64,000 nt of DNA, from IMG/VR virus record IMGVR_UViG_3300042542_005394, positions 1-64,000 of that record; one strand, written 5' to 3'. The translations under genes were made by a program, and so were the position numbers. Below the pieces are notes generated by a model. The model saw nothing but the letters and a program-made list of their open reading frames with translations, made no database searches and had not been told where the DNA came from. Of this stretch, positions 1 to 64,000 are shown in pieces; the stretch's first letter is position 1, and each line of letters begins with the position of its first letter. The stretch is from a virus.

Positions 1-349
1 GGCATTAACAAAGACGGGTCCGTTAAATTGTCTGACCCGAATAGCGATGGCACTTGGACAGCACAAGCCAACATGATAGAAAGATATGCTAGAGGTGGAG
101 CTGTTCAAAGCTTTATGGCCGGTGGAGCAGCTAAAAAAATAGCTTTCAAGGTTGGCGATAAAGTACGCTCTCTCGAAGAGTGGGGATTAGATCGCGAAGA
201 TGATCCCGCTTATACTGTGCTCGGCATTAACAAAGACGGGTCCGTTAAATTGTCTGACCCGAATAGCGATGGCACTTGGACAGCACAAGCCAACATGATA
301 GAAAGATATGCTAGAGGTGGAGCTGTTCAAAGCTTTATGGCCGGTGGAG
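1..349 (+). repeat. In-frame direct repeat, 222-nt (74-codon) period
   Basis: Bases 1-127 are identical to 223-349; the first unit is cut by the window edge. Confidence 0.95.
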
Positions 350-3300
350 TAGCAACCAAAACAAGAAAACCAAAAGAAGTTTTTGGAACTGGAGAAACCG
401 AGTTTCCATCAAGAATATCAAAAAAATATGCCGAAGAACAACATTCAGCTGGTGAAAGATTAAGAGCCAAATTAGCATGGGACAGAAATCCTAAAGACGA
501 AAGAATAATAATTGACGATGAAAAAGTAAAAGAGTCTTTCCAGCAGCCATTTGATAGAAACAGATTCATCGCATCATTCAAAGAAAAAATTAGTCGTGAC
601 TCACTATTTGAAAGAATGTCAGATTTTGCCAAGTTCGTAGGACTGCCCCAAGAAGATTTAACAACAGCCCTCCCACTACAACTTGATTTTGGAGCAAGCC
701 AAAGAGGTGGTGGATTAGGTATGTTTGCTGCTGCTCAATTTGAGAAAGGAGCAACTGGAATTAGGCCATATGAAGGTTATGATATATCTAAATCTGGATA
801 TGGAGAAAAACAAAAACAAGAAGCTTATGGACTAGAAAAGCTTATAGAAGCAAAACAAAAAGAAATTAAGAAGATTACAAAAACACCGACTGAAACTTTT
901 GACGATGGTAGTTTCTCTTTTGATAGAGACGCATTTCAGAAAGCTAATATTGAATTAGATAGTCTTAAAAATAGATTCTTTAGATTAAAAGACCTAAAAC
1001 GCGAAGCAGAGAAAGCAGCACTTGCTGAGCAAAATACTGTTTCGTCAGCTACTGGTCGAGGAACTATTAGTTTTGCTCCTTCTATGGGCTATTCTAGCGA
1101 TACCAAGAACAGCACCCTGTATCATGAAATGACACATCAACTATTTCAAGGACTAAGAACAAGATCAGAAGAAAGCTTTAATAAATATAGAACTAAAGTA
1201 GCATCTTTATTTTCTGGAGATAATGATGATCTAGCAGACGCTTTTGATTCTTTAACATCGGGTGGTGGATATTCTAGTGCTGATGTTGTTTATGGTAGGA
1301 GTTATAAATCAAACAACTTAAGTCAAATACTATTAAGTTATTATCGTCAAGTTGGTGATTCTTCTAGGGGCGCTACTCCAATTCCTGAAGATATAACAAA
1401 AAATCTTGCCAGCTTAAGCAATCAAAGCACAACAGCTAAAAGAGCCAGAGAGTATAGACCCATAAATCCTCAAGTGAATAAAGCTTTGCTTCAAGCAGGC
1501 GACAAGTTTGGAATGACTCAAGAGAAGATCAATAGAATGGAAGATAATGGTAAAGAAGAATTCTTAACAACTTTAATAGAAAAGGCTCCTCAGCTTGATC
1601 AACATTTACAAGGGATTTTGGATTCTACCTTAACGGAGCTATTAGGCAGCGCTGGAATTCAAAGACAAAAATATGCTGCGGGCGGTAATGTTAAATTTGC
1701 TGGTGGCGGATATTCTGCAAATACGGTACCAGCATTGGTTAGCAATGGAGAAGCTTTTGTACCACCAGAAACAGCAAGAAAGATTGGATATTCTACGCTT
1801 AACCGAATGAACCAAGCAGACCGCAACGGTATGGGGCGGTTTAGTGAGGGCGGTATTAGTTTATTTAAGGGGCCGGGTAGCGGCACTAGTGACAGTATTG
1901 GTCCAGTAGGATTACCAGTTGGGGGATTTGTTATAAGAGCAGCGGCCACCAAAGCTTTAGGATTTAATAGGGGCGGAGCTGTTCAGAGATTTGCTTTTGG
2001 AGGAGCTCCTAGAGCATTACCTAATGTTAATGTTAATTATAATCAAGCTTTGGCAGTCGTTGGAGTAATGGATTCTGTTACATCTGAATTAGAAAATCTT
2101 GCTGGAGTTTTACAAACATTAGGTGTTAGATCAAGTGATTCTGCTCGAATTATTCAGAGTGGCACGCAGGCAACATATCAACAAGCTATACGAGCAACAG
2201 AAGCTGATATTCGACGAGCAAGATTGGCTGGTGCTACAGCAGAGCAGATTGCTAATGCTGAAAATCAATTAGCTAATATTAGAAATCAAGCTAGACAAGA
2301 TATTGAAACTAGACGTACTTTGGGAGGATTATCTGGAAATCAATTACAGGCAATAGAGTCCAATGCTGAAACAATCAGGAACACAGCCACAGAAAGAATG
2401 AGAAATAGACTAGCTCGTAGAGGAATGAGTCAGGAAGACATTGATACTAGACTACAAGAAAATGCTGGAGCCATAAGCAGAGCGTCATACGAAAGAGCTT
2501 CCAGAGCATCTGGTGTCAATTTAAGAGCAGCTGGTCTAACAGGGGACGATGCTCAAAGATTTGTTCGTCAAAGCATGGGAGATCCTCGCGTATTAAGACA
2601 AATGGATCAACAACTAAGACAGCAATTAAGGAATAGCACTGAATATACAACAGCTAGTAGAGCTCAACAAAGGCAAATGAGACAGTCTGTTGAAGAAGAA
2701 ATTCGTACTCGAAGAGATATTGTTAATAATCTAGCTAGACAAAGAGGCCAGCAAGCTCCTGGTGGTGATCAGAGAGGTAATTTTGGAGGAATGTTGGGTT
2801 TGTCTTTTGGACTACAAGGTCTAGGGTCATTATTGGCTCAACAAATAAATGCTAGTTCTAGCGCCTCTAATGCTGCCACAGCCGGAGCCATTCAAGGCGG
2901 AGTAAGCGGACTAGCAACAGGAGCCATGCTTACTGGCGGTATTCGAGATATGTTAGGAAGTAGTCTTAGTCCAGCAATGTCTAAGCTTTTGGGAGGATTC
3001 GGTTTTGTTGCCACAGCAGCAGCTGCTGTTGGTCAAGCTTTTATAGATTCTCATAATGCTGTCATAACATTTGAGAAAACTTTACAGCAAAACAAAGTAG
3101 AAACAGCACTTAGCGATAGTCAAAAATTATTTGAAAAATTAAATAATGGTATAAAAAATATAGATGTTCAAAGAACTTTAACATCTAAATTAGCAGAAGC
3201 TGGGGACGCTGTTATAGCTGGCATAGAACTTAATAATAGTCGAGCTAAGGCTATGTGGGTTAATCTCCTTGATGTGGGAACATTAAAGGGTAATAATATT

Positions 3301-6300
3301 GCAACAACTTTAGGCAAAAATTTATATGGATTTGCTCCTGATAACGATTCGAATGCTATGGCTCAACGCAGTGAGATTCTGGAAAAGAAAGGAATCCTAA
3401 ATTATTTGAGGTCCACAGATTCTTTCGGAGAAGGAGATATAGGAAGAAGGAAAGAATATGAGTCTTTAATTCCAGAAAAAGCACGAGAAAATTCTAAGAG
3501 TTTTGCCGAAACCGCTAAACTTACTAACGATCTTATCGGAGCTAAGATTCAGAGCGGATCTAGTGTAGAAGATATATTTAAAGACCCAGCATGGGCTAAA
3601 CAAGCAGAAGTTATAGCTCGATCTAATACTGCTGTAGAACAGGAAATCTTAACTATTCGTAATAGAGCAGATATTAGTAATCTTGAAAAAGAAGCACGAA
3701 TTAAGAATATCATATCTATAAATGCAGAAGAAGCTGTCAGACAGCGAGCTTCTGTTGTTGAGAGACAAAAACAAATGAAATCACTAGACGATACCACCAA
3801 CGTCTATACCAGATCTCTTGAAAGAATGTTTCAAAATATGGAACAAAGCATTGGACGCGCAAGCTTTTCACTAGAACAAATGAGTAAAGACATCGATCTT
3901 GTATCAGATTCATTGCAAGGTCAGGCCAAGATAGGAGGAATAGCACTCACAGCGATCAATACCTTGCAAAACCCAAGAGCATACTCTGATCAAGCGGTAT
4001 CTGGAGCCAGAAATGTTGCCGCTGAATCTTTTGGTATCCGATCACCAGAAATGGTTTCTTTACTTGGTGTGGGCGAAAAAATAGAGTCCACCGTAATGAG
4101 CACTATTAACAAAACAGTTAATAAAAATCCTGGTATTACGAATGAAGCTTTAGGAATAGTAGTAGGTCGTGATGTCAAATCTGCGTTAGCAGATTTGTCT
4201 TTACCAGCAGATTTAGTTGATAAATTATCAGGTGAAGTAGGTAATATTCTTAAAGACTTTCAGACATCTGGAGAAGATAAATTAGATTATACCAAGTTAA
4301 GCGAAAAATTAGGCCAATTGAATAGAGTAGTGGATAGTTCTAAACGAGCACAAGAAGTAGCAATTAAAGCTTTAGAATTTTATCAAAATGCTCTCAATAC
4401 CTATGCTCAAAATATTAATAAGACTATTGACTTGCAAATTTCCGCTAATCAAAGACTAAGAAAAGCTACTGATATAGTTACTGATTCTGAGCTATCTTTG
4501 GCAAAAACTTTAGGTAAAAATATTAGTTTGGAAAATGCCAGAGCAACAGTTAATAGCAGAGTAGCAGCCAGAACAGGAGGAGTTACTAATCCTAATGACA
4601 TATTTGATAGTATTAATAAATTAGAAAATACAAGAACCGTTCAACAAGCTGAACAAAGAAGCGCCGCCGACAGAGGAGTATCTGGACAAGCAGACTTTAT
4701 TAAGTTTACTAAGAATTTAGCAGATACTAATGTTGGCTTAAGAGAAAATATTGATGCATTAAAATACTTGGCTGAAAATACGGATATTGCCGCTTCCGCT
4801 ATGGAAAAAATCCAAGAAGCCCAACAAAAGGCTTCGGGCAGAGCGTCATTTATTGAGAAATTAGTTACAAGCACTCCCGAAGAACTAGACTCATTATCAG
4901 GGGCTTTTCAAAGATTGCAGAATAATGCTAATGGACAAATAAATACCATTAATAGATCAGTTGGAGCTCAGCGAGCCTACTACGAGGCTTTGCAAAATGG
5001 CGCAAGCATGATGGAAGCTATGAAAGCTGCTCAAGGAGCTTTTGTTAATGAAAGAAAAGAAACACTAGGCGCTTTGAATGATATTATTCCATTCTTAGGC
5101 GACGGTCAACAAGCTGGTAATGTTAAAGCAAATGTTTTAGAAAGTATGCTTCAAGAATCTGGTATCGGAGTATCTCCATTATTTCAACAAATATTAAATA
5201 CTCTTAGAAATCCAGAAATGGATCCGGCAACTCAGGCCGCTATTGCTGAATATAGAGAGGGTAATAATTTACAGGCTAGAGCAAATGCTCTGTTAGCTCA
5301 ACTTGATTCTAATCTTGCTCGCGATATTGCAAGCCAATCGGCCAAAGCTTTAGCTAGCGCTATGAGTAATGTAAAACTAAATTTTGAGACTACAGAACTA
5401 TCAGACATCGCCAGTAATATACAACAAATTAATGCAAAAATACCGGCTGGTGTTGTTCCTGCTGTTCCTAAAGCCTCTGGCGGTATCATATATGCTGCTG
5501 CTGGACGAGCTATTGACTTTAAGAGTCAAGGTACGGATACTGTGCCAGCAATGTTAACTCCCGGAGAATTTGTTGTTAATAGAGCAGCAACTCAGAGAAA
5601 TTTACCATTATTACATTCTATTAATAGCAATAAGTATAGCGGTGGAGGACCGGTTAAATACTATAGTTCTGGTGGTTATGTAAGTCAAAATTTTAAGAGC
5701 GAATATAAGAAAAGTAGCGACGACCTTAATCTCTCCAGAGAGAAGTACATCGATCCTACCTCAACAGCTTTTAGCGATATAAAATCTGTATTTGCTGGAC
5801 CCGATAAGTTTGTTAGAGGAGTACAACCAACAAATATAAAGGCTCCTTTAGCTACAGGCTCCAGAGGGAAAGCTAGTTTAGCATCGATACAAAGCACAAA
5901 TAGTATGGAAGATTTATATTTAGGAGAAGCTCCAGCCATATTAGTAGAAAAAAATGCAGACAATCAAGATGTATTTGAGTATGGCGTAATGAATAGACCA
6001 CGAGCACACCTATTAAATCCTTTGGGTTATGTGATAGATAAACCTTTTGATACTAAAAATATTACAAAAAATAAATTTGCTGAATATAGAGATAATTTTC
6101 TTCAAAAGCTAAGAGATAATGATATAGATTTATCTACTATGATAGCTAGTAGACCAGCTGTCGATAATTTTGAAAATATTAGACAAAGTTTTATTTCAGA
6201 TGAATTTTATAATCCTAATGTTAGTTCGGACAATCCAGTAGGTATGATTGTCACTAGAAATAAAAATTTAGGAGCAATAGGTTGGAATAAACAAAGCACA

Positions 6301-9300
6301 GATCATCCTAAGACATTAAAACTCTTTAAATTTGGTTCTGCAGAAGAAGATGCTACAATGGTTTCAGATAAAGATTTTGGACTTTATAAGCTTCAACTAG
6401 ATCTAATGATGTCGGAAACTAGCGCAAAGGATCGTATTAAGTTATTGGCTGGTGATAATTCGTGGGTAGCGGATAAAGATAATATTGATAGAATTATTAA
6501 AACACAAGAATTAAATATTGAAGATATTAAAAAGTCTCAAACATTTGCTTTCACCGATCCCAGAAACGCTGCGTTTAACAATCTTTTTAAGGCAGAAGAT
6601 CCAAACCTTAGTAATCTAAGACAAAAATTAGAGATGTTACACAGTGGTGCTGAAGCTATTTTATTGACCGGGTCTGAATTAAACTTTTTTGATCCCAAAG
6701 CCCTTCATCCAGACCATTCAGAAGCAGTAACTCTTTTGCACGTTTTAAGCAATAAATATAGACCTATTCTACAGAAATCCTTAAATACTAAAGAACAAGC
6801 AGATAAAATACATACAGCTTTTCCAAAATTGATGGTTGGCGGAGCAGGATTACAAAATCTAGATCGTCCAATAGATTCTTGGGCTACAAATTACGAATTT
6901 GGAATATATGACGTAGCCGACATGAGTAAAATGAAAACTTTTCCATGGGTAGCTAACGCTGATCCATCTGTTATATCACAAGATATTCAGGCCGCTATAG
7001 ACAATCAAGCTGAACAATTAAAAACAAAATACGGAATCAGCACAAAACCAGTGTCTGATTTTGGTTCATATAAGCTGAAGCTTCCTGATCCTATAGGAGA
7101 TATTGATCTACCATATCATATGCAGTATACAGAATATACTGGGCCTCAGATTGCTACAGATCCTAGCAAAGCTGATTCTAATGGTTTTAATTTGGCTGCT
7201 AATTTAAATAAAGTTTTATTAATGACTCCAAATAATAAAAATCCATTCAGTCCATACTCTCAGTTTAAAAAATATGACTATTCAACAGCTTATGTGAATA
7301 AAAAATTAACTGGTGATGAAATATTTGACAAAGCACATGTGCAACTTGACCAAATTCCCGACTTCGCAACCCTTGTTAAAGGTAATATTGACAGAAATCA
7401 AAGAGATCAACTCAAAGAAAATCTTAAAAGTGTTCAATATAGTATTGACTTAGATTCCTTAACTGATCATGCTAATCATCCAATACTTAAAAATATTCCA
7501 TTGTTTACAGATAGTCCGACAGAGAAAAAAACGCATGTATTTTCTATCGGTGAGTATCTGAGTACAGTAGCAGATAAAGTGTTTGCAGACAAAGATGCCG
7601 CAGCAAAGAAAGCTGTTGGAGAAATTGATGATAAGGGTCAATTAGCTGGTGACGTTATCAAGGATAATGATCTACCAAGAGCTGTTAAAGATTTAGCTAA
7701 ATTATCATTGGGTGTTTTTGGAAGAAGAAGAGTTCCTGGATTACCTGGAAATTGGCTATACAACAGTATCCGTGGAGTGTTACAAAGACCGTTTAGAGAT
7801 TCCGGAGTGGCTAAACAAGCAGCAGGATATACAAGTAATGTATTTGGTAATTTTGGAGGTTATCTGAGCAAATTAGCTCCCATGACAAGAAATGCTAATG
7901 TTTACCAGCAGCTAAAAGAATTATTTACGTTAGGATCTGGCGCCGCTATGGCATTTGCAGGATTAGCCAGTGGTGATACGCGAATGATAGGTCAGTTTAC
8001 TAAGCTTAATCTAAACGCAGAAGATTTATTTAGAACTCTTGGAGGAGCATCATTATTTGGTAGAATTTCTTCAACCCAATTATCTGGCGACTATCAAGCT
8101 ATATTAGGTCAGCAATTAGAAGGAGCCAAGATTAAAACGGTTGGGGCTAATGGTACACTAAGTCCGGTCTCTCCGGATAAAGCTATGCCACAAAAATATA
8201 ATGATTTGGTTAATGTTGCATTTAATCCATATAATGAATTTCCAAGTAAAGATACTCGTAAGGGTATTATTGAAAAACTTACTATGGATATGATTAATGC
8301 GCGAGATCAAATGGGTCTTCCATATTTTGATTCCAATACACAAAGATTCTTATACGGAAATATGTCTTCTTTGTATAATTGGTATGGTGGAAATGGAGTA
8401 TGGGAAGGTCAAGATTATTTCTTTGATAAGAATGCTGATCCTGATAATGCTAAGCGTACTCAACAAGTTATAGATTCTTTAAGAGGACAAGCTGGTCAAG
8501 ATGCATACTCTAAGGGTAATATTGCTCATAATACATTAGGTTTTGCTTCTCGTTATGGAAGTTTACCAACGGATAAATGGTTTGTTCAACGAAGAGAGGC
8601 TGGTTTAAATGCAGAAGCCGAAGCTGTTAACAACCCGAACGCAACCCAAGACGCTCTGAGATTTGCTACTGGAGGCGTGGTATATGCTCAAGATGGTAAG
8701 CATATTAATTTCCAACCTCGTGGAACTGATACTGTTCCAGCAATGTTGACTCCTGGCGAATTTGTAATTAATAGACAAGCCACCCAGAGGAACTTGCCTC
8801 TCCTCAAGTCTATTAATAACGGAGGAGTTCAAGGATTCAGTAGTGGGGGAGTGGCTTATCTTAGTAGGGGAGGACAACCAAACGATGTTTCATCGGGCAG
8901 GTTTGAATTATCTGATGACCAAGCACCATTTTCTCATAGGTCAATCAATCCATTAACGGGAAATAGAACTCCCGAGAAAGGTGATGATCTTGAGAAAAAA
9001 TATAGGATTAACTCTGGTATATATGATTATTTAACCCTGAGAACCACAATGCCAGATTGGTTGGTCTCATTAAATAATTTAAGTTTCGATGATAATAGCA
9101 TGCGCTTTTTTAGCGATGCTTCTTTTTACAAAACTTTAACTAGAATACGAGAAGCTACTGATTTAAGAAGTCTTCAAAATTTATCATATGATTTTGTTAA
9201 AGGCTTTAAATATAGAGACTATAATCAAGATAGTCGTCTTAGCGGCTTTGATTTCACAACCCATCTATCTAAAACAGATGGAATTTTAGGATTAATAGAT

Positions 9301-12300
9301 CCTGATGTGGGGGGAGACCTTCAGCCGAAAGATTTGGTCAAATGGAGAACAACGAAAGCTAAGCTCCAAGCAAAAGGAAGTGCTGCAAGAGTTATTCGAA
9401 ATTTAACTCCTGACCTAGAAAATATAAGAGATATTCTTTCTGATCAAAAGCCCGCGGGAGAGAATAATAATCCAGAGTTTAAAAATAGAAATGATTATGA
9501 GTCACCCGCAGCTTTAATAAGATCTACTGTTAGTCAATGGAAAAAAGACAGACAACAACAACAGCTTAGAGTAAAAGTTCGACAAGAAGAGAGAGCAGCA
9601 GAAGACGGCGGTCAAATTACTATGCCTCCTCATCTTAGTCTAGATTTTGACAAAATTAATGAAGAAGATGTTGTGAAAGATATTCTTACTAAGAATAAAA
9701 CTCCAAATACTAAAAATTTAGTAGATTGGCTCGAAAATAATGTGAAAACAGTATCTGAAAAAGTAGCTGACTTGGTACCTGTTCCAAAGGCTAGTGAGGA
9801 GTGGGATGCTGCTGATGCAGAACGGCCTCGTGTTATTTTAGACCTTATTAAGAATGGCCCAGAAGCTTTCATGATCGGAATGAGAGGAGAAACCAAAGAG
9901 GGCAAGGGTAAGAGACTTATCTATGGGTTACTAAACCAGTCTGCTAGAGTTCAAGGAATTAATAATCTTATTAAAGCTAGATCATTATTTTCTGGATCTG
10001 ATACTCCACTCAGAAAAGATGGAGATATGGCTAGAATAGATAGTAGTTTAGTATATAGCGATCAGACCAGAACTCCTGAAAATTTTGTAGGAAGAGAAGA
10101 TAAAGTAGCAAGGCCGGGGCAATTTAAACCTGGAATTATGTTAGATAGATTAAGAAATCCAGTAGATGATGCTGCAATACCTGGATCCGGACCAAACAGA
10201 GAGGAAACTCCTGCTGAACGCACAGAAAGAGAAAATAGAGCCAGGATGGCAGATAGGAATGGAAGATCGGCTATTCGTGGCCTTGAACTATGGGATACTA
10301 ATAGAGATGGTCAAATTTCTTTTGAAGAATGGAGTGAGTTTACTCCTGAACAACCTAAACTAGAAAGATTTTTTGGCGCTTCTACTGTTGATGCATTAAT
10401 GGGAGCTTATTCTTTAGCATTAAAAGGCTTGGGTCTTAGAGATAAAAACGCCACAGACAATTTCAAACCCAGAACTCTAAAAGACTTTTTTAATAATATT
10501 GATAAAGATAACTCTGGATTTATCGATCCACATGAATTCTCAGATATGGTTGGTCAACCACTTAAATATCTTGATTTAGAAACAGATAGAGAAGCAAAAG
10601 AATTAGGAGATACATTAGGAACACAAAGAGATCCTCGTGGTGCTAATAAATTAGCTTATGCTAGAATAGACAAAGCCCAGATTGCATCAGTAAAAGCATT
10701 ATTAAAACAAGATTTTAAAGAACTATACCCAGTTTCTTTCTCTAAGGCTTCGCAATACTCAGAAAGAGAAGTAATACAACCACAGATAGATGAACTTAGA
10801 AAAATTACAGGGGTTTCTGAGCGAGACAAGATAAATAAAAGAACAGTGTTGGCAAATATAGCATCGTCCTTAAATAAGAATAATAGTGATTGGGGTCTTG
10901 CTCCTAATGTTAAGGAAAATCTTGGTAATATTATCGTTAAAATTAATCAAGATTCTCTGCTATTTCCAGGAGTGGTTAATAAAGCATACACCCAAGGTCT
11001 TGCTATACCTCAAGATCTTCTACACAATACTGATATTAACTATGAGAAGACTCTTAATGCATCAGGGGTTGATAGAGACATATTTGAAACCATATGGCAA
11101 GACTATAAACTATTTTCTAAGTTTGATAACCCAAACAGCAAGGCTTCGTTTGAGAAAACATATAAATTAGAGAATGAACTTAATTCTCAAGAAATGGGAG
11201 AAGCCGAAGAAAGAAGTAAAGCAGCAGCGGAACTAAATCAAAAAGCAAAAAATAAAAGAGCAGCTAAAAATGATCTAACAAAAAAGATTTTAAGAGAAGA
11301 ACTATTTGTTAAAGATAGTTATTTCAAAGAATTTCCCAAACAATGGGGTGGCAGATACAAGGATTACTACGATTTACCTGATCCAACTCTTGCTCGACAT
11401 GTTGAGATGTATAACTCATCAATACCTTCCGGAGAATCCGGTCGTCTATCAATGCCAACTGCAGATCAAGAGCAGGATCATAAAGACAGATTAAAAGATA
11501 TTAGCAAAAATCCAAATCCAATTTATGCTAGTAATGGAATGCTTATTCCTTATCAGCCAAGAGGTACCGATACCGTTCCTGCAATGCTCACGCCGGGAGA
11601 GTTTGTAGTCAATAGAGCCGCAACACAAAGAAATTTACCATTATTAAAATCTATCAATAGTAATACATATCTAGCTAAAGGAGGTTCGGTCGGCCAAACT
11701 GTAATAAATATTCCAGCAAATACCATAAAAAATAATCTAGATACCATAAACACAAATGCAATTAAAAACTATAATATATCAAAACACATTAAAGAACAAA
11801 ATAGTTTAATGATAAGAGGAGCCGAGCAGACACACAGAGAAACACTCAATATAGGTAATGATGTTGGAGAAATGAGAGATCAGTCAACCTCAACTTATAT
11901 TGAGACACAGCAAATGATTGGGAAGGCAAGAGAGATAATGGAAAGATATCAGCAGCTTCCGAACAATTTGAGTACCGGTGGAATAGTTTATGCTGCTGAT
12001 GGTACATTAATAAACTATCAACCTCGCGGTACCGATACTGTTCCTGCAATGTTAACTCCCGGTGAATTTGTTGTTAACGCCCAAGCAACCAGAGCTAATC
12101 TGCCATTATTACAAAGTATTAATCAAAGCAAGGGTGGTAGCATTAAAGGATTTGCTAATGGTGGGGTAATTTATGCTACTGACGGCGGCACAATCCCAAC
12201 TAAGCCAGACGGTTCTGCTGATACTAATTTTGATGCTCGTAAAGCTAAACGAACAGCATATTTACAAAGGCAGATAGAAAAAGAAGAAAAATCAGAATTT

Positions 12301-15276
12301 ATTGATAAACTAGGCATTCTTTATAATGATACTACAAATAAAGAGAAGATAGCAGACGCCCTAAAGAGACAAAAGGACTATAGAAGAAAAATTGATTATT
12401 ATATTCGACAATTTACTACAGACAAAGCTTTAGATATTAAACTTAAAAGATTTCCAAGAATAAGCGAAGCAGCAGAAATGCTTGTAGAGCAATCACAACA
12501 GCCAACTGTAGACCCATTTGCCCAGCCTGATTATGGCCCTGGCCCAGCGATAATGGTTAATGGTAAGAGAGTGCAATCGAAAGCCAATGGTGGAGTGGTT
12601 TATGCTCAAGAAGGATTTGACCCATCAAGACCATTAAATCCGATGATAAATCGTCACGGAAAGGGTCCAACTTCAACCCTGCCCCAACAGCCTATTACTA
12701 ATTTTGATAGTGAAAAGTTGGCCGAAGAAGGAAAAGCTTTTATGTACGGAGCTGCTAAGTCCGTACTTCCGGGGTTAGCTGGTTTGGGTGCTGGAGTTTT
12801 AGGATTACCCACTACTGGTCCTGGTGGATTTGCTATTGGCTTAGGAGCAGGGGCCGCAGTATATCAAGCTCAAGAAAATTATTTGAATGCTTTAGCTCCA
12901 CAAACTAATAAAGACATTAATAAAACCATGGAAGATAATTGGCAAGCTTCATTATTAGGATCCCTGCTTGGTGGTATAGGTGCTGATAAAATAGGTCGTA
13001 ATTTACTGTCTTCTTCTATGAAGAATACTTCAGGAATTAGAATGCTTCCATCTGGTAACGGTTCTTCAAGACCAGATATGAAAAGTGCTGGTCAAGAAGC
13101 TTTAGAAGAATTTTCTTTAAGAAGCAGACCAGCAGCTAGCGCCCCATTAGATATGCCCAAAACAGCAAAAACAGTATCTCTTTTTCATGCTAGTAATACC
13201 GGATTAGAAAACTCTATTTTACAAAGTTTTCAAAAACAAGGAGGAAAAAGTGGTATTGCAGGAGGATATGGACAAGGTAAAGGATTATATGCTTATACTA
13301 GCAGAGAAGCAGCTGAAAAACATGCAAGAAATATTCTTAAAGGAGGTACGCTTACAGGAGCGGATATTCGTGGTAAGCCAATGATTGTTAAATTCGATGA
13401 AGCCTTAGATCCTTCTAAGTTTGATTTAGATTATGAATTTAATGCTGGATATGTTACAAGATGGATACATGATAACTTTGACGATATACAAAAGATATTA
13501 GCTGATCAAAAAATACCAATGCTTAAGGGTAAAGGATTAGATCCTGTTACTGGCTCTAAAGGAATACACACACAGGTTTCTACGGTACAACCTGGAACTC
13601 TCGATGCTTTACTACAATCTCGTACTGGAGGAGTAGGTCCTAAAAAATGGATATACGACACACAAGATTCTACAAGAGATGGCGAAATTTTGTCTAGAAT
13701 TATAAAAGCATTAGAAAAAAGAAATCCAGAGATGGTCAAAAAATTTAGACAAGGATTTTTTGAAACTATGCCAGCTGGATCAGCTATTAAATATACTGGT
13801 TCAGATAATTTAATGCCTAGCAATATCGATGTATTAGCTAAGGCTAGAGGCGGCATGATTTATGCTTCTCGTGGAACCTTGGTAAACTATCAACCTCGTG
13901 GTACTGATACTGTTCCGGCAATGTTAACTCCCGGAGAGTTTGTTGTTAATGCTAAAGCTACTTCTAGAAATTTATCATTACTACAATCTATAAATAATGG
14001 AGTTAAAGGATATTCTAATGGAGGAGTGGTTGATCCTATCTATAGAGATCCAGGCGGAGTAGTCCCTTCTCTAGGCGATCTAATAAATACTAAATATAAA
14101 GACGCAAAAGACGAAGACCTAGAACCAAAAAAGGATGACTCTAAAGAAATCAAAAGAGAAAAATACAGAGTTCGTATGGATAGGAAAAAAAAGAATAGTC
14201 CATATCAACAGATGCTTGATCAGAGGAGGGAGGCTTATGAAAATCCCAATTCACGAGAAGAGAGAGTTAGAGAAAGAAACGAACAAAATAATCCGCTTTT
14301 AAAAATACAAAGACTAGTAACAGAACAATATCAACAAGATCCAATAAAATTTCAAAAAGAAGGATATAAATCAAAATCTCCACAGGAATTAGCAGCAGAA
14401 TATGAACAATTATGGAGCTCTGAGCCTCCAGAAAAATTATACGACATAGCAAAAGCCAAATATTTTGAGGACCAAAAACGATATAAGGGCTTAAAAACTG
14501 TTTATAGTAATTCGTTGAATGCTCTAGCATTAATTAGACAACGTCCAGCTTTTGGAAATACCATAATCGAAAATTCCGGAAAGAGACTAGTAGAACTATT
14601 GAATACTGTTGTTCAAGGATCATATGCGGAGGGATTAGCTTTGGATCAGGGTTGGAAAATTTTAGGACAAAAATATCCAGAATTTTTAGCAGAAAATTCA
14701 CCAACTAATCAGCGCAGAGCAGCCGGACTCTATGCTGGAGGATTAATATATGCCAATACGGGAATGTTAATTCCTTATCAGCCTCGTGGAACTGACACTG
14801 TTCCGGCGATGTTAACTCCAGGAGAATTTGTAGTCAATAAACAAGCTACTCAAAATAATCTAGATTTATTAAAACAAATCAATAGTAATAGATATAATCA
14901 GGGCGGAGCTGTAGCCTATAAACAGTCTGGCGGTCCGATAGCAGCAGCTACTAAACCGATTTATAGACAGTATGGAGGAATGACGGATGAAACTTCTACG
15001 GGTGGTGGCGGTGGTGTATCTAATAATGGTAATGTTGGTCTAAATTTGGATGGTTTGAGTAACTTTACAGCTACATTTGACAAGTTTATTCAGCAATTAA
15101 ATGGCCTAAAACTACCAGAAGTAATCAATATTCAAGGAAATCATAAGGTTGATGTGGTAATTAATGGAGCAGCGGCATTTCAGGGTATGCAGGAGGGTGT
15201 GAGGAATATGGTACTTATGGAAGTAAATAAGGCCATGGCAAGCATAAGTAAACAAACAGACGGAGCTATATCATAA
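1..15276 (+). CDS. Giant tape-measure-like polyprotein with cargo domains (5'-truncated, >5090 aa)
   Basis: Frame is open from base 1 (GINKDGSVKL...), so the TTG at 28 is not the real start. Ala/Gln-rich helical core (~2000-5450) with a hydrophobic Gly/Ala segment (~2780-3050). Contains the GPGSGTSDSI and GTDTVPAMLTPGEFV motifs typical of tape-measure C-terminal regions. Lies directly upstream of tail/fibre genes. Confidence 0.8.
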   Translation, partial: GINKDGSVKLSDPNSDGTWTAQANMIERYARGGAVQSFMAGGAAKKIAFKVGDKVRSLEEWGLDREDDPAYTVLGINKDGSVKLSDPNSDGTWTAQANMIERYARGGAVQSFMAGGVATKTRKPKEVFGTGETEFPSRISKKYAEEQHSAGERLRAKLAWDRNPKDERIIIDDEKVKESFQQPFDRNRFIASFKEKISRDSLFERMSDFAKFVGLPQEDLTTALPLQLDFGASQRGGGLGMFAAAQFEKGATGIRPYEGYDISKSGYGEKQKQEAYGLEKLIEAKQKEIKKITKTPTETFDDGSFSFDRDAFQKANIELDSLKNRFFRLKDLKREAEKAALAEQNTVSSATGRGTISFAPSMGYSSDTKNSTLYHEMTHQLFQGLRTRSEESFNKYRTKVASLFSGDNDDLADAFDSLTSGGGYSSADVVYGRSYKSNNLSQILLSYYRQVGDSSRGATPIPEDITKNLASLSNQSTTAKRAREYRPINPQVNKALLQAGDKFGMTQEKINRMEDNGKEEFLTTLIEKAPQLDQHLQGILDSTLTELLGSAGIQRQKYAAGGNVKFAGGGYSANTVPALVSNGEAFVPPETARKIGYSTLNRMNQADRNGMGRFSEGGISLFKGPGSGTSDSIGPVGLPVGGFVIRAAATKALGFNRGGAVQRFAFGGAPRALPNVNVNYNQALAVVGVMDSVTSELENLAGVLQTLGVRSSDSARIIQSGTQATYQQAIRATEADIRRARLAGATAEQIANAENQLANIRNQARQDIETRRTLGGLSGNQLQAIESNAETIRNTATERMRNRLARRGMSQEDIDTRLQENAGAISRASYERASRASGVNLRAAGLTGDDAQRFVRQSMGDPRVLRQMDQQLRQQLRNSTEYTTASRAQQRQMRQSVEEEIRTRRDIVNNLARQRGQQAPGGDQRGNFGGMLGLSFGLQGLGSLLAQQINASSSASNAATAGAIQGGVSGLATGAMLTGGIRDMLGSSLSPAMSKLLGGFGFVATAAAAVGQAFIDSHNAVITFEKTLQQNKVETALSDSQKLFEKLNNGIKNIDVQRTLTSKLAEAGDAVIAGIELNNSRAKAMWVNLLDVGTLKGNNIATTLGKNLYGFAPDNDSNAMAQRSEILEKKGILNYLRSTDSFGEGDIGRRKEYESLIPEKARENSKSFAETAKLTNDLIGAKIQSGSSVEDIFKDPAWAKQAEVIARSNTAVEQEILTIRNRADISNLEKEARIKNIISINAEEAVRQRASVVERQKQMKSLDDTTNVYTRSLERMFQNMEQSIGRASFSLEQMSKDIDLVSDSLQGQAKIGGIALTAINTLQNPRAYSDQAVSGARNVAAESFGIRSPEMVSLLGVGEKIESTVMSTINKTVNKNPGITNEALGIVVGRDVKSALADLSLPADLVDKLSGEVGNILKDFQTSGEDKLDYTKLSEKLGQLNRVVDSSKRAQEVAIKALEFYQNALNTYAQNINKTIDLQISANQRLRKATDIVTDSELSLAKTLGKNISLENARATVNSRVAARTGGVTNPNDIFDSINKLENTRTVQQAEQRSAADRGVSGQADFIKFTKNLADTNVGLRENIDALKYLAENTDIAASAMEKIQEAQQKASGRASFIEKLVTSTPEELDSLSGAFQRLQNNANGQINTINRSVGAQRAYYEALQNGASMMEAMKAAQGAFVNERKETLGALNDIIPFLGDGQQAGNVKANVLESMLQESGIGVSPLFQQILNTLRNPEMDPATQAAIAEYREGNNLQARANALLAQLDSNLARDIASQSAKALASAMSNVKLNFETTELSDIASNIQQINAKIPAGVVPAVPKASGGIIYAAAGRAIDFKSQGTDTVPAMLTPGEFVVNRAATQRNLPLLHSINSNKYSGGGPVKYYSSGGYVSQNFKSEYKKSSDDLNLSREKYIDPTSTAFSDIKSVFAGPDKFVRGVQPTNIKAPLATGSRGKASLASIQSTNSMEDLYLGEAPAILVEKNADNQDVFEYGVMNRPRAHLLNPLGYVIDKPFDTKNITKNKFAEYRDNFLQKLRDNDIDLSTMIASRPAVDNFENIRQSFISDEFYNPNVSSDNPVGMIVTRNKNLGAIGWNKQSTDHPKTLKLFKFGSAEEDATMVSDKDFGLYKLQLDLMMSETSAKDRIKLLAGDNSWVADKDNIDRIIKTQELNIEDIKKSQTFAFTDPRNAAFNNLFKAEDPNLSNLRQKLEMLHSGAEAILLTGSELNFFDPKALHPDHSEAVTLLHVLSNKYRPILQKSLNTKEQADKIHTAFPKLMVGGAGLQNLDRPIDSWATNYEFGIYDVADMSKMKTFPWVANADPSVISQDIQAAIDNQAEQLKTKYGISTKPVSDFGSYKLKLPDPIGDIDLPYHMQYTEYTGPQIATDPSKADSNGFNLAANLNKVLLMTPNNKNPFSPYSQFKKYDYSTAYVNKKLTGDEIFDKAHVQLDQIPDFATLVKGNIDRNQRDQLKENLKSVQYSIDLDSLTDHANHPILKNIPLFTDSPTEKKTHVFSIGEYLSTVADKVFADKDAAAKKAVGEIDDKGQLAGDVIKDNDLPRAVKDLAKLSLGVFGRRRVPGLPGNWLYNSIRGVLQRPFRDSGVAKQAAGYTSNVFGNFGGYLSKLAPMTRNANVYQQLKELFTLGSGAAMAFAGLASGDTRMIGQFTKLNLNAEDLFRTLGGASLFGRISSTQLSGDYQAILGQQLEGAKIKTVGANGTLSPVSPDKAMPQKYNDLVNVAFNPYNEFPSKDTRKGIIEKLTMDMINARDQMGLPYFDSNTQRFLYGNMSSLYNWYGGNGVWEGQDYFFDKNADPDNAKRTQQVIDSLRGQAGQDAYSKGNIAHNTLGFASRYGSLPTDKWFVQRREAGLNAEAEAVNNPNATQDALRFATGGVVYAQDGKHINFQPRGTDTVPAMLTPGEFVINRQATQRNLPLLKSINNGGVQGFSSGGVAYLSRGGQPNDVSSGRFELSDDQAPFSHRSINPLTGNRTPEKGDDLEKKYRINSGIYDYLTLRTTMPDWLVSLNNLSFDDNSMRFFSDASFYKTLTRIREATDLRSLQNLSYDFVKGFKYRDYNQDSRLSGFDFTTHLSKTDGILGLIDPDVGGDLQPKDLVKWRTTKAKLQAKGSAARVIRNLTPDLENIRDILSDQKPAGENNNPEFKNRNDYESPAALIRSTVSQWKKDRQQQQLRVKVRQEERAAEDGGQITMPPHLSLDFDKINEEDVVKDILTKNKTPNTKNLVDWLENNVKTVSEKVADLVPVPKASEEWDAADAERPRVILDLIKNGPEAFMIGMRGETKEGKGKRLIYGLLNQSARVQGINNLIKARSLFSGSDTPLRKDGDMARIDSSLVYSDQTRTPENFVGREDKVARPGQFKPGIMLDRLRNPVDDAAIPGSGPNREETPAERTERENRARMADRNGRSAIRGLELWDTNRDGQISFEEWSEFTPEQPKLERFFGASTVDALMGAYSLALKGLGLRDKNATDNFKPRTLKDFFNNIDKDNSGFIDPHEFSDMVGQPLKYLDLETDREAKELGDTLGTQRDPRGANKLAYARIDKAQIASVKALLKQDFKELYPVSFSKASQYSEREVIQPQIDELRKITGVSERDKINKRTVLANIASSLNKNNSDWGLAPNVKENLGNIIVKINQDSLLFPGVVNKAYTQGLAIPQDLLHNTDINYEKTLNASGVDRDIFETIWQDYKLFSKFDNPNSKASFEKTYKLENELNSQEMGEAEERSKAAAELNQKAKNKRAAKNDLTKKILREELFVKDSYFKEFPKQWGGRYKDYYDLPDPTLARHVEMYNSSIPSGESGRLSMPTADQEQDHKDRLKDISKNPNPIYASNGMLIPYQPRGTDTVPAMLTPGEFVVNRAATQRNLPLLKSINSNTYLAKGGSVGQTVINIPANTIKNNLDTINTNAIKNYNISKHIKEQNSLMIRGAEQTHRETLNIGNDVGEMRDQSTSTYIETQQMIGKAREIMERYQQLPNNLSTGGIVYAADGTLINYQPRGTDTVPAMLTPGEFVVNAQATRANLPLLQSINQSKGGSIKGFANGGVIYATDGGTIPTKPDGSADTNFDARKAKRTAYLQRQIEKEEKSEFIDKLGILYNDTTNKEKIADALKRQKDYRRKIDYYIRQFTTDKALDIKLKRFPRISEAAEMLVEQSQQPTVDPFAQPDYGPGPAIMVNGKRVQSKANGGVVYAQEGFDPSRPLNPMINRHGKGPTSTLPQQPITNFDSEKLAEEGKAFMYGAAKSVLPGLAGLGAGVLGLPTTGPGGFAIGLGAGAAVYQAQENYLNALAPQTNKDINKTMEDNWQASLLGSLLGGIGADKIGRNLLSSSMKNTSGIRMLPSGNGSSRPDMKSAGQEALEEFSLRSRPAASAPLDMPKTAKTVSLFHASNTGLENSILQSFQKQGGKSGIAGGYGQGKGLYAYTSREAAEKHARNILKGGTLTGADIRGKPMIVKFDEALDPSKFDLDYEFNAGYVTRWIHDNFDDIQKILADQKIPMLKGKGLDPVTGSKGIHTQVSTVQPGTLDALLQSRTGGVGPKKWIYDTQDSTRDGEILSRIIKALEKRNPEMVKKFRQGFFETMPAGSAIKYTGSDNLMPSNIDVLAKARGGMIYASRGTLVNYQPRGTDTVPAMLTPGEFVVNAKATSRNLSLLQSINNGVKGYSNGGVVDPIYRDPGGVVPSLGDLINTKYKDAKDEDLEPKKDDSKEIKREKYRVRMDRKKKNSPYQQMLDQRREAYENPNSREERVRERNEQNNPLLKIQRLVTEQYQQDPIKFQKEGYKSKSPQELAAEYEQLWSSEPPEKLYDIAKAKYFEDQKRYKGLKTVYSNSLNALALIRQRPAFGNTIIENSGKRLVELLNTVVQGSYAEGLALDQGWKILGQKYPEFLAENSPTNQRRAAGLYAGGLIYANTGMLIPYQPRGTDTVPAMLTPGEFVVNKQATQNNLDLLKQINSNRYNQGGAVAYKQSGGPIAAATKPIYRQYGGMTDETSTGGGGGVSNNGNVGLNLDGLSNFTATFDKFIQQLNGLKLPEVINIQGNHKVDVVINGAAAFQGMQEGVRNMVLMEVNKAMASISKQTDGAIS
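5530..14838 (+). repeat. Six dispersed copies of the coding repeat GTDTVPAMLTPGEFV(V/I)N
   Basis: Copies at 5530-5580, 8722-8772, 11563-11613, 12028-12078, 13900-13950 and 14788-14838. Each is followed by an xxATxxNLxLLxxIN-like segment. Degenerate copies lie at ~1717-1761 and ~1870-1935. Confidence 0.95.
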
Positions 15277-15306
15277 ACGAGTATTTAATAGATAAGGTTA
15301 TCAATT

Positions 15307-18300
15307 ATGTCACAAAATATTCCCGGTAATTTAAACATTGGTAGTGGAGTTAATCCTGATATAGTATTATCTCAACAGTCTGGAATTAGTACTGTTTTTA
15401 ATGCTAATAAGCAAAATATAGATTTTACGATATATTCTACAGGTAATTCTAATCTTACTTATGATGCTTCCACCGGTCGTTTAGGTGTTGGCACAGGCTT
15501 GCCTGATGCTGTTCTTCATGTAGTAGCCCCTTGTGCTAAAGACGGATTAATTGTAGAGAGCGTTACTAATTGTCCGACAGGTGTTACCTTACTCTTAGTG
15601 CACAATCCTCAAACATCTCCAGTAAGCGGAAGTTATCCGGCTATAGTTAATCTTGCTGGTCGTGATACTAATTATAATGAAATTTATTATGGTCAAATAC
15701 TATCTAAAATTTTAGACCCTAATACTGGATCTACTAGTGGTGAAATTATTTTTACTGTGGATCAAACTGGTGTTAATAAACCGGTCTTTGTTGCAAATTT
15801 GTCTAATGTAGTTTTGGGTGGTAATAATAACGCTTCTGGTTTTGCCTATGACGTTGTTGGTAATTACAATCGACTAAACGGAGTTTTATATAATAATATT
15901 GGTTCCTACAATACTGGCACCGTTAATAGTGGTATAGTTATAGGTAATAGTAATTTATTGAACGGTAATCAATTATTCTTGTTTGCTAATAACTCAGTTT
16001 TATCCGGAGTATCCGGAATCAGTATTGGTAATAGTATTCTAGCTAGTGGTTCTAATAATATCGTTCTAGGTAATACCGTTAACCTTACTGGACTGAACAA
16101 TATATTGTTAGGCAGTAATAATGACGCTAAAATATTTTCTACAGTAGGTCTTGCTCAATCACTATTCTCGTCAGGAGTTTCTGGTATAGTATTAGGTTCT
16201 AATGTGTCTAATACTGGAAATTTTAATATTTATATTGGTAATGATACTTCAGTATCTGGAAATAATAATAATCTTATAGGCTCTTTGGTATATTTAACTG
16301 GAAATAATAATCTTTCATATGGTAATCAAAATGTAGTTAATGGCAATAACCTTATTTGCATAGGGTCATATCAAACCGCGTCCAATATCAATAGTGGTAT
16401 TTTTATTGGAAATAGCATAGGTTCTAACGAAGCGGTTCGCTCTATCATTATTGGTATTGGTAATAAAACACCCAACGATCAGCAAGGTCTTTCCGATAGT
16501 ATATTGGTGGGTATTAATAATACATTAGCTAGTGGAATTCCTGACAAGCTATTATTAATTGGACAAAATAATGTTGTTAAAGATATTAATAATTCTCTTC
16601 TAGTTGGTAATCAAAATAATGCTAGTGGAAGCATAAATAATAATCTTCTTTTGGGCAACACCAACGCCGCCCCTATAGACAGCAATAATAATATCATAGT
16701 AGGATTATTGAATAATCAAACCGGCATCTATATCGACACAGCAGGAGGTATTACTGGAGTAGCCAGAAGAATCAACTCCACAGCAGCTAATAGTATTGTT
16801 GCCGGTATACATAATATACAAACTAGCGGCGTATCTACAAATATTATAGGTAATAAAAATGCTGTTTCTGGATCTAACGACAACGTCATAGGATCATTCA
16901 ACAGCCTGCGTAATGCTTCAAGATCATATAGTGTTGGGAATTCCAACTATATGGTTGGAGATAATCTTGGAGCTATGGGTAGTAAAACATTAATTGTTGG
17001 CCAAGAATCTTTAATATTTAATAACGCAGATAAGCGCATGGATGTTTTTGGTAGTGGTAATATAGCTTTAGGTTTTAATCAATTGGTTCCAAGCGGATTA
17101 GTAGTTGGAACAAACAATAGAATATATGGTCCTAATAATACTATTTATGGAAGAAATAATACTCTAGGCTCTATAGCTCATGCTTTCGTGATGAACTCAC
17201 TGTCCTCGAACAGTATAACGATACCTTCTCTTAATGTAGCTAATAAATATACAATAGCAGATACCGCATTATTAGTTGTACAAAGTCCTGCCGCTAATAA
17301 TAATACATTTATAAGAGAAATATTAGATATAGTAGAAAACCCACTAGAAAATACTACTACTATTCAATTTAGTACCAGTATTGTTGTTAATTCCTCAAAC
17401 GGATATTTTTCTATTAATGAAAATTTTGACGACAATAATCTTCCTAATAATACAACAGTTAGTGGATTAATAATGCCATATGCTGTTGGTGGCGGCGTGG
17501 GCGGACCAGAAACTAATCCTACATATGGATCTAATAATATAGTTATTGGTTCTAATAATAACTACATATATAGCAGTGGTACGGTGATTGGTTTTAATAA
17601 TACAGTATCTGGGGTTAGAAATGTTGTTGTTGGATATGGCTTAAGTGGAGTGGTTGATAATACTCTTTATGTTGGAACAAATAATAGTAATAAAATTATT
17701 TTAGATAATCAAAGAACAGTTTTTAATTCTGGTAAGATACAAGATAATTTTATAGTTAAATCAACAAACGATAATACTTCGGTGCTAAATATCGATCTTA
17801 ATAATAACAGGGTCGGGGTTAATACTAATAATCCAACAGCAGATCTATCTGTAAGCGGGTTAACTAGTACTAATACTATTAGAGTAGGCTTTTCATCTCC
17901 CGATCAGTATGTATTGACCTCCAATGTCAACGGATTTGGTACATGGCAATTGCCAGTTAGATTATCCGGTTTAGACACCGGTCTTATGTGCAAAATTAAC
18001 GATAAGGTAAGTAGTGGTATCTCTAATATCTATTTTGATCCTGCTGGTAATTCATTAAGTTTTAATTTAGATAATAATAATGGATTAGTTCTTAATCCGA
18101 CGGGCATATTTGTAAATGATGCTGGTAACACTTTTGCTATGAGAATACGAGGTAGCGGAGGTTCTGATTTTGCTCGTGTATTATTTAATACTAATTTTGG
18201 TAATAATAGAATAGACTTCTTTAATATTAGTGGTAATTCTGGAGTTTTGAATAACTTAACCATAATTAGTGGATTAAATGTACCAACTAGTTTAACTGGT

Positions 18301-19692
18301 ACTTTTTTATATTCTAATATTAGCGGTAGACTACTATCATTTGCAGCAAGACCATACTCAGTGATGTATGCTAGTGAAAATTCTTGGGGTACCGGAGATA
18401 CATCATTTAGATGGTTTAATAATCAGTCAACATTAGCTCTTGGAGCTACCGGAGTTGTTAGTTATGATATTTTATCTACTAATACTAATGATACAAATTA
18501 TAACATAGTATTAAGTTCAAATAATCAAATAGATACTATTTTTAACAACAGAGGCTTAGGTAATAAATTTTCAATTATTAATTCTGGAGCCTTAAGTACT
18601 AGAAGAGGATTACACATAAATCCTGTTAGTGGTCAAGTAGCTATTAATGTTATACCAGACACATTTGCTAATATTACAAACCAAGCTCATTTATATGTTG
18701 AAGGTAAAACATGGACCAACTCTTTAAGAATAGGCCCAGGCACCACACCTTCAGGATTATACTTAAGAGTTGATAATAATGGTAATGTTATACCTAGCAC
18801 TTTAGATCTAACAACGCAATTTAGTGGGTCCTATCCATTAAATACAACGTATACTTCGCTTGGTCAGAATAATGCTTTTAGAGTAGATATTGGTTTACAA
18901 AGTGTTGACAGAGCGGGTAATTCTTTGGGAGTAAATAACAATGGTCAATCTATAATATGGGATGGAGTAAAATGGGATTTGAATCGTGGATTTAGAGTAA
19001 GTCAGTCTAGTCCATTAAATATAGGTTCTCCAGCTACAGATCTTAGAACCCTAAATGGAATACAATTTGGTCACGCTACTAAACTCAATAATACATACCA
19101 CACTCACACATTTGCGGGAGGATCTTTCCATACAACAGAAAGTAATCTGTATGATGGATCGGCACAATTTGCTCAATACTATTTGAGATGTAGAACTCCT
19201 ATTACGGGGGGTAATGTTGTAGCGTTAACAACAAACTTCGCTAAGGATTCTATTCAAACAGAAAACCAGTATAATACTATTAGCTTATCAAATAGTAACG
19301 GTTTTAATTATGATAATGTTTGGACATATAATATATTTGTATCAGTATTATGGCAAGATGGTACCAGTAGTAGTAATCCCGCGGTGGGAAATAGACAGGC
19401 TGCTGGTATGAATATTCAAGGTGCCATCTTTAGATCTGCTGATGGTAGTATTTTTACTAAACTTGGCCAAGAAAGAATAAATATTTTTGCAACAGGGGCT
19501 GGTGTTGTTGGTTTGCCCGCTGGTATGGGTATCGCAACTTCTCTCGATAATGATAGTCAGTCTAATTTACCAAGATTAAGTATACGAGCCACCGGAGTTG
19601 ATGGTAAAACAGCATTATGGACAGCTACTGCTCAGGTTCATCAACTTAATCATCCAGGTCATGGGATAAGAGATCTATACGGAAATTCATAA
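15307..19692 (+). CDS. Tail fibre / adhesin-like protein with Asn-Gly beta-roll repeats
   Basis: 1461 aa with many short (I/V)G-x-x-N repeats resembling YadA-head beta-rolls. GVGTGLPDAVLHV and RVGVNTNNPTADLSV motifs are typical of phage fibres. Follows the tape-measure gene. Confidence 0.65.
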   Translation: MSQNIPGNLNIGSGVNPDIVLSQQSGISTVFNANKQNIDFTIYSTGNSNLTYDASTGRLGVGTGLPDAVLHVVAPCAKDGLIVESVTNCPTGVTLLLVHNPQTSPVSGSYPAIVNLAGRDTNYNEIYYGQILSKILDPNTGSTSGEIIFTVDQTGVNKPVFVANLSNVVLGGNNNASGFAYDVVGNYNRLNGVLYNNIGSYNTGTVNSGIVIGNSNLLNGNQLFLFANNSVLSGVSGISIGNSILASGSNNIVLGNTVNLTGLNNILLGSNNDAKIFSTVGLAQSLFSSGVSGIVLGSNVSNTGNFNIYIGNDTSVSGNNNNLIGSLVYLTGNNNLSYGNQNVVNGNNLICIGSYQTASNINSGIFIGNSIGSNEAVRSIIIGIGNKTPNDQQGLSDSILVGINNTLASGIPDKLLLIGQNNVVKDINNSLLVGNQNNASGSINNNLLLGNTNAAPIDSNNNIIVGLLNNQTGIYIDTAGGITGVARRINSTAANSIVAGIHNIQTSGVSTNIIGNKNAVSGSNDNVIGSFNSLRNASRSYSVGNSNYMVGDNLGAMGSKTLIVGQESLIFNNADKRMDVFGSGNIALGFNQLVPSGLVVGTNNRIYGPNNTIYGRNNTLGSIAHAFVMNSLSSNSITIPSLNVANKYTIADTALLVVQSPAANNNTFIREILDIVENPLENTTTIQFSTSIVVNSSNGYFSINENFDDNNLPNNTTVSGLIMPYAVGGGVGGPETNPTYGSNNIVIGSNNNYIYSSGTVIGFNNTVSGVRNVVVGYGLSGVVDNTLYVGTNNSNKIILDNQRTVFNSGKIQDNFIVKSTNDNTSVLNIDLNNNRVGVNTNNPTADLSVSGLTSTNTIRVGFSSPDQYVLTSNVNGFGTWQLPVRLSGLDTGLMCKINDKVSSGISNIYFDPAGNSLSFNLDNNNGLVLNPTGIFVNDAGNTFAMRIRGSGGSDFARVLFNTNFGNNRIDFFNISGNSGVLNNLTIISGLNVPTSLTGTFLYSNISGRLLSFAARPYSVMYASENSWGTGDTSFRWFNNQSTLALGATGVVSYDILSTNTNDTNYNIVLSSNNQIDTIFNNRGLGNKFSIINSGALSTRRGLHINPVSGQVAINVIPDTFANITNQAHLYVEGKTWTNSLRIGPGTTPSGLYLRVDNNGNVIPSTLDLTTQFSGSYPLNTTYTSLGQNNAFRVDIGLQSVDRAGNSLGVNNNGQSIIWDGVKWDLNRGFRVSQSSPLNIGSPATDLRTLNGIQFGHATKLNNTYHTHTFAGGSFHTTESNLYDGSAQFAQYYLRCRTPITGGNVVALTTNFAKDSIQTENQYNTISLSNSNGFNYDNVWTYNIFVSVLWQDGTSSSNPAVGNRQAAGMNIQGAIFRSADGSIFTKLGQERINIFATGAGVVGLPAGMGIATSLDNDSQSNLPRLSIRATGVDGKTALWTATAQVHQLNHPGHGIRDLYGNS

Positions 19693-19697
19693 TTATA

Positions 19698-21125
19698 ATG
19701 GGACAATTAATATTACAAAATATTACTTTATCGCCAATTCCATTGGTGACCATAAGTAATGAGATACAAAAAGACGGAGCTGGACAACCCATAGGGGCCA
19801 CAACTAATATTAGCCTAAAAGGAGAGATATTTCCTAGTGGTAGTGGTTTAGTTGGCTCCGACAAATATACCTCGGGCCTACTTAATCTCAGCTTAGCAAC
19901 TGGTAGTGATAGTATAAGACAAAAATTAAATAATTTATTTAAAGATTCTACACCAATAGAGGTAAGTTTACCCTGTCAATTTGGATCATTCTCAAAATGC
20001 TATATTAAGAAATATTCTGTAGATGAAAACGAAAATAGATGGACCACTACTATTCCATATAGTATAGATCTGGTATGCGAAAGAAATGAACCTCTTAAAA
20101 ATTTATATTTAGTTAATAGTACCAAAGATAATTGGACTATAGAACCAGTAGAAGATTATTGGATAACAAACGAGGCTAAAGGAGCAACAAATAATAATAA
20201 TGCTCCGGGGTATAGGATCACTCGCTCAATTAGCGCTGTTGGTAAATATTATCCTGGAACAACACCAGTACAAAATGCTCAACAATGGGTCAAAGAGAAA
20301 TCTGTAAATATTACCGGAGTTATAGATAATAATTTAATTTTATTTAATCATGTAAGAAGAACTAATGTTAATAAGTTTGAGGGATCTTATGGTTTTGATG
20401 ACACTTGGCTAGCTTTTTATCAGTTAACAGACCCTACAAGATATGCCATAGAAAATTTTGAGGTAGAAGTTGGAATAGACGAATCTAAAAATATCACAGC
20501 AAATGTCAAGGGATCTGTTCAAGGCTTAGAGTTTTTTGATAAGTCTAACACTGGTATACCAGATTATGACAAACCAACCGTTAACAATTCTAATTTTGTT
20601 CCTACAACAGGAAGATTCGCTAATGCTTTAAAAACATATATTGATGTTAGAAATGAAATACGAAGTAGAGCAGAGGCATTAGCAGGAACATCACTTAATC
20701 CCAAACCTTTATCTATAGTGGAAGGTTTTGACTCAACAGCAGGAACAATAACTTACAGCTTTTCATATGATACTAGACCAAGAACCATAATTAAAAAAGC
20801 AATAAGTGAATCTATAAACGTAGATACCAATTATGGACAAAAAGAATTATATGCTTCTATTTTTGTTATAGGTCGTAAATTAGGACCAATACTGCAAACT
20901 ATTAATAATTTTCCGTCTTATAGTACAACAACAGTTAACTATGAGTGTGTTTTACCATCATCAGGAATGGCTAATTTAATGTTTCCTAAAGACGTATATG
21001 ATGATCTTGAACGACAAATAAGGACTTTTGGTCCAGACAATTTTTTAGCAGTTAATAATAGCGGTTTTTCTTGGAACATGAACGAGAATAGATTATCTAT
21101 GACAATAGAGTATATGCATTCATGA
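19698..21125 (+). CDS. Putative virion tail/baseplate protein (paralog 1)
   Basis: 475-aa beta-rich ORF in the tail block; shares colinear motifs with the next gene. Confidence 0.5.
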   Translation: MGQLILQNITLSPIPLVTISNEIQKDGAGQPIGATTNISLKGEIFPSGSGLVGSDKYTSGLLNLSLATGSDSIRQKLNNLFKDSTPIEVSLPCQFGSFSKCYIKKYSVDENENRWTTTIPYSIDLVCERNEPLKNLYLVNSTKDNWTIEPVEDYWITNEAKGATNNNNAPGYRITRSISAVGKYYPGTTPVQNAQQWVKEKSVNITGVIDNNLILFNHVRRTNVNKFEGSYGFDDTWLAFYQLTDPTRYAIENFEVEVGIDESKNITANVKGSVQGLEFFDKSNTGIPDYDKPTVNNSNFVPTTGRFANALKTYIDVRNEIRSRAEALAGTSLNPKPLSIVEGFDSTAGTITYSFSYDTRPRTIIKKAISESINVDTNYGQKELYASIFVIGRKLGPILQTINNFPSYSTTTVNYECVLPSSGMANLMFPKDVYDDLERQIRTFGPDNFLAVNNSGFSWNMNENRLSMTIEYMHS

Positions 21126-22669
21126 GTATTACTATATCTTTTAATAATGTTAATTTTACTCCCACTCCTAATATTAATATTAGTACAGAGTATCTAACTG
21201 TTGGTAGTGGTATTTCTAAAATACATAATATTACTTTAAATGGATTATTATTTGCTGGTAAAAGCCCAGGATACTCTGGATTAAGCGGAATAAGAAGTCC
21301 AGATAGTACGGGAATTCTAAGTCTTGATGGTATAAATTACAAAGTAAAAACTATTAGCTCTAATTTAGAACCAACAAATGACAATTGGGCTAATACTATT
21401 CGTTATAGTATGAATTTTGAGGGAGTATTGACTTCAGAAAATCCTGGATTTAATACTAGTACAAACTGGTTAGTTACTAGAATACAGGATGATTGGTCTT
21501 TTGAAGCTCTAGATGAAAACTTTAAAAATATTACCCAGCCTGATTTTGATACTAAATTATATACTGAAAAACTAACTAATGATTTATATACTTTACCAAC
21601 GTATCCATTTTTTAAAATTACCAGAACTGTTGGAGCAGTAGGAAGGTATGAGCTAGATTATCCTAATTCTTTAGAGAATGCTAAACTGTGGATAGAAAAT
21701 TATATGGGGCAAAATGGGCAAACTACAACAGAAGCTTTTTTAAGTAATTTTGGTGGCGTATATAATCATATTAGAAATGTTAATAAAAGCAGTACGGACG
21801 GCTCATATACTGTTACTGATACATGGGTGGCTAGCAGAAATAATAATAATTATATACAAACTCTCAATATTGAAAGCTCATTAGATAGAGATGCTACAAG
21901 AACTGTATCTATTAATGGAGAAATAAAAGGATTATCAAACAGTAATAAAACTTGGACTAGTGCCGGACCTAGTGGTAAAATTATTGACATTATTACTGAC
22001 GATAATACAAAGTATACCAATGCCTTCTCTAGATTTTCTAGTATACAAAACACATTTTTAGGCATGGCTCAGAATATGTTGGTTACACCAACGAGCAGAA
22101 ATAAAAATGAGATGCTTTATGATAATCAGTTTAAATTTATTAATGCCGGAGATGCGGGATTCAACAGAAATGAGACGCCAACTATTAATCCTATTCCTGT
22201 TTCTAGTGGAGTCACTCACAGTAAAACAGACGGATCTATAAAATTTAATATTGTTTATAATAACAAGCCAATTAATTATTTTAGTGGAATATCAGAAACT
22301 ATTAACGTACAAGATTCTATTGGTATGAAAAAAATAATAACACAATTGGTAATGTATGGTCCTCCAATTTTGCAGGATTTAGGCACCAAAAGCTCTAATA
22401 CTAGAACTATAAATATAGATGCTAAATTTGCAAATTACCCGACTGTACAAAACACTATAGAATATTATAATATCTTAAAAGGAAAAAGAGATAGTATAAA
22501 AAAGCTTGCAGAAAGTCTTAACCCAAAAAACATTCTGGATCCTGTGCCTTCTCCTAATCTAGAAATAAAAAGTTTTTTAAAAGATAGTAGTGCTAAAATT
22601 GACGTGGTTAATAATTCAGTATCTTGTAATTTTACATATGAGTGGGTTTTTAGAGGAAAAACACAATGA
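21122..22669 (+). CDS. Putative virion tail/baseplate protein (paralog 2)
   Basis: 515 aa; ATGA overlaps with both neighbours; colinear motifs shared with 19698-21125. Confidence 0.5.
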   Translation: MSITISFNNVNFTPTPNINISTEYLTVGSGISKIHNITLNGLLFAGKSPGYSGLSGIRSPDSTGILSLDGINYKVKTISSNLEPTNDNWANTIRYSMNFEGVLTSENPGFNTSTNWLVTRIQDDWSFEALDENFKNITQPDFDTKLYTEKLTNDLYTLPTYPFFKITRTVGAVGRYELDYPNSLENAKLWIENYMGQNGQTTTEAFLSNFGGVYNHIRNVNKSSTDGSYTVTDTWVASRNNNNYIQTLNIESSLDRDATRTVSINGEIKGLSNSNKTWTSAGPSGKIIDIITDDNTKYTNAFSRFSSIQNTFLGMAQNMLVTPTSRNKNEMLYDNQFKFINAGDAGFNRNETPTINPIPVSSGVTHSKTDGSIKFNIVYNNKPINYFSGISETINVQDSIGMKKIITQLVMYGPPILQDLGTKSSNTRTINIDAKFANYPTVQNTIEYYNILKGKRDSIKKLAESLNPKNILDPVPSPNLEIKSFLKDSSAKIDVVNNSVSCNFTYEWVFRGKTQ

Positions 22670-25600
22670 GCTTAAGACAAACTCTTTTTCTAGGATGTAG
22701 CATAACCAAGTTTAATATTAATTTAGCATGGGGCGAAGAGAATAGTCAGGCTAGGATTTCCCTGGCATATGACGATTCTACCAGTAGTGCTAGAGCCTCT
22801 TTTCAAAGCGATAGTCTACAAAATAGTCTTCAAAACAGAATTAAAAACAATAGAGACATACCCACTCAGAATAGTTACGTAATATCAAAAAACATACCTA
22901 CAGAAACGACCCAAGAGAATAAGAAAAGGTTATGGCCAACAAACACATCATCTGACACAGATTTTTTAGAAGCAGACCCTAATTTTATAGGACTTAATTA
23001 TGACATAATAGGGTGCCCGGCCAGATTTAAATATGATACTAATTTAGAATTTGCTGGACTGGTAAAATCTTGGAAAAGTCTAGGGTCAACATCTGGTAAA
23101 GATATATATGAAGTTGAACTACAGGGATATTCATCATTGCTTAATAATAGTTATTTAATAATAAATAATTATATTGGTTCTATATCCGAATTTGCTGGGG
23201 ACTGGGCGTCTCCTATGATATATGACAACGACAGAAATGGAAATTTATTAAATAGAAACTATGTAACTCCATCCATATACCATGGTAATATCCCAAATGT
23301 TTTTAATGTTTACGGAGCTTACGAAGCCGTATCATTTGGAAGCTCATTTAAAAATGACAGAGGAATCCCTGCTTTACAGATATATAATTTTTTAAGAAAT
23401 GACTTTGCATCCAGAAGTAAATATAATCCATACGGAGGATTAATTACTAAAACAGTCACTAGTAATGGAAATATCATTAACACAGATGGTTTTCTTGAAA
23501 ATCATGGATTATGTCGTAGCATAATAGCAGCAGATAATGTTCGCAGAAGTTTATTTTCTTTGGACCTATCAGAAGTACCAGTTCCTCCACAAACCTTATA
23601 TATCCCTAATTCGGTAATATCAATAGGAGAATTTATTAAGATACTATGCGAAGGAGCTGGCTGTGACTATTCTATTATTTTTCTTAATAATACTAGCGGA
23701 AACACAACAGGAACCATTAAGGTAAAAACTATATCTAGAAGAGATATACCATCAAGAAATCAATTAAAAAACAAAATTAATGAATTAATTAACCAAAACA
23801 ATACTAAAATATCTAATTACTCTTACGGCCAAGAATTTGCAGACACTCCAGTAAGATTAATGCACATAGGAGGTAAGCAAAAAAGACTATATCAAGCTTT
23901 ATCGACGAATCTATCTCAGACACAAACTACTATGGTATTTGATCCCTACAAAGGGACTTTTATGCCAACTCCATCAACAACAGTTAATAGATATATGGTT
24001 CCGGATCACCAGTTTACCAGAAGATTTCAATCGTGGAGAGAAGGGGTTGGATATGTTAGTCAAACATTAGGAACTGACGCTTTTTACACAGAAACTACCA
24101 TGGGCAACGGTTATTCTAGATGGCAAAATAATTATCAAAATGTAGCTACTGCAAATAATTCTGGACCTAACCATTCTTACCCGATTTTTAATGATATAAT
24201 TTGTCCATATTTTGGTATGAATGGAGATACTTATAGTGAAAGCGGTGCTGGGAATTTTAGTGGCACAGAAAATGAATATAGCTTTTCTGACGCTAGAACA
24301 GTATATTGGGATCAGCGAACTAATCAGCTTAAAATAGTCTTTATAAAAAACGATATTACTAGAGTATTATCAAACTCTTATTATGATGCAACTACTTTTG
24401 TTGTGCTCGAAAATGAATTAAGAGCAGCTGGTTCAGGATTTGAATCTTGGCTTTCATATTGTTTTGATAATTTTTTCTCAACAGATATAGAATTGCTTAT
24501 GGCTGGCTATTTTAGAAATACCTATGGAACAGCCCCATATTTAAAAGCGGTATCAATTATTAAATGGGATATCTTAGGAAAATCAAAAGCCTCAAATGTT
24601 AATAATTATGCCGGAAACATAAGCATAGCTAACGCTGCTCCATACGTTCGGTCTTTTTACCAAGATCTAAATAAAGTATGGGAAATTATGAAAAAAGTTC
24701 ATGATACATACTATGGTAAATCGTATATGGTAAGAGTTCCTTCGATTAATTATTATAGGGATCCCGAGTCTGGTAAATATTTTTATAATTGGGAAGTTTC
24801 TACTGATGGAGCTTGGGAAGAAAACGGTACATTTATTGATGACACAATGATCGTTGGTTCCACAGTGATGGACACATTCAGAGACGAAGAAGGTAAAATA
24901 AAACCAATATTAGGCTTTAGTGCCAATGCAGAGAAATCTACAAAAGATAATTGGTTAGACACTCAATTAGCTATGGCACAAGCGGGTGGAATGGGGGCTA
25001 TGCACGCTGTTATTCAAAAAGAATACAGAAAATTCACATCAAGAGCAGAGGCCAACAAGTATTTTTATTTCCCATTAGAACATGATATGGATCCAAGTAA
25101 TTATGTATATATAAAATATGTTAGTCCAACAGCAACTTCTCAAGGATTTACTTTTGGTGGCTCATCAGCAATAAACACTGGAGATTTTAGAACCGCGCAA
25201 GGAGAGAATATACCAAGTGATTATACATACAAAATGTACGCAACAGCTACAGCACGACAAGCATTGGTTTATATAAATAGCACTCCTAGAATTATATTAA
25301 ATTTAGATCGACCAATAAAATTAGGAGGAGGCAAGAATGAATGTGAAAGATCTTTAGCGTATACTATGATGCATGATGCTATCTTAGCTCATCAATACGG
25401 CTGGGCTTTTAAATCAGGGTATAACAGAGATCTTATAAAATCCGGGGCGCTACTAGCATGGTTTTTGGGTGGCAACGCTAGAATTTCTGCAGATATAGGG
25501 GGAGGTGGTATTAGTTTAAACGACACTGGACCCTCTATACCAATAGAACCAAAGGCTATTTGTCCAGCATTTGCTGCTATTCCGATTCAGTATAATTTGG

Positions 25601-27708
25601 CTACTTATGGTCCATGGATAGATAATCCTGGTTATGCTGGTTTTGATAGAAATGAAATAGATAATGCTGTTGGATCTGTAAAAGTTGAGGAAAATACTGA
25701 TCTAGTTCCTTGGAACTATGGAGGTATGGAAAATTTAGACTCGTATGTTTGCAAAGCTATAGATAATGAAGCCGGTTATCAGCAAGTACATGAGAATGGA
25801 GAATTGGGTGTAGTAGGAATAGATACTAGTATAGGACTTGTAGGCGAAGCGCTAGTTGCTGGTGGTCCACTAATATCCACCATTGTTGTTGATATTGGAG
25901 AAAATGGAATCACTTCTAACTATACTTTAAGAACATATACCAGAAAACTAGGCTTTTTTAATAAAGAAAATACAGATAGATTTAAAACACTAGCATTAGA
26001 AAATTTCAAACAAAGGAAAGCAATAAACGATTCTCTGAATGCTACACAAAATATAATTAAAGCTAATTTTGCTGGAGCCATTAGAGACAGTAGTGGAGGA
26101 GATACTCCCAAACAGTTAAGATGGAGTCCCGGTAAAATCTTAGTTGGAGGTAATAGGCTTCATGTTCATCCAAATTCTAGCGTTGCTCAGAATATACCAA
26201 ATTATAGTCCAGATTGGTCTATGAAACCTTATGGTCGTATTAATAGCGATGTTCAAAATTTACCCAGATATTTAGGAGATATAGGATTATACGAAACTGA
26301 CGAAGCTCCTAGAGAACTTTTGACAGACTATGATAAAAAAGCCATTATGAGTTTAGATGGCATTTTATCTCCAATCTCATTCTATCCTATTCCATACGGA
26401 TCTACATATAGTATAACTAAATACCCAAGAAGCAGATGCCCAATATGTTTAGGTACGGCTAAGTACTCCTACAAAAAACTGAATAGCCTAGCGCTTAATA
26501 CAATTGATAATTTTAATACTATATTAAATAATATTAATACACAGACAGATGTTGATTGTATATTTTGTGAGCCAGACAACATTAAAGACAAACGTAAATA
26601 TGCTAGTGCCACACCAAAAGAAACAACACCTCCGTACATTATAGCGTCAGGTACAGACTTAACTATTATATCAAGTAATACTGTTACAGGAATTGGTGGA
26701 ATAAGTGGCAATCCAATCATTAATTACGCTACGTTAAATCCAGTTTTATTAACTAGTGGAGAATTTTCTTGTTATCAAAATAGACAACCAGGAGATTATT
26801 CTGCTCATTCCATAGACACAATATCTAGTAGTATAGTTGCTCCTAATGGTAGTGATAGTAGTTTAAAATTATCTTACAGCGACAATATTAATGATGCATA
26901 TGATTATATAGATAAAAATTTTGGTAAATCGCCGGGCACCAAACCCGCTTATAAACAAATCACAGGATACCCAAATAACGAAAATCTACCAGCTAATAAT
27001 ATGAGATTTTTTGGTTTAAGAGGACCTATAATGGTTCACGGTTGGGGTTATGATACTGAAGGATATCCTGTACCCAATGGTTCCGGTGAAGTACGATTAA
27101 ACGAAGATGGTTCTGCATTGCGGGATAGTGATGGGAATATTCTATATAAAAACCAAACACAAAATCCTGACGGCTCATGGACTAAGCCATATAAGGAACA
27201 CAAATTTGCTAAGGGTTGGGGGCAAATGCCGGGCACATGGCCTGTAGGTCCAATTGATTTAAGGTGGGATGATAGCTCTAAAGTGTGGACAGTAGGAGCT
27301 AATTATAAAAATGTTTGGATACAAATAGAACAAGACTTGGTAGATAAAGAACCCGCACGAGGTCAAATAATAACTGATCTAGATAAAAATCCGTTACCTA
27401 GTGGTTTGAGAAGGCTTGTTTTCGTTAAGGACAATCTAGGCACAAGTCCTGCCCCAAGAGGAGCTCAGATATATTGTAAATATAATAGCGATGATGGTTT
27501 TTATGAGCCTATTTATAATAGGCCATTTATTACTTCTGGCGTTATTAGAGGAGCTTCTAGTGTCGATATATATCAAATATATAGCACAGATAACACTTCT
27601 TATAGGACCACATATAAGAATCCATTAGGTTTTAATGCCTCTAATGGAGACAATGGTCTTTTCGTATACATGGACAAAGATTGGGTACTACAATCTTACA
27701 GGTGCTAA
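22666..27708 (+). CDS. Large putative tail/baseplate-hub protein
   Basis: 1680-aa ORF coupled to the previous gene, in the tail block. Contains a CPIC...CIFC pair. Function is inferred from position only. Confidence 0.45.
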   Translation: MSLRQTLFLGCSITKFNINLAWGEENSQARISLAYDDSTSSARASFQSDSLQNSLQNRIKNNRDIPTQNSYVISKNIPTETTQENKKRLWPTNTSSDTDFLEADPNFIGLNYDIIGCPARFKYDTNLEFAGLVKSWKSLGSTSGKDIYEVELQGYSSLLNNSYLIINNYIGSISEFAGDWASPMIYDNDRNGNLLNRNYVTPSIYHGNIPNVFNVYGAYEAVSFGSSFKNDRGIPALQIYNFLRNDFASRSKYNPYGGLITKTVTSNGNIINTDGFLENHGLCRSIIAADNVRRSLFSLDLSEVPVPPQTLYIPNSVISIGEFIKILCEGAGCDYSIIFLNNTSGNTTGTIKVKTISRRDIPSRNQLKNKINELINQNNTKISNYSYGQEFADTPVRLMHIGGKQKRLYQALSTNLSQTQTTMVFDPYKGTFMPTPSTTVNRYMVPDHQFTRRFQSWREGVGYVSQTLGTDAFYTETTMGNGYSRWQNNYQNVATANNSGPNHSYPIFNDIICPYFGMNGDTYSESGAGNFSGTENEYSFSDARTVYWDQRTNQLKIVFIKNDITRVLSNSYYDATTFVVLENELRAAGSGFESWLSYCFDNFFSTDIELLMAGYFRNTYGTAPYLKAVSIIKWDILGKSKASNVNNYAGNISIANAAPYVRSFYQDLNKVWEIMKKVHDTYYGKSYMVRVPSINYYRDPESGKYFYNWEVSTDGAWEENGTFIDDTMIVGSTVMDTFRDEEGKIKPILGFSANAEKSTKDNWLDTQLAMAQAGGMGAMHAVIQKEYRKFTSRAEANKYFYFPLEHDMDPSNYVYIKYVSPTATSQGFTFGGSSAINTGDFRTAQGENIPSDYTYKMYATATARQALVYINSTPRIILNLDRPIKLGGGKNECERSLAYTMMHDAILAHQYGWAFKSGYNRDLIKSGALLAWFLGGNARISADIGGGGISLNDTGPSIPIEPKAICPAFAAIPIQYNLATYGPWIDNPGYAGFDRNEIDNAVGSVKVEENTDLVPWNYGGMENLDSYVCKAIDNEAGYQQVHENGELGVVGIDTSIGLVGEALVAGGPLISTIVVDIGENGITSNYTLRTYTRKLGFFNKENTDRFKTLALENFKQRKAINDSLNATQNIIKANFAGAIRDSSGGDTPKQLRWSPGKILVGGNRLHVHPNSSVAQNIPNYSPDWSMKPYGRINSDVQNLPRYLGDIGLYETDEAPRELLTDYDKKAIMSLDGILSPISFYPIPYGSTYSITKYPRSRCPICLGTAKYSYKKLNSLALNTIDNFNTILNNINTQTDVDCIFCEPDNIKDKRKYASATPKETTPPYIIASGTDLTIISSNTVTGIGGISGNPIINYATLNPVLLTSGEFSCYQNRQPGDYSAHSIDTISSSIVAPNGSDSSLKLSYSDNINDAYDYIDKNFGKSPGTKPAYKQITGYPNNENLPANNMRFFGLRGPIMVHGWGYDTEGYPVPNGSGEVRLNEDGSALRDSDGNILYKNQTQNPDGSWTKPYKEHKFAKGWGQMPGTWPVGPIDLRWDDSSKVWTVGANYKNVWIQIEQDLVDKEPARGQIITDLDKNPLPSGLRRLVFVKDNLGTSPAPRGAQIYCKYNSDDGFYEPIYNRPFITSGVIRGASSVDIYQIYSTDNTSYRTTYKNPLGFNASNGDNGLFVYMDKDWVLQSYRC

Positions 27709-27709
27709 T

Positions 27710-30700
27710 ATGGGTTGTTGCAATATATATAATAAATCATTTATTATTGATGCTAATTTAGACAAAGCAACTGTAGACATATCCAAATTAAAAGATCTTG
27801 TACCAGCTTACTCCGAAGCCATTAGTGGCATATGGAGACCTATTGTAATACAATCTAGTAATAGCACCTTAAATAAGGTTGATTTTTTAAGACAGGCTGG
27901 GGATTCTACTGCTATTTTTCCATTTAACCCATTGAATTGTCAAAGTCCTTCAGCTCAGTCGTATTCTGCTCTTGTAGAGACCGGTTTATTTGATTGTGAT
28001 TATTGTAATAAAATGTCTCCAATAGATTATCAATCATCTTGGTATCTTAAAGATTCAGAAGGAAATTTTAGACAAGCTTTGGATCAACAAGGTAATCCTT
28101 ATAAGTATCAATTCGTCTCGGACTGTTGCACAGGAGCTTGTGATACCAGAGTTAGGCCAGATGATTTTATCCCTAAAATACCTGTACTAAATCAAAATTA
28201 TCTAAATAAATTTTATGATTTTAAATATCTTAGTCAATTCCCGGCTTCTACCAATGCTGGACTTGGATTTAATGAATTTATAAAGATAATTGGTTCGGAT
28301 ATGTCGAGTTTCAGTAGTAGTCCTGATCTGGTCATAGATTGGAGAATCAAAGACACTATATCAGAAATACCATACGATAAGCTTCAGTCTCAGTATGACA
28401 ATATTGATCAACACAACAAAGCTTTCAGAAAATCAAAACTTGTTTCCAAAACATGCGGCAATTTTATCCTAACCAAAGTAAATCCATTATACACTGGTAT
28501 TTTGCCATCTTATAGCTCTTTTAGCGGTTTGATTGGAAACGACGACCAATCTACAGTATCGAAAGATATTAAGCAGCTAGCGCCTGCGATAGAAGATTTT
28601 ACTGCTCCATATGGTTTTGAACGAATGACATATAATAATATTTTTATCAAAACAAAAAAATTAGCATCTCATTGGAAATGGAATTATGATTCTGGTGTTT
28701 TATGTTGGTATCGACACTATAATACTGGTTTAGTTAACGACACACGACCAATTAGCGGTGTTGATATTTATATCTCTCCAGGAGATGTTTTTTATGCTAA
28801 GAATCAAGGACCAGAACCGCCACCCGTAGCTTTTCCAGAAAACGCCACCAATATTATCAAACCTTGTCCATCTGGAATAAAAGTTATAGAAAGCGGAGCA
28901 ATATCTTGTGTTATTCCTAGCGATTCATCATTTACATATATATCAACAAATTTATATCCTAGATTCATAGAAATTTTTAATAAATTAACGTCAGCAGCTA
29001 GAACAGACGAAAATAATATATCTATGAAACAAAAATTTGAGCTAGCGGCGTTATTGTGCACAGCACCAGAATACGATGATATAACGGTAGACTTAACATC
29101 CCGTAATCCAAGCTATAAATATAGTATTAATCCATATTTTCAGATAGATACTTTAAACAAAGATATGCTTAAAGGCACAACATATGGATCCGTTGGTAAA
29201 TTAAATTATATAAAAAATAAAATTGATCTTATTAATACTTTGGCTGATAAATACGGAGCTTATCTATGGTGCCCTCCCAACACAACCAAAACCATAACAT
29301 TAAAAGATAATATCAAATCTCAGTGTTCCATAAACTTAGATTTCGATACTGTGACATTATCTAATAATACTATATTCTCCAATACTAACTGTTCGCCAAC
29401 AACGGACTGTACTCAGAATACTCCTAGTAAAATTTTTGCATATGCGCAAAAGTTTACTGTTGGGCAAAGTTCGCTAGATTTAAGGTTAAATACCAGAACC
29501 AGATACAAAGTTAAGTGTAGCGAAAACTCGAATATTAAAACAGGCTCAGCTAGGGTTGCTGGATTATATCTAAATAATACTTTATTAAAAGAAACTATAT
29601 ATGATAGTGGATGTTATGTTTTTCAAGATAATTATCCTAGAATTTTAACAGAAGACACCCCAATTGATTCATGCTGTAATAGTAGTAAGACAGATTGTAG
29701 TAATTGCGATTCTGATAGTACATATAATCTTGTTGGAGGAGCCGTTAAGCTGTGCCAACCCTATCAGGGTAATTTAAGCTTTTGTGACGCTCCTTCCGCA
29801 ACCTTCTACAATAATAGCGAAGGATTGGTGGTCGGTACGAGGCCAGCGAGACAAATATTAAATAATACTCTATATCTGAAGAGATCTTATCCCGCCATAG
29901 CTTTTAATCCTCATATTGACAACGTAGCTTTCCATCATCAAGGAGGAGTATATTATTCAAACACTCTTTTAGGTTCTCTAAGCGGTAATACTGTATTTAG
30001 TAAAAATATAGATAGTTTATTTGACGATACCGGAGAAGGGTCTGTTAATATAGAGTTCACTACTAGAGACGTTGGAATTAAAATATATGCTTTATCCATA
30101 GAAAAACTAAGAAAAGATACATCTGATTCTTATAATTGCAGAGGATTTCCGATAAAAGACAAATGTCAATGTTTTGGATTAAGTACAATATCTAATTTTC
30201 CTTATACTTGCAACGATGGCGCAGCTATCACGTTCACTAATAGTCCCCATACTTTATTTACTCCAAATATTTCTACAACTTATAGTCCTAAAATAAAAGC
30301 ATATGGTGGTTATAAAGAATCTAAAATTAATGAAATGTTTGGCGGTGGAGATATAGTAAATAATATTAAAGTACTAAAAAAAGAAATAGAAGATCTAAAT
30401 AAAGCTATAGATTTTCTAGAATTATCCGATTTAAGTTTTGATACTAATGGTATTAGTATTGATACATTAAGATTGCAAAGAACAACTAAAAGTGGAGAAA
30501 TTGATAACTTAAATGTTTCTTTGGCAGAATATCGTATTCCAAATCATCCAGATCCAGAAACAGAACTAGACTCATTGGATCGATACATAGATCCCTTAAA
30601 TCCATATGGAAATGAAAAATCTGTAACTATTAATTTAAATAATTATGTAACTACTGATTATACGGTTCAGTTACCAGCATATGATACCTCTCATTCTGAT

Positions 30701-33700
30701 ATATGGGCAAAAGTTTCAGAAAATGTTGACTTTACCTTGCAAAGATATACAACAAAAGTTGTGCTGAATAACGATACTACAGTTTATGATCAACAAAAAA
30801 AAGCTCTTTCTATTTCTAGCAATAGTCCATCTATTAGTGTTAAATTATCTAATCCATATCTAGAAGCATTACTAGGAGGAGAAAACATACTATATCCTCC
30901 TATAAATTCATTATGTAATCCATATCGTCAGATCGATCCCTTTGTTCCTGTGGCTACTAATTTTGGGTCTAGGGGAGACGAAATTAGCTCTGTTGCTATT
31001 ACTTTTTCTAGAATACCACGTAAACAACTACTAACTTTTTATAACAGACCTTTTCAAGCGATGGGTACTCTTAAAAAAGGATTTTTTCATCCAAACAGCG
31101 GCTTAATAGATCGAAATACATCTGACCCACCCTTAACTCCACTATATACAGATAGCGGAAACAGAATTTATATCAATTATGATCAAAATTTATTTGATAA
31201 TAATAATTCTTTTCTATCTAGTGGTATTGTTTACTATAGTGAAATGAACCCCAATGTACAAAGGGTTATAAATCAAATAGGTCAATTTTCTAATCATAGA
31301 AAAGCTAGACTGTACTTACAAATTAATAATTTATGGTACGAGTATAATACTCCAAATTTATTTGGATTTTATAATCAAGATACTTTAAACATAGGAAAAC
31401 CATTTATATTTGAGTATTTGGATAAAGAAATAAACCAATCCTGCATAGGCCCATGCCTTCCCACTACTGCTAAAAAATTTATAGATTTTAATTTTATATA
31501 CAATTATGATGATAAAAAAAGTAAAATTCCTATTTATTATCAACGACCATTAGTATATAAGAACACAAATAGGCCCAAAATATTAAAAATAGATGGTACT
31601 AGAACATATTTTTTTGTTAAAGAAATAGATAATGCTAGAGTGTCTTTAGCAAATTCAATTGCCAATTTGTCGGAGGATGATCAGGACGCCATTTCTCCTG
31701 AAAATCCCGAGGTTGTGTTATCTACAGGAGAAAGATTTAGGTATATTAGTGGAACAAAAAATGACAAAAAATCATATGTGATTTCAGACTATAATTATTT
31801 ATATCATAACTTTAGTGACTTATATATAGATTACAATTTAAAAAATAACACTAATTATGTTTTCAATACTCATAAAACGTGTAATCAAAAAATAAAAATT
31901 ATAGATGCAGAAAAAGCATCTCGCACTTACGAAGCAAGAATCACTAAAAAAAGATTGTATGCTGTATATACTGATAAGTATGGCAATAAATTATCGTTTA
32001 ATGATAAAACATTTAAAAAATACTTAAAAACATATACTCAATTTGAATTGGACACGCCACTTAGATACGATAAGGCTTACATAGACTTTTCTTGTTTATA
32101 TAATGATTTTAGTAATACTGAAGGTATTGACTCTTTCATCATCTTTAGAAATTTAAAAGAAAATCAAGCACTTAAAAAAGAAAATGACTATATATTATAT
32201 AATAATAATATAGAAACAAAATGGGGAGATTTAATAGATTACGATGGAAATTACCTAAATGAATTAACAAAATATTTTATAGATAAAAATTATCTATACA
32301 ATGTATATCCTTCTTCGCTGTATGGTAACAATTTTTATAAGATTATTGTTAATAATGGAAATTATACGAGGCATCGCTTTAAGGTTAGTGGTACTGAAGG
32401 AATAATTAACTTTGATTTAGAAGATAATGTATATTACAACATACATCAAAAATATAACGTTGATTATGGCTCGTATCATACTGAATATACTTATCAAGAT
32501 TATAACAATTATTTACCATATATGGATATCAATATTTTGCCAACTGGCAATGATATTAATACTAGTAGAGGTTTATTAACAGATAATGGCAGACTTGCTA
32601 ATACGGTAGGTCAAGAGAAAATTTATTCGGGCATAATGAATATTAGTGGAATGCACAAATACTTGGACGATAGTCATGTTTGGGGAGAATACAAAAAACC
32701 ACAAGAAGGTAAATATTTCTGGATCAATTTAGATATTAATTTATCAGGGTTTAAATCTGCTTTATCTCCTGTAAAAGGTTTTTACTCTGATTCTATGAGG
32801 GTGGATCATCCAGTTTTTATATTGGATTCGACAAATTATTCAATAACAACTAATAGTGCAACATGTAGACAAACATTTAATCCAAAGATTTCTTCTTCTA
32901 ACACCGTTTCTTTTAGTTCTAATACATTTAATTTTGATCATTTTAGCATAGTGAATACCGGGTCTTTATTTAATACTGCTAATATTTATTGTGATAGTGA
33001 TAATGTTGTTGGTTGCTCAAACAATGGTTGCGCTGGTCTTGGAGATGCGGGCACGGGCACATATAGTGGGAATTACTCCTTTTATATGCATAAAACCATA
33101 GCAACACCAACTAATATTAATAATATTCCATATATTGTATCTTATGATGCTGGTTTATACAACACTATTGGTAGTAGCGGAGTACCATATATACAAAGAC
33201 ATGAGCTTAAGGCAAAAAATCCATTATTTCCTGTTAGCTTGTGTGATTCTGATATAGGACCCAGACCGGCAAATTATAACGGAGCAATATTAAATGAAGA
33301 ATATCAATCAATACTAAAAGACAGTATATCTGTTATTCATTCTGATATAGTTGACAAAACAGATAAGATGGCAAATGAAATGCTATTTCGTTTAATATAT
33401 GGAGAACAACAAAAAATAAATTATGAAAGAATAGATAGTTCAAATAATCGTATATTTTTAGATGATTTATATAAATACACGCATCCAAGAACAGGTCCAA
33501 AAGATATATATAAAAACATTATTTATGATCTAGATATAACAGCCAACACCGACAAAAGAAAAATTAGCGGTTCTATCAATATAAATGGGGTTCTCGATCT
33601 AAATAAGATCGTATCTGTTACTATTAACGAGATAAACATTATACTAACTATACGAGAAGACCAAAATACTGGAAGTATAAATATAGTAGCAGAAGCTCCG

Positions 33701-34792
33701 GGATTACCAGGAGGTAAAATCACTTCTAAAATTTATGATACTAAAAACATTAGTAAAAACATTATTGTTTCTACTGGCCCCATTTCTGGACCTGGAATTT
33801 CTTTTGCTGCTGACTGCACAGAAAGGGGTCAGATAGATATTAATCTTACTAATGGAATAGAATATGCTGAACTTGAAGGAGTATCTAGTTGTAATAGAAC
33901 AGTAATTAAACCCTGTGATGAGAATGGTAATGGTGGAGAGTTAGGACCAACAGTAGGAACTGAGACAGCAATTTTTCCCAGATGGACGCCTGCTCAAAAC
34001 CCTGATAGTCTTCCGTTTCGTTGTAATAATTTTAATCCGACAGTAGCTTCAATAAGCGGGGTTTTTCAGGGGTCTTGTGTTTGTGGTGCATTAAATTGCA
34101 AAACAGGAAAAGCATCATTACCAAAAAATTTAGGAATATATTTTTATGGATATAATGGAAGCGCTGTAGAACTAAATCCACCTGGTATGATTCCAACAAA
34201 TAGAGGAGTTGGCCCAGTTAATGCTCCAAATAATTGTTTTGTAATTTCGCAAGAGACCGCAGAGATAGAGATAGAGGAAGGAGGCGATAATAGAGGATCT
34301 ATTCCTCCTTGGTATTGGCCTTGTTTTGTTTCAGAATATAATGCAAACTCTTATTTTCCTCATCAATTTGTTACTAGTTTGCTAACTTATGGTTTCTTTT
34401 ATGATACGGGTAGAATACAAGACATAGTACCAACAAAACTAATTGTCGATAAACCTCACGACTTAATTGCTCCAGGTTCTACAACTAACGATTGTGGAAT
34501 ATGTTATAGTATAGACTCAAAAGATCCATTAACAGGAAAAAATAGATACGACTCTATACCCATGGGAAGAGGCTATCCACCATCTCCAACTTCAACATCA
34601 GACGCTTGTGAATGTGAAAATTTTACTTATGGATATTGTAGGAATTCGGATAATGCAGCTGAATGCGTATGCAAGTCACTGACATATGATTATACAGAAT
34701 TCCCTTATACTTTTGAATACTGTAAACATTCGATAACTCTTAAAGGCCATAAGAGAAGAATAACGGGTAAAGTTAGTCCTGATGGTAATTGA
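27710..34792 (+). CDS. Giant Cys/Asn-rich putative virion protein
   Basis: Long ORF (track start 27635). The ATG at 27710 (MGCC...) lies just after the upstream TAA and is the likelier start. Numerous Cys clusters. Confidence 0.55.
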   Translation: MGCCNIYNKSFIIDANLDKATVDISKLKDLVPAYSEAISGIWRPIVIQSSNSTLNKVDFLRQAGDSTAIFPFNPLNCQSPSAQSYSALVETGLFDCDYCNKMSPIDYQSSWYLKDSEGNFRQALDQQGNPYKYQFVSDCCTGACDTRVRPDDFIPKIPVLNQNYLNKFYDFKYLSQFPASTNAGLGFNEFIKIIGSDMSSFSSSPDLVIDWRIKDTISEIPYDKLQSQYDNIDQHNKAFRKSKLVSKTCGNFILTKVNPLYTGILPSYSSFSGLIGNDDQSTVSKDIKQLAPAIEDFTAPYGFERMTYNNIFIKTKKLASHWKWNYDSGVLCWYRHYNTGLVNDTRPISGVDIYISPGDVFYAKNQGPEPPPVAFPENATNIIKPCPSGIKVIESGAISCVIPSDSSFTYISTNLYPRFIEIFNKLTSAARTDENNISMKQKFELAALLCTAPEYDDITVDLTSRNPSYKYSINPYFQIDTLNKDMLKGTTYGSVGKLNYIKNKIDLINTLADKYGAYLWCPPNTTKTITLKDNIKSQCSINLDFDTVTLSNNTIFSNTNCSPTTDCTQNTPSKIFAYAQKFTVGQSSLDLRLNTRTRYKVKCSENSNIKTGSARVAGLYLNNTLLKETIYDSGCYVFQDNYPRILTEDTPIDSCCNSSKTDCSNCDSDSTYNLVGGAVKLCQPYQGNLSFCDAPSATFYNNSEGLVVGTRPARQILNNTLYLKRSYPAIAFNPHIDNVAFHHQGGVYYSNTLLGSLSGNTVFSKNIDSLFDDTGEGSVNIEFTTRDVGIKIYALSIEKLRKDTSDSYNCRGFPIKDKCQCFGLSTISNFPYTCNDGAAITFTNSPHTLFTPNISTTYSPKIKAYGGYKESKINEMFGGGDIVNNIKVLKKEIEDLNKAIDFLELSDLSFDTNGISIDTLRLQRTTKSGEIDNLNVSLAEYRIPNHPDPETELDSLDRYIDPLNPYGNEKSVTINLNNYVTTDYTVQLPAYDTSHSDIWAKVSENVDFTLQRYTTKVVLNNDTTVYDQQKKALSISSNSPSISVKLSNPYLEALLGGENILYPPINSLCNPYRQIDPFVPVATNFGSRGDEISSVAITFSRIPRKQLLTFYNRPFQAMGTLKKGFFHPNSGLIDRNTSDPPLTPLYTDSGNRIYINYDQNLFDNNNSFLSSGIVYYSEMNPNVQRVINQIGQFSNHRKARLYLQINNLWYEYNTPNLFGFYNQDTLNIGKPFIFEYLDKEINQSCIGPCLPTTAKKFIDFNFIYNYDDKKSKIPIYYQRPLVYKNTNRPKILKIDGTRTYFFVKEIDNARVSLANSIANLSEDDQDAISPENPEVVLSTGERFRYISGTKNDKKSYVISDYNYLYHNFSDLYIDYNLKNNTNYVFNTHKTCNQKIKIIDAEKASRTYEARITKKRLYAVYTDKYGNKLSFNDKTFKKYLKTYTQFELDTPLRYDKAYIDFSCLYNDFSNTEGIDSFIIFRNLKENQALKKENDYILYNNNIETKWGDLIDYDGNYLNELTKYFIDKNYLYNVYPSSLYGNNFYKIIVNNGNYTRHRFKVSGTEGIINFDLEDNVYYNIHQKYNVDYGSYHTEYTYQDYNNYLPYMDINILPTGNDINTSRGLLTDNGRLANTVGQEKIYSGIMNISGMHKYLDDSHVWGEYKKPQEGKYFWINLDINLSGFKSALSPVKGFYSDSMRVDHPVFILDSTNYSITTNSATCRQTFNPKISSSNTVSFSSNTFNFDHFSIVNTGSLFNTANIYCDSDNVVGCSNNGCAGLGDAGTGTYSGNYSFYMHKTIATPTNINNIPYIVSYDAGLYNTIGSSGVPYIQRHELKAKNPLFPVSLCDSDIGPRPANYNGAILNEEYQSILKDSISVIHSDIVDKTDKMANEMLFRLIYGEQQKINYERIDSSNNRIFLDDLYKYTHPRTGPKDIYKNIIYDLDITANTDKRKISGSININGVLDLNKIVSVTINEINIILTIREDQNTGSINIVAEAPGLPGGKITSKIYDTKNISKNIIVSTGPISGPGISFAADCTERGQIDINLTNGIEYAELEGVSSCNRTVIKPCDENGNGGELGPTVGTETAIFPRWTPAQNPDSLPFRCNNFNPTVASISGVFQGSCVCGALNCKTGKASLPKNLGIYFYGYNGSAVELNPPGMIPTNRGVGPVNAPNNCFVISQETAEIEIEEGGDNRGSIPPWYWPCFVSEYNANSYFPHQFVTSLLTYGFFYDTGRIQDIVPTKLIVDKPHDLIAPGSTTNDCGICYSIDSKDPLTGKNRYDSIPMGRGYPPSPTSTSDACECENFTYGYCRNSDNAAECVCKSLTYDYTEFPYTFEYCKHSITLKGHKRRITGKVSPDGN

Positions 34793-34821
34793 TATAAAAA
34801 ACTATTTTAGGAAATAAAATA

Positions 34822-35943
34822 ATGACCTTAAAATTAAATATGCAAGAAAAATGCTTGTGGTATTATTGTGAGACTTCTCAGTCCAAAACATATAAAATAT
34901 ATAATTCTACCACTGTTACTAATAATCCACCATATAAAGCTTCTTGTTCTAAAACATTATGTAACATAACATATGACAACAATAGAATCACCATAACACT
35001 AGGAGGAGAAGGAACTAAGGGATGTATTCTTGAAGAAGAATTTATTAAAGGAGATTGTCCTTCAATAACAGTAACGGTACCGGATGATACATTTTCTGTG
35101 GTGGATTCTATTAATAGCGAATGTGATATGGACAATATAAAACCCAATAGAGCAGATATCAATGACCTTGAACCCTCGTGGGATATAGTAACAGAAAATA
35201 GGATTTGTGTATTAGGGTATTTAGTATATGACGGTAATAAAAATGTTGACGGGCCAGTAGGGGATATTGGTGGTTCTGCGGGCATACCCTGTGGTAGATG
35301 TAATGTCGCCTGTGATGGATTTGCTGGTGTTGCTGGTGTAGCATCTCCTATTGGTAACTGCGGAAAGTCTGGAGATGATTCTCGTCCATGGACCACATAT
35401 ATTGGCAATACTAGAGTTATTTTTCCTCTAGCTACTTCTAATGAACAAACTAAAGAGTACTTATACAGAGAATGGGAAAGTAATATGAAGCAAATATATA
35501 ATAATATTGCGGCTTGTAAAAACAGAATACCAGAAGATATCGCTAATCCGTATATCGACAGAACATATAATGTAAATGATATTGTAGAAGGAATAGTGCC
35601 AGGTACCTGCTCATTTAATGTTGGCTCAATAGATTATCCTGCTATATCTTTTAGGGCCCCTAACTCTAGAACAGACAGCACTGTATCTGTTAAGGTGGCA
35701 TACTATAGCTATAGTTATAGAAGACCAAAAAATATACAAGATATTTTAAAAGATAATGCTGTAGAAGGAAGTTCTAAAAAATGCAATGAAAGAGCTTCTC
35801 AGTGTAATGTTACTGTTCCTAAAATTACATCTAGCTACGATACTCCCACTTGCACAGATACTCCTAATTGTTATGATACTAATATAAACAAATGTTCGTC
35901 TTCAGATTATTGTTGTCAAACTAATAAAATATCATATCTGTAA
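34822..35943 (+). CDS. Cys-rich hypothetical protein
   Basis: 373 aa; composition resembles the C-terminus of the preceding protein (e.g. PCGRCNVACDG, KCSSSDYCC). Confidence 0.55.
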   Translation: MTLKLNMQEKCLWYYCETSQSKTYKIYNSTTVTNNPPYKASCSKTLCNITYDNNRITITLGGEGTKGCILEEEFIKGDCPSITVTVPDDTFSVVDSINSECDMDNIKPNRADINDLEPSWDIVTENRICVLGYLVYDGNKNVDGPVGDIGGSAGIPCGRCNVACDGFAGVAGVASPIGNCGKSGDDSRPWTTYIGNTRVIFPLATSNEQTKEYLYREWESNMKQIYNNIAACKNRIPEDIANPYIDRTYNVNDIVEGIVPGTCSFNVGSIDYPAISFRAPNSRTDSTVSVKVAYYSYSYRRPKNIQDILKDNAVEGSSKKCNERASQCNVTVPKITSSYDTPTCTDTPNCYDTNINKCSSSDYCCQTNKISYL

Positions 35944-35945
35944 AA

Positions 35946-36440
35946 ATGATAAATTCTACATATTGCGATCTAAAGCCTTTACACACATTTTTTAATAATA
36001 AACCATTATATCAATGTAGTTACTGTAGCTTGACTGTAGCTCTAGATAATGCCGACACTCAGATACTATGTTTCAAAAAAATGGAAGACATATCCAGAAC
36101 TATTAATAGTAGTCATACTGGCAATAATACGACTAATATATTCCATGTAGATATAAATTCATCTCTTGGAGATACTGTCTTAGCCAAGATACAGCAAGAT
36201 ACAGAACAGTTAGAAAAAGAAGAAATTGAAAAATATCAGGACCTTAATAGATCGGATAATTTATGTTCATCAGAACAAATAGAGCAAAGATTGGCAATAT
36301 GCAATACTTGTGAGTATTTTAAGAATAATTCTTGCTTACTGTGTGGATGTACTATTATAAGAGAAGCTAATTATCAGAATAAACTAGCGCATAAAGATCA
36401 AAAATGCCCAGCAGATAAATGGGGGATTATAACGGATTAA
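35946..36440 (+). CDS. Cys-rich metal-binding protein, DUF6171-like C-terminus
   Basis: RLAICNTCEYF-x4-CLLCGC...KCPADKW pattern, plus an N-terminal CSYC. Confidence 0.6.
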   Translation: MINSTYCDLKPLHTFFNNKPLYQCSYCSLTVALDNADTQILCFKKMEDISRTINSSHTGNNTTNIFHVDINSSLGDTVLAKIQQDTEQLEKEEIEKYQDLNRSDNLCSSEQIEQRLAICNTCEYFKNNSCLLCGCTIIREANYQNKLAHKDQKCPADKWGIITD

Positions 36441-37441
36441 TTTGGGTATTTAAATCTAGCAATCTCTTGAGGTGATTGATACAGCACCGCAATGCATCTT
36501 ATCTCTTCAAATTTATCACCTATCTTAAATCTAGCGATTACTGGTACTTTATTGTTTCCTGACCAGGATCTAAAAAAATGGATATATACGACAAAAAAAC
36601 CTTTAGGAGTAGAGCCCTTTTGCCAGAAAATATTCTCCACTGGGGAGTTTGTTAGCATACCAGAATTAGCATTTCTGTCTATATCCAACATCCCAGCAGA
36701 CAGTCGTCCTACTCTATTTGTCCAGTTTATATTGTCTATCAAACCATTACCTGGAGTATATGTGATATGCAAATCAATATCGTCTATGGTACTCCACATT
36801 ATAGATATTTGTACATCACCAGTCTTAGCTCCAGCCTCAGACAATCTTCTACCAAACTCATCATTCCCATTTGCTCCGCCCCTACCATTTGACGATAAAT
36901 CATTAGTTGTTTTTCTATTTGTTATAGAGCCAGAAAGGTCTTTTATAATACTATTAAGATCTGTTTCTTGCTTTTCCTCACTAGAAAACTCATTTTCATT
37001 CTCAGTATCGGAAGCAGTTACTAATTTTTTAATCAGATCTTTAGTATCGAAATCAGTATATTTTTCTGATGATTGATTTTCTATAACATCATTAATATCG
37101 GCAATATTAGTATCTGAAACGAAATCCACTCTATTGTCAATTTGAATTTTTTCGAAATCAGCTAATTCTTTATCAGTTATTGGAATAGATTCTGCAATTG
37201 TTGGCAAAAGCACATTTGTAAAAATCTCGCTTTCTGCCTCCGAAGAGTTGAATGCCAATGATATTTTAATTGGCTTATGTTTTGGCTCATCGAAAACTAC
37301 GAGAGACATTAATAATAATAATGTAGTATGGAATGCCATACTATGAGCAAAGCCAGAGTCATGTATATAGACACAAAACCAATCAAATGCGTCACAAACT
37401 AACTTTGTTTTTCCAAGGTATTTTTTTGCCATTTGTGCCAA
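36437..37441 (-). CDS. Membrane-anchored YfaP/DUF2135-like protein
   Basis: N-terminal hydrophobic SMAFHTTLLLLMSLVVF, an acidic linker, then GDVQISIMW...DIDLHI...LDIDRN...PVENIFW. Start position uncertain. Confidence 0.6.
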   Translation of the reverse strand: MAQMAKKYLGKTKLVCDAFDWFCVYIHDSGFAHSMAFHTTLLLLMSLVVFDEPKHKPIKISLAFNSSEAESEIFTNVLLPTIAESIPITDKELADFEKIQIDNRVDFVSDTNIADINDVIENQSSEKYTDFDTKDLIKKLVTASDTENENEFSSEEKQETDLNSIIKDLSGSITNRKTTNDLSSNGRGGANGNDEFGRRLSEAGAKTGDVQISIMWSTIDDIDLHITYTPGNGLIDNINWTNRVGRLSAGMLDIDRNANSGMLTNSPVENIFWQKGSTPKGFFVVYIHFFRSWSGNNKVPVIARFKIGDKFEEIRCIAVLYQSPQEIARFKYPN

Positions 37442-37734
37442 CCGTTATTTGGTAACCAATTATTTTCATCATCTTTTCTTTTGGGGAAAAGTGTGCCACC
37501 TTTTTTATGCTGACCAAATGCCAGCACCGCACCACAATCATTACATCTTAGCTCGTAGTAATCATTGCCTTCTACATTTCTAACAATAAATCTTAGATTA
37601 GTACTACCACACAAGCCACACTTCTCTTCGGAGAAAATTTCCTGTATGAGAGCTAGTTCTTTAAATATTTCTTTCTGTCCGGAACCCTCTAATTCAAATT
37701 GAAGCTTGTCACTAGCGCGATATGTTACTTTCAT
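37399..37734 (-). CDS. Zn-ribbon hypothetical protein
   Basis: 111 aa with CGLC and CNDC pairs. Confidence 0.6.
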   Translation of the reverse strand: MKVTYRASDKLQFELEGSGQKEIFKELALIQEIFSEEKCGLCGSTNLRFIVRNVEGNDYYELRCNDCGAVLAFGQHKKGGTLFPKRKDDENNWLPNNGWHKWQKNTLEKQS

Positions 37735-37737
37735 AAG

Positions 37738-38433
37738 TTATTTCCATTTATTATCATAGCCTATTAAATCTTGAGGTATATTTGACATATTTTGTTGATA
37801 CGATGTCAATTGCTGAATTACCTTAACAGCTTCCTCATGACTTATATTATAGACATTGGTTTCTTTTATGTCAAGCGATTTTATTAAAGAAACAGCATTA
37901 ATATTTAATCTTTGAGCAATTACATCAATAAAATTAATTTGATTTATACTAATCTTTGACACAGAATCGGCGTCAGGATGATCCTCGATATTTGCAGCCA
38001 GCTCCTCTGCCGCGACTACTTTGCGAAGTCTTAAAGCTCTTCTTAAAGCCCGACCTTCTGCTCTAGTTTCAGCCACAGCCACCGGGTAGTTACGATATAT
38101 CTTATCACAATTACCCCAAAAAACATCAGCAGCACCACTAACTGTCACAGCAATATCTGTTTGATTAACAAGATATACCAGAGTATGAACAACAGTGGCT
38201 CTTTTTTCATTTTCTGGAGATGGTGATTGGACAACATCACTAGTAGACTGGATCATTCTACAGTTAAGAGCCTTTTCTAGTACTCGACGCAAGCCATCTG
38301 TAGTAGGATTTCCAGATATTTTTTCATCATCGCCCAACATACTCAAAACATGATCAGTCCATCCTGGATCATTAGGAGTTACAGGTTTCTGTTCTTCTGT
38401 TTCTGCGACCGTCTCTTTCTTTTCCTTGACCAT
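37738..38433 (-). CDS. Putative ssDNA-annealing protein (Rad52/Sak/Red-beta-like)
   Basis: DGLRR and VAETRAEGRALRRAL motifs resemble SSAP families. ATG at 38433 is preceded by GAGGA. Confidence 0.45.
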   Translation of the reverse strand: MVKEKKETVAETEEQKPVTPNDPGWTDHVLSMLGDDEKISGNPTTDGLRRVLEKALNCRMIQSTSDVVQSPSPENEKRATVVHTLVYLVNQTDIAVTVSGAADVFWGNCDKIYRNYPVAVAETRAEGRALRRALRLRKVVAAEELAANIEDHPDADSVSKISINQINFIDVIAQRLNINAVSLIKSLDIKETNVYNISHEEAVKVIQQLTSYQQNMSNIPQDLIGYDNKWK

Positions 38434-38434
38434 T

Positions 38435-39226
38435 TCAGTTGTCCTCAATTTCTATAAGTGAAGTACTTTTAAAAGTTTGATTGGTAATAATGTCTAATAG
38501 TTGTTGATAAATTATATTTGCTCGTGCCATTGAGAAATCTTTGGTTTGTTTTACTCTAATTAGACTCAAGCCTTTTCCTGTGAGTAATCCATTTTTTTTC
38601 TCGTCGTATCTTTTGTTTCTTTCTAAAGCATCTTCTCCCCAAATTGGAGAGAAGTGAGACGGCCCGTCAACTTCTATAGCTAGATTCATTGTAGGCAGAA
38701 ACAGGTCTATTTGCAACTTGGTATTTGATAACATTTGCTCCTTATGGAAGTCAATTTTATACCCTTCTTGCAGTAGTCTGTCTAGTAGGTATTTCTCTAG
38801 CTTGGATCCTGTTTTACTACTTAATCTCGCTGCTTCATTCGCTAATTTAAGAATATCTGCTTTTGTTTGATCATCCATGGTTTCCCAATTTGCTCTACTC
38901 TTATCCTGTCTTGCTCTAAGTTCTTCATCAGATAGAGAATCCCATGATCTCATCACTCCTTTGCCAATCTTCGCTTTGGTGGTTAGCGATCTTTCTTGTC
39001 CTTTTGTTGGGTGTTTATGCTTTCCTGTTTTCAAAGCATTTTTTTGAGCTTGACTTTTATCTCTAATTTTTATATTAAATTTTTTAGCGTCTCGTCTAAG
39101 TTTGTTAGCATAGGTATTATATTGAATTGCTATATCATGAAAGCTTAGTTTGTTTTTTAGGTATAAATCATTTAGTAGCTGTTTTCTTTGAGCTTCGTTT
39201 AAATTTTCATAATTTATTGACGACAT
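38435..39226 (-). CDS. Vsr/DUF559-like endonuclease with basic NUMOD-like N-terminal region (homing-endonuclease-like)
   Basis: SKLE...IDLFLP...LAIEVDGPSH...DEKKN...LIRV. Upstream HPTKGQERSLTTKAKIG segment. ATG at 39226 is preceded by GAGGA. Confidence 0.7.
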   Translation of the reverse strand: MSSINYENLNEAQRKQLLNDLYLKNKLSFHDIAIQYNTYANKLRRDAKKFNIKIRDKSQAQKNALKTGKHKHPTKGQERSLTTKAKIGKGVMRSWDSLSDEELRARQDKSRANWETMDDQTKADILKLANEAARLSSKTGSKLEKYLLDRLLQEGYKIDFHKEQMLSNTKLQIDLFLPTMNLAIEVDGPSHFSPIWGEDALERNKRYDEKKNGLLTGKGLSLIRVKQTKDFSMARANIIYQQLLDIITNQTFKSTSLIEIEDN

Positions 39227-39674
39227 TACCGATTTCCTCTCCATTAAGAGTTTTCAATAGATGTAAAGGTTTTTTCCAACAAATTTCACATAGCTGATGA
39301 GTGTTTTCATTATCCGTAATTAACTCTATATTATCTTTCATATAAATATTTTCCCAAAAACCATATGGCAAAGATGTGTCATTTGACCACTCTGGTTCCG
39401 ATAGTAACAGTATTTGTTTTTTTGGCGACGGAAATGTTTGAGTTAGCATAGCGCTTTTAGTATCAAAAACGAATAGCATACCATCAAAATACTTTGCTTG
39501 CTGTATATGTAGCGTATAATACTTTTTATTGTTATCAATTCTAGCAAATTGATTATTAAACAGTACTATATTATAGTAGGGTCTAGCTCTGCATAGATCG
39601 TTAATACTAGACAGTATAGCGTCTTGTTTCTCGTTATTTACTACTACGTCTAAAAGATAAAAACCTATATCCAT
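39207..39674 (-). CDS. Hypothetical protein in glycosyltransferase cluster
   Basis: 155-aa alpha/beta ORF; context only. Confidence 0.45.
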   Translation of the reverse strand: MDIGFYLLDVVVNNEKQDAILSSINDLCRARPYYNIVLFNNQFARIDNNKKYYTLHIQQAKYFDGMLFVFDTKSAMLTQTFPSPKKQILLLSEPEWSNDTSLPYGFWENIYMKDNIELITDNENTHQLCEICWKKPLHLLKTLNGEEIGNVVNKL

Positions 39675-39683
39675 TATATTTTC

Positions 39684-40451
39684 CTATAAAATTGGTAAAA
39701 GTGCTGTTTGTATAAAATTAGAGTATGATTTACTATTAGCTTCTTCTATTGTTTTTTTACATATATTGTTATCTATAATGTTTTGGATATCTCCAGACGT
39801 TGATAGATTATCTATACCGCACGCTGTGGCTTCCAAATAAAACTTATTATCTATATCTATTAGTGCTCTATAAGTATTTAGTATTTTGCAGGAATCTTCG
39901 GGAGTTAAGAGTCCTAAATTTTGACTATGCTTAAAAGAAATAGAATTGAATAGACATAGAGGTGCTACAGAGTTGGGGTACAAAACCTTGTCCAGAAGAT
40001 CATGATTTTTTTGATCATCTGATGATAAATATACAGCAATTTTATTGTTTCTTGGTTTTTCTAAATTTTTATATATTTCATTATCATATAGATTATCGTA
40101 CGATATAAATTTTTCTGGTTTTTTTTCGGGATACCATTCTTTTTTAGAAACTACCACAGTATTCGTAAAATTCCAGAAGTCTATAATTTTTTCATTTACT
40201 ACTAAGTTATTGGTAAAAAGAATAATTTTAACGGTTTTGTGAAATTCTGTTATATAGTCATGAAATTCTTGAGTATATTCATTAGACGGCAGTAATACTA
40301 ATTCTGGTTTTATTTTGTGATTAGTATCAAATAATACATCATGTAAAGCATTACCTATTAGCTGGTAGTCACTTGATGCATTTTTTACCAGCGCTCTTAC
40401 AAAAGATCGGTATTCGTTTTCGTTAGATAAATGGATTAATATTTTTTTCAT
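39684..40451 (-). CDS. Hypothetical protein, possibly degenerate GT-B-fold glycosyltransferase
   Basis: C-terminal NLGLL...ILNTY...FYLEATACG resembles the GT-B nucleotide-sugar-binding EAxACG motif. Confidence 0.45.
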   Translation of the reverse strand: MKKILIHLSNENEYRSFVRALVKNASSDYQLIGNALHDVLFDTNHKIKPELVLLPSNEYTQEFHDYITEFHKTVKIILFTNNLVVNEKIIDFWNFTNTVVVSKKEWYPEKKPEKFISYDNLYDNEIYKNLEKPRNNKIAVYLSSDDQKNHDLLDKVLYPNSVAPLCLFNSISFKHSQNLGLLTPEDSCKILNTYRALIDIDNKFYLEATACGIDNLSTSGDIQNIIDNNICKKTIEEANSKSYSNFIQTALLPIL

Positions 40452-41149
40452 ATTTTTTCTTTAATTTTGTACTTGTCCTTGATGCCTGCAATCATTATAA
40501 ATGAGTCGTTAGGTATAACAAAGTTGTGGTATTTTATCATATTGGAACTTACAGATTTGTTTATTACTTCAAATAGAAACATATTATCATAAAAAGTATT
40601 AGTAGAAGCCTTTAGTTTCTCCACATCTTTTTTGCATAAATAGACCGAATTACACCAAGCTAAAGATCCGACATCATAGAATATGTAATCTAGCTGGTCC
40701 TGAGCATCCATCACAGAGCCTATATATTTGTTCTTGGTGTCATGTTTTTTAGTTTTTCGATTCAGTATCCATGAATTTTTAAAAGGAGGACAGGGCAAGT
40801 TTTCAACATCTTTTAGAACAACTCCGTGATCCATTATAAATAAGCCATCATATTTATTAGAATCGAAATTTGCTAATATTAGCTTAATGGCATATCCATG
40901 ATTAGCATTTTCGAACTTGTCGTTATATATTTTACCTATATTCTTAGACAGTTTTTTGTATAATTTTTCAGTACCAAATCCTGAAACGATAGTGATAGCG
41001 GGTTTAGAGAATACTCTATTTACGCATTCTATTTGATGCAATATCAGTTCCTTAGAGTGGTCATTATTTTTTAAAAGCCCCAAAGGACCATAGGACTTCA
41101 TGCCTTTTGTAATTTCATAAGACAGTATAAAACATTGAATGTTTTTCAT
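40448..41149 (-). CDS. Nucleotidyltransferase-like protein (LicC/NTP-transferase-like, degenerate)
   Basis: GMKSYGPLGLLK...LILHQI...ITIVSGF...IYNDKFENAN; the canonical LAAGxG loop is absent. Confidence 0.55.
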   Translation of the reverse strand: MKNIQCFILSYEITKGMKSYGPLGLLKNNDHSKELILHQIECVNRVFSKPAITIVSGFGTEKLYKKLSKNIGKIYNDKFENANHGYAIKLILANFDSNKYDGLFIMDHGVVLKDVENLPCPPFKNSWILNRKTKKHDTKNKYIGSVMDAQDQLDYIFYDVGSLAWCNSVYLCKKDVEKLKASTNTFYDNMFLFEVINKSVSSNMIKYHNFVIPNDSFIMIAGIKDKYKIKEKI

Positions 41150-41562
41150 TTATTCTTTTCGATTACTGCAACAAGATTCAGATCTTCATTAACTAGTTTT
41201 ATTAATTTAAAATCGCTCATAGAAGATATTAAACCCATAAAATCTGATTCTGTCCAAAAGGAGTTTAAATTTTTGATAATATCAGCAAACTTATCTCCAT
41301 CTATGTAACTAGCTTTAACTCTATTGGCCAATAATACAAGATTCAAAAATCTAACAGTCAACTGTGCTCCAGGAGTCAGCTTTTTGAGACATTCGACCAA
41401 AATACCATTTCTGTCTTTCGGATCAAGTTTGTCTATAGTTGTAAAAATTATAGATTCAACATATCCATTAGTGATAGAGGATAATTGTTTGTAATTAATA
41501 TTATTGTATCCAGCAATTTCGTCTGTCGATTGGTCAATAGTTATATTTACTTGCCCTATCAT
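41146..41562 (-). CDS. Methyltransferase-like protein (truncated/degenerate)
   Basis: LVECLKKLTPGAQLTV resembles the class I MTase LKPGG motif; no GxG SAM loop is visible. Confidence 0.4.
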   Translation of the reverse strand: MIGQVNITIDQSTDEIAGYNNINYKQLSSITNGYVESIIFTTIDKLDPKDRNGILVECLKKLTPGAQLTVRFLNLVLLANRVKASYIDGDKFADIIKNLNSFWTESDFMGLISSMSDFKLIKLVNEDLNLVAVIEKNK

Positions 41563-42476
41563 ATAATAAACGCCTCCTGATTGATTGTGTTAATGCTATT
41601 TTTTAAAGATTCGCTAAATGAATTAAAATCAAACATTTCATGCACAGCGACTGAATTATCTTCAATAGTGTCTGTGTCTTTAATGATAGATCCGATGGCA
41701 TCAATAACCTCAGATGGAGAATTTATAAGGTATAGACCAGGAACATCGCCATAATCATTGGCCAGCATCTCTGTTTTTAAGCCGATGGCTTTGCATCCAG
41801 AAGCTATAGAACACAAAAGATTTACCACGTTGTGATCTGCAAAATCGATACATATTTTGTACTGATTACAGATACTATTTAATTGATCGACACTCATTTT
41901 ATTAGAGTCCAATGTGTCACACTCATAGCCTCTGGACTTCATAGCTCTTAATAGTTGAGAGTTATGTACTGCTTTATCGAAATTTAATATTAGCACATCT
42001 TTTGGTCTCTCTAGTCCTAGATTGTTGAATGCTTTTGGAATTCCATATTTAATAACCTCATATCTCTGATTTATGCCCCAAGATTTTCTTGCGTTTTCAC
42101 TAAAAAAAATTTTGATTTCTTTTGATAGATTGTTATTTAATATAGAAGCATCTTCTTTTTTAATAAAGTGTGGCCTATATGAGTGTGTAAAAATTATACT
42201 ATTTATGTGAAATTTTTTAAGGTTTGAAGTTGAATAACCTATAATATTATTAGTGATAGACAGATTGTAGTTATACAGACTTAGGTGGGACTGAGGGAGA
42301 TCTATTACGTTAGGTATGCTATAATTGGTTTTGTTGTCACCAAATATGTAATAGTTATTATCGATAAGTTGAAATACAGTATGATCAAATAAATTATTTT
42401 GAGGATAAAATACTATATTTTTTTTATTAGACGATAATTTCTGCAATACGTTACCAGTAATAAAGCTCAAGTACAT
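41559..42476 (-). CDS. Glycosyltransferase-like protein (GT-B fold, degenerate)
   Basis: IIFTH, VIKYGIP and LCSIASGCKAI motifs; adjacent to two clear GT4 genes. Confidence 0.5.
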   Translation of the reverse strand: MYLSFITGNVLQKLSSNKKNIVFYPQNNLFDHTVFQLIDNNYYIFGDNKTNYSIPNVIDLPQSHLSLYNYNLSITNNIIGYSTSNLKKFHINSIIFTHSYRPHFIKKEDASILNNNLSKEIKIFFSENARKSWGINQRYEVIKYGIPKAFNNLGLERPKDVLILNFDKAVHNSQLLRAMKSRGYECDTLDSNKMSVDQLNSICNQYKICIDFADHNVVNLLCSIASGCKAIGLKTEMLANDYGDVPGLYLINSPSEVIDAIGSIIKDTDTIEDNSVAVHEMFDFNSFSESLKNSINTINQEAFII

Positions 42477-43591
42477 AGTTTTTTCCCTATATTTTCGTAA
42501 CTGAAACGATCCATACTATTTCTTCCTATCTCTCTTTTATTTTCTAAATCTTTTTTGTTTTCCTTATACAGCTTGTATACATTTTGCATTTTAGATATTA
42601 GATCATATATATCAATCCTATACCAATATTCATTAGATGTGTATATATCAAAATCTTTAGATAATGGCCTATTATCTATAAAAACTGGTGTCCTATGACT
42701 TTTAACAATAAAACCATTTTCATTGTTTATATAGTCTATCATACCAGTATTATCTGTTACTATGGGAGTTTTCCCCAAACATAAAGCTTCAGCTGCTGGT
42801 CTACAGAAGGCTTCTCCAAAAGAAGGAGCTATTAAGCAATCACACGCGTTATGAAGTCCTATTATGTCCTGATCAGATAATCTTTCTGGTATAATAATTT
42901 CTTTTCTATATCTTTGACTTACTGAAAGTTTTTTCTTGATTGTTTCTAAGTCGTTTTCTATTGTTTTATAGCTTTCGTGCGGAGACATGCCAGAGATAGA
43001 GGTTTTAATAATTAGAGATACTGGTTGGTTAATATCAAAGGCTAAATTAAAAGCTAAAATTAAATCTTGTAAATTTTTACGTTCTACATATTCTCCAATA
43101 AAATAAAACTTAAATGTTCTATTAATTATTTCGCTAAACCCTATTTTATGACTACTGTACTTTTTTAATAGTTCTGTATCTAATGGTTGAGATATGCTGT
43201 GAATAGGTTTATTAACACCTGATTTTAGTAAGCTTTTCTTTTCTTGATTACTAGGTACCCAAATCTCATCCATTCTGTTCATGTTGGCTATACATTCAGA
43301 ATTAGACAAATTATTTGTCTCTAGCTCTGTTAATCCAATGTTCTTTTTATATCTGCCATCATAAAAAAAACAATGAGGCAAAGTCTTTTGTATTACGATA
43401 TCGTATGTATCATATTTTGTATTCTCATATTTTACTAGATCCGGCTCTAGTTCATCATTAGATGCTGAAGCTAAAAATACTGGTCTGATAGTTAAGTTGG
43501 GACATTTAGTCGCGACTGCTCTAATATAGCTTTTAGTCGCCATACCCCAACCATCATTTTGTCTATATGGACCTACAAATAGTACATTCAT
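42467..43591 (-). CDS. Glycosyltransferase family 4 (GT-B)
   Basis: DEIWVPS, ERKN, CDCLIAPSFGEAFCRPAAEALCLG motifs. Confidence 0.85.
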   Translation of the reverse strand: MNVLFVGPYRQNDGWGMATKSYIRAVATKCPNLTIRPVFLASASNDELEPDLVKYENTKYDTYDIVIQKTLPHCFFYDGRYKKNIGLTELETNNLSNSECIANMNRMDEIWVPSNQEKKSLLKSGVNKPIHSISQPLDTELLKKYSSHKIGFSEIINRTFKFYFIGEYVERKNLQDLILAFNLAFDINQPVSLIIKTSISGMSPHESYKTIENDLETIKKKLSVSQRYRKEIIIPERLSDQDIIGLHNACDCLIAPSFGEAFCRPAAEALCLGKTPIVTDNTGMIDYINNENGFIVKSHRTPVFIDNRPLSKDFDIYTSNEYWYRIDIYDLISKMQNVYKLYKENKKDLENKREIGRNSMDRFSYENIGKKLCT

Positions 43592-45255
43592 TGTAATCTG
43601 GCTTTCATGTTCGCGTATTCTATAAAGTCTTCATTTTTTAGACCGCTATCAGCTTCTTTAGCTTTTTGAGCTATATTATTATTTGATATCATATTATTAA
43701 GAACATCTAAAGTTTTAGATATTCCATATGGTTCAGTATTCATACCATTTAGAGTAAAGCCATAATCTAAATCTCTCATCATATTCAATAAAACCATAGA
43801 CGAAGCTATTTGATGGTTCGGCATATGTTTTGATACTACGCTCATTAGAGCATCATGATAACTCGTTGCATTTTCAGGAATATTATCTATCTTAGATAAG
43901 GTTGTGAGACTCTCTTCCCATTTGCCCTGCAATCCTTTTAATTGAACACTATCAAAATACTTTTCCCATTTACTAGCAATTAAGTCCCAGTTATAATATT
44001 GTTCTGTTAACTTTCTAGTTTCATGTCGTTTTTGATTTTTCAGTATTTTGGGCATGTTTATATAATTATATAGTATTTCTACTAAATGATCATTATCTGG
44101 ATAAACTCTTATTGCCTTGGTTTCTAGTTCTTTGAATGCTTGGTTAATTTTTACTGGATAGCCATTCAGCTTATTAACAACGTCACTCATGGCGCTGTAA
44201 TCTACAGAAGCTATAGGAATACCACATGCAGCAGCTTCTACCTGAGGCATACCAAAACCCTCACAGATAGCATATTGTACATATATATCAAAAGTATTCA
44301 TAATAGCAGATAAAATCTGAGTACTAACACCAGAACTAACATTAGGCATACTCATTGACTTTTGTCCACATCTCGGACAAAATGCCACAGGATGTTGGTA
44401 TAGAGACGTACCGAAATGAGCACAATTTTTACAACTGTAGGTGAATAGAACTCTATTACCAATCTTATATTCTTTTAGTAGCTGAGGAATATCCCAACCA
44501 GCATCGGGATAGCTGGTGTGAAGATAAAGATACGTTTTTTCGCCAATGGGATTGTTTTCTTTTTCTAGTTTATCTAGCAGCTGTTTTAATGAAGCGAAAA
44601 GTTCTGGCATTAACTTTCTTTTTTGGTTTCTCATTACAGACCCAATAACAAAAGCTGACGGGTCTATACCTAAAGAATTTCTTAGTTCATCTCTATTAGA
44701 GATAATATTGAATGTTTTTAGATCTACTCCGGGAGATGTTGTGTCGATATAGTTTATCTTATTGTTACTTTGTTGAGATAGCGTGTCTCTACCGAAATCA
44801 GAATATGTGAATACGGCATCTGCATGTAAAAAAGTATCAATCCACTCTTCTTGTTGTGGAGCAGAGTCTACAGTCGGCATCAATACCCAGTGATAAAATG
44901 GTCTTAGTGGAGAAAATTGTTGATAAGAATTCATCCAGTAGTCACGAACATCAAAAACTATATCTGGACGAAAATCTAGCAAAACTCTCTCAAAACGCCA
45001 TCGACCAAACTGGTTTTCCATAGAACTACTGTATTCTCTATGTCGCGGATCTTTATCGTCTACCGCGTTGGCGTAATATCTCCATCTGATGTCTGTATCT
45101 TTTGGATCATTAACTTTACCATATGAGGCAAATTCCGCTATTTCATATTTGCCAGTATCATGAAGTCTTTTGAGTATTTCCTTCGCATAAGTACCAAATC
45201 CGGAACTCAAAAAGCTAGCTTCCGAACACATGAGAATCTTTAGTTTTTTATTCAT
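43588..45255 (-). CDS. Glycosyltransferase family 4 with Zn-ribbon insertion
   Basis: SGFG, VMRNQKRK, FDIYVQYAICEGFGMPQVEAAACG; internal CKNC...CPRC. Confidence 0.85.
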   Translation of the reverse strand: MNKKLKILMCSEASFLSSGFGTYAKEILKRLHDTGKYEIAEFASYGKVNDPKDTDIRWRYYANAVDDKDPRHREYSSSMENQFGRWRFERVLLDFRPDIVFDVRDYWMNSYQQFSPLRPFYHWVLMPTVDSAPQQEEWIDTFLHADAVFTYSDFGRDTLSQQSNNKINYIDTTSPGVDLKTFNIISNRDELRNSLGIDPSAFVIGSVMRNQKRKLMPELFASLKQLLDKLEKENNPIGEKTYLYLHTSYPDAGWDIPQLLKEYKIGNRVLFTYSCKNCAHFGTSLYQHPVAFCPRCGQKSMSMPNVSSGVSTQILSAIMNTFDIYVQYAICEGFGMPQVEAAACGIPIASVDYSAMSDVVNKLNGYPVKINQAFKELETKAIRVYPDNDHLVEILYNYINMPKILKNQKRHETRKLTEQYYNWDLIASKWEKYFDSVQLKGLQGKWEESLTTLSKIDNIPENATSYHDALMSVVSKHMPNHQIASSMVLLNMMRDLDYGFTLNGMNTEPYGISKTLDVLNNMISNNNIAQKAKEADSGLKNEDFIEYANMKARLQ

Positions 45256-45258
45256 AAG

Positions 45259-45294
45259 TAAAATGAGAAAGGGGGTATTTCACCCCCATCTCTC
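45259..45294 (-). terminator. Probable intrinsic terminator after ssb
   Basis: Minus strand reads GAGAGAT-GGGGGT-GAAAT-ACCCCC-TTTCTCATTTT: a GC stem followed by a T-rich tail. Confidence 0.65.
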
Positions 45295-45316
45295 TATTCC
45301 TATTCTTAGGTTATTA

Positions 45317-45694
45317 TTAGAAACTGACCACTTCTTCCTCTGAAGCTTCCTTGTTTTTCCTGTTAGAAAGCTTTGTAATCTTTGAGAAATTGTTTACTCT
45401 GATCTTGAGGCTATTATGCTTTACCCCATCCTTTTCCCAAGAATCATTTCTAAGAGAACCCTCAACTAGAACAAGATCACCCTTCTTAAAAGACTGACTA
45501 ATAATTTCAGCCCCTGTATCCCAAGCCTCGCAAGGAACAAATGTGGTAACCTTATCCTTTTCTCCATTAGCCTTAGTATATTCACGAGAAACAGCAACTG
45601 TAAAATTTACTACTGAAGTCTGCTTACCGTTTGTACTAACAACCCTGAGCTCGGGATCTCTTGCTAAATTACCACGTAAAATATTTAGATTCAT
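45317..45694 (-). CDS. ssb: Single-stranded DNA-binding protein
   Basis: LRGNLARDPELR...VVNFTVAV...KKGDLVLVEGSL; acidic tail ending EEEVVSF; AAGGAG RBS. Confidence 0.95.
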   Translation of the reverse strand: MNLNILRGNLARDPELRVVSTNGKQTSVVNFTVAVSREYTKANGEKDKVTTFVPCEAWDTGAEIISQSFKKGDLVLVEGSLRNDSWEKDGVKHNSLKIRVNNFSKITKLSNRKNKEASEEEVVSF

Positions 45695-45740
45695 CAAAAT
45701 CTCCTTTTAAAGAAAATAACCAATTCCAACTGACTGAACT

Positions 45741-45769
45741 ATAATAGACGAACCCCGGAGCAACGTCAA
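45741..45769 (-). promoter_or_regulatory. Sigma70-type promoter upstream of ssb
   Basis: TTGACG-N17-TATTAT on the minus strand (-35 at 45769-45764, -10 at 45746-45741). Confidence 0.65.
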
Positions 45770-47394
45770 GTGCTCGGCAGATAAACTTTTTCAACAATCA
45801 GAGAGTCGCCAGTTTTTGCTCTTGACCCTTTAATAATAACAACGTTCCCACTAAATAGTAAATTACGATACATCTTGTATGATTCTGGGAAAAATATAAC
45901 AGAGTCCAAGAGACCCGTACCATCACTCACTGTAACGAATGCCATTTCTAATCCGGGATTTTTTCCCTTCTTTGTTTTTGTAATCCCTATATTCTCTATT
46001 TCTGCACAAAGTAGAATATTGTCCTTGAAAAGGCTATTTTTAAAATCTTTGCATGTAGTATTTGTCATTGTAACATCATACATATCAACCTTGGAACATG
46101 TAATATTACAACCTAAAATCTCATCTTCGCTATCTGCTATCCATTCAGGATTATCCTCTAAAGAATATGGAGGTTTATTAATAGCATTAATTAAAGTAAG
46201 AATAATGCTTTTCCTGTTTTTATTGATTTTAGCATTATGATACAGGTCGTGCATCGCATCCGATATTGTTGTATATTTAGAGATATTAGATATAATATAT
46301 TCGCATTCTTTTTTTGTTAATTCAGAAGCTATTCCAAAATCAAAAAGCATGGAAGTTCTGCTCTTTACCAGAAAAGATAAAGCACCAGCTTGAATTAAAG
46401 CTTTGGACGCATTAGAGTTTATATTCAATAATATATGCATGAGTAATTCTATCCATGTCATATTATCTATGTATAGTTTTTTATCTTTTAGTAGTTTGAT
46501 TAATTTATCAAAAATAGACTGGCCAAAACCTTTGATATCTGTTAATCCAAAATATATCTTTTGATTTTTTAAAATAAAGTGCTTATTAAGATTTCTAATA
46601 TCTGGTATACTAATATCTATATCCATCTCATTGGCATTTTGTACTAACTCTTTTATTTCTGCTTTGGGGTCTATTTTATCTTTCGCAAATCTTAGATATG
46701 ACGCAAAGAACACCCTGGGAAAATGTGCCTTAGTATACGCCGATAGATAGGCATTAATAGCATATGACACAGCATGGCTTTTGTTAAATGAATATCTTTG
46801 GCTTTTTTCGACCCACCCAAAAATCTCTTCTGCTTGTTCAGTTGATACCGTATTCTTAAGTTTACATCCCTCTAAAAACTTCGACTTGATTTTGGCCATC
46901 TCCTCTGGTTTTTTCTTTCCAATAGCTTTTCTCAACATGTCTGCTTCTTCCAAATTAAAACCAGCAATTACTTTAGCTATTTCCATAGCTTGTTCCTGAT
47001 AGATCATTTCACCATATGTACTGTGCAATATGGGTTCTAATGAAGGATGATAATAATCTACTGATTCTTGAGCATTCTTTTTATCTATATAGTGATTACT
47101 AACATTTTTACCTTCTCTATAAGCTTCAAGACATCCCGGTCTAAGAATACTGATCAACCCAGATAATTGTTCAATATTTTCTGGTTTTAACTTTTTAGCC
47201 ATAGACTTACCAAGCCTAGACTCTAACTGAAAACATCCCTTTGTATTACCGGCAGATATTAACTCCCAAGTTTTGGTACAGTCCAACGGTATATTTTCTA
47301 TAACAGGAAGGAATTCTATTAATGTTTTTTCTGGGTCATTGCCTTCAATTACATTAAACGAACATCCACAAGAATATTGAAATTTTTTAGACAT
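45766..47394 (-). CDS. dnaE: DNA polymerase III alpha, C-terminal part (fingers, HhH, OB fold)
   Basis: IPLD...GCFQLES...LRPG, TYGEMIYQEQ, ADMLRKAIGKK, YSFNKSHAVSY; OB-fold MAFVTVSDGTG. Confidence 0.9.
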   Translation of the reverse strand: MSKKFQYSCGCSFNVIEGNDPEKTLIEFLPVIENIPLDCTKTWELISAGNTKGCFQLESRLGKSMAKKLKPENIEQLSGLISILRPGCLEAYREGKNVSNHYIDKKNAQESVDYYHPSLEPILHSTYGEMIYQEQAMEIAKVIAGFNLEEADMLRKAIGKKKPEEMAKIKSKFLEGCKLKNTVSTEQAEEIFGWVEKSQRYSFNKSHAVSYAINAYLSAYTKAHFPRVFFASYLRFAKDKIDPKAEIKELVQNANEMDIDISIPDIRNLNKHFILKNQKIYFGLTDIKGFGQSIFDKLIKLLKDKKLYIDNMTWIELLMHILLNINSNASKALIQAGALSFLVKSRTSMLFDFGIASELTKKECEYIISNISKYTTISDAMHDLYHNAKINKNRKSIILTLINAINKPPYSLEDNPEWIADSEDEILGCNITCSKVDMYDVTMTNTTCKDFKNSLFKDNILLCAEIENIGITKTKKGKNPGLEMAFVTVSDGTGLLDSVIFFPESYKMYRNLLFSGNVVIIKGSRAKTGDSLIVEKVYLPST

Positions 47395-48079
47395 TTGCAA
47401 AAGAGTTTTTGAATTTAATTTTATTACCCAAATTACGATGCAGTCTTAAAAACCTTATCAGTATCTCAGCACAATCTTGAACATCTTTAAATGCGTCGTG
47501 TGCACCAACTTTTGATATTCCAAAATAATCTCTCAAAGAGTCTAATGTGTAGCTCTTAAGATCATTATTACTTTCAAACCAGTAAAATATTAGATTCATT
47601 ATGTCCACAACGTCTCGTGGATAGAATATATCAGAACGACCTTCTTTATTAGTATGACCATATTTAACGCTCAAGCGATCTATGATATTCAAATCAAAAC
47701 GATTGATATTATATCCAGCCGCTATTGGAGCACTAAATTGACTCTTTTTAGAAGATCTACTGTGATGCATTTCTAAATAATTAGTAAACATCTTCCAAGA
47801 TTGTTCTTGTTCAGGATATTCTTTCCATTGAGTCAAAATATCGTCCTTAGAACAGCCTTTAACCTTAGCATGAAAATCCAGTATATCTGTTGTATATACA
47901 TAATTTTCGTCCTTAGCCAAAGTTTCTGGTTTAAAGAAAACATTAAATTCTGACTTAGGCACAATTTCTAACTTAATTGGGTCGATGATTAATGCAGCCA
48001 TTTGCACTGGACTACAAGTTCTTGGATCAGACCCATCTGTTTCAAAATCAAATACGCAAATTTTGTTATAGTTTATCAT
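47387..48079 (-). CDS. DEDDh 3'-5' exonuclease (DnaQ/epsilon-like)
   Basis: ExoI DFETDG, ExoII GYNINRFD, ExoIII AHDAFKD. Confidence 0.9.
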   Translation of the reverse strand: MINYNKICVFDFETDGSDPRTCSPVQMAALIIDPIKLEIVPKSEFNVFFKPETLAKDENYVYTTDILDFHAKVKGCSKDDILTQWKEYPEQEQSWKMFTNYLEMHHSRSSKKSQFSAPIAAGYNINRFDLNIIDRLSVKYGHTNKEGRSDIFYPRDVVDIMNLIFYWFESNNDLKSYTLDSLRDYFGISKVGAHDAFKDVQDCAEILIRFLRLHRNLGNKIKFKNSFANV

Positions 48080-48297
48080 TAGTTGTTATTACTCGTAGTT
48101 TCTGTTACTAATTCAACCTCTACAAGCGGAGTTATTTGAACCTTTTGTTGAGGGTTGGATACAAGAGCAGCAGTCAGAATATGACAGCAGCTTACTCTCT
48201 CTTCAGATATCTTTACATACTCACTTATTGGTCCACCATTAACAGATGTCCTAAACTTTTGACCTACAGCTAAATCCATAAATTTTACCATAATCAT
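48079..48297 (-). CDS. Small hypothetical protein
   Basis: 72 aa, overlapping both neighbours; contains FMDLAVGQKF and VSCC. Confidence 0.6.
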   Translation of the reverse strand: MIMVKFMDLAVGQKFRTSVNGGPISEYVKISEERVSCCHILTAALVSNPQQKVQITPLVEVELVTETTSNNN

Positions 48298-50171
48298 TCT
48301 CCATTTTTAAGAATATCTTGAATAGTCATAATTTTATCTAACATTGCAATTCCAAGAATATCAAACTTAATAACTCCCAAAGCCTCCAAATCTTGCATTT
48401 CCATGCCAGCAATCATTTGATCATTTTTACTATCGTATACCATTGGACAAATTGTATTTAATGGTTCTGAGCTAATTGCTATTCCGGCAGCATGTTTGGA
48501 TTGATTGGACTTTGTTCCTTCTAATCTTATAGCCTGTTCGAATCTTTTTGCAAGCGGGCCTTGTAGTTCATTATTGTCGTCTATGTAGCACCATTCCTTG
48601 AGTTTATCTGGCTGATTTTCTAAAGACCAACGTATAATTGAAGCTTCACCAGTTTCATCCTTCATTTCCTGAAGATCGTCCGCAATTTTTGACTCATCAG
48701 GTATGCTTTTAGTTATTTTATTCATTTCATCGAAACTAATATTACCATAAACTCTCAGAACATCTTTAAGAGCACCTCTACCTTTCATGGTATTAAAAGT
48801 AATCATCTGAGAAACCTTATCGACCCCGTATGTTTGCTTAATATATTCTATAATATTTTCCCTTTTGTCAATAGGAACGTCCACATCTATATCTGGCATT
48901 GATATGTGATCTTTGGAATTTCTACCACTATTATAAAACCTTTCAAACAATAAGCTGTATTTTATAGGATCAATACTTGTTATACCTATAAGATATGAAA
49001 CTAAACAACCCGCCGCCGAGCCTCTGCCCGGTCCGGGAAGCCAACCATTTTTTCTTACATAATTAACAATATCTTGTACTATTAAAAAATAACTAGATAG
49101 ACCAGCACCCTGTAATATATCTAATTCATATTTTACTCTGTCAACATACACTTGATGTTCTTCCTTGGGAATAACATTAGCTATTTTGGCTTTCCAACCT
49201 TTGCGACATAATTCTCTTAAATACTCAGCATCATCCATCCCGTCTGGACAAGGAAATGGAGGTAATCTTGGTTTATGTAAAATATTATATTCTTCACACA
49301 TATTAGCTAATATATTAGTATTAACTATTTCTTCTTCAGTATGAATCTCTTTAATTTCTTCCTGAGATAATATATGAAAATTATCAGATGTAAAAAAACA
49401 GCCAAGAGCAACAGCCTCATCATTAGCTATTTTCCTACTAATGTCAGGAAATGTTGTCTTTAGATTATTGCACAATAAAATTCTTTGATCTGTTGCGTCT
49501 TCTCTTCGTGCATAGTGAGCATCAGGAGTACATATGATCTTAGTATTGGTGATTTTAGATAATTGTCTCATAGCATCAGTTAATATGCTTTGTATTGGAG
49601 AATTATCTTTATCCATAAGCTGAGCCTCCAAAAAGAAATTCTCTGACCCAAAAATAGTTTTATAGGTAGAAATCTCCCGTTTTCCTATATCGACCCAATC
49701 TATTTTAAGTTGGTTGTTTTCAGTAATTTTATCTGCTATTACCGACCCAGGATGACCACAAAAGGCTATAATATTGTTGTTACAGAACTTGGATAACGTG
49801 GTTAGGTCTAGTCTAGGTTTGTGATAATAAAAATCTGGCCTATTAGATTCTGATACTATTCTTATTAGACTTCTCCAACCCTCATAATTTTTGGCTAGAA
49901 TAACTAGATGACTGAGTTTTTTATTTTCAGGGGTTTGTATAGACGGATCGGACTCACAGATATATAATTCACAACCTAATATTGGCTTTATACCATGTTT
50001 TTTCATTTCTGTATAAAACTTAACACACCCAGCTATATTACCATGGTCTGTTAATGCACAAGCTCTTACTCCTATCTCTAAACAACGTTCAGCAATAGTC
50101 GATGGTTGAGAGAGTCCATCCAATAAAGAATAAGTAGAATGTAAATGTAGGGGGATATAGTTTACTGTCAT
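48294..50171 (-). CDS. dnaE: DNA polymerase III alpha, N-terminal part (PHP, palm/thumb)
   Basis: PLHLHSTYSLLDG, ALTDHG, GPGRGSAAG, LLFERF, MPDIDVD, HAAG; ends shortly after KFDILG. Confidence 0.92.
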   Translation of the reverse strand: MTVNYIPLHLHSTYSLLDGLSQPSTIAERCLEIGVRACALTDHGNIAGCVKFYTEMKKHGIKPILGCELYICESDPSIQTPENKKLSHLVILAKNYEGWRSLIRIVSESNRPDFYYHKPRLDLTTLSKFCNNNIIAFCGHPGSVIADKITENNQLKIDWVDIGKREISTYKTIFGSENFFLEAQLMDKDNSPIQSILTDAMRQLSKITNTKIICTPDAHYARREDATDQRILLCNNLKTTFPDISRKIANDEAVALGCFFTSDNFHILSQEEIKEIHTEEEIVNTNILANMCEEYNILHKPRLPPFPCPDGMDDAEYLRELCRKGWKAKIANVIPKEEHQVYVDRVKYELDILQGAGLSSYFLIVQDIVNYVRKNGWLPGPGRGSAAGCLVSYLIGITSIDPIKYSLLFERFYNSGRNSKDHISMPDIDVDVPIDKRENIIEYIKQTYGVDKVSQMITFNTMKGRGALKDVLRVYGNISFDEMNKITKSIPDESKIADDLQEMKDETGEASIIRWSLENQPDKLKEWCYIDDNNELQGPLAKRFEQAIRLEGTKSNQSKHAAGIAISSEPLNTICPMVYDSKNDQMIAGMEMQDLEALGVIKFDILGIAMLDKIMTIQDILKNGE

Positions 50172-50175
50172 GTTT

Positions 50176-51216
50176 TTAAACGCTGCCTGGAGCTTTGTAG
50201 TATCCTATACTATAACCCGGAACCTGATAGTGGTCAATCACCGCCTCTGGTCCTTTTATATCCATATCGTGCTTAACTTGTTCGCACTTGGTCATACATT
50301 GGTTTTTAGGTGTTATTTGATTATCTCTATATTCAACTATTGGTAACGCATGACTATTTTCGAATGTACTTTTTCCAAAATGACAAAACTTCGTACATTT
50401 CCAGCTTTTATTTAATTGGGGCTTATGTGTATTTTTAATAGTTTCAAATTTTTGTTTTAACATCATTTCTGTTTGATGTAAGTCTTTTTTATCAAAACAG
50501 ATACTAAATGCTCCACCGTCATTTATAAAATAAATAGATACAATTACATGTTCAACTTCAGGGTATAAGTGCTGTATAGCATAATGATATATTCTTAGTT
50601 GAGCATCATTTTGTAATTTAGCTTGGGTTTTTTCTTCTCCGGTTGCCCAGTCAAGTCTCCGACCTGTTTTATAATCAACAATTTCTAATGTTTTGTCATT
50701 AACTCTGGTTATTAAGTCTATCGTACCCTTTATAGCTAACTTACCTTCCAAAATCCCGTCTTTTGTTTCATATTTATAACCTGCCCAAGGCTTATCTATC
50801 TCTATATCAAAATGTTGTTCAGGTTGAACTATGTCTTGATTTCTTGGATCAAACATTCCATTATTGTATTCTAATGCCTTGTATACCCAGTTATGACAAT
50901 CTTTGTAATCTTTGGGCGTCCACGTATGATGTTTTTCAGCAGATGAATAGTGTTTATATACTTTTTCAATAATAGTATTAAGATTATAGTCTGTCACATT
51001 GATCGCGCCAATTATGTCATCCTCTATCGTGGTAGATTTATCCTGTGTGCCCTTTTTTATAACCGCAAGGATTTCCATCACCTTGTGTAAAACAGTGCCC
51101 TTAGCGGCTTTAAGACCGCTGGGACTTCTCATACCAAGTACGTACTCAAGCATGTACTGCATAGGACATAAACTGTGGGTTCCGTAACTAGAACTACGTA
51201 TATATGTAACTATCAT
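50176..51216 (-). CDS. PD-(D/E)xK exonuclease, Cas4/RecB/AddB-like
   Basis: GTVLH, GTIDL...IVDYKTG, QLRIY; N-terminal Cys (CPMQY) plus C-terminal CTKFC. Confidence 0.85.
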   Translation of the reverse strand: MIVTYIRSSSYGTHSLCPMQYMLEYVLGMRSPSGLKAAKGTVLHKVMEILAVIKKGTQDKSTTIEDDIIGAINVTDYNLNTIIEKVYKHYSSAEKHHTWTPKDYKDCHNWVYKALEYNNGMFDPRNQDIVQPEQHFDIEIDKPWAGYKYETKDGILEGKLAIKGTIDLITRVNDKTLEIVDYKTGRRLDWATGEEKTQAKLQNDAQLRIYHYAIQHLYPEVEHVIVSIYFINDGGAFSICFDKKDLHQTEMMLKQKFETIKNTHKPQLNKSWKCTKFCHFGKSTFENSHALPIVEYRDNQITPKNQCMTKCEQVKHDMDIKGPEAVIDHYQVPGYSIGYYKAPGSV

Positions 51217-51827
51217 TAGTTTAAAATTCCATTTTGATATAAGAATTGTTCTATAAATTGATTTTTATCAGCTATATTGATGTTTTGATTATTAATAACT
51301 GTGCTGAATTTTGACCAATCGTAATTATTTGGATCCAAAGCCATTTCAGCATCAGACTTTGATTCAAATGGATCTTTAGTGATTCTAATAACAAATCCAT
51401 TATTTTTTAATATGCTATTGACCTCATTGGGAAATCTACAATCAGCTATAATTGCGATATCTAAATTATCTCTTTGTATAGCTACTAAAGTAGCTTGGAC
51501 CCAAACATCGTTTTTAATTTTACGAAAAATATTGGTACCAATAACCTCCATAACTTCTCTAGCGGTCATGGGACCAGTAATATTACCTAAATATCCTGGT
51601 ATATTCTCCCATAAAATATCCGTTAAACTATTTTTATCGTCATCGCTACCGTAACACTGATCATATGTTAATCCTAGTATATTGATACATATGTCTTGTT
51701 TCAAAGGATCCGCAAAACTATAAACCTTATTTTTTAGACCCTTATTGTTTAATAGGTGCTGAACATACTCAGCACCAGTACTTTTACCAGATTGTTTTCT
51801 ACCAGAAAAAGCTATTATTTTGGTCAT
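51216..51827 (-). CDS. Deoxynucleoside monophosphate kinase
   Basis: SGRKQSGKST P-loop, SFADPLK and IADCRFPNE, as in T4 gp1-type dNMP kinases. Confidence 0.85.
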   Translation of the reverse strand: MTKIIAFSGRKQSGKSTGAEYVQHLLNNKGLKNKVYSFADPLKQDICINILGLTYDQCYGSDDDKNSLTDILWENIPGYLGNITGPMTAREVMEVIGTNIFRKIKNDVWVQATLVAIQRDNLDIAIIADCRFPNEVNSILKNNGFVIRITKDPFESKSDAEMALDPNNYDWSKFSTVINNQNINIADKNQFIEQFLYQNGILN

Positions 51828-52993
51828 TTAATACTTTCTATATAGTCGCTGATTTGTTCCTTGATCTCAACGGGTGTCATTTCTGCAACGTCAGCTTTGC
51901 TAATTTGGGGAATAAAGATACGATAAGTATTTTTACACTTCAAGCTTATTTGCTCGGCAGCTTTACGTCCAGCGTCGTCTTGATCAGTTAGTATTATAAG
52001 AGTCATAGCTCCTGAAGAATCCAAAATAATTTTTTGTCTATCGCTTAATGACGATCCGAACATTGCTACGCTATTATGAATTCCATTTTCTTCTAATCTC
52101 CATACATTACCTGGACTTTCAACAATAATCGCAATAGCCGATTGCTGTATAAAAGATTTGGCAAACCAAAAATTATATAGACAATTTTGGCTCTTAAAAT
52201 TAGCGCTATGCTTCCATTTAGAGAATAACCACCTACTGTGTTCTGCTGGACAATCATGTTGATTGTTATGATAGGATGAACAAGTTTTACATTTTTCAAA
52301 AATACTTCTACCAGAACAACCTATCATATATTGGTAGTCATTATTGTATATGGGGGTTACAACCCTATTATACATCTCTTTATCTGGTTTAGAACATAAA
52401 CCTATATCATATTTATCTAGTATTTCTGATGAATAGTTTCTATCTATATAATAGGATGCTGGTATAGCTAATGATCTCCTAATTTGCTCTCTAGAAGGTC
52501 TTGGTCCAACACTAGCATTATTAGGATTATTTGTCAAATAAGTTATAGCATTAGAAAAGAATTGTTTATCTTTTGCTGTTTTTGATACTTTGATACTATT
52601 AAAATCTTTATTTAGAAACTTAAGAGCAAAGTCAAGAGCCTCATCAAATGAGCAGGCTTTGTCTCCATCTTTAGTCCATCCGTATTTATTATGAGACAAT
52701 ATACCTCTTATAAAGCCTATAATCGAAGACTTAAATATTTGTTCACAATTATGAGTCCTACATTTCCAATTACCTCTATATCTCTCTCCTTCTGGATAAA
52801 GATTTACAGCAGATTTATTGTCACCTCCATGGATTGGGCAGGACATGCTGATCATTTTGGAATTATTTCGATAATCGATCTGAAAAGCATCTAATAAATC
52901 ATAGATACTATCACACAAATCGTCACAAATAATTTTAAGTTTAGCCTGATCTTTAGTTAAACTGGATTTCTGATTCATTTTCACTTTGTTCAT
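51824..52993 (-). CDS. dnaG: DNA primase (CHC2-type Zn finger + TOPRIM)
   Basis: CPIHGGDN...WKCRTHNC; IIVESPGN...LTDQDDAG. Adjacent to the helicase. Start position uncertain. Confidence 0.85.
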   Translation of the reverse strand: MNKVKMNQKSSLTKDQAKLKIICDDLCDSIYDLLDAFQIDYRNNSKMISMSCPIHGGDNKSAVNLYPEGERYRGNWKCRTHNCEQIFKSSIIGFIRGILSHNKYGWTKDGDKACSFDEALDFALKFLNKDFNSIKVSKTAKDKQFFSNAITYLTNNPNNASVGPRPSREQIRRSLAIPASYYIDRNYSSEILDKYDIGLCSKPDKEMYNRVVTPIYNNDYQYMIGCSGRSIFEKCKTCSSYHNNQHDCPAEHSRWLFSKWKHSANFKSQNCLYNFWFAKSFIQQSAIAIIVESPGNVWRLEENGIHNSVAMFGSSLSDRQKIILDSSGAMTLIILTDQDDAGRKAAEQISLKCKNTYRIFIPQISKADVAEMTPVEIKEQISDYIESIK

Positions 52994-54419
52994 CAACAAC
53001 GAAGCCATCTTGTTTACCACCCTTATTGTTAATAATTTCTAATCTAGTTCTGCCTTCTGTAATCTTAGCACACCAGCCCTTCATATAGCAATTGATATAA
53101 TCATTATCGTCCAAGCCTCCCCCGTGTCTACTAATCAATGGTACTAATTTTCTATTACCATTTTCAGGACCATCTTCTGCTATTTCTTCTGGGGTCTTTC
53201 TTTTGAATATACTAAAGTTGCTACATAACCAAATAATTCTATCAGAACCGCTAGCGGCATCTGTGCTTTCTTTAGTTATTCCATCCCTGTTGAGCTGTAT
53301 AAATGCTACGATTGGGACTTTGTATCTAACAGCAAAATTATGTAAACTAGTCATCATGAATCCTAGAACCTGATATTCTTTAAGGTCTTGACTCATACCA
53401 GCACTATCCATAAGTTTTAGATAATCATAAAATATTACGCACTCCTTTGCTGTTCCGTCATCGTGTAATCCTACTTCCTTTACTAACCATCTTCTCATAA
53501 TAGCTAGTTGATCTTCAAATGGTTTACCAGCAATACTTTTATGGAACATTCTTAATGTTTTAAGTTTATCAACAGATTGTAATATTTTATGCTTTTTATC
53601 CGGCGACTCTGAGAACTTTCCTGTTTCTATACTATTGATTTCGATCTCACTCATCATAGCTAATGTTCTATTAATATGATCTTCTTTGTTCATTTCAGTA
53701 TCCATGTTCAAAGTTGGTATACCTAGTTGAGCAACATTAAAGCCAATATTATCCGATAAAAGTGTTTTTCCTGTCTTGGGACGGGCAGCTATAATATTTA
53801 CAGTACCCTTTCTTAAACCTCCACCAATAGCTTGGTCATATACGGGAAATCCAGTAGGAATACCGACTTGATCAATTTTATTCTCTTCTAGATTCTTTAC
53901 ATACTCATCCAGATTTTGTCCAAAAGATGAAGGATTATTATCTCCATCATTAAGAAGAGTCGTGAAGTTGAAGATGGTGTCTTCTGCTATACTTAGAATT
54001 GATCCTATTGGTTCGCTTCCGTTTACGTCTAAAATCTTGTCTTGAGCTAGTTCTAGTTGCTTTCTTAAAAGTCTGGCTATTTCCAATTTTCTTATTTTTG
54101 CAGCAAATTTTCTAACATTTTCCAGAACAACAGGAAAATCCATTACAGCTTTAAGATGCTGTACTTCTTCTTTTTTTGTAAGAATATGAGCTAAGCCTAG
54201 TTCTTCTGCTGTAGAAAAGATAGTAGCAATATCTATTGATGGCTTGTGTTCTCTTTCACATATAATTTTTAGGCATTTATATATAATATTATTACTATCA
54301 ATAGTGAAAGTAGTATCTTGTATAATATCTGCAATATCAAGATATGCGTCCTCACCATAATTACAAATACCAGCCAATACTGCTCTTTCAGCAGATGGAT
54401 CGCATAGTACCATTGTCAT
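52953..54419 (-). CDS. dnaB: Replicative DnaB-like helicase
   Basis: AERAVLAG, GIPTGF, Walker A AARPKTGKT, DYLKLM, QLNR. ATG at 54419 forms a TGATG overlap. Confidence 0.92.
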   Translation of the reverse strand: MTMVLCDPSAERAVLAGICNYGEDAYLDIADIIQDTTFTIDSNNIIYKCLKIICEREHKPSIDIATIFSTAEELGLAHILTKKEEVQHLKAVMDFPVVLENVRKFAAKIRKLEIARLLRKQLELAQDKILDVNGSEPIGSILSIAEDTIFNFTTLLNDGDNNPSSFGQNLDEYVKNLEENKIDQVGIPTGFPVYDQAIGGGLRKGTVNIIAARPKTGKTLLSDNIGFNVAQLGIPTLNMDTEMNKEDHINRTLAMMSEIEINSIETGKFSESPDKKHKILQSVDKLKTLRMFHKSIAGKPFEDQLAIMRRWLVKEVGLHDDGTAKECVIFYDYLKLMDSAGMSQDLKEYQVLGFMMTSLHNFAVRYKVPIVAFIQLNRDGITKESTDAASGSDRIIWLCSNFSIFKRKTPEEIAEDGPENGNRKLVPLISRHGGGLDDNDYINCYMKGWCAKITEGRTRLEIINNKGGKQDGFVVDEQSENESEIQFN

Positions 54420-54820
54420 CAGCCTGCTCCCGTTGCGCACTTGTTACACTTGTATCTATCAATACTATCTGTTATTAGTACTGGATTAACTTTCTCTTTT
54501 TTACCACAGACTCTGCATACGGCATTTATCCACTCAAATGGTCTGGCTCTTGGAACAGGAGGTAGTACAGATAGTTTTTTATCTATTGCGATATCTTCTT
54601 TATGCATTCTAGCTTCCATCATAGCGTCAAATTTATTCTCTCGTGATGGCTTGGTCTTAGCTTTATGTTGTGTATTCTTTTTGGGTCTGGATCTGGATTG
54701 CTTTGCTTCGGATTTGGGTAGCTCCTCTTGTTTTATTTCATCATTAGACTGAGGCAACATAGACTGAAGCATAAGAATCATCTGTTGTATTTGTCTTGGG
54801 TCTAGATTTATATTATCCAT
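54419..54820 (-). CDS. Hypothetical protein with C-terminal Zn ribbon
   Basis: CRVC...CNKC. Confidence 0.6.
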   Translation of the reverse strand: MDNINLDPRQIQQMILMLQSMLPQSNDEIKQEELPKSEAKQSRSRPKKNTQHKAKTKPSRENKFDAMMEARMHKEDIAIDKKLSVLPPVPRARPFEWINAVCRVCGKKEKVNPVLITDSIDRYKCNKCATGAG

Positions 54821-55304
54821 TTTTTGTCACCAGTTTAATCTTTTGAATAGAAATTAGTATGTCAGATAAATTTTTGATCGAGTTAGCCAAATAAGATAGT
54901 CTATCTGTTCGTTGTTTTGCATAGATCTTAATCTTATTGATAGCTTGTGCTTTTTCATTATGTTTGATAGCTTGTAGAGATTTTTCTACGTATCCGTATC
55001 CCTTATAATTATTAATTTCGTCAGCTATAACCATTTTGATTGTTTCATCGGCCCAGTTATTACGAGCTATTTCTCTATTTATAGTACGTTGTATATAAAA
55101 AGAAAACTGAGCTAATCTATAAGATATTTGAGCACAATCTTCCGGTGTTATTTTTTCTAGCTCTGTTCTATCCATGGTTAAATAATTATTAAGCTCTTGC
55201 TCTGGCATACCATTACTATTATATTTTGGTAAGCCGAGTCCTTTCTCATATTCATCTAGGATATTATCCCAGTCTTGTAATTCTTCCTTAGCTGTTTTGT
55301 TCAT
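54813..55304 (-). CDS. Helical hypothetical protein (possibly UvsY-like mediator)
   Basis: 163-aa coiled-coil-like ORF two genes from recA; the UvsY call rests on size and context only. Confidence 0.4.
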   Translation of the reverse strand: MNKTAKEELQDWDNILDEYEKGLGLPKYNSNGMPEQELNNYLTMDRTELEKITPEDCAQISYRLAQFSFYIQRTINREIARNNWADETIKMVIADEINNYKGYGYVEKSLQAIKHNEKAQAINKIKIYAKQRTDRLSYLANSIKNLSDILISIQKIKLVTKNG

Positions 55305-55704
55305 TTGTTAACCTTCCAGTCCACTGGTTTTCATTTTCATGAAATGGTAATGCTATAAATTTTATCTGATTATTTTCACACCATTCTACTTTTTCACGAT
55401 CTCTTTTTTGTGATCTTATAAAGCCCAAAGTATTATGATGGTAAAAGGGTACAAACTTATAATGCTGTTCTCCATGTACTTCTACGCACATCTGAATTAA
55501 TGGTAGATAAAAATCTAGAAATAATGTTTCATTCTTCCTAATTACTACAGGCACCTCTTCCAATATTTGCAAAGTTGGAAAGCATAACATGAGTATTGAG
55601 CGAGCTTTGAGATGCAAATTAGATTTATTGGCAATTTTACCCTTAGCCATATTCCCGGTAAGTTGCCATTGAGATACGTTTCCTTCCAAATCTCTTACTA
55701 TCAT
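55288..55704 (-). CDS. Vsr/DUF559-like endonuclease
   Basis: LDFYLP...VEVHGEQHY...RDREKVEWC. Confidence 0.7.
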   Translation of the reverse strand: MIVRDLEGNVSQWQLTGNMAKGKIANKSNLHLKARSILMLCFPTLQILEEVPVVIRKNETLFLDFYLPLIQMCVEVHGEQHYKFVPFYHHNTLGFIRSQKRDREKVEWCENNQIKFIALPFHENENQWTGRLTNEQNS

Positions 55705-56723
55705 CCTTTGATCCCCATTGTCTCCTTAACTTTTAGCCACAGACTTTCGTATACCTCAGGATTGTCTACAAGATACTGGCGAACCTTTTCTGTTCCCTGA
55801 AATTTAGGTTTTGATTCGACCGTTGTTATAGTATACCAAGCTCCTGCTTTATGTATCAGTCCCAAGTCTGAGGCCAGTGTAACTATTTCTGTTTGTTTGT
55901 CAATACCTTGACCATATCTAATATAGCTAGTTATAGTGCCTCCAGGCGGACCTAATGCTGAACACTGTACTTGCCACTGTATTTCTTGACCTATTTGTTG
56001 ACCGTCTTCTGCTGATCCAACTTTCCATGGTCTATGAAATTGAGCTTTTAACTTAATGTCTGTTTGATATGCAATAGCCTGACCGCTTTTCTCTTTCCAT
56101 TCACTATGACCCAAGCCAGGGTTACCCATAAGATGAGTAATACCGATAACAATATTTCTATTGACAGGAATAACATTGGCAACTTTTCTACAAAACTTAG
56201 CCAATAATTTAGCTCCGTCTGCTCTTTGCATCTTGTCCATATCGCTAGTAATTTCGGCCTCTGTACATAATGCGGAGTATGAGTCTATGATTAAAACAGA
56301 TCCAGGTATTTCATTAATAATTCTTTCGCCTATTTGTAGATATTCTTCGGCATGTAATATTTTACCTTGCTTAGACCCTATAACATTAAACCGTGTCAAA
56401 TCAAGGCCAGGTATACCCTCCAGATCTCGTTTTTTAAGCCGTCCCTCAATGTTAAGATAGTATACATTTCGACCTTCGGCAAAGGAACTGTGAGCGTATT
56501 CTTTTCTTTGTGCTGTGGCACAAAAATCTAATGAGGTTGTAGTTTTTCCACATTTTGGTTGACCAGTTAAAATCACAAAACTACCTTCGGGAATTCCACC
56601 ATTTAGAACAATATCCAAAGAGGGACTAACTGGTATTGTGATCAATTTCTTATCCACAATGGAATTACCATTAAGGATAATATCATCGCCAAATTTTTTG
56701 ACTACGTCTTCCTTTAAGCTCAT
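55701..56723 (-). CDS. recA: RecA/UvsX-like recombinase
   Basis: SLDIVLNGGIPEG, Walker A GQPKCGKTT, Walker B LIIDS, IRYGQGID, KAGAWY, KFQG. Confidence 0.9.
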   Translation of the reverse strand: MSLKEDVVKKFGDDIILNGNSIVDKKLITIPVSPSLDIVLNGGIPEGSFVILTGQPKCGKTTTSLDFCATAQRKEYAHSSFAEGRNVYYLNIEGRLKKRDLEGIPGLDLTRFNVIGSKQGKILHAEEYLQIGERIINEIPGSVLIIDSYSALCTEAEITSDMDKMQRADGAKLLAKFCRKVANVIPVNRNIVIGITHLMGNPGLGHSEWKEKSGQAIAYQTDIKLKAQFHRPWKVGSAEDGQQIGQEIQWQVQCSALGPPGGTITSYIRYGQGIDKQTEIVTLASDLGLIHKAGAWYTITTVESKPKFQGTEKVRQYLVDNPEVYESLWLKVKETMGIKG

Positions 56724-57142
56724 TATTCTAAATCCTTCAGTTTTGAAATAATATTATTTTTAGTATTTTGTTGTTTTCCGAATTTAACGTTTGAGCTTCT
56801 ATCTATCTCTAACGTAATTTGTTTATTTTCTGAAGCTATCAATGCTTCCTGTTGTTCTATGATAGCTGGCAGATGGGGCGCTCGCAACGAATATATTCTT
56901 TTTCCAACATCAGTAGCAAGCGCCTTTATAATTGCTTTTGAACTATATTTTTTTAGCAATTTATGAGCAGAGCCTATTTGATTCCTATAAAAAGTTGCCC
57001 ATTTTTTTTCTACCCAAAACCTATAGTGCAGATCTTCTTTTTGGGAGACTGCTTTTCTTTCACAGATGATTTCTGTTATAAATTGAGCTGCTGATACTGG
57101 CTTATTGTTGGAATAACGAGATAGATATGTATCATTTTTCAT
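56723..57142 (-). CDS. Hypothetical protein
   Basis: ORF in a tightly packed operon; ATG at 57142 is the likely start. Confidence 0.55.
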   Translation of the reverse strand: MKNDTYLSRYSNNKPVSAAQFITEIICERKAVSQKEDLHYRFWVEKKWATFYRNQIGSAHKLLKKYSSKAIIKALATDVGKRIYSLRAPHLPAIIEQQEALIASENKQITLEIDRSSNVKFGKQQNTKNNIISKLKDLE

Positions 57143-57554
57143 GTTTTTTATTAGAGTGGATAATCCTGCAAGTTTCTTCCAAAGTAGTATGGAACTTATC
57201 AAAAAACTTATCTATATGTGGTTTATAGTCATCGTCTGTTTGTATAGGTATGTGGTAAAATTTTTCTATTATATCAACAATTGACAATAGTTGTCCGTGT
57301 TCACCTATCTGAGAAGCCTCTGCTTTGATTATAAAAACCAATTCATTAGGAGAGCCTGTAATATTTTTCTTTTTGATAATATCAGGATGCTCTGTGGATA
57401 AATCTATATACGGATCAACTATGTCTTCTAGTTTTTGATTTTTTTGATTTTTTTGATCTTCTAAAGAGGATAATAACTTGTTTTGAATCTTGTCTAGTAT
57501 TTGTTTTTCTTCATCGGATAGTTCGTTTACAATTTCTTGGAAAAAATCAGACAT
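57132..57554 (-). CDS. Hypothetical protein
   Basis: 140-aa ORF in the operon. Confidence 0.55.
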   Translation of the reverse strand: MSDFFQEIVNELSDEEKQILDKIQNKLLSSLEDQKNQKNQKLEDIVDPYIDLSTEHPDIIKKKNITGSPNELVFIIKAEASQIGEHGQLLSIVDIIEKFYHIPIQTDDDYKPHIDKFFDKFHTTLEETCRIIHSNKKHEK

Positions 57555-57556
57555 AA

Positions 57557-57898
57557 TTATTTACTATATGGTCTATAGATACCTTTCTGGATTTTGGAAG
57601 AAGAATTAGTATTCTTTTTTAAATCATCATTCAATTGAGATGCTTCTTTGGTCATTATAGCTACGCTTCGAGTTTTATTAGAAGACTCTGTTATCATAAG
57701 GTTTTTGGATCGTGATCCATTAACCGGCGAAGTTTTGGTTTGCAAACCTTTTTCTGAAGTCTTATTAGCGTATTCTATTATAGTATTTGCAATTTGTGTT
57801 TTACCAAGTTTTGTCTCTGCAACTATAGCTTCAGTGTCTAAACCCTGACTACTCAACCATAATATCGCATACTTTTGCATTTTATTTATTCTAGCCAT
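57557..57898 (-). CDS. Hypothetical protein (possible N-terminal HTH)
   Basis: 113 aa; GLDTEAIVAETKLGKTQI is HTH-like. Confidence 0.5.
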   Translation of the reverse strand: MARINKMQKYAILWLSSQGLDTEAIVAETKLGKTQIANTIIEYANKTSEKGLQTKTSPVNGSRSKNLMITESSNKTRSVAIMTKEASQLNDDLKKNTNSSSKIQKGIYRPYSK

Positions 57899-58290
57899 TA
57901 CTCGTGCTCCCTTTCTGCATTAATTAACCATGATACATTTTTTGTGTTCAAGAACTCTAAATACATATTAAAAACCTTTTGTCCTACTTCTTTGAATCTG
58001 TCGTTGGATCTACAAATCCTATTAAGAAATGTATGAGTTTTTTCTTGTCCATAGATTGATAAAGGATTATAGAACTTACCGTTGTTTCCTAGTCTAATGC
58101 TGTATTTTAGAGTACCGTTTTTTCTTGTGGTTTTTTTAGCAAATACCGAACTATTCTCTTCCTCAACCCTTGCTCTATTGGATTCATCTATAAAAGATTC
58201 GTGATCTCGCAGAGTATAGAACTCTACTGTTTCTTCAGTGTTGATTTTTTTTGTAAATAAACTACTGGGCTTAAAAATAAAATTATCCAT
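57898..58290 (-). CDS. Hypothetical protein
   Basis: 130-aa ORF in the operon. Confidence 0.55.
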   Translation of the reverse strand: MDNFIFKPSSLFTKKINTEETVEFYTLRDHESFIDESNRARVEEENSSVFAKKTTRKNGTLKYSIRLGNNGKFYNPLSIYGQEKTHTFLNRICRSNDRFKEVGQKVFNMYLEFLNTKNVSWLINAEREHE

Positions 58291-58645
58291 CTTGTCTCCA
58301 TTTAATTTTCTGCTTGGGCCTTTGTAATCTGCTCATACCTTTTGGAAGTTCTTTAGTAGAAGCGGGTTCTTTATATTCATTATGTTTTTTGCCCAAGTGA
58401 GCCTTGTGGTCTTCGCTCATCTTATCTCTATTCCTATTTGCCAGATCTCCAATAGTTTTTAACTCGCTGTCGCTTTTCTTTATTGATGTATTTAAAGTAA
58501 GTAGATCCTCAACATAAAGTCTTGATACTTTTTTATCTTTATTACAAGATGGACAAATCTTTTTAGATTTATCATATTGCTGTAAAGATAGATAAAGCTC
58601 GAATTTTTCTTTACATCCGTCGCAAAAAAATGAATATGTTGGCAT
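58283..58645 (-). CDS. FmdB-family Zn-ribbon protein
   Basis: MPTYSFFCDGC...FE...CPSC...VSRL signature. Confidence 0.8.
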   Translation of the reverse strand: MPTYSFFCDGCKEKFELYLSLQQYDKSKKICPSCNKDKKVSRLYVEDLLTLNTSIKKSDSELKTIGDLANRNRDKMSEDHKAHLGKKHNEYKEPASTKELPKGMSRLQRPKQKIKWRQDG

Positions 58646-58648
58646 GTT

Positions 58649-59224
58649 TTATATATAGGAATCAGGCAAATAAATTTTCCATTCGTTCGGTATGTCTGAT
58701 CTTATTCTAAGAAGAAAGTGAGATATAGGCAAGTACTTGGGGCTTTTATTTGGTATCATCGGAAGATTTCTAATAGGCATATTAGCCTGTTTAGGTGTTC
58801 TATTTCCTTTTTTACGATTACATTCTACGCAAGCTGTTACTATATTTGTCCAATTCGTTGGTGATCCATTCTTATTTTTCCATAATGATTTTGGAATAAC
58901 ATGATCATAGGTTAATTTAGCTATTTCTTTAGTTTCTCCACAATACTGACAGCTATAATTATCTCTTATAAAAATATTTTTTCTAGAGAAATTAACTTTA
59001 GCATTATTCACTCTAAAATATTTAGATGTTCTTATCACTGCTGGTATTGGAAATTTTTTGTTATTAGTACCATTAATATAATCATTTTTGTAGAAGTCTA
59101 TAACTTCTATATGAGAATGATTGCTATCTATTAATGACCATGTTATAGCTCTTTTCCAATCAACAATAGCTAATGGCGTAAAATCAGCATTTAACACCAA
59201 GCATTTACTGTGTCTTATTTTCAT
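58649..59224 (-). CDS. HNH endonuclease (McrA-like)
   Basis: SRKNIFIRDNYSCQYCG...TYDHVIP...WTNIVTACVECNRKKG. Confidence 0.9.
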   Translation of the reverse strand: MKIRHSKCLVLNADFTPLAIVDWKRAITWSLIDSNHSHIEVIDFYKNDYINGTNNKKFPIPAVIRTSKYFRVNNAKVNFSRKNIFIRDNYSCQYCGETKEIAKLTYDHVIPKSLWKNKNGSPTNWTNIVTACVECNRKKGNRTPKQANMPIRNLPMIPNKSPKYLPISHFLLRIRSDIPNEWKIYLPDSYI

Positions 59225-59930
59225 TTTCGAAAGAATCTAAACGATGAATAATTTTGCCGATAATTGGATTTCTAACAATATCAGATGATGTTAATTTTGC
59301 AATACCTATACCTTCAACACCTTCAAGAACGCTCATCATATTATAAAAGCCGCCCTGCATGTGTCTATGTAAATCTGATTGGCTGGTATCTCCTGTTACA
59401 ACCATCTTGCTATTCATGCCAATTCGAGTCAATAACATTTTAAGTTGATCATAGGAAGCATTTTGACATTCGTCAGCAACAATAAAGCAATTATGAAAGT
59501 TTCGCCCTCTCATTAAGCCCAATGGTACAATCTCTATTTTGTTATTGATTTTCAGATTAGCATATTGTGCTGCTGGAATAAAATAATTTATTTCATCTAG
59601 TAAGGGCAGTAGATATGGATGAAGTTTTTCTTCAGCACTTCCGGGTAAGTATCCTAATTTTTCTCCAGATTCTACTACTGGCCTTGTAATAATAATCTTT
59701 TTAACTTTTTCATCTAATAAATACTCTAGAGCTAAACCTACGGCTATATGACTTTTGCCGCTACCAGCTACTCCTTGACAGAAAGTTATAACGTTTTCTG
59801 CTACGGTTCTGATGTATTCCTTTTGATTATCTGTTCTTGGTTTTAGTCTGTTTCTATAAGCATCTGGCATCCTGATTTCGTTTGTTGCGTCTATAACTTT
59901 ACTTTTCTTCTTATTGGGTTTTTTTCTCAA
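59205..59930 (-). CDS. phoH: PhoH-like ATPase
   Basis: GVAGSGKS, ITRPVVE...LGYLPG, MRGR, ADECQN, TGDTSQSD, IVRNP. Confidence 0.93.
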   Translation of the reverse strand: MRKKPNKKKSKVIDATNEIRMPDAYRNRLKPRTDNQKEYIRTVAENVITFCQGVAGSGKSHIAVGLALEYLLDEKVKKIIITRPVVESGEKLGYLPGSAEEKLHPYLLPLLDEINYFIPAAQYANLKINNKIEIVPLGLMRGRNFHNCFIVADECQNASYDQLKMLLTRIGMNSKMVVTGDTSQSDLHRHMQGGFYNMMSVLEGVEGIGIAKLTSSDIVRNPIIGKIIHRLDSFENENKTQ

Positions 59931-59937
59931 GTTAGGC

Positions 59938-59994
59938 CCTTTATTAATAGAATTAGTAAAACCAATGCATATTAAAATACACCGTTAATAAAGG
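59938..59994 (-). promoter_or_regulatory. CGGTGTAT motif inside a 10-bp inverted repeat upstream of phoH
   Basis: CCTTTATTAA (59938-59947) and TTAATAAAGG (59985-59994) flank ATACACCG (59977-59984). The same octamer lies upstream of nrdB. Confidence 0.45.
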
Positions 59995-60003
59995 CTATTT
60001 ATA

Positions 60004-60372
60004 TTATTTTAACACAAAATTCTCTAGATTTGGAGCTTTCCATCCCTCTGGTTTTAGCACCTTGCCGTCCTCTCTTTTCTTTACTTTTCCTGTTACAGAA
60101 TCAATCTTGTCAAAATTGGTACGCATTACCTCATCCCAACCAGCTTCTCCATTTGCTCCCATACTATTGATAGCTCCCACAGTAACTACTATTATATCTA
60201 TTAGAGCATCTAGAATTTCAACTCTGTCATTAGCGTCTATAGCCTCTTGTAATTCTTGAGTTTCTTCCTTGATCAAAGTATGATACATATTTAACTGCTT
60301 TTCATTAAACTCACATACTGTCTGATCACAAGCCACCATAAACTTAGTCTGGTCCTGAAATACGTTTCCCAT
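60004..60372 (-). CDS. MazG-like all-alpha NTP pyrophosphohydrolase
   Basis: LIKEETQEL...EILDALID...EVMRTNFDK...REDGKVLKP. Confidence 0.85.
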   Translation of the reverse strand: MGNVFQDQTKFMVACDQTVCEFNEKQLNMYHTLIKEETQELQEAIDANDRVEILDALIDIIVVTVGAINSMGANGEAGWDEVMRTNFDKIDSVTGKVKKREDGKVLKPEGWKAPNLENFVLK

Positions 60373-60399
60373 AATTTACTTTTGTCCTTTCATGATTGA

Positions 60400-62049
60400 T
60401 TATGATTCACAACTACTACACGTTAAAATACTTCTAGCTAATTCCTGAGCAGGATTGCTCGATCTCTGATAATAAAATGTCTTAATTCCATTTTCCCATC
60501 CAAAAATCAATAACTCGCTCACTTCTTTAGCCGGACAGTTTGGAGGTATCATTAAGTTAAGAGATACTGCCTGATCTATATATTTCTGACGTTGTATATT
60601 TTGAATAACAATTTCTTTCTGACTTATTTCGCCAAAAGTCTTAAAGATATTTTTTTCTTCTTGTGTGAGAAAATCTAAATGCTGAACACTACCACCCCTA
60701 ACAAGAATATCTTTCCATACTTCTTCTGTGTCTTGATTTTTGTCCTTTAGGAGTTTTTTAAGGTATGGATTTTTGTATGTGAAACTACCTTTAGCCAGTT
60801 TCTTCACAAAGTAGTTACTATTTAAAGGTTCGATGGATGGACTCACTTGCCCTAAAATAAAACTACTGCTCGTAGTGGGCGCCACAGCGACTGTGGTGAC
60901 GTTTCTACGTCCATAGCCCTTGAGCAATTCTGGCTCTCCATACCTATGAGCTAATTCTACAGAAGCCTTGTCTGCCTTAGATTTTATTGTTTTCCATACG
61001 TCTACATTTAAAGCTTTTGCTCCCATAGACTCAAAAGGAACCATCTTAGACTGTAATAATGAATGCCAGCCAAGAACCCCCATACCTAATGCTCTTTGGT
61101 TTTTAGCAAAATTATGAGAAGACTCCATAAATTGACTATTAGCAGTTTTTCTAATGAACTCCTCATTGACTGCATCAAGAAAATATACTAAAGTTTCTAT
61201 TGCGTCTGTTTCCTTGATCTCGTCCCAATGCAATAAATTAAGACTAGACAATACACAAACAAAACTATTATCCTCATCAGAAAATAGTGTAATTTCTGAG
61301 CATAGATTTGATGACTTAATTTTTAGTCTTTTGTCTTTATATGGCTGAGGAGCAACATTGTTAACATTATCGCTAAACATAATATATGGATAGCCTGTCT
61401 GAAATCTCTTTTGAATTATTTTTGCCCAAATTTTTCTTTTTTCTTTGTCTCCATTAACCATATCTTTCATCCACTCATCACCTATGGTAACACCAATACT
61501 CATATTTTGAATGGGATGACCCTCACTGCGTATTTGTAGAAACTCTTCTATATCAGGATGTTCTACAGGAAGATATGCAGCAAACGAACCTCTACGAGCA
61601 GAGCCTTGGGACACAACCTCAGCAACCTTGTCAAATAACTCCATAAAATGCACAGGACCACTACTTTCTCCACCAACACTTATCTTAGCTCCTCTAGCTC
61701 TAAGATCTCCAAAATAACCACTGGTGCCTCCACCTAATTTGCTCATCATACCAACTTCTGCTACTTTATTCAATATGCCATCCATAGTATCTGGAATATA
61801 AGAATTAAAGCAGGAAACTGGAAGCCCTCTATCGTTGCCAAAATTAGTCCACACTGGGGTTGCTAGACTATAGAAACCTCTACTCATATAGTCTTCGAAT
61901 TTGTCAGCAAATCCTTCTGTGTTTAGGATAGCTTGAGCCGTTTCGGCAATTTGTCTAACTCTAGTTTCCGGAGTTATTCCTTCTTTAAGATATCCTCTTT
62001 CCAAGAAAATGCGACTATGAGAGTTAAGCCAGTAATATTTTTTATTCAT
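60400..62049 (-). CDS. nrdA: Class I ribonucleotide reductase alpha subunit (short, no ATP cone)
   Basis: PVSCF, SNLCSE, APTTSSS, TFYYQRS, C-terminal CSSCES. Confidence 0.95.
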   Translation of the reverse strand: MNKKYYWLNSHSRIFLERGYLKEGITPETRVRQIAETAQAILNTEGFADKFEDYMSRGFYSLATPVWTNFGNDRGLPVSCFNSYIPDTMDGILNKVAEVGMMSKLGGGTSGYFGDLRARGAKISVGGESSGPVHFMELFDKVAEVVSQGSARRGSFAAYLPVEHPDIEEFLQIRSEGHPIQNMSIGVTIGDEWMKDMVNGDKEKRKIWAKIIQKRFQTGYPYIMFSDNVNNVAPQPYKDKRLKIKSSNLCSEITLFSDEDNSFVCVLSSLNLLHWDEIKETDAIETLVYFLDAVNEEFIRKTANSQFMESSHNFAKNQRALGMGVLGWHSLLQSKMVPFESMGAKALNVDVWKTIKSKADKASVELAHRYGEPELLKGYGRRNVTTVAVAPTTSSSFILGQVSPSIEPLNSNYFVKKLAKGSFTYKNPYLKKLLKDKNQDTEEVWKDILVRGGSVQHLDFLTQEEKNIFKTFGEISQKEIVIQNIQRQKYIDQAVSLNLMIPPNCPAKEVSELLIFGWENGIKTFYYQRSSNPAQELARSILTCSSCES

Positions 62050-62074
62050 TGTTATTTCTATTATAATCCTTCAA

Positions 62075-63046
62075 CTAAAATAAATCATTAGCATCGAAAC
62101 TTTGAGAATGTTTAGCATACTCCACAGGACGACTATGGAAAAAATCTGTCATGTTATTACCTAATATTTGTTCATCAAACCAAGATGTTTTTGAGATTAT
62201 TTCCTTGTCAGCTTCAAAAATAGCATCGTACCCTATTTGTTTTAAAGACTCATTCATCCTATTCTTTATGAATTCTTTGAGGAGATCAGAGCTAAGTTTC
62301 TCATGGTCGTATCCATTTACTATCCACTCTATAATTTGACACTCATACTTGATGGCATCTTTGGCTTCGTGTTCTATTTTAGCTTTCAGTTCCTCATCAA
62401 ACAGCTCAGGATGTTCGCTTTTGATCGTGTTTATAATTTTAATACCAATCATAGCATGAAGGTTTTCTTCTCTGCTGGTATATTCTACTTGTTTGTTAGT
62501 ATCTTTCAACAAGTTTTTATATCTGCCAAAAAAGCTAATAGTATAAAACTGAGAGAACAAAGCAATGTTTTCTACAAACAAAGTAAAAAGAATTAGTGAG
62601 TAAATAAATTGTTTTTTGTTGTTATCATGAAATTTATGTAGATGTTTGCGTAGATAATTTACTCTGCCCTTAATGATATCTAATTTGAGAATATCATCGA
62701 AAGCATCATCTATGCCTAAGACTTCTAGCAGTCTCTCATAGGCATCTCCATGAATGACTTCCACATTAGCCATTACATAACCCATATCATTAATACTTGG
62801 GTGAGGCAGATTATCTCCCAATTTGGCCCAAAACTTTTTGACACTAATTTCTAGTTGGCCTATTGTTGATAATGCTCTTATAACTATCTCTCGTTCTTGA
62901 TCGGTCAAATTAACTTTAAAATCTTGAGTATCGCTACTAAAATTAAACTCTTTATCTGTCCAGAACCCGTTGTGCATGGCCGTTATGAATTCTTGTGTCC
63001 AAGGATAATTGTCTGGTTTGCGAGATATTTGTTCTTCAAAAATCAT
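62075..63046 (-). CDS. nrdB: Class I ribonucleotide reductase beta subunit
   Basis: FWTDKE, EVIHGDAY, LFVENIALFSQF, SREENLH, DFF...VEY. Confidence 0.95.
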   Translation of the reverse strand: MIFEEQISRKPDNYPWTQEFITAMHNGFWTDKEFNFSSDTQDFKVNLTDQEREIVIRALSTIGQLEISVKKFWAKLGDNLPHPSINDMGYVMANVEVIHGDAYERLLEVLGIDDAFDDILKLDIIKGRVNYLRKHLHKFHDNNKKQFIYSLILFTLFVENIALFSQFYTISFFGRYKNLLKDTNKQVEYTSREENLHAMIGIKIINTIKSEHPELFDEELKAKIEHEAKDAIKYECQIIEWIVNGYDHEKLSSDLLKEFIKNRMNESLKQIGYDAIFEADKEIISKTSWFDEQILGNNMTDFFHSRPVEYAKHSQSFDANDLF

Positions 63047-63061
63047 ATAAGCACCTTTTGT

Positions 63062-63106
63062 GGTCGGATTATGGGAATACGTTCCATATACACCGCGACC
63101 GTATTC
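63062..63106 (-). promoter_or_regulatory. CGGTGTAT motif within overlapping inverted repeats in the nrdB leader
   Basis: ATACACCG at 63088-63095. Inverted pairs: GGTCG/CGACC (63062-66/63096-100), TATGG/CCATA (63070-74/63084-88), GAATACG/CGTATTC (63075-81/63100-106). Confidence 0.4.
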
Positions 63107-63149
63107 AGTATACTAGAGTTTCTGGTGTTCTGGGGAAGGTCGAAATTTT

Positions 63150-63947
63150 TTATTTGATTGTGTGTGGAGTTGGAACTCTTTTATCAAAGACCTGATTGTA
63201 CCAAAAATGGTATTGATATTTATTACCGTCTCCAACATCAAATAAACATACCGATTGATCAATGCTAGAAACTAATCCTGGCCACATTTCTAAACTCAGT
63301 AGGTGATTGTGCGGCTTATACCAATCATCTTGGAATAGTATATCTGCATCGAACCAAAAAAAGGTACCAGAATAGTGAAAACAACTATTGAAATAGCAGT
63401 CTTTGTCTGTTCTTAAACAACCAATAAAATTATATAATTTAGATTCTATTTTGGGTTTGACAAGATCAAAAAATAAATCAATATTATATTTCCATAATGT
63501 ATTTACCCAACAAGTTACGGCATAATCTTTTTCTGGATGAGAACATCCTTTCCCATGACCAAAAAATACAAAATTCTGTTCTTCATCATTTTTTAATAGG
63601 CTTCGTAATAGCGGAGCAGATTTATCAAAAAAGTGTGACGATTCTTTGGTGGTTGATGAGTTAATACATGGTATGATTATGGTTCTCGGATCATATAATT
63701 CATCTACAATCTTCTGAAACATAATATTATTATGGAACTCATTATTTGGGCTAGATACTGTTATTATTTTATAACCATTGAAAATATATAAATTTTGTTT
63801 TAATTTGGCTATGGCATAATGTATTTTTTCATGATTCACACAATGAAGATGAAATATAAAATGATAATTTATATTATTTTGACTATTATCTAACGTTGCA
63901 AAACTAGTATTTTCTTTTGTATTTTTGCATAAAAATTTAAACAACAT
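63150..63947 (-). CDS. Hypothetical protein, possibly glycosyltransferase-related
   Basis: FFGHGKG...W...HYSGTFFWF...LEMWPG pattern, of a kind recalled from phage sugar-modification-associated proteins. ATG at 63947. Confidence 0.45.
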   Translation of the reverse strand: MLFKFLCKNTKENTSFATLDNSQNNINYHFIFHLHCVNHEKIHYAIAKLKQNLYIFNGYKIITVSSPNNEFHNNIMFQKIVDELYDPRTIIIPCINSSTTKESSHFFDKSAPLLRSLLKNDEEQNFVFFGHGKGCSHPEKDYAVTCWVNTLWKYNIDLFFDLVKPKIESKLYNFIGCLRTDKDCYFNSCFHYSGTFFWFDADILFQDDWYKPHNHLLSLEMWPGLVSSIDQSVCLFDVGDGNKYQYHFWYNQVFDKRVPTPHTIK

Positions 63948-64000
63948 GACTTCTACACTCAATTAAATTTTTAACCATAATTGTGTAGATATCTAACTTA

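Follow-up and report, generated by a model that had tools for sequence, protein, structure and literature searches.

A giant tape measure gene at the contig start

The window analysed here, a 64,000-nt stretch of DNA, starts with the first base of a linear virus contig of 113,002 bp, and for this reason its first open reading frame (nt 1-15276, + strand) is open at the 5' end. Sequence evidence supports its identification as the tape measure gene of an uncultured long-tailed phage: what the window holds are the 3' 5,091 codons and the stop codon of a giant gene of TP901/SPbeta type. The missing 5' part is estimated at 650-2,300 codons, including a PF10145 (PhageMin_Tail) domain and the first of the repeated modules that we call joints, and the full-length tape measure protein (TMP) is probably some 5,700-7,400 aa long, with the window covering its larger, C-terminal part. 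PF10145 itself lies outside the window, since the gene is truncated ahead of the stretch that aligns behind this domain, but it is present in nearly all of 116 giant full-length homologues, which bears out the first-pass annotation of the gene as a tape measure. In one of them, P0004, the domain occupies aa 265-469 (80.3 bits; cut-off 33.2), and the N-terminal 700 aa match TMP PHROGs 28, 4211 and 167 in addition to PF10145. The nearest N-terminal TMP domain in a cultured phage is that of SPbeta YomI, at 26% identity.

About 240 giant relatives of the protein exist, of up to 7,872 aa and with 1-12 joint copies each; P0003 is the closest, and the same TMP protein cluster is found on three contigs. 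At locus L004 the TMP homologue is preceded by a weak tail-terminator match and four unannotated ORFs and followed by the conserved 1,462-aa gene, and no tube, sheath or chaperone family was recognised around it. In the window the next gene (nt 15307-19692, +) encodes 1,461 aa without a family match. It is uniformly 79% identical to, and collinear with, the gene that follows the P0004 TMP, and so serves as a non-mosaic contrast to the TMP itself.

A repeated joint under selection as a peptide

The TMP is punctuated by a joint of about 52 aa: GGxhYAxxG, followed by GTDTVPAMLTPGEFVVN, then ATxxNLPLLxxIN, and finally [FY]xxGG. An exact 15-residue core, GTDTVPAMLTPGEFV, occurs six times, in joints 1 (nt 5473-5631, core at 5530), 2 (8665-8823, core 8722), 3 (11506-11664, core 11563), 4 (11971-12129, core 12028), 5 (13843-14001, core 13900) and 6 (14731-14889, core 14788), all on the + strand, and an HMM built from these copies scores them at E 5e-27 to 6e-29. 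Two degenerate copies lie further upstream. The HMM recovers the one at nt 1651-1818 (+; match at nt 1672-1815, E 6e-6); the second, at nt 1870-1995 (+; GSGTSDSIGPVGLPVGGFVIRAAATKALGF), gives no HMM match at E<0.01 and shows the pattern in a MAFFT alignment only, although the consensus of relatives keeps it better. An HMM search of the 113-kb genome found no further copy. The first-pass annotation had thus placed all six cores correctly, and its two degenerate copies are reduced to one that a profile detects and one that is a pattern by alignment.

The 15-aa core is invariant among the copies, yet 14 of its 45 nucleotide columns vary, and over 46 codons of the joint the mean pS is 0.65 against a pN of 0.20. 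Any two copies are 66-77% identical at the nucleotide level, with a longest exact match of 6-20 nt. Strong purifying selection acts on the joint at the peptide level, and its DNA has drifted near saturation, in agreement with the earlier remark that the copies differ mostly at synonymous positions.

The module is widespread. There are 603 copies in the 116 giant proteins, and at E<=1e-3 it is found in 9,680 representative clusters, with up to 12 copies per protein; it also matches the C-terminal parts of TMP PHROGs 25241, 17300, 934, 36688 and 8010. Cultured phages carry a single copy per record in 116/116 TMP records, as had been supposed for motifs of this kind. A PDB sequence search with the joint profile returned nothing relevant (best E 0.19, a cadherin), and just upstream of the joint there is no conserved residue fit to be the P1 site of a cleavage. 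Structure prediction points to flexible joints: they score pLDDT <45 in both of two AF2 models, which are themselves poor (mean pLDDT 41 and 48).

Scaffold segments

Comparison of the relatives' sequences shows a constant family scaffold, made up of the N-terminal PF10145 domain, a long-helix core of about 1,200 aa, a segment of about 1,000 aa and a short C-terminal tail. Two variable slots hold unrelated cassettes, and every piece is bounded by a joint. BLASTP finds no relationship among the segments that the joints separate, beyond two trivial short matches, as the first-pass annotation had it.

The contig opens on a 222-nt tandem repeat (nt 1-352, +; nt 1-130 and 223-352 are identical at 129/130 positions), each unit of which ends in paired [FY]xxGG motifs. 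The repeat is a genuine duplication or else an effect of the assembly end, and the SH3-like label once given to nt 1-350 has been rejected (SH3_15, E 0.027, below the cut-off). Scaffold segment 1, the long-helix core (aa 607-1824; nt 1819-5472, +), is conserved in at least 113 relatives. It contains a Gly-rich region from nt 2776 (aa 926) and one strongly hydrophobic 19-aa stretch, the only one, at aa 996-1015. AF2 predicts long helices for aa 680-1200, at pLDDT 60-88 over aa 680-910 in a model of low overall confidence, consistent with the helical core that had been proposed; a tblastn search of the INPHARED phage collection with the core gave no match. Scaffold segment 4 (aa 1878-2888; nt 5632-8664, +) is conserved in about 40 relatives and has an internal identity break at aa 2110-2135, away from any joint. 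The C-terminal tail (aa 4964-5091, then the stop codon; nt 14890-15276, +), common to at least 89 relatives, corresponds by position to the tip-bound C-terminal end of other TMPs. A likeness of this tail to the end of lambda gpHC was considered and dropped: its HMM is not significant against gpH or Fionnbharth gp22.

Contents of the cassettes

The cassette nearest the contig start (aa 100-550; nt 298-1650, +) carries YHEMTHQLF at nt 1120-1146, with HExxH at 1123-1137, and a conserved EDxGKEEFLTTL at nt 1540-1575; YHExTHQLF and EDxGKEEF are both conserved in 50 homologous sequences. The motif of the peptidase that had been proposed is real, but no Pfam peptidase family and no fold was matched, in a model with pLDDT 36-58 around the motif. 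In about 20 relatives the cassette keeps 74-86% identity, against about 29-48% for their helical core where this was measured. It occurs in 42/193 N-complete relatives (22%), and the closest scaffolds lack it. Judged by this distribution, the HExxH module is itself cargo; a role as the family's general processing protease was rejected, since only those 42 of the 193 relatives carry it.

The EF-hand cassette (aa 2942-3835; nt 8824-11505, +) has two canonical 12-residue loops, DTNRDGQISFEE and DKDNSGFIDPHE, at nt 10294-10329 and 10501-10536, and here the first-pass assignment is confirmed by Pfam (EF-hand_5, 43.4 bits against a cut-off of 25.9; EF-hand_1, 40.6 bits against 25.4). It is followed by a 102-aa cassette (nt 11665-11970, +) that only P0003 also has, and further on by a composite cassette (aa 4044-4614; nt 12130-13842, +) with two orphan half-joints (GGxhYAxxG) at nt 12160 and 12589 and a Gly-rich hydrophobic stretch at nt 12766-12990. 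The composite cassette is 68-86% identical to that of P0009, whose core is 39% identical. Its last part, aa 4331-4614, is an ADP-ribosyltransferase (ART)-like module with a conserved H4396, GYGQGxGxYxY (4422-4432) and DLDYE (4475-4479), and at least 95% of 27 sequences of the module keep H4396, Y4423/Y4430 and E4479. ESM-Atlas offers ART-PolyVal, Diphtheria_C and TNT as leads at 0.75-0.83. Pfam gives no match, and structural comparison, with a best Z of 5.0, gives none that falls on the region. The earlier ART-like label is thus a lead only. A charged 243-aa segment (aa 4668-4910; nt 14002-14730, +) closes the series.

EF-hands apart, the cassettes have no Pfam match even at E<=10, and ESM-Atlas gives sub-threshold leads to ART-PolyVal, LPD22 and LPD23 (0.75-0.87). 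Fold searches with the two poor AF2 models, by a wide VIA-align run (best Z 5.0) and by Foldseek against the PDB (no match at E<=0.001), gave no match and are uninformative on folds. With a family or fold matched for the EF-hands alone, the cassettes are called "effectors" by analogy.

Cassettes are exchanged at joints

Relatives share the scaffold and its order, and differ in the cassettes between joints, as their architecture strings show; the conserved linker and core with variable cargo that had been anticipated is what the roughly 240 giant relatives display. In a per-segment matrix, identity to P0003 runs along the chain as 86, 37, 93, none, 100, 100, 96 and 100%. The EF-hand cassette is absent from P0003, which has an unrelated 926-aa cassette in its place, and P0004 carries the EF-hand cassette in tandem with that same 926-aa cassette. 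Residue by residue, joints 2 and 3 are chimeric with respect to the joints of these close relatives. Compared with P0004, the left half of joint 2 is that of the joint after segment 4 and its right half that of the joint after cassette 32. Joint 3 has its left flank as in P0004, and from its right half onward the sequence is identical to P0003. In both, the switch lies inside or at the invariant core, so that cassette exchange at the joint is shown directly, and the suggestion that the linker is a recombination point holds for these two junctions.

More broadly, 38% of homology-block ends fall within 25 aa of a joint, against 10% at random, and some identity breaks, such as that in segment 4, lie away from joints. 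Co-variation of the joint halves with the neighbouring cassette is a weak and confounded trend over 484 junctions: where only the downstream cassette is the same, identity is 0.52 in the right half and 0.40 in the left, and where only the upstream cassette is the same it is 0.54 in both. When the cassette region served as one query, a search for related loci confirmed none. Taken as a whole, a modular TMP with exchange at its joints is very likely.

The whole chain avoids cysteine

Not one of the TMP's 5,091 residues is a cysteine, against 1.73% in the other ORFs of the genome (P ~3e-39 by chance). The 239 giant relatives have 55 cysteines in 1,055,342 residues, and lambda gpH, T5 pb2, TM4 gp17 and P23-45 gp96 have none each. 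The whole chain, every cassette included, thus avoids cysteine in the manner of experimentally studied virion TMPs.

Known tape measures and comparable systems

The closest parallels are TMPs with a single embedded enzyme. The joint HMM matches TM4 gp17 at aa 704-749 (E 7.5e-12), shortly ahead of the mt3 domain that surrounds W853, and Fionnbharth gp22 at 875-924 (E 3e-11), just before a QPYKWGG...DCSG domain. The TM4 mt3 enzyme, a cell-wall hydrolase, is active, counts toward tail length and helps DNA entry; its deletion makes tails 20 nm shorter, as predicted, and stationary cells are then infected less (Piuri and Hatfull 2006, PMC1796659). TM4 gp17 and the cluster K TMPs resemble the protein described here in having the same joint directly upstream of a non-ruler enzyme domain in a Cys-free TMP. 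They differ in having one joint and one cargo in 1,200-1,400 aa; the present TMP runs to more than 5,000 aa with at least 7 joints and about 9 segments, and its family swaps cassettes among its members.

Two other TMPs bear on processing. On lambda gpH the joint HMM finds a weak match at 753-773 (8.1 bits; E 1e-4 for a single protein), inside an [FY]xxGG...GEFV...[FY]xxGG pattern at aa 735-790 that adjoins the Gly-rich cleavage region; maturation cuts gpH in this region, at about aa 690-730, and leaves gpHC in the virion (PMC12617516). In T5 pb2 the cut follows R1127, with AEGGMMY immediately after it, and frees a C-terminal enzyme piece that is kept in the tail tip and expelled first (PMC10038345). 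The joint HMM does not match pb2, and the GGhhY likeness at its cleavage site is by eye only. By analogy with gpH, which is matured to gpH* plus gpHC, joints may be linked to cleavage, but gpH and pb2 have a single site each, unlike the repeated joints here.

A counterpart in size is P23-45 gp96, a 5,002-aa TMP with a working fused virion RNA polymerase (PMC10770324), a fusion that was called "previously unsuspected" in 2024. It too is a giant Cys-free TMP, and it carries a working enzyme into the host; unlike the family here it has one N-terminal cargo, no joint and no HExxH motif, and it shows no sequence similarity to any of the 239 giant relatives (the N-terminus of the TMP described here lying outside the window). 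YomI (CwlP) of SPbeta also carries lytic enzyme domains, and Sle1-type CIS effectors have a TMP-like carrier with exchangeable functional domains (PMC13277306), but neither is reported to have a repeated joint or a multi-cassette array.

The many unrelated modules in one polypeptide, as read from the sequence, recall the polyvalent proteins, in which many unrelated, often enzymatic domains, with zincin-type peptidase and ART domains typical among them, sit on one virion-associated polypeptide that is thought to be co-delivered with the DNA (Iyer et al. 2017, PMC5512222). That paper mentions neither tape measures nor a repeated delimiting joint, and no Pfam profile of a polyvalent domain (MPTase, ART-PolyVal, LPDs) has a match here. 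The part of the literature covered yielded no description of a repeated joint or of multi-cassette TMPs. Bacterial polymorphic toxins offer the other comparison. CdiA (VENN motif) and Rhs (PxxxxDPxGL) pair a constant scaffold for delivery with variable modules that recombination exchanges at a short conserved demarcation motif, and the Rhs motif is also a self-cleavage site. These systems are secreted and have one variable C-terminal module plus an immunity gene; here, by contrast, a phage structural protein has several internal modules and no immunity partner.

Filler, released product or cargo?

Could the cassettes be nothing but length? The chain would then only measure a tail of about 1 um, the joints being periodic structural contacts, for example with the tail chaperone or the tube wall, and nothing would act in the host. 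The 5,000-aa TMPs of P23-45 and P74-26 do accompany tails of nearly 1 um (PMC10770324, PMC10034513), embedded domains count toward tail length in TM4 (PMC1796659), most cassettes have no recognisable fold or family, and total length is free to vary among close relatives (6,170 vs 7,794 aa). However, canonical EF-hand loops would not persist in filler, nor would filler hold the HExxH module at 74-86% across scaffolds that are about 29-48% identical where measured; the ART-like module keeps its invariant H, Y and E in 27 sequences and in different slots; and the P23-45 TMP manages without joints, which are thus not needed for length as such. We regard a pure ruler as distinctly unlikely. Nor does cargo function conflict with a tail length that scales with the whole protein, because TM4 mt3 counts toward length and yet aids infection.

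A different use of the joints would be cleavage in the producing cell, with the cassettes released there, ahead of assembly or in the course of it, and only the scaffold pieces entering the tail. The lambda and T5 TMPs are indeed cleaved during tail assembly, and the predicted flexibility of the joints would suit such a polyprotein. Yet the cleaved C-terminal pieces of both those TMPs remain in the virion, proteins confined to the cytoplasm need not avoid cysteine as every cassette here does, and no protease is common to the family, all of which makes this very unlikely. That the giant ORF and the cassette differences are products of chimeric or collapsed metagenome assembly is scarcely credible. 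Repeats can break assemblies, and the contig does start within the gene at the near-perfect 222-nt repeat, but the joint copies, at 66-77% nucleotide identity with exact runs of 6-20 nt, are too short in their matches to lead an assembler astray. The reading frame runs uninterrupted for 15 kb, the order of the scaffold is the same in about 240 independent giant homologues of several origins, and the TMP protein cluster recurs on three contigs.

The best overall explanation, which we consider reasonably likely, is a modular giant TMP that sets tail length and carries its cassettes into the host. The whole chain would be built into the tail lumen and set a very long tail: at 0.15 nm per residue the length comes to about 0.9-1.1 um. 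The scheme has to assume a tail of about 1 um, because a lumen 4 nm wide must run for at least several hundred nm to take three copies of about 6,500 aa. The chain would then leave ahead of the DNA, C-terminus first, taking the cassettes, EF-hand, zincin-motif and ART-like modules among them, into the host envelope or cytoplasm. The joint would most likely be a permissive connector, unstructured to hairpin, for assembly or ejection, and some or all joints may double as markers of processing, in the way of lambda gpH and T5 pb2. The parts of this scheme differ in standing: the cassettes are probably present in the virion lumen, their action in the host is close to an even call that tips slightly to the negative, and cleavage at joints is doubtful. 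Rather unlikely is a stronger reading of the joint as a portable signal, by which any Cys-free module placed between joints would be threaded into the lumen, expelled before the DNA and cleaved free.

Implications

In textbooks, tape measure proteins are rulers. Known exceptions are the single embedded enzymes of TM4, T5 and SPbeta and the RNA polymerase fused to the P23-45 TMP, and the present family generalises such single-cargo TMPs to a conserved scaffold, a defined joint and a shuffled pool of cysteine-free cassettes. For the processing of lambda gpH, the joint offers a candidate determinant that can be tested. Delivery of the cassettes, if it occurs, would make long phage tails carriers of ready-made proteins for host takeover or anti-defence, in a manner comparable to polymorphic toxin systems, and the joint would be a handle for loading foreign proteins into phage tails. 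Should the portable-signal reading prove true, the joint would also explain the lambda gpH cleavage determinant, and these phages would possess a natural cartridge for protein delivery, programmable by recombination and holding as many as a dozen payloads.

A tape measure gene cut off at the contig end

The window covers positions 1-64000 of a linear IMG/VR virus contig of 113,002 bp, rated 82% complete, and its first ORF (1..15276, + strand, 5,091 residues) is, judged by its sequence, a tape measure protein (TMP) gene. A protein search along the whole length of the ORF gave 116 relatives, 2,900-7,872 aa long; nearly all carry PF10145, and their sources name many of them TP901-family TMPs. The first 700 aa of P0004, a giant TMP relative encoded at locus L004, match the TMP PHROGs 28, 4211 and 167; PF10145 lies at aa 265-469, and the nearest cultured relative of the N-terminal TMP domain is SPbeta YomI (26% identity). 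In the window's protein (aa counted from window base 1) the helical core (nt 1819-5472) contains the sole strongly hydrophobic stretch, aa 996-1015. Both AF2 structure models made are of low confidence; one predicts long helices at aa 680-1200, with pLDDT 60-88 over aa 680-910 and low confidence overall.

The ORF is open back to base 1, which means that the contig end truncates the gene; the missing part was not found at the opposite end of the contig. Relatives aligning to the first 560 residues put the loss at an estimated ~650 to 2,300 residues, which would make the full-length protein about 5,700-7,400 aa. The contig starts in a 222-nt tandem repeat (window 1-352, + strand; nt 1-130 and 223-352 identical at 129/130 positions), where the assembler probably broke off, making the copy number of the repeat unit uncertain.

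An old joint, repeated within the protein

The TMP carries a repeated module of ~52 aa, the joint, built around each copy of a 15-aa core, GTDTVPAMLTPGEFV. Exact cores (n=6) lie at nt 5530, 8722, 11563, 12028, 13900 and 14788, just where the first-pass annotation had placed them, and a joint HMM recovers the six copies at E ~1e-27 to 1e-29 and finds none in the 113,002-bp contig outside the TMP gene. Two degenerate copies had also been proposed: the HMM supports one (nt 1672-1815, + strand, E 6e-6), while the second, near nt 1870 (+ strand), stands at pattern level only. The consensus of 991 distinct copies is GG.vYAs.G.linfqPrGTDTVPAMLTPGEFVVNrkATqknLpLL.aINng, then one or two [FY]xxGG. The motif [FYM]xxGG occurs 17 times in the TMP versus 3.0 +/- 1.7 in shuffles, and 16/17 are at module borders. 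Two orphan half-joints, GGVIYATDG (nt 12160, + strand) and GGVVYAQEG (nt 12589, + strand), show GGxhYAxxG without the GTDTVPAMLTPGEFV core; they subdivide the composite cassette (a variable segment between joints, nt 12130-13842), leaving a ~140-aa piece between them, and may be what is left of joints after past fusions or deletions.

The core is invariant over its 15 aa, yet 14/45 nucleotide columns vary, and over 46 codons the copies differ by pS 0.65 and pN 0.20, bearing out the claim that differences between cores are mostly synonymous. The longest exact nucleotide runs between copies are 6-20 nt. The copies are therefore old and conserved as peptide, and neither gene conversion nor an assembly artefact accounts for their likeness.

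The joint is also found in 116 cultured-phage records, always within the TMP gene and in one copy each (116/116), as had been claimed for ordinary TMPs; hosts include Mycobacterium (cluster K phages), Gordonia, Nodularia, Ralstonia and Burkholderia. The window's joint also matches C-terminal parts of several TMP PHROGs. Among 1.84 billion representative proteins it matches 9,680 clusters at E<=1e-3 and 586 at E<=1e-30, the best 150 having 2-12 copies apiece. By our joint HMM, 239 collected relatives have a median of 5 copies (maximum 10); the first copy lies near residue 519 and the last some 164 residues short of the C-terminus.

A mosaic with crossovers at joints

Cargo was compared among relatives, as the first-pass annotation had suggested, by splitting 116 proteins at their joints and clustering the pieces. 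The scaffold order is constant (N-terminal TMP domain, variable slot A, helical core, ~1,000-aa segment, variable slot B, short C-terminal tail), and slot B holds 0-5 cassettes, many of them singletons. Segment by segment, identity to relatives is a patchwork. P0003 is 86% identical in the helical core, 37% in the first part of segment 4 (a conserved scaffold piece, nt 5632-8664) and 93% in the rest, has no match to the EF-hand cassette (nt 8824-11505), and is 96-100% identical in the last four pieces. For P0004 the corresponding values are 81%, 69%, 82% and 78%, with none, none, 37% and 78% for the last four. P0009 combines a core 39% identical with a composite cassette at 68-86%; P0012 and P0020 combine cores 36-43% identical with an HExxH cassette (nt 298-1650) at 86%. 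The gene directly downstream of the TMP is collinear with its P0004-locus counterpart and uniformly 79% identical to it, so the mosaicism is a property of the TMP gene.

Of the homology-block ends, 38% lie no more than 25 aa from a joint, versus 10% at random, the ends not being independent because the proteins are related. Crossovers can be seen more directly. Of two cassettes that stand in tandem in P0004, cassette 32 and the EF-hand cassette, the window has only the EF-hand cassette and P0003 only cassette 32. Joint 2 equals, up to ...GTDTVPAMLTPGEFVIN, the P0004 joint after segment 4 and, from ...NLPLLKSINNGGVQG onward, the P0004 joint preceding the EF-hand cassette; joint 3 is of P0004 type in its left flank and, once the core begins, matches P0003 exactly. 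These chimeric matches directly place the sequence crossovers at joints 2 and 3 inside or at the invariant core, in agreement with the recombination-point role suggested for the linker. Since DNA identity between joints is low, we infer that joints are permissive junctions where recombinants survive rather than DNA hot spots. Nor is recombination confined to them: identity to P0003 breaks sharply inside segment 4 (window 6328-6405, aa 2110-2135; 37% before, 93% after), with no joint nearby.

Cassette cargo and neighbouring genes

The EF-hand assignment of the first-pass annotation is the sole family-level cassette call, above the Pfam threshold with two canonical loops. For the proposed HExxH peptidase the motif stands, YHExTHQLF and EDxGKEEF being kept in 50 sequences, but family searches and fold searches with a low-confidence model matched neither a peptidase family nor a peptidase fold. 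Only 42/193 N-complete relatives have the module, and the closest scaffolds lack it, which marks it as cargo and led us to reject it as the family's processing enzyme. Its cassette is the best-conserved piece across distant relatives (74-86%, versus ~29-48% for the helical core where measured); it may have spread laterally not long ago or be very strongly constrained. The proposed ART-like module, part of the composite cassette, conserves H4396, GYGQGxGxYxY and DLDYE across 27 sequences; some proteins have it in slot A, others in slot B. ART families appear as sub-threshold ESM-Atlas leads, but a fold search with a low-confidence model gave no structural match.

Downstream, window 15307-35943 holds six consecutive + strand ORFs (1,461, 475, 515, 1,680, 2,385 and 373 aa), presumably a tail tip or fibre module, without Pfam or PHROG matches. 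Unlike the TMP they contain Cys (56 in the 2,385-aa ORF). The 1,680-aa and 2,385-aa ORFs, read in different frames, share 74 nt (window 27635-27708); a simple overlap, a wrongly called start or a programmed frameshift could each explain this. Immediately before the TMP in L004 (8680-9914), where frameshifted tail assembly chaperones are expected, lie ORFs of 108 and 296 aa without a chaperone family match.

Ruler and possible carrier

Might the cassettes be released and act in the producing cell alone? The window's TMP has no Cys in 5,091 residues, against 1.73% in the remaining ORFs of the genome (P ~3e-39 at that rate), and its 239 relatives have 55 Cys in 1,055,342 residues, 206/239 having none. 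Lambda gpH, T5 pb2, TM4 gp17 and the 5,002-aa P23-45 gp96 (RNA polymerase included) also lack Cys; Fionnbharth gp22 has one, within its DCSG motif. The absence extends to every cassette, as in known tail-lumen proteins, which argues against shedding and for a shared constraint, with the cassettes probably treated no differently from the remainder of the TMP.

Precedents in known phage TMPs make processing at joints plausible. TM4 gp17 has its joint at aa 704-749 (E 7.5e-12), directly upstream of the mt3 domain around W853, a tested peptidoglycan hydrolase; phage with mt3 deleted have tails of 180 nm instead of 200 nm and plate less well on stationary cells (PMC1796659). In Fionnbharth gp22 a QPYKWGG...DCSG domain comes after the joint (aa 875-924). 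Lambda gpH shows a joint-like pattern at aa 735-790 (HMM match 753-773, 8.1 bits, E 1e-4 for that single protein); it is cleaved in a Gly-rich region at ~aa 690-730, and gpHC remains in the virion, with only residues 818-849 resolved (PMC12617516). T5 pb2 is cut after R1127, and the C-terminal piece, which bears the enzyme, remains in the tip and is the first part to be expelled (PMC10038345); AEGGMMY directly follows R1127, a resemblance to the joint by eye only. Across the 991 distinct joint copies, no conserved residue precedes the joint.

P23-45 and P74-26, with TMPs of 5,000 aa, have tails approaching 1 um. P23-45 gp96 has neither joints nor similarity to the window's family. For the window's phage a tail of ~0.9-1.1 um would be expected, its cassettes extended or partly folded in the lumen. 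In TM4 embedded enzymes count as ruler, so ruler and carrier roles are not alternatives. Single embedded TMP enzymes and one fused RNA polymerase are already published, as is the concept of TMP-like modular CIS effectors; the 'polyvalent protein' concept is published too, in a paper without any mention of tape measures. In the literature searched we found no paper describing a repeated joint or multi-cassette TMPs, and set against the published single-cargo concepts this layout is therefore a variant on a known TMP theme.
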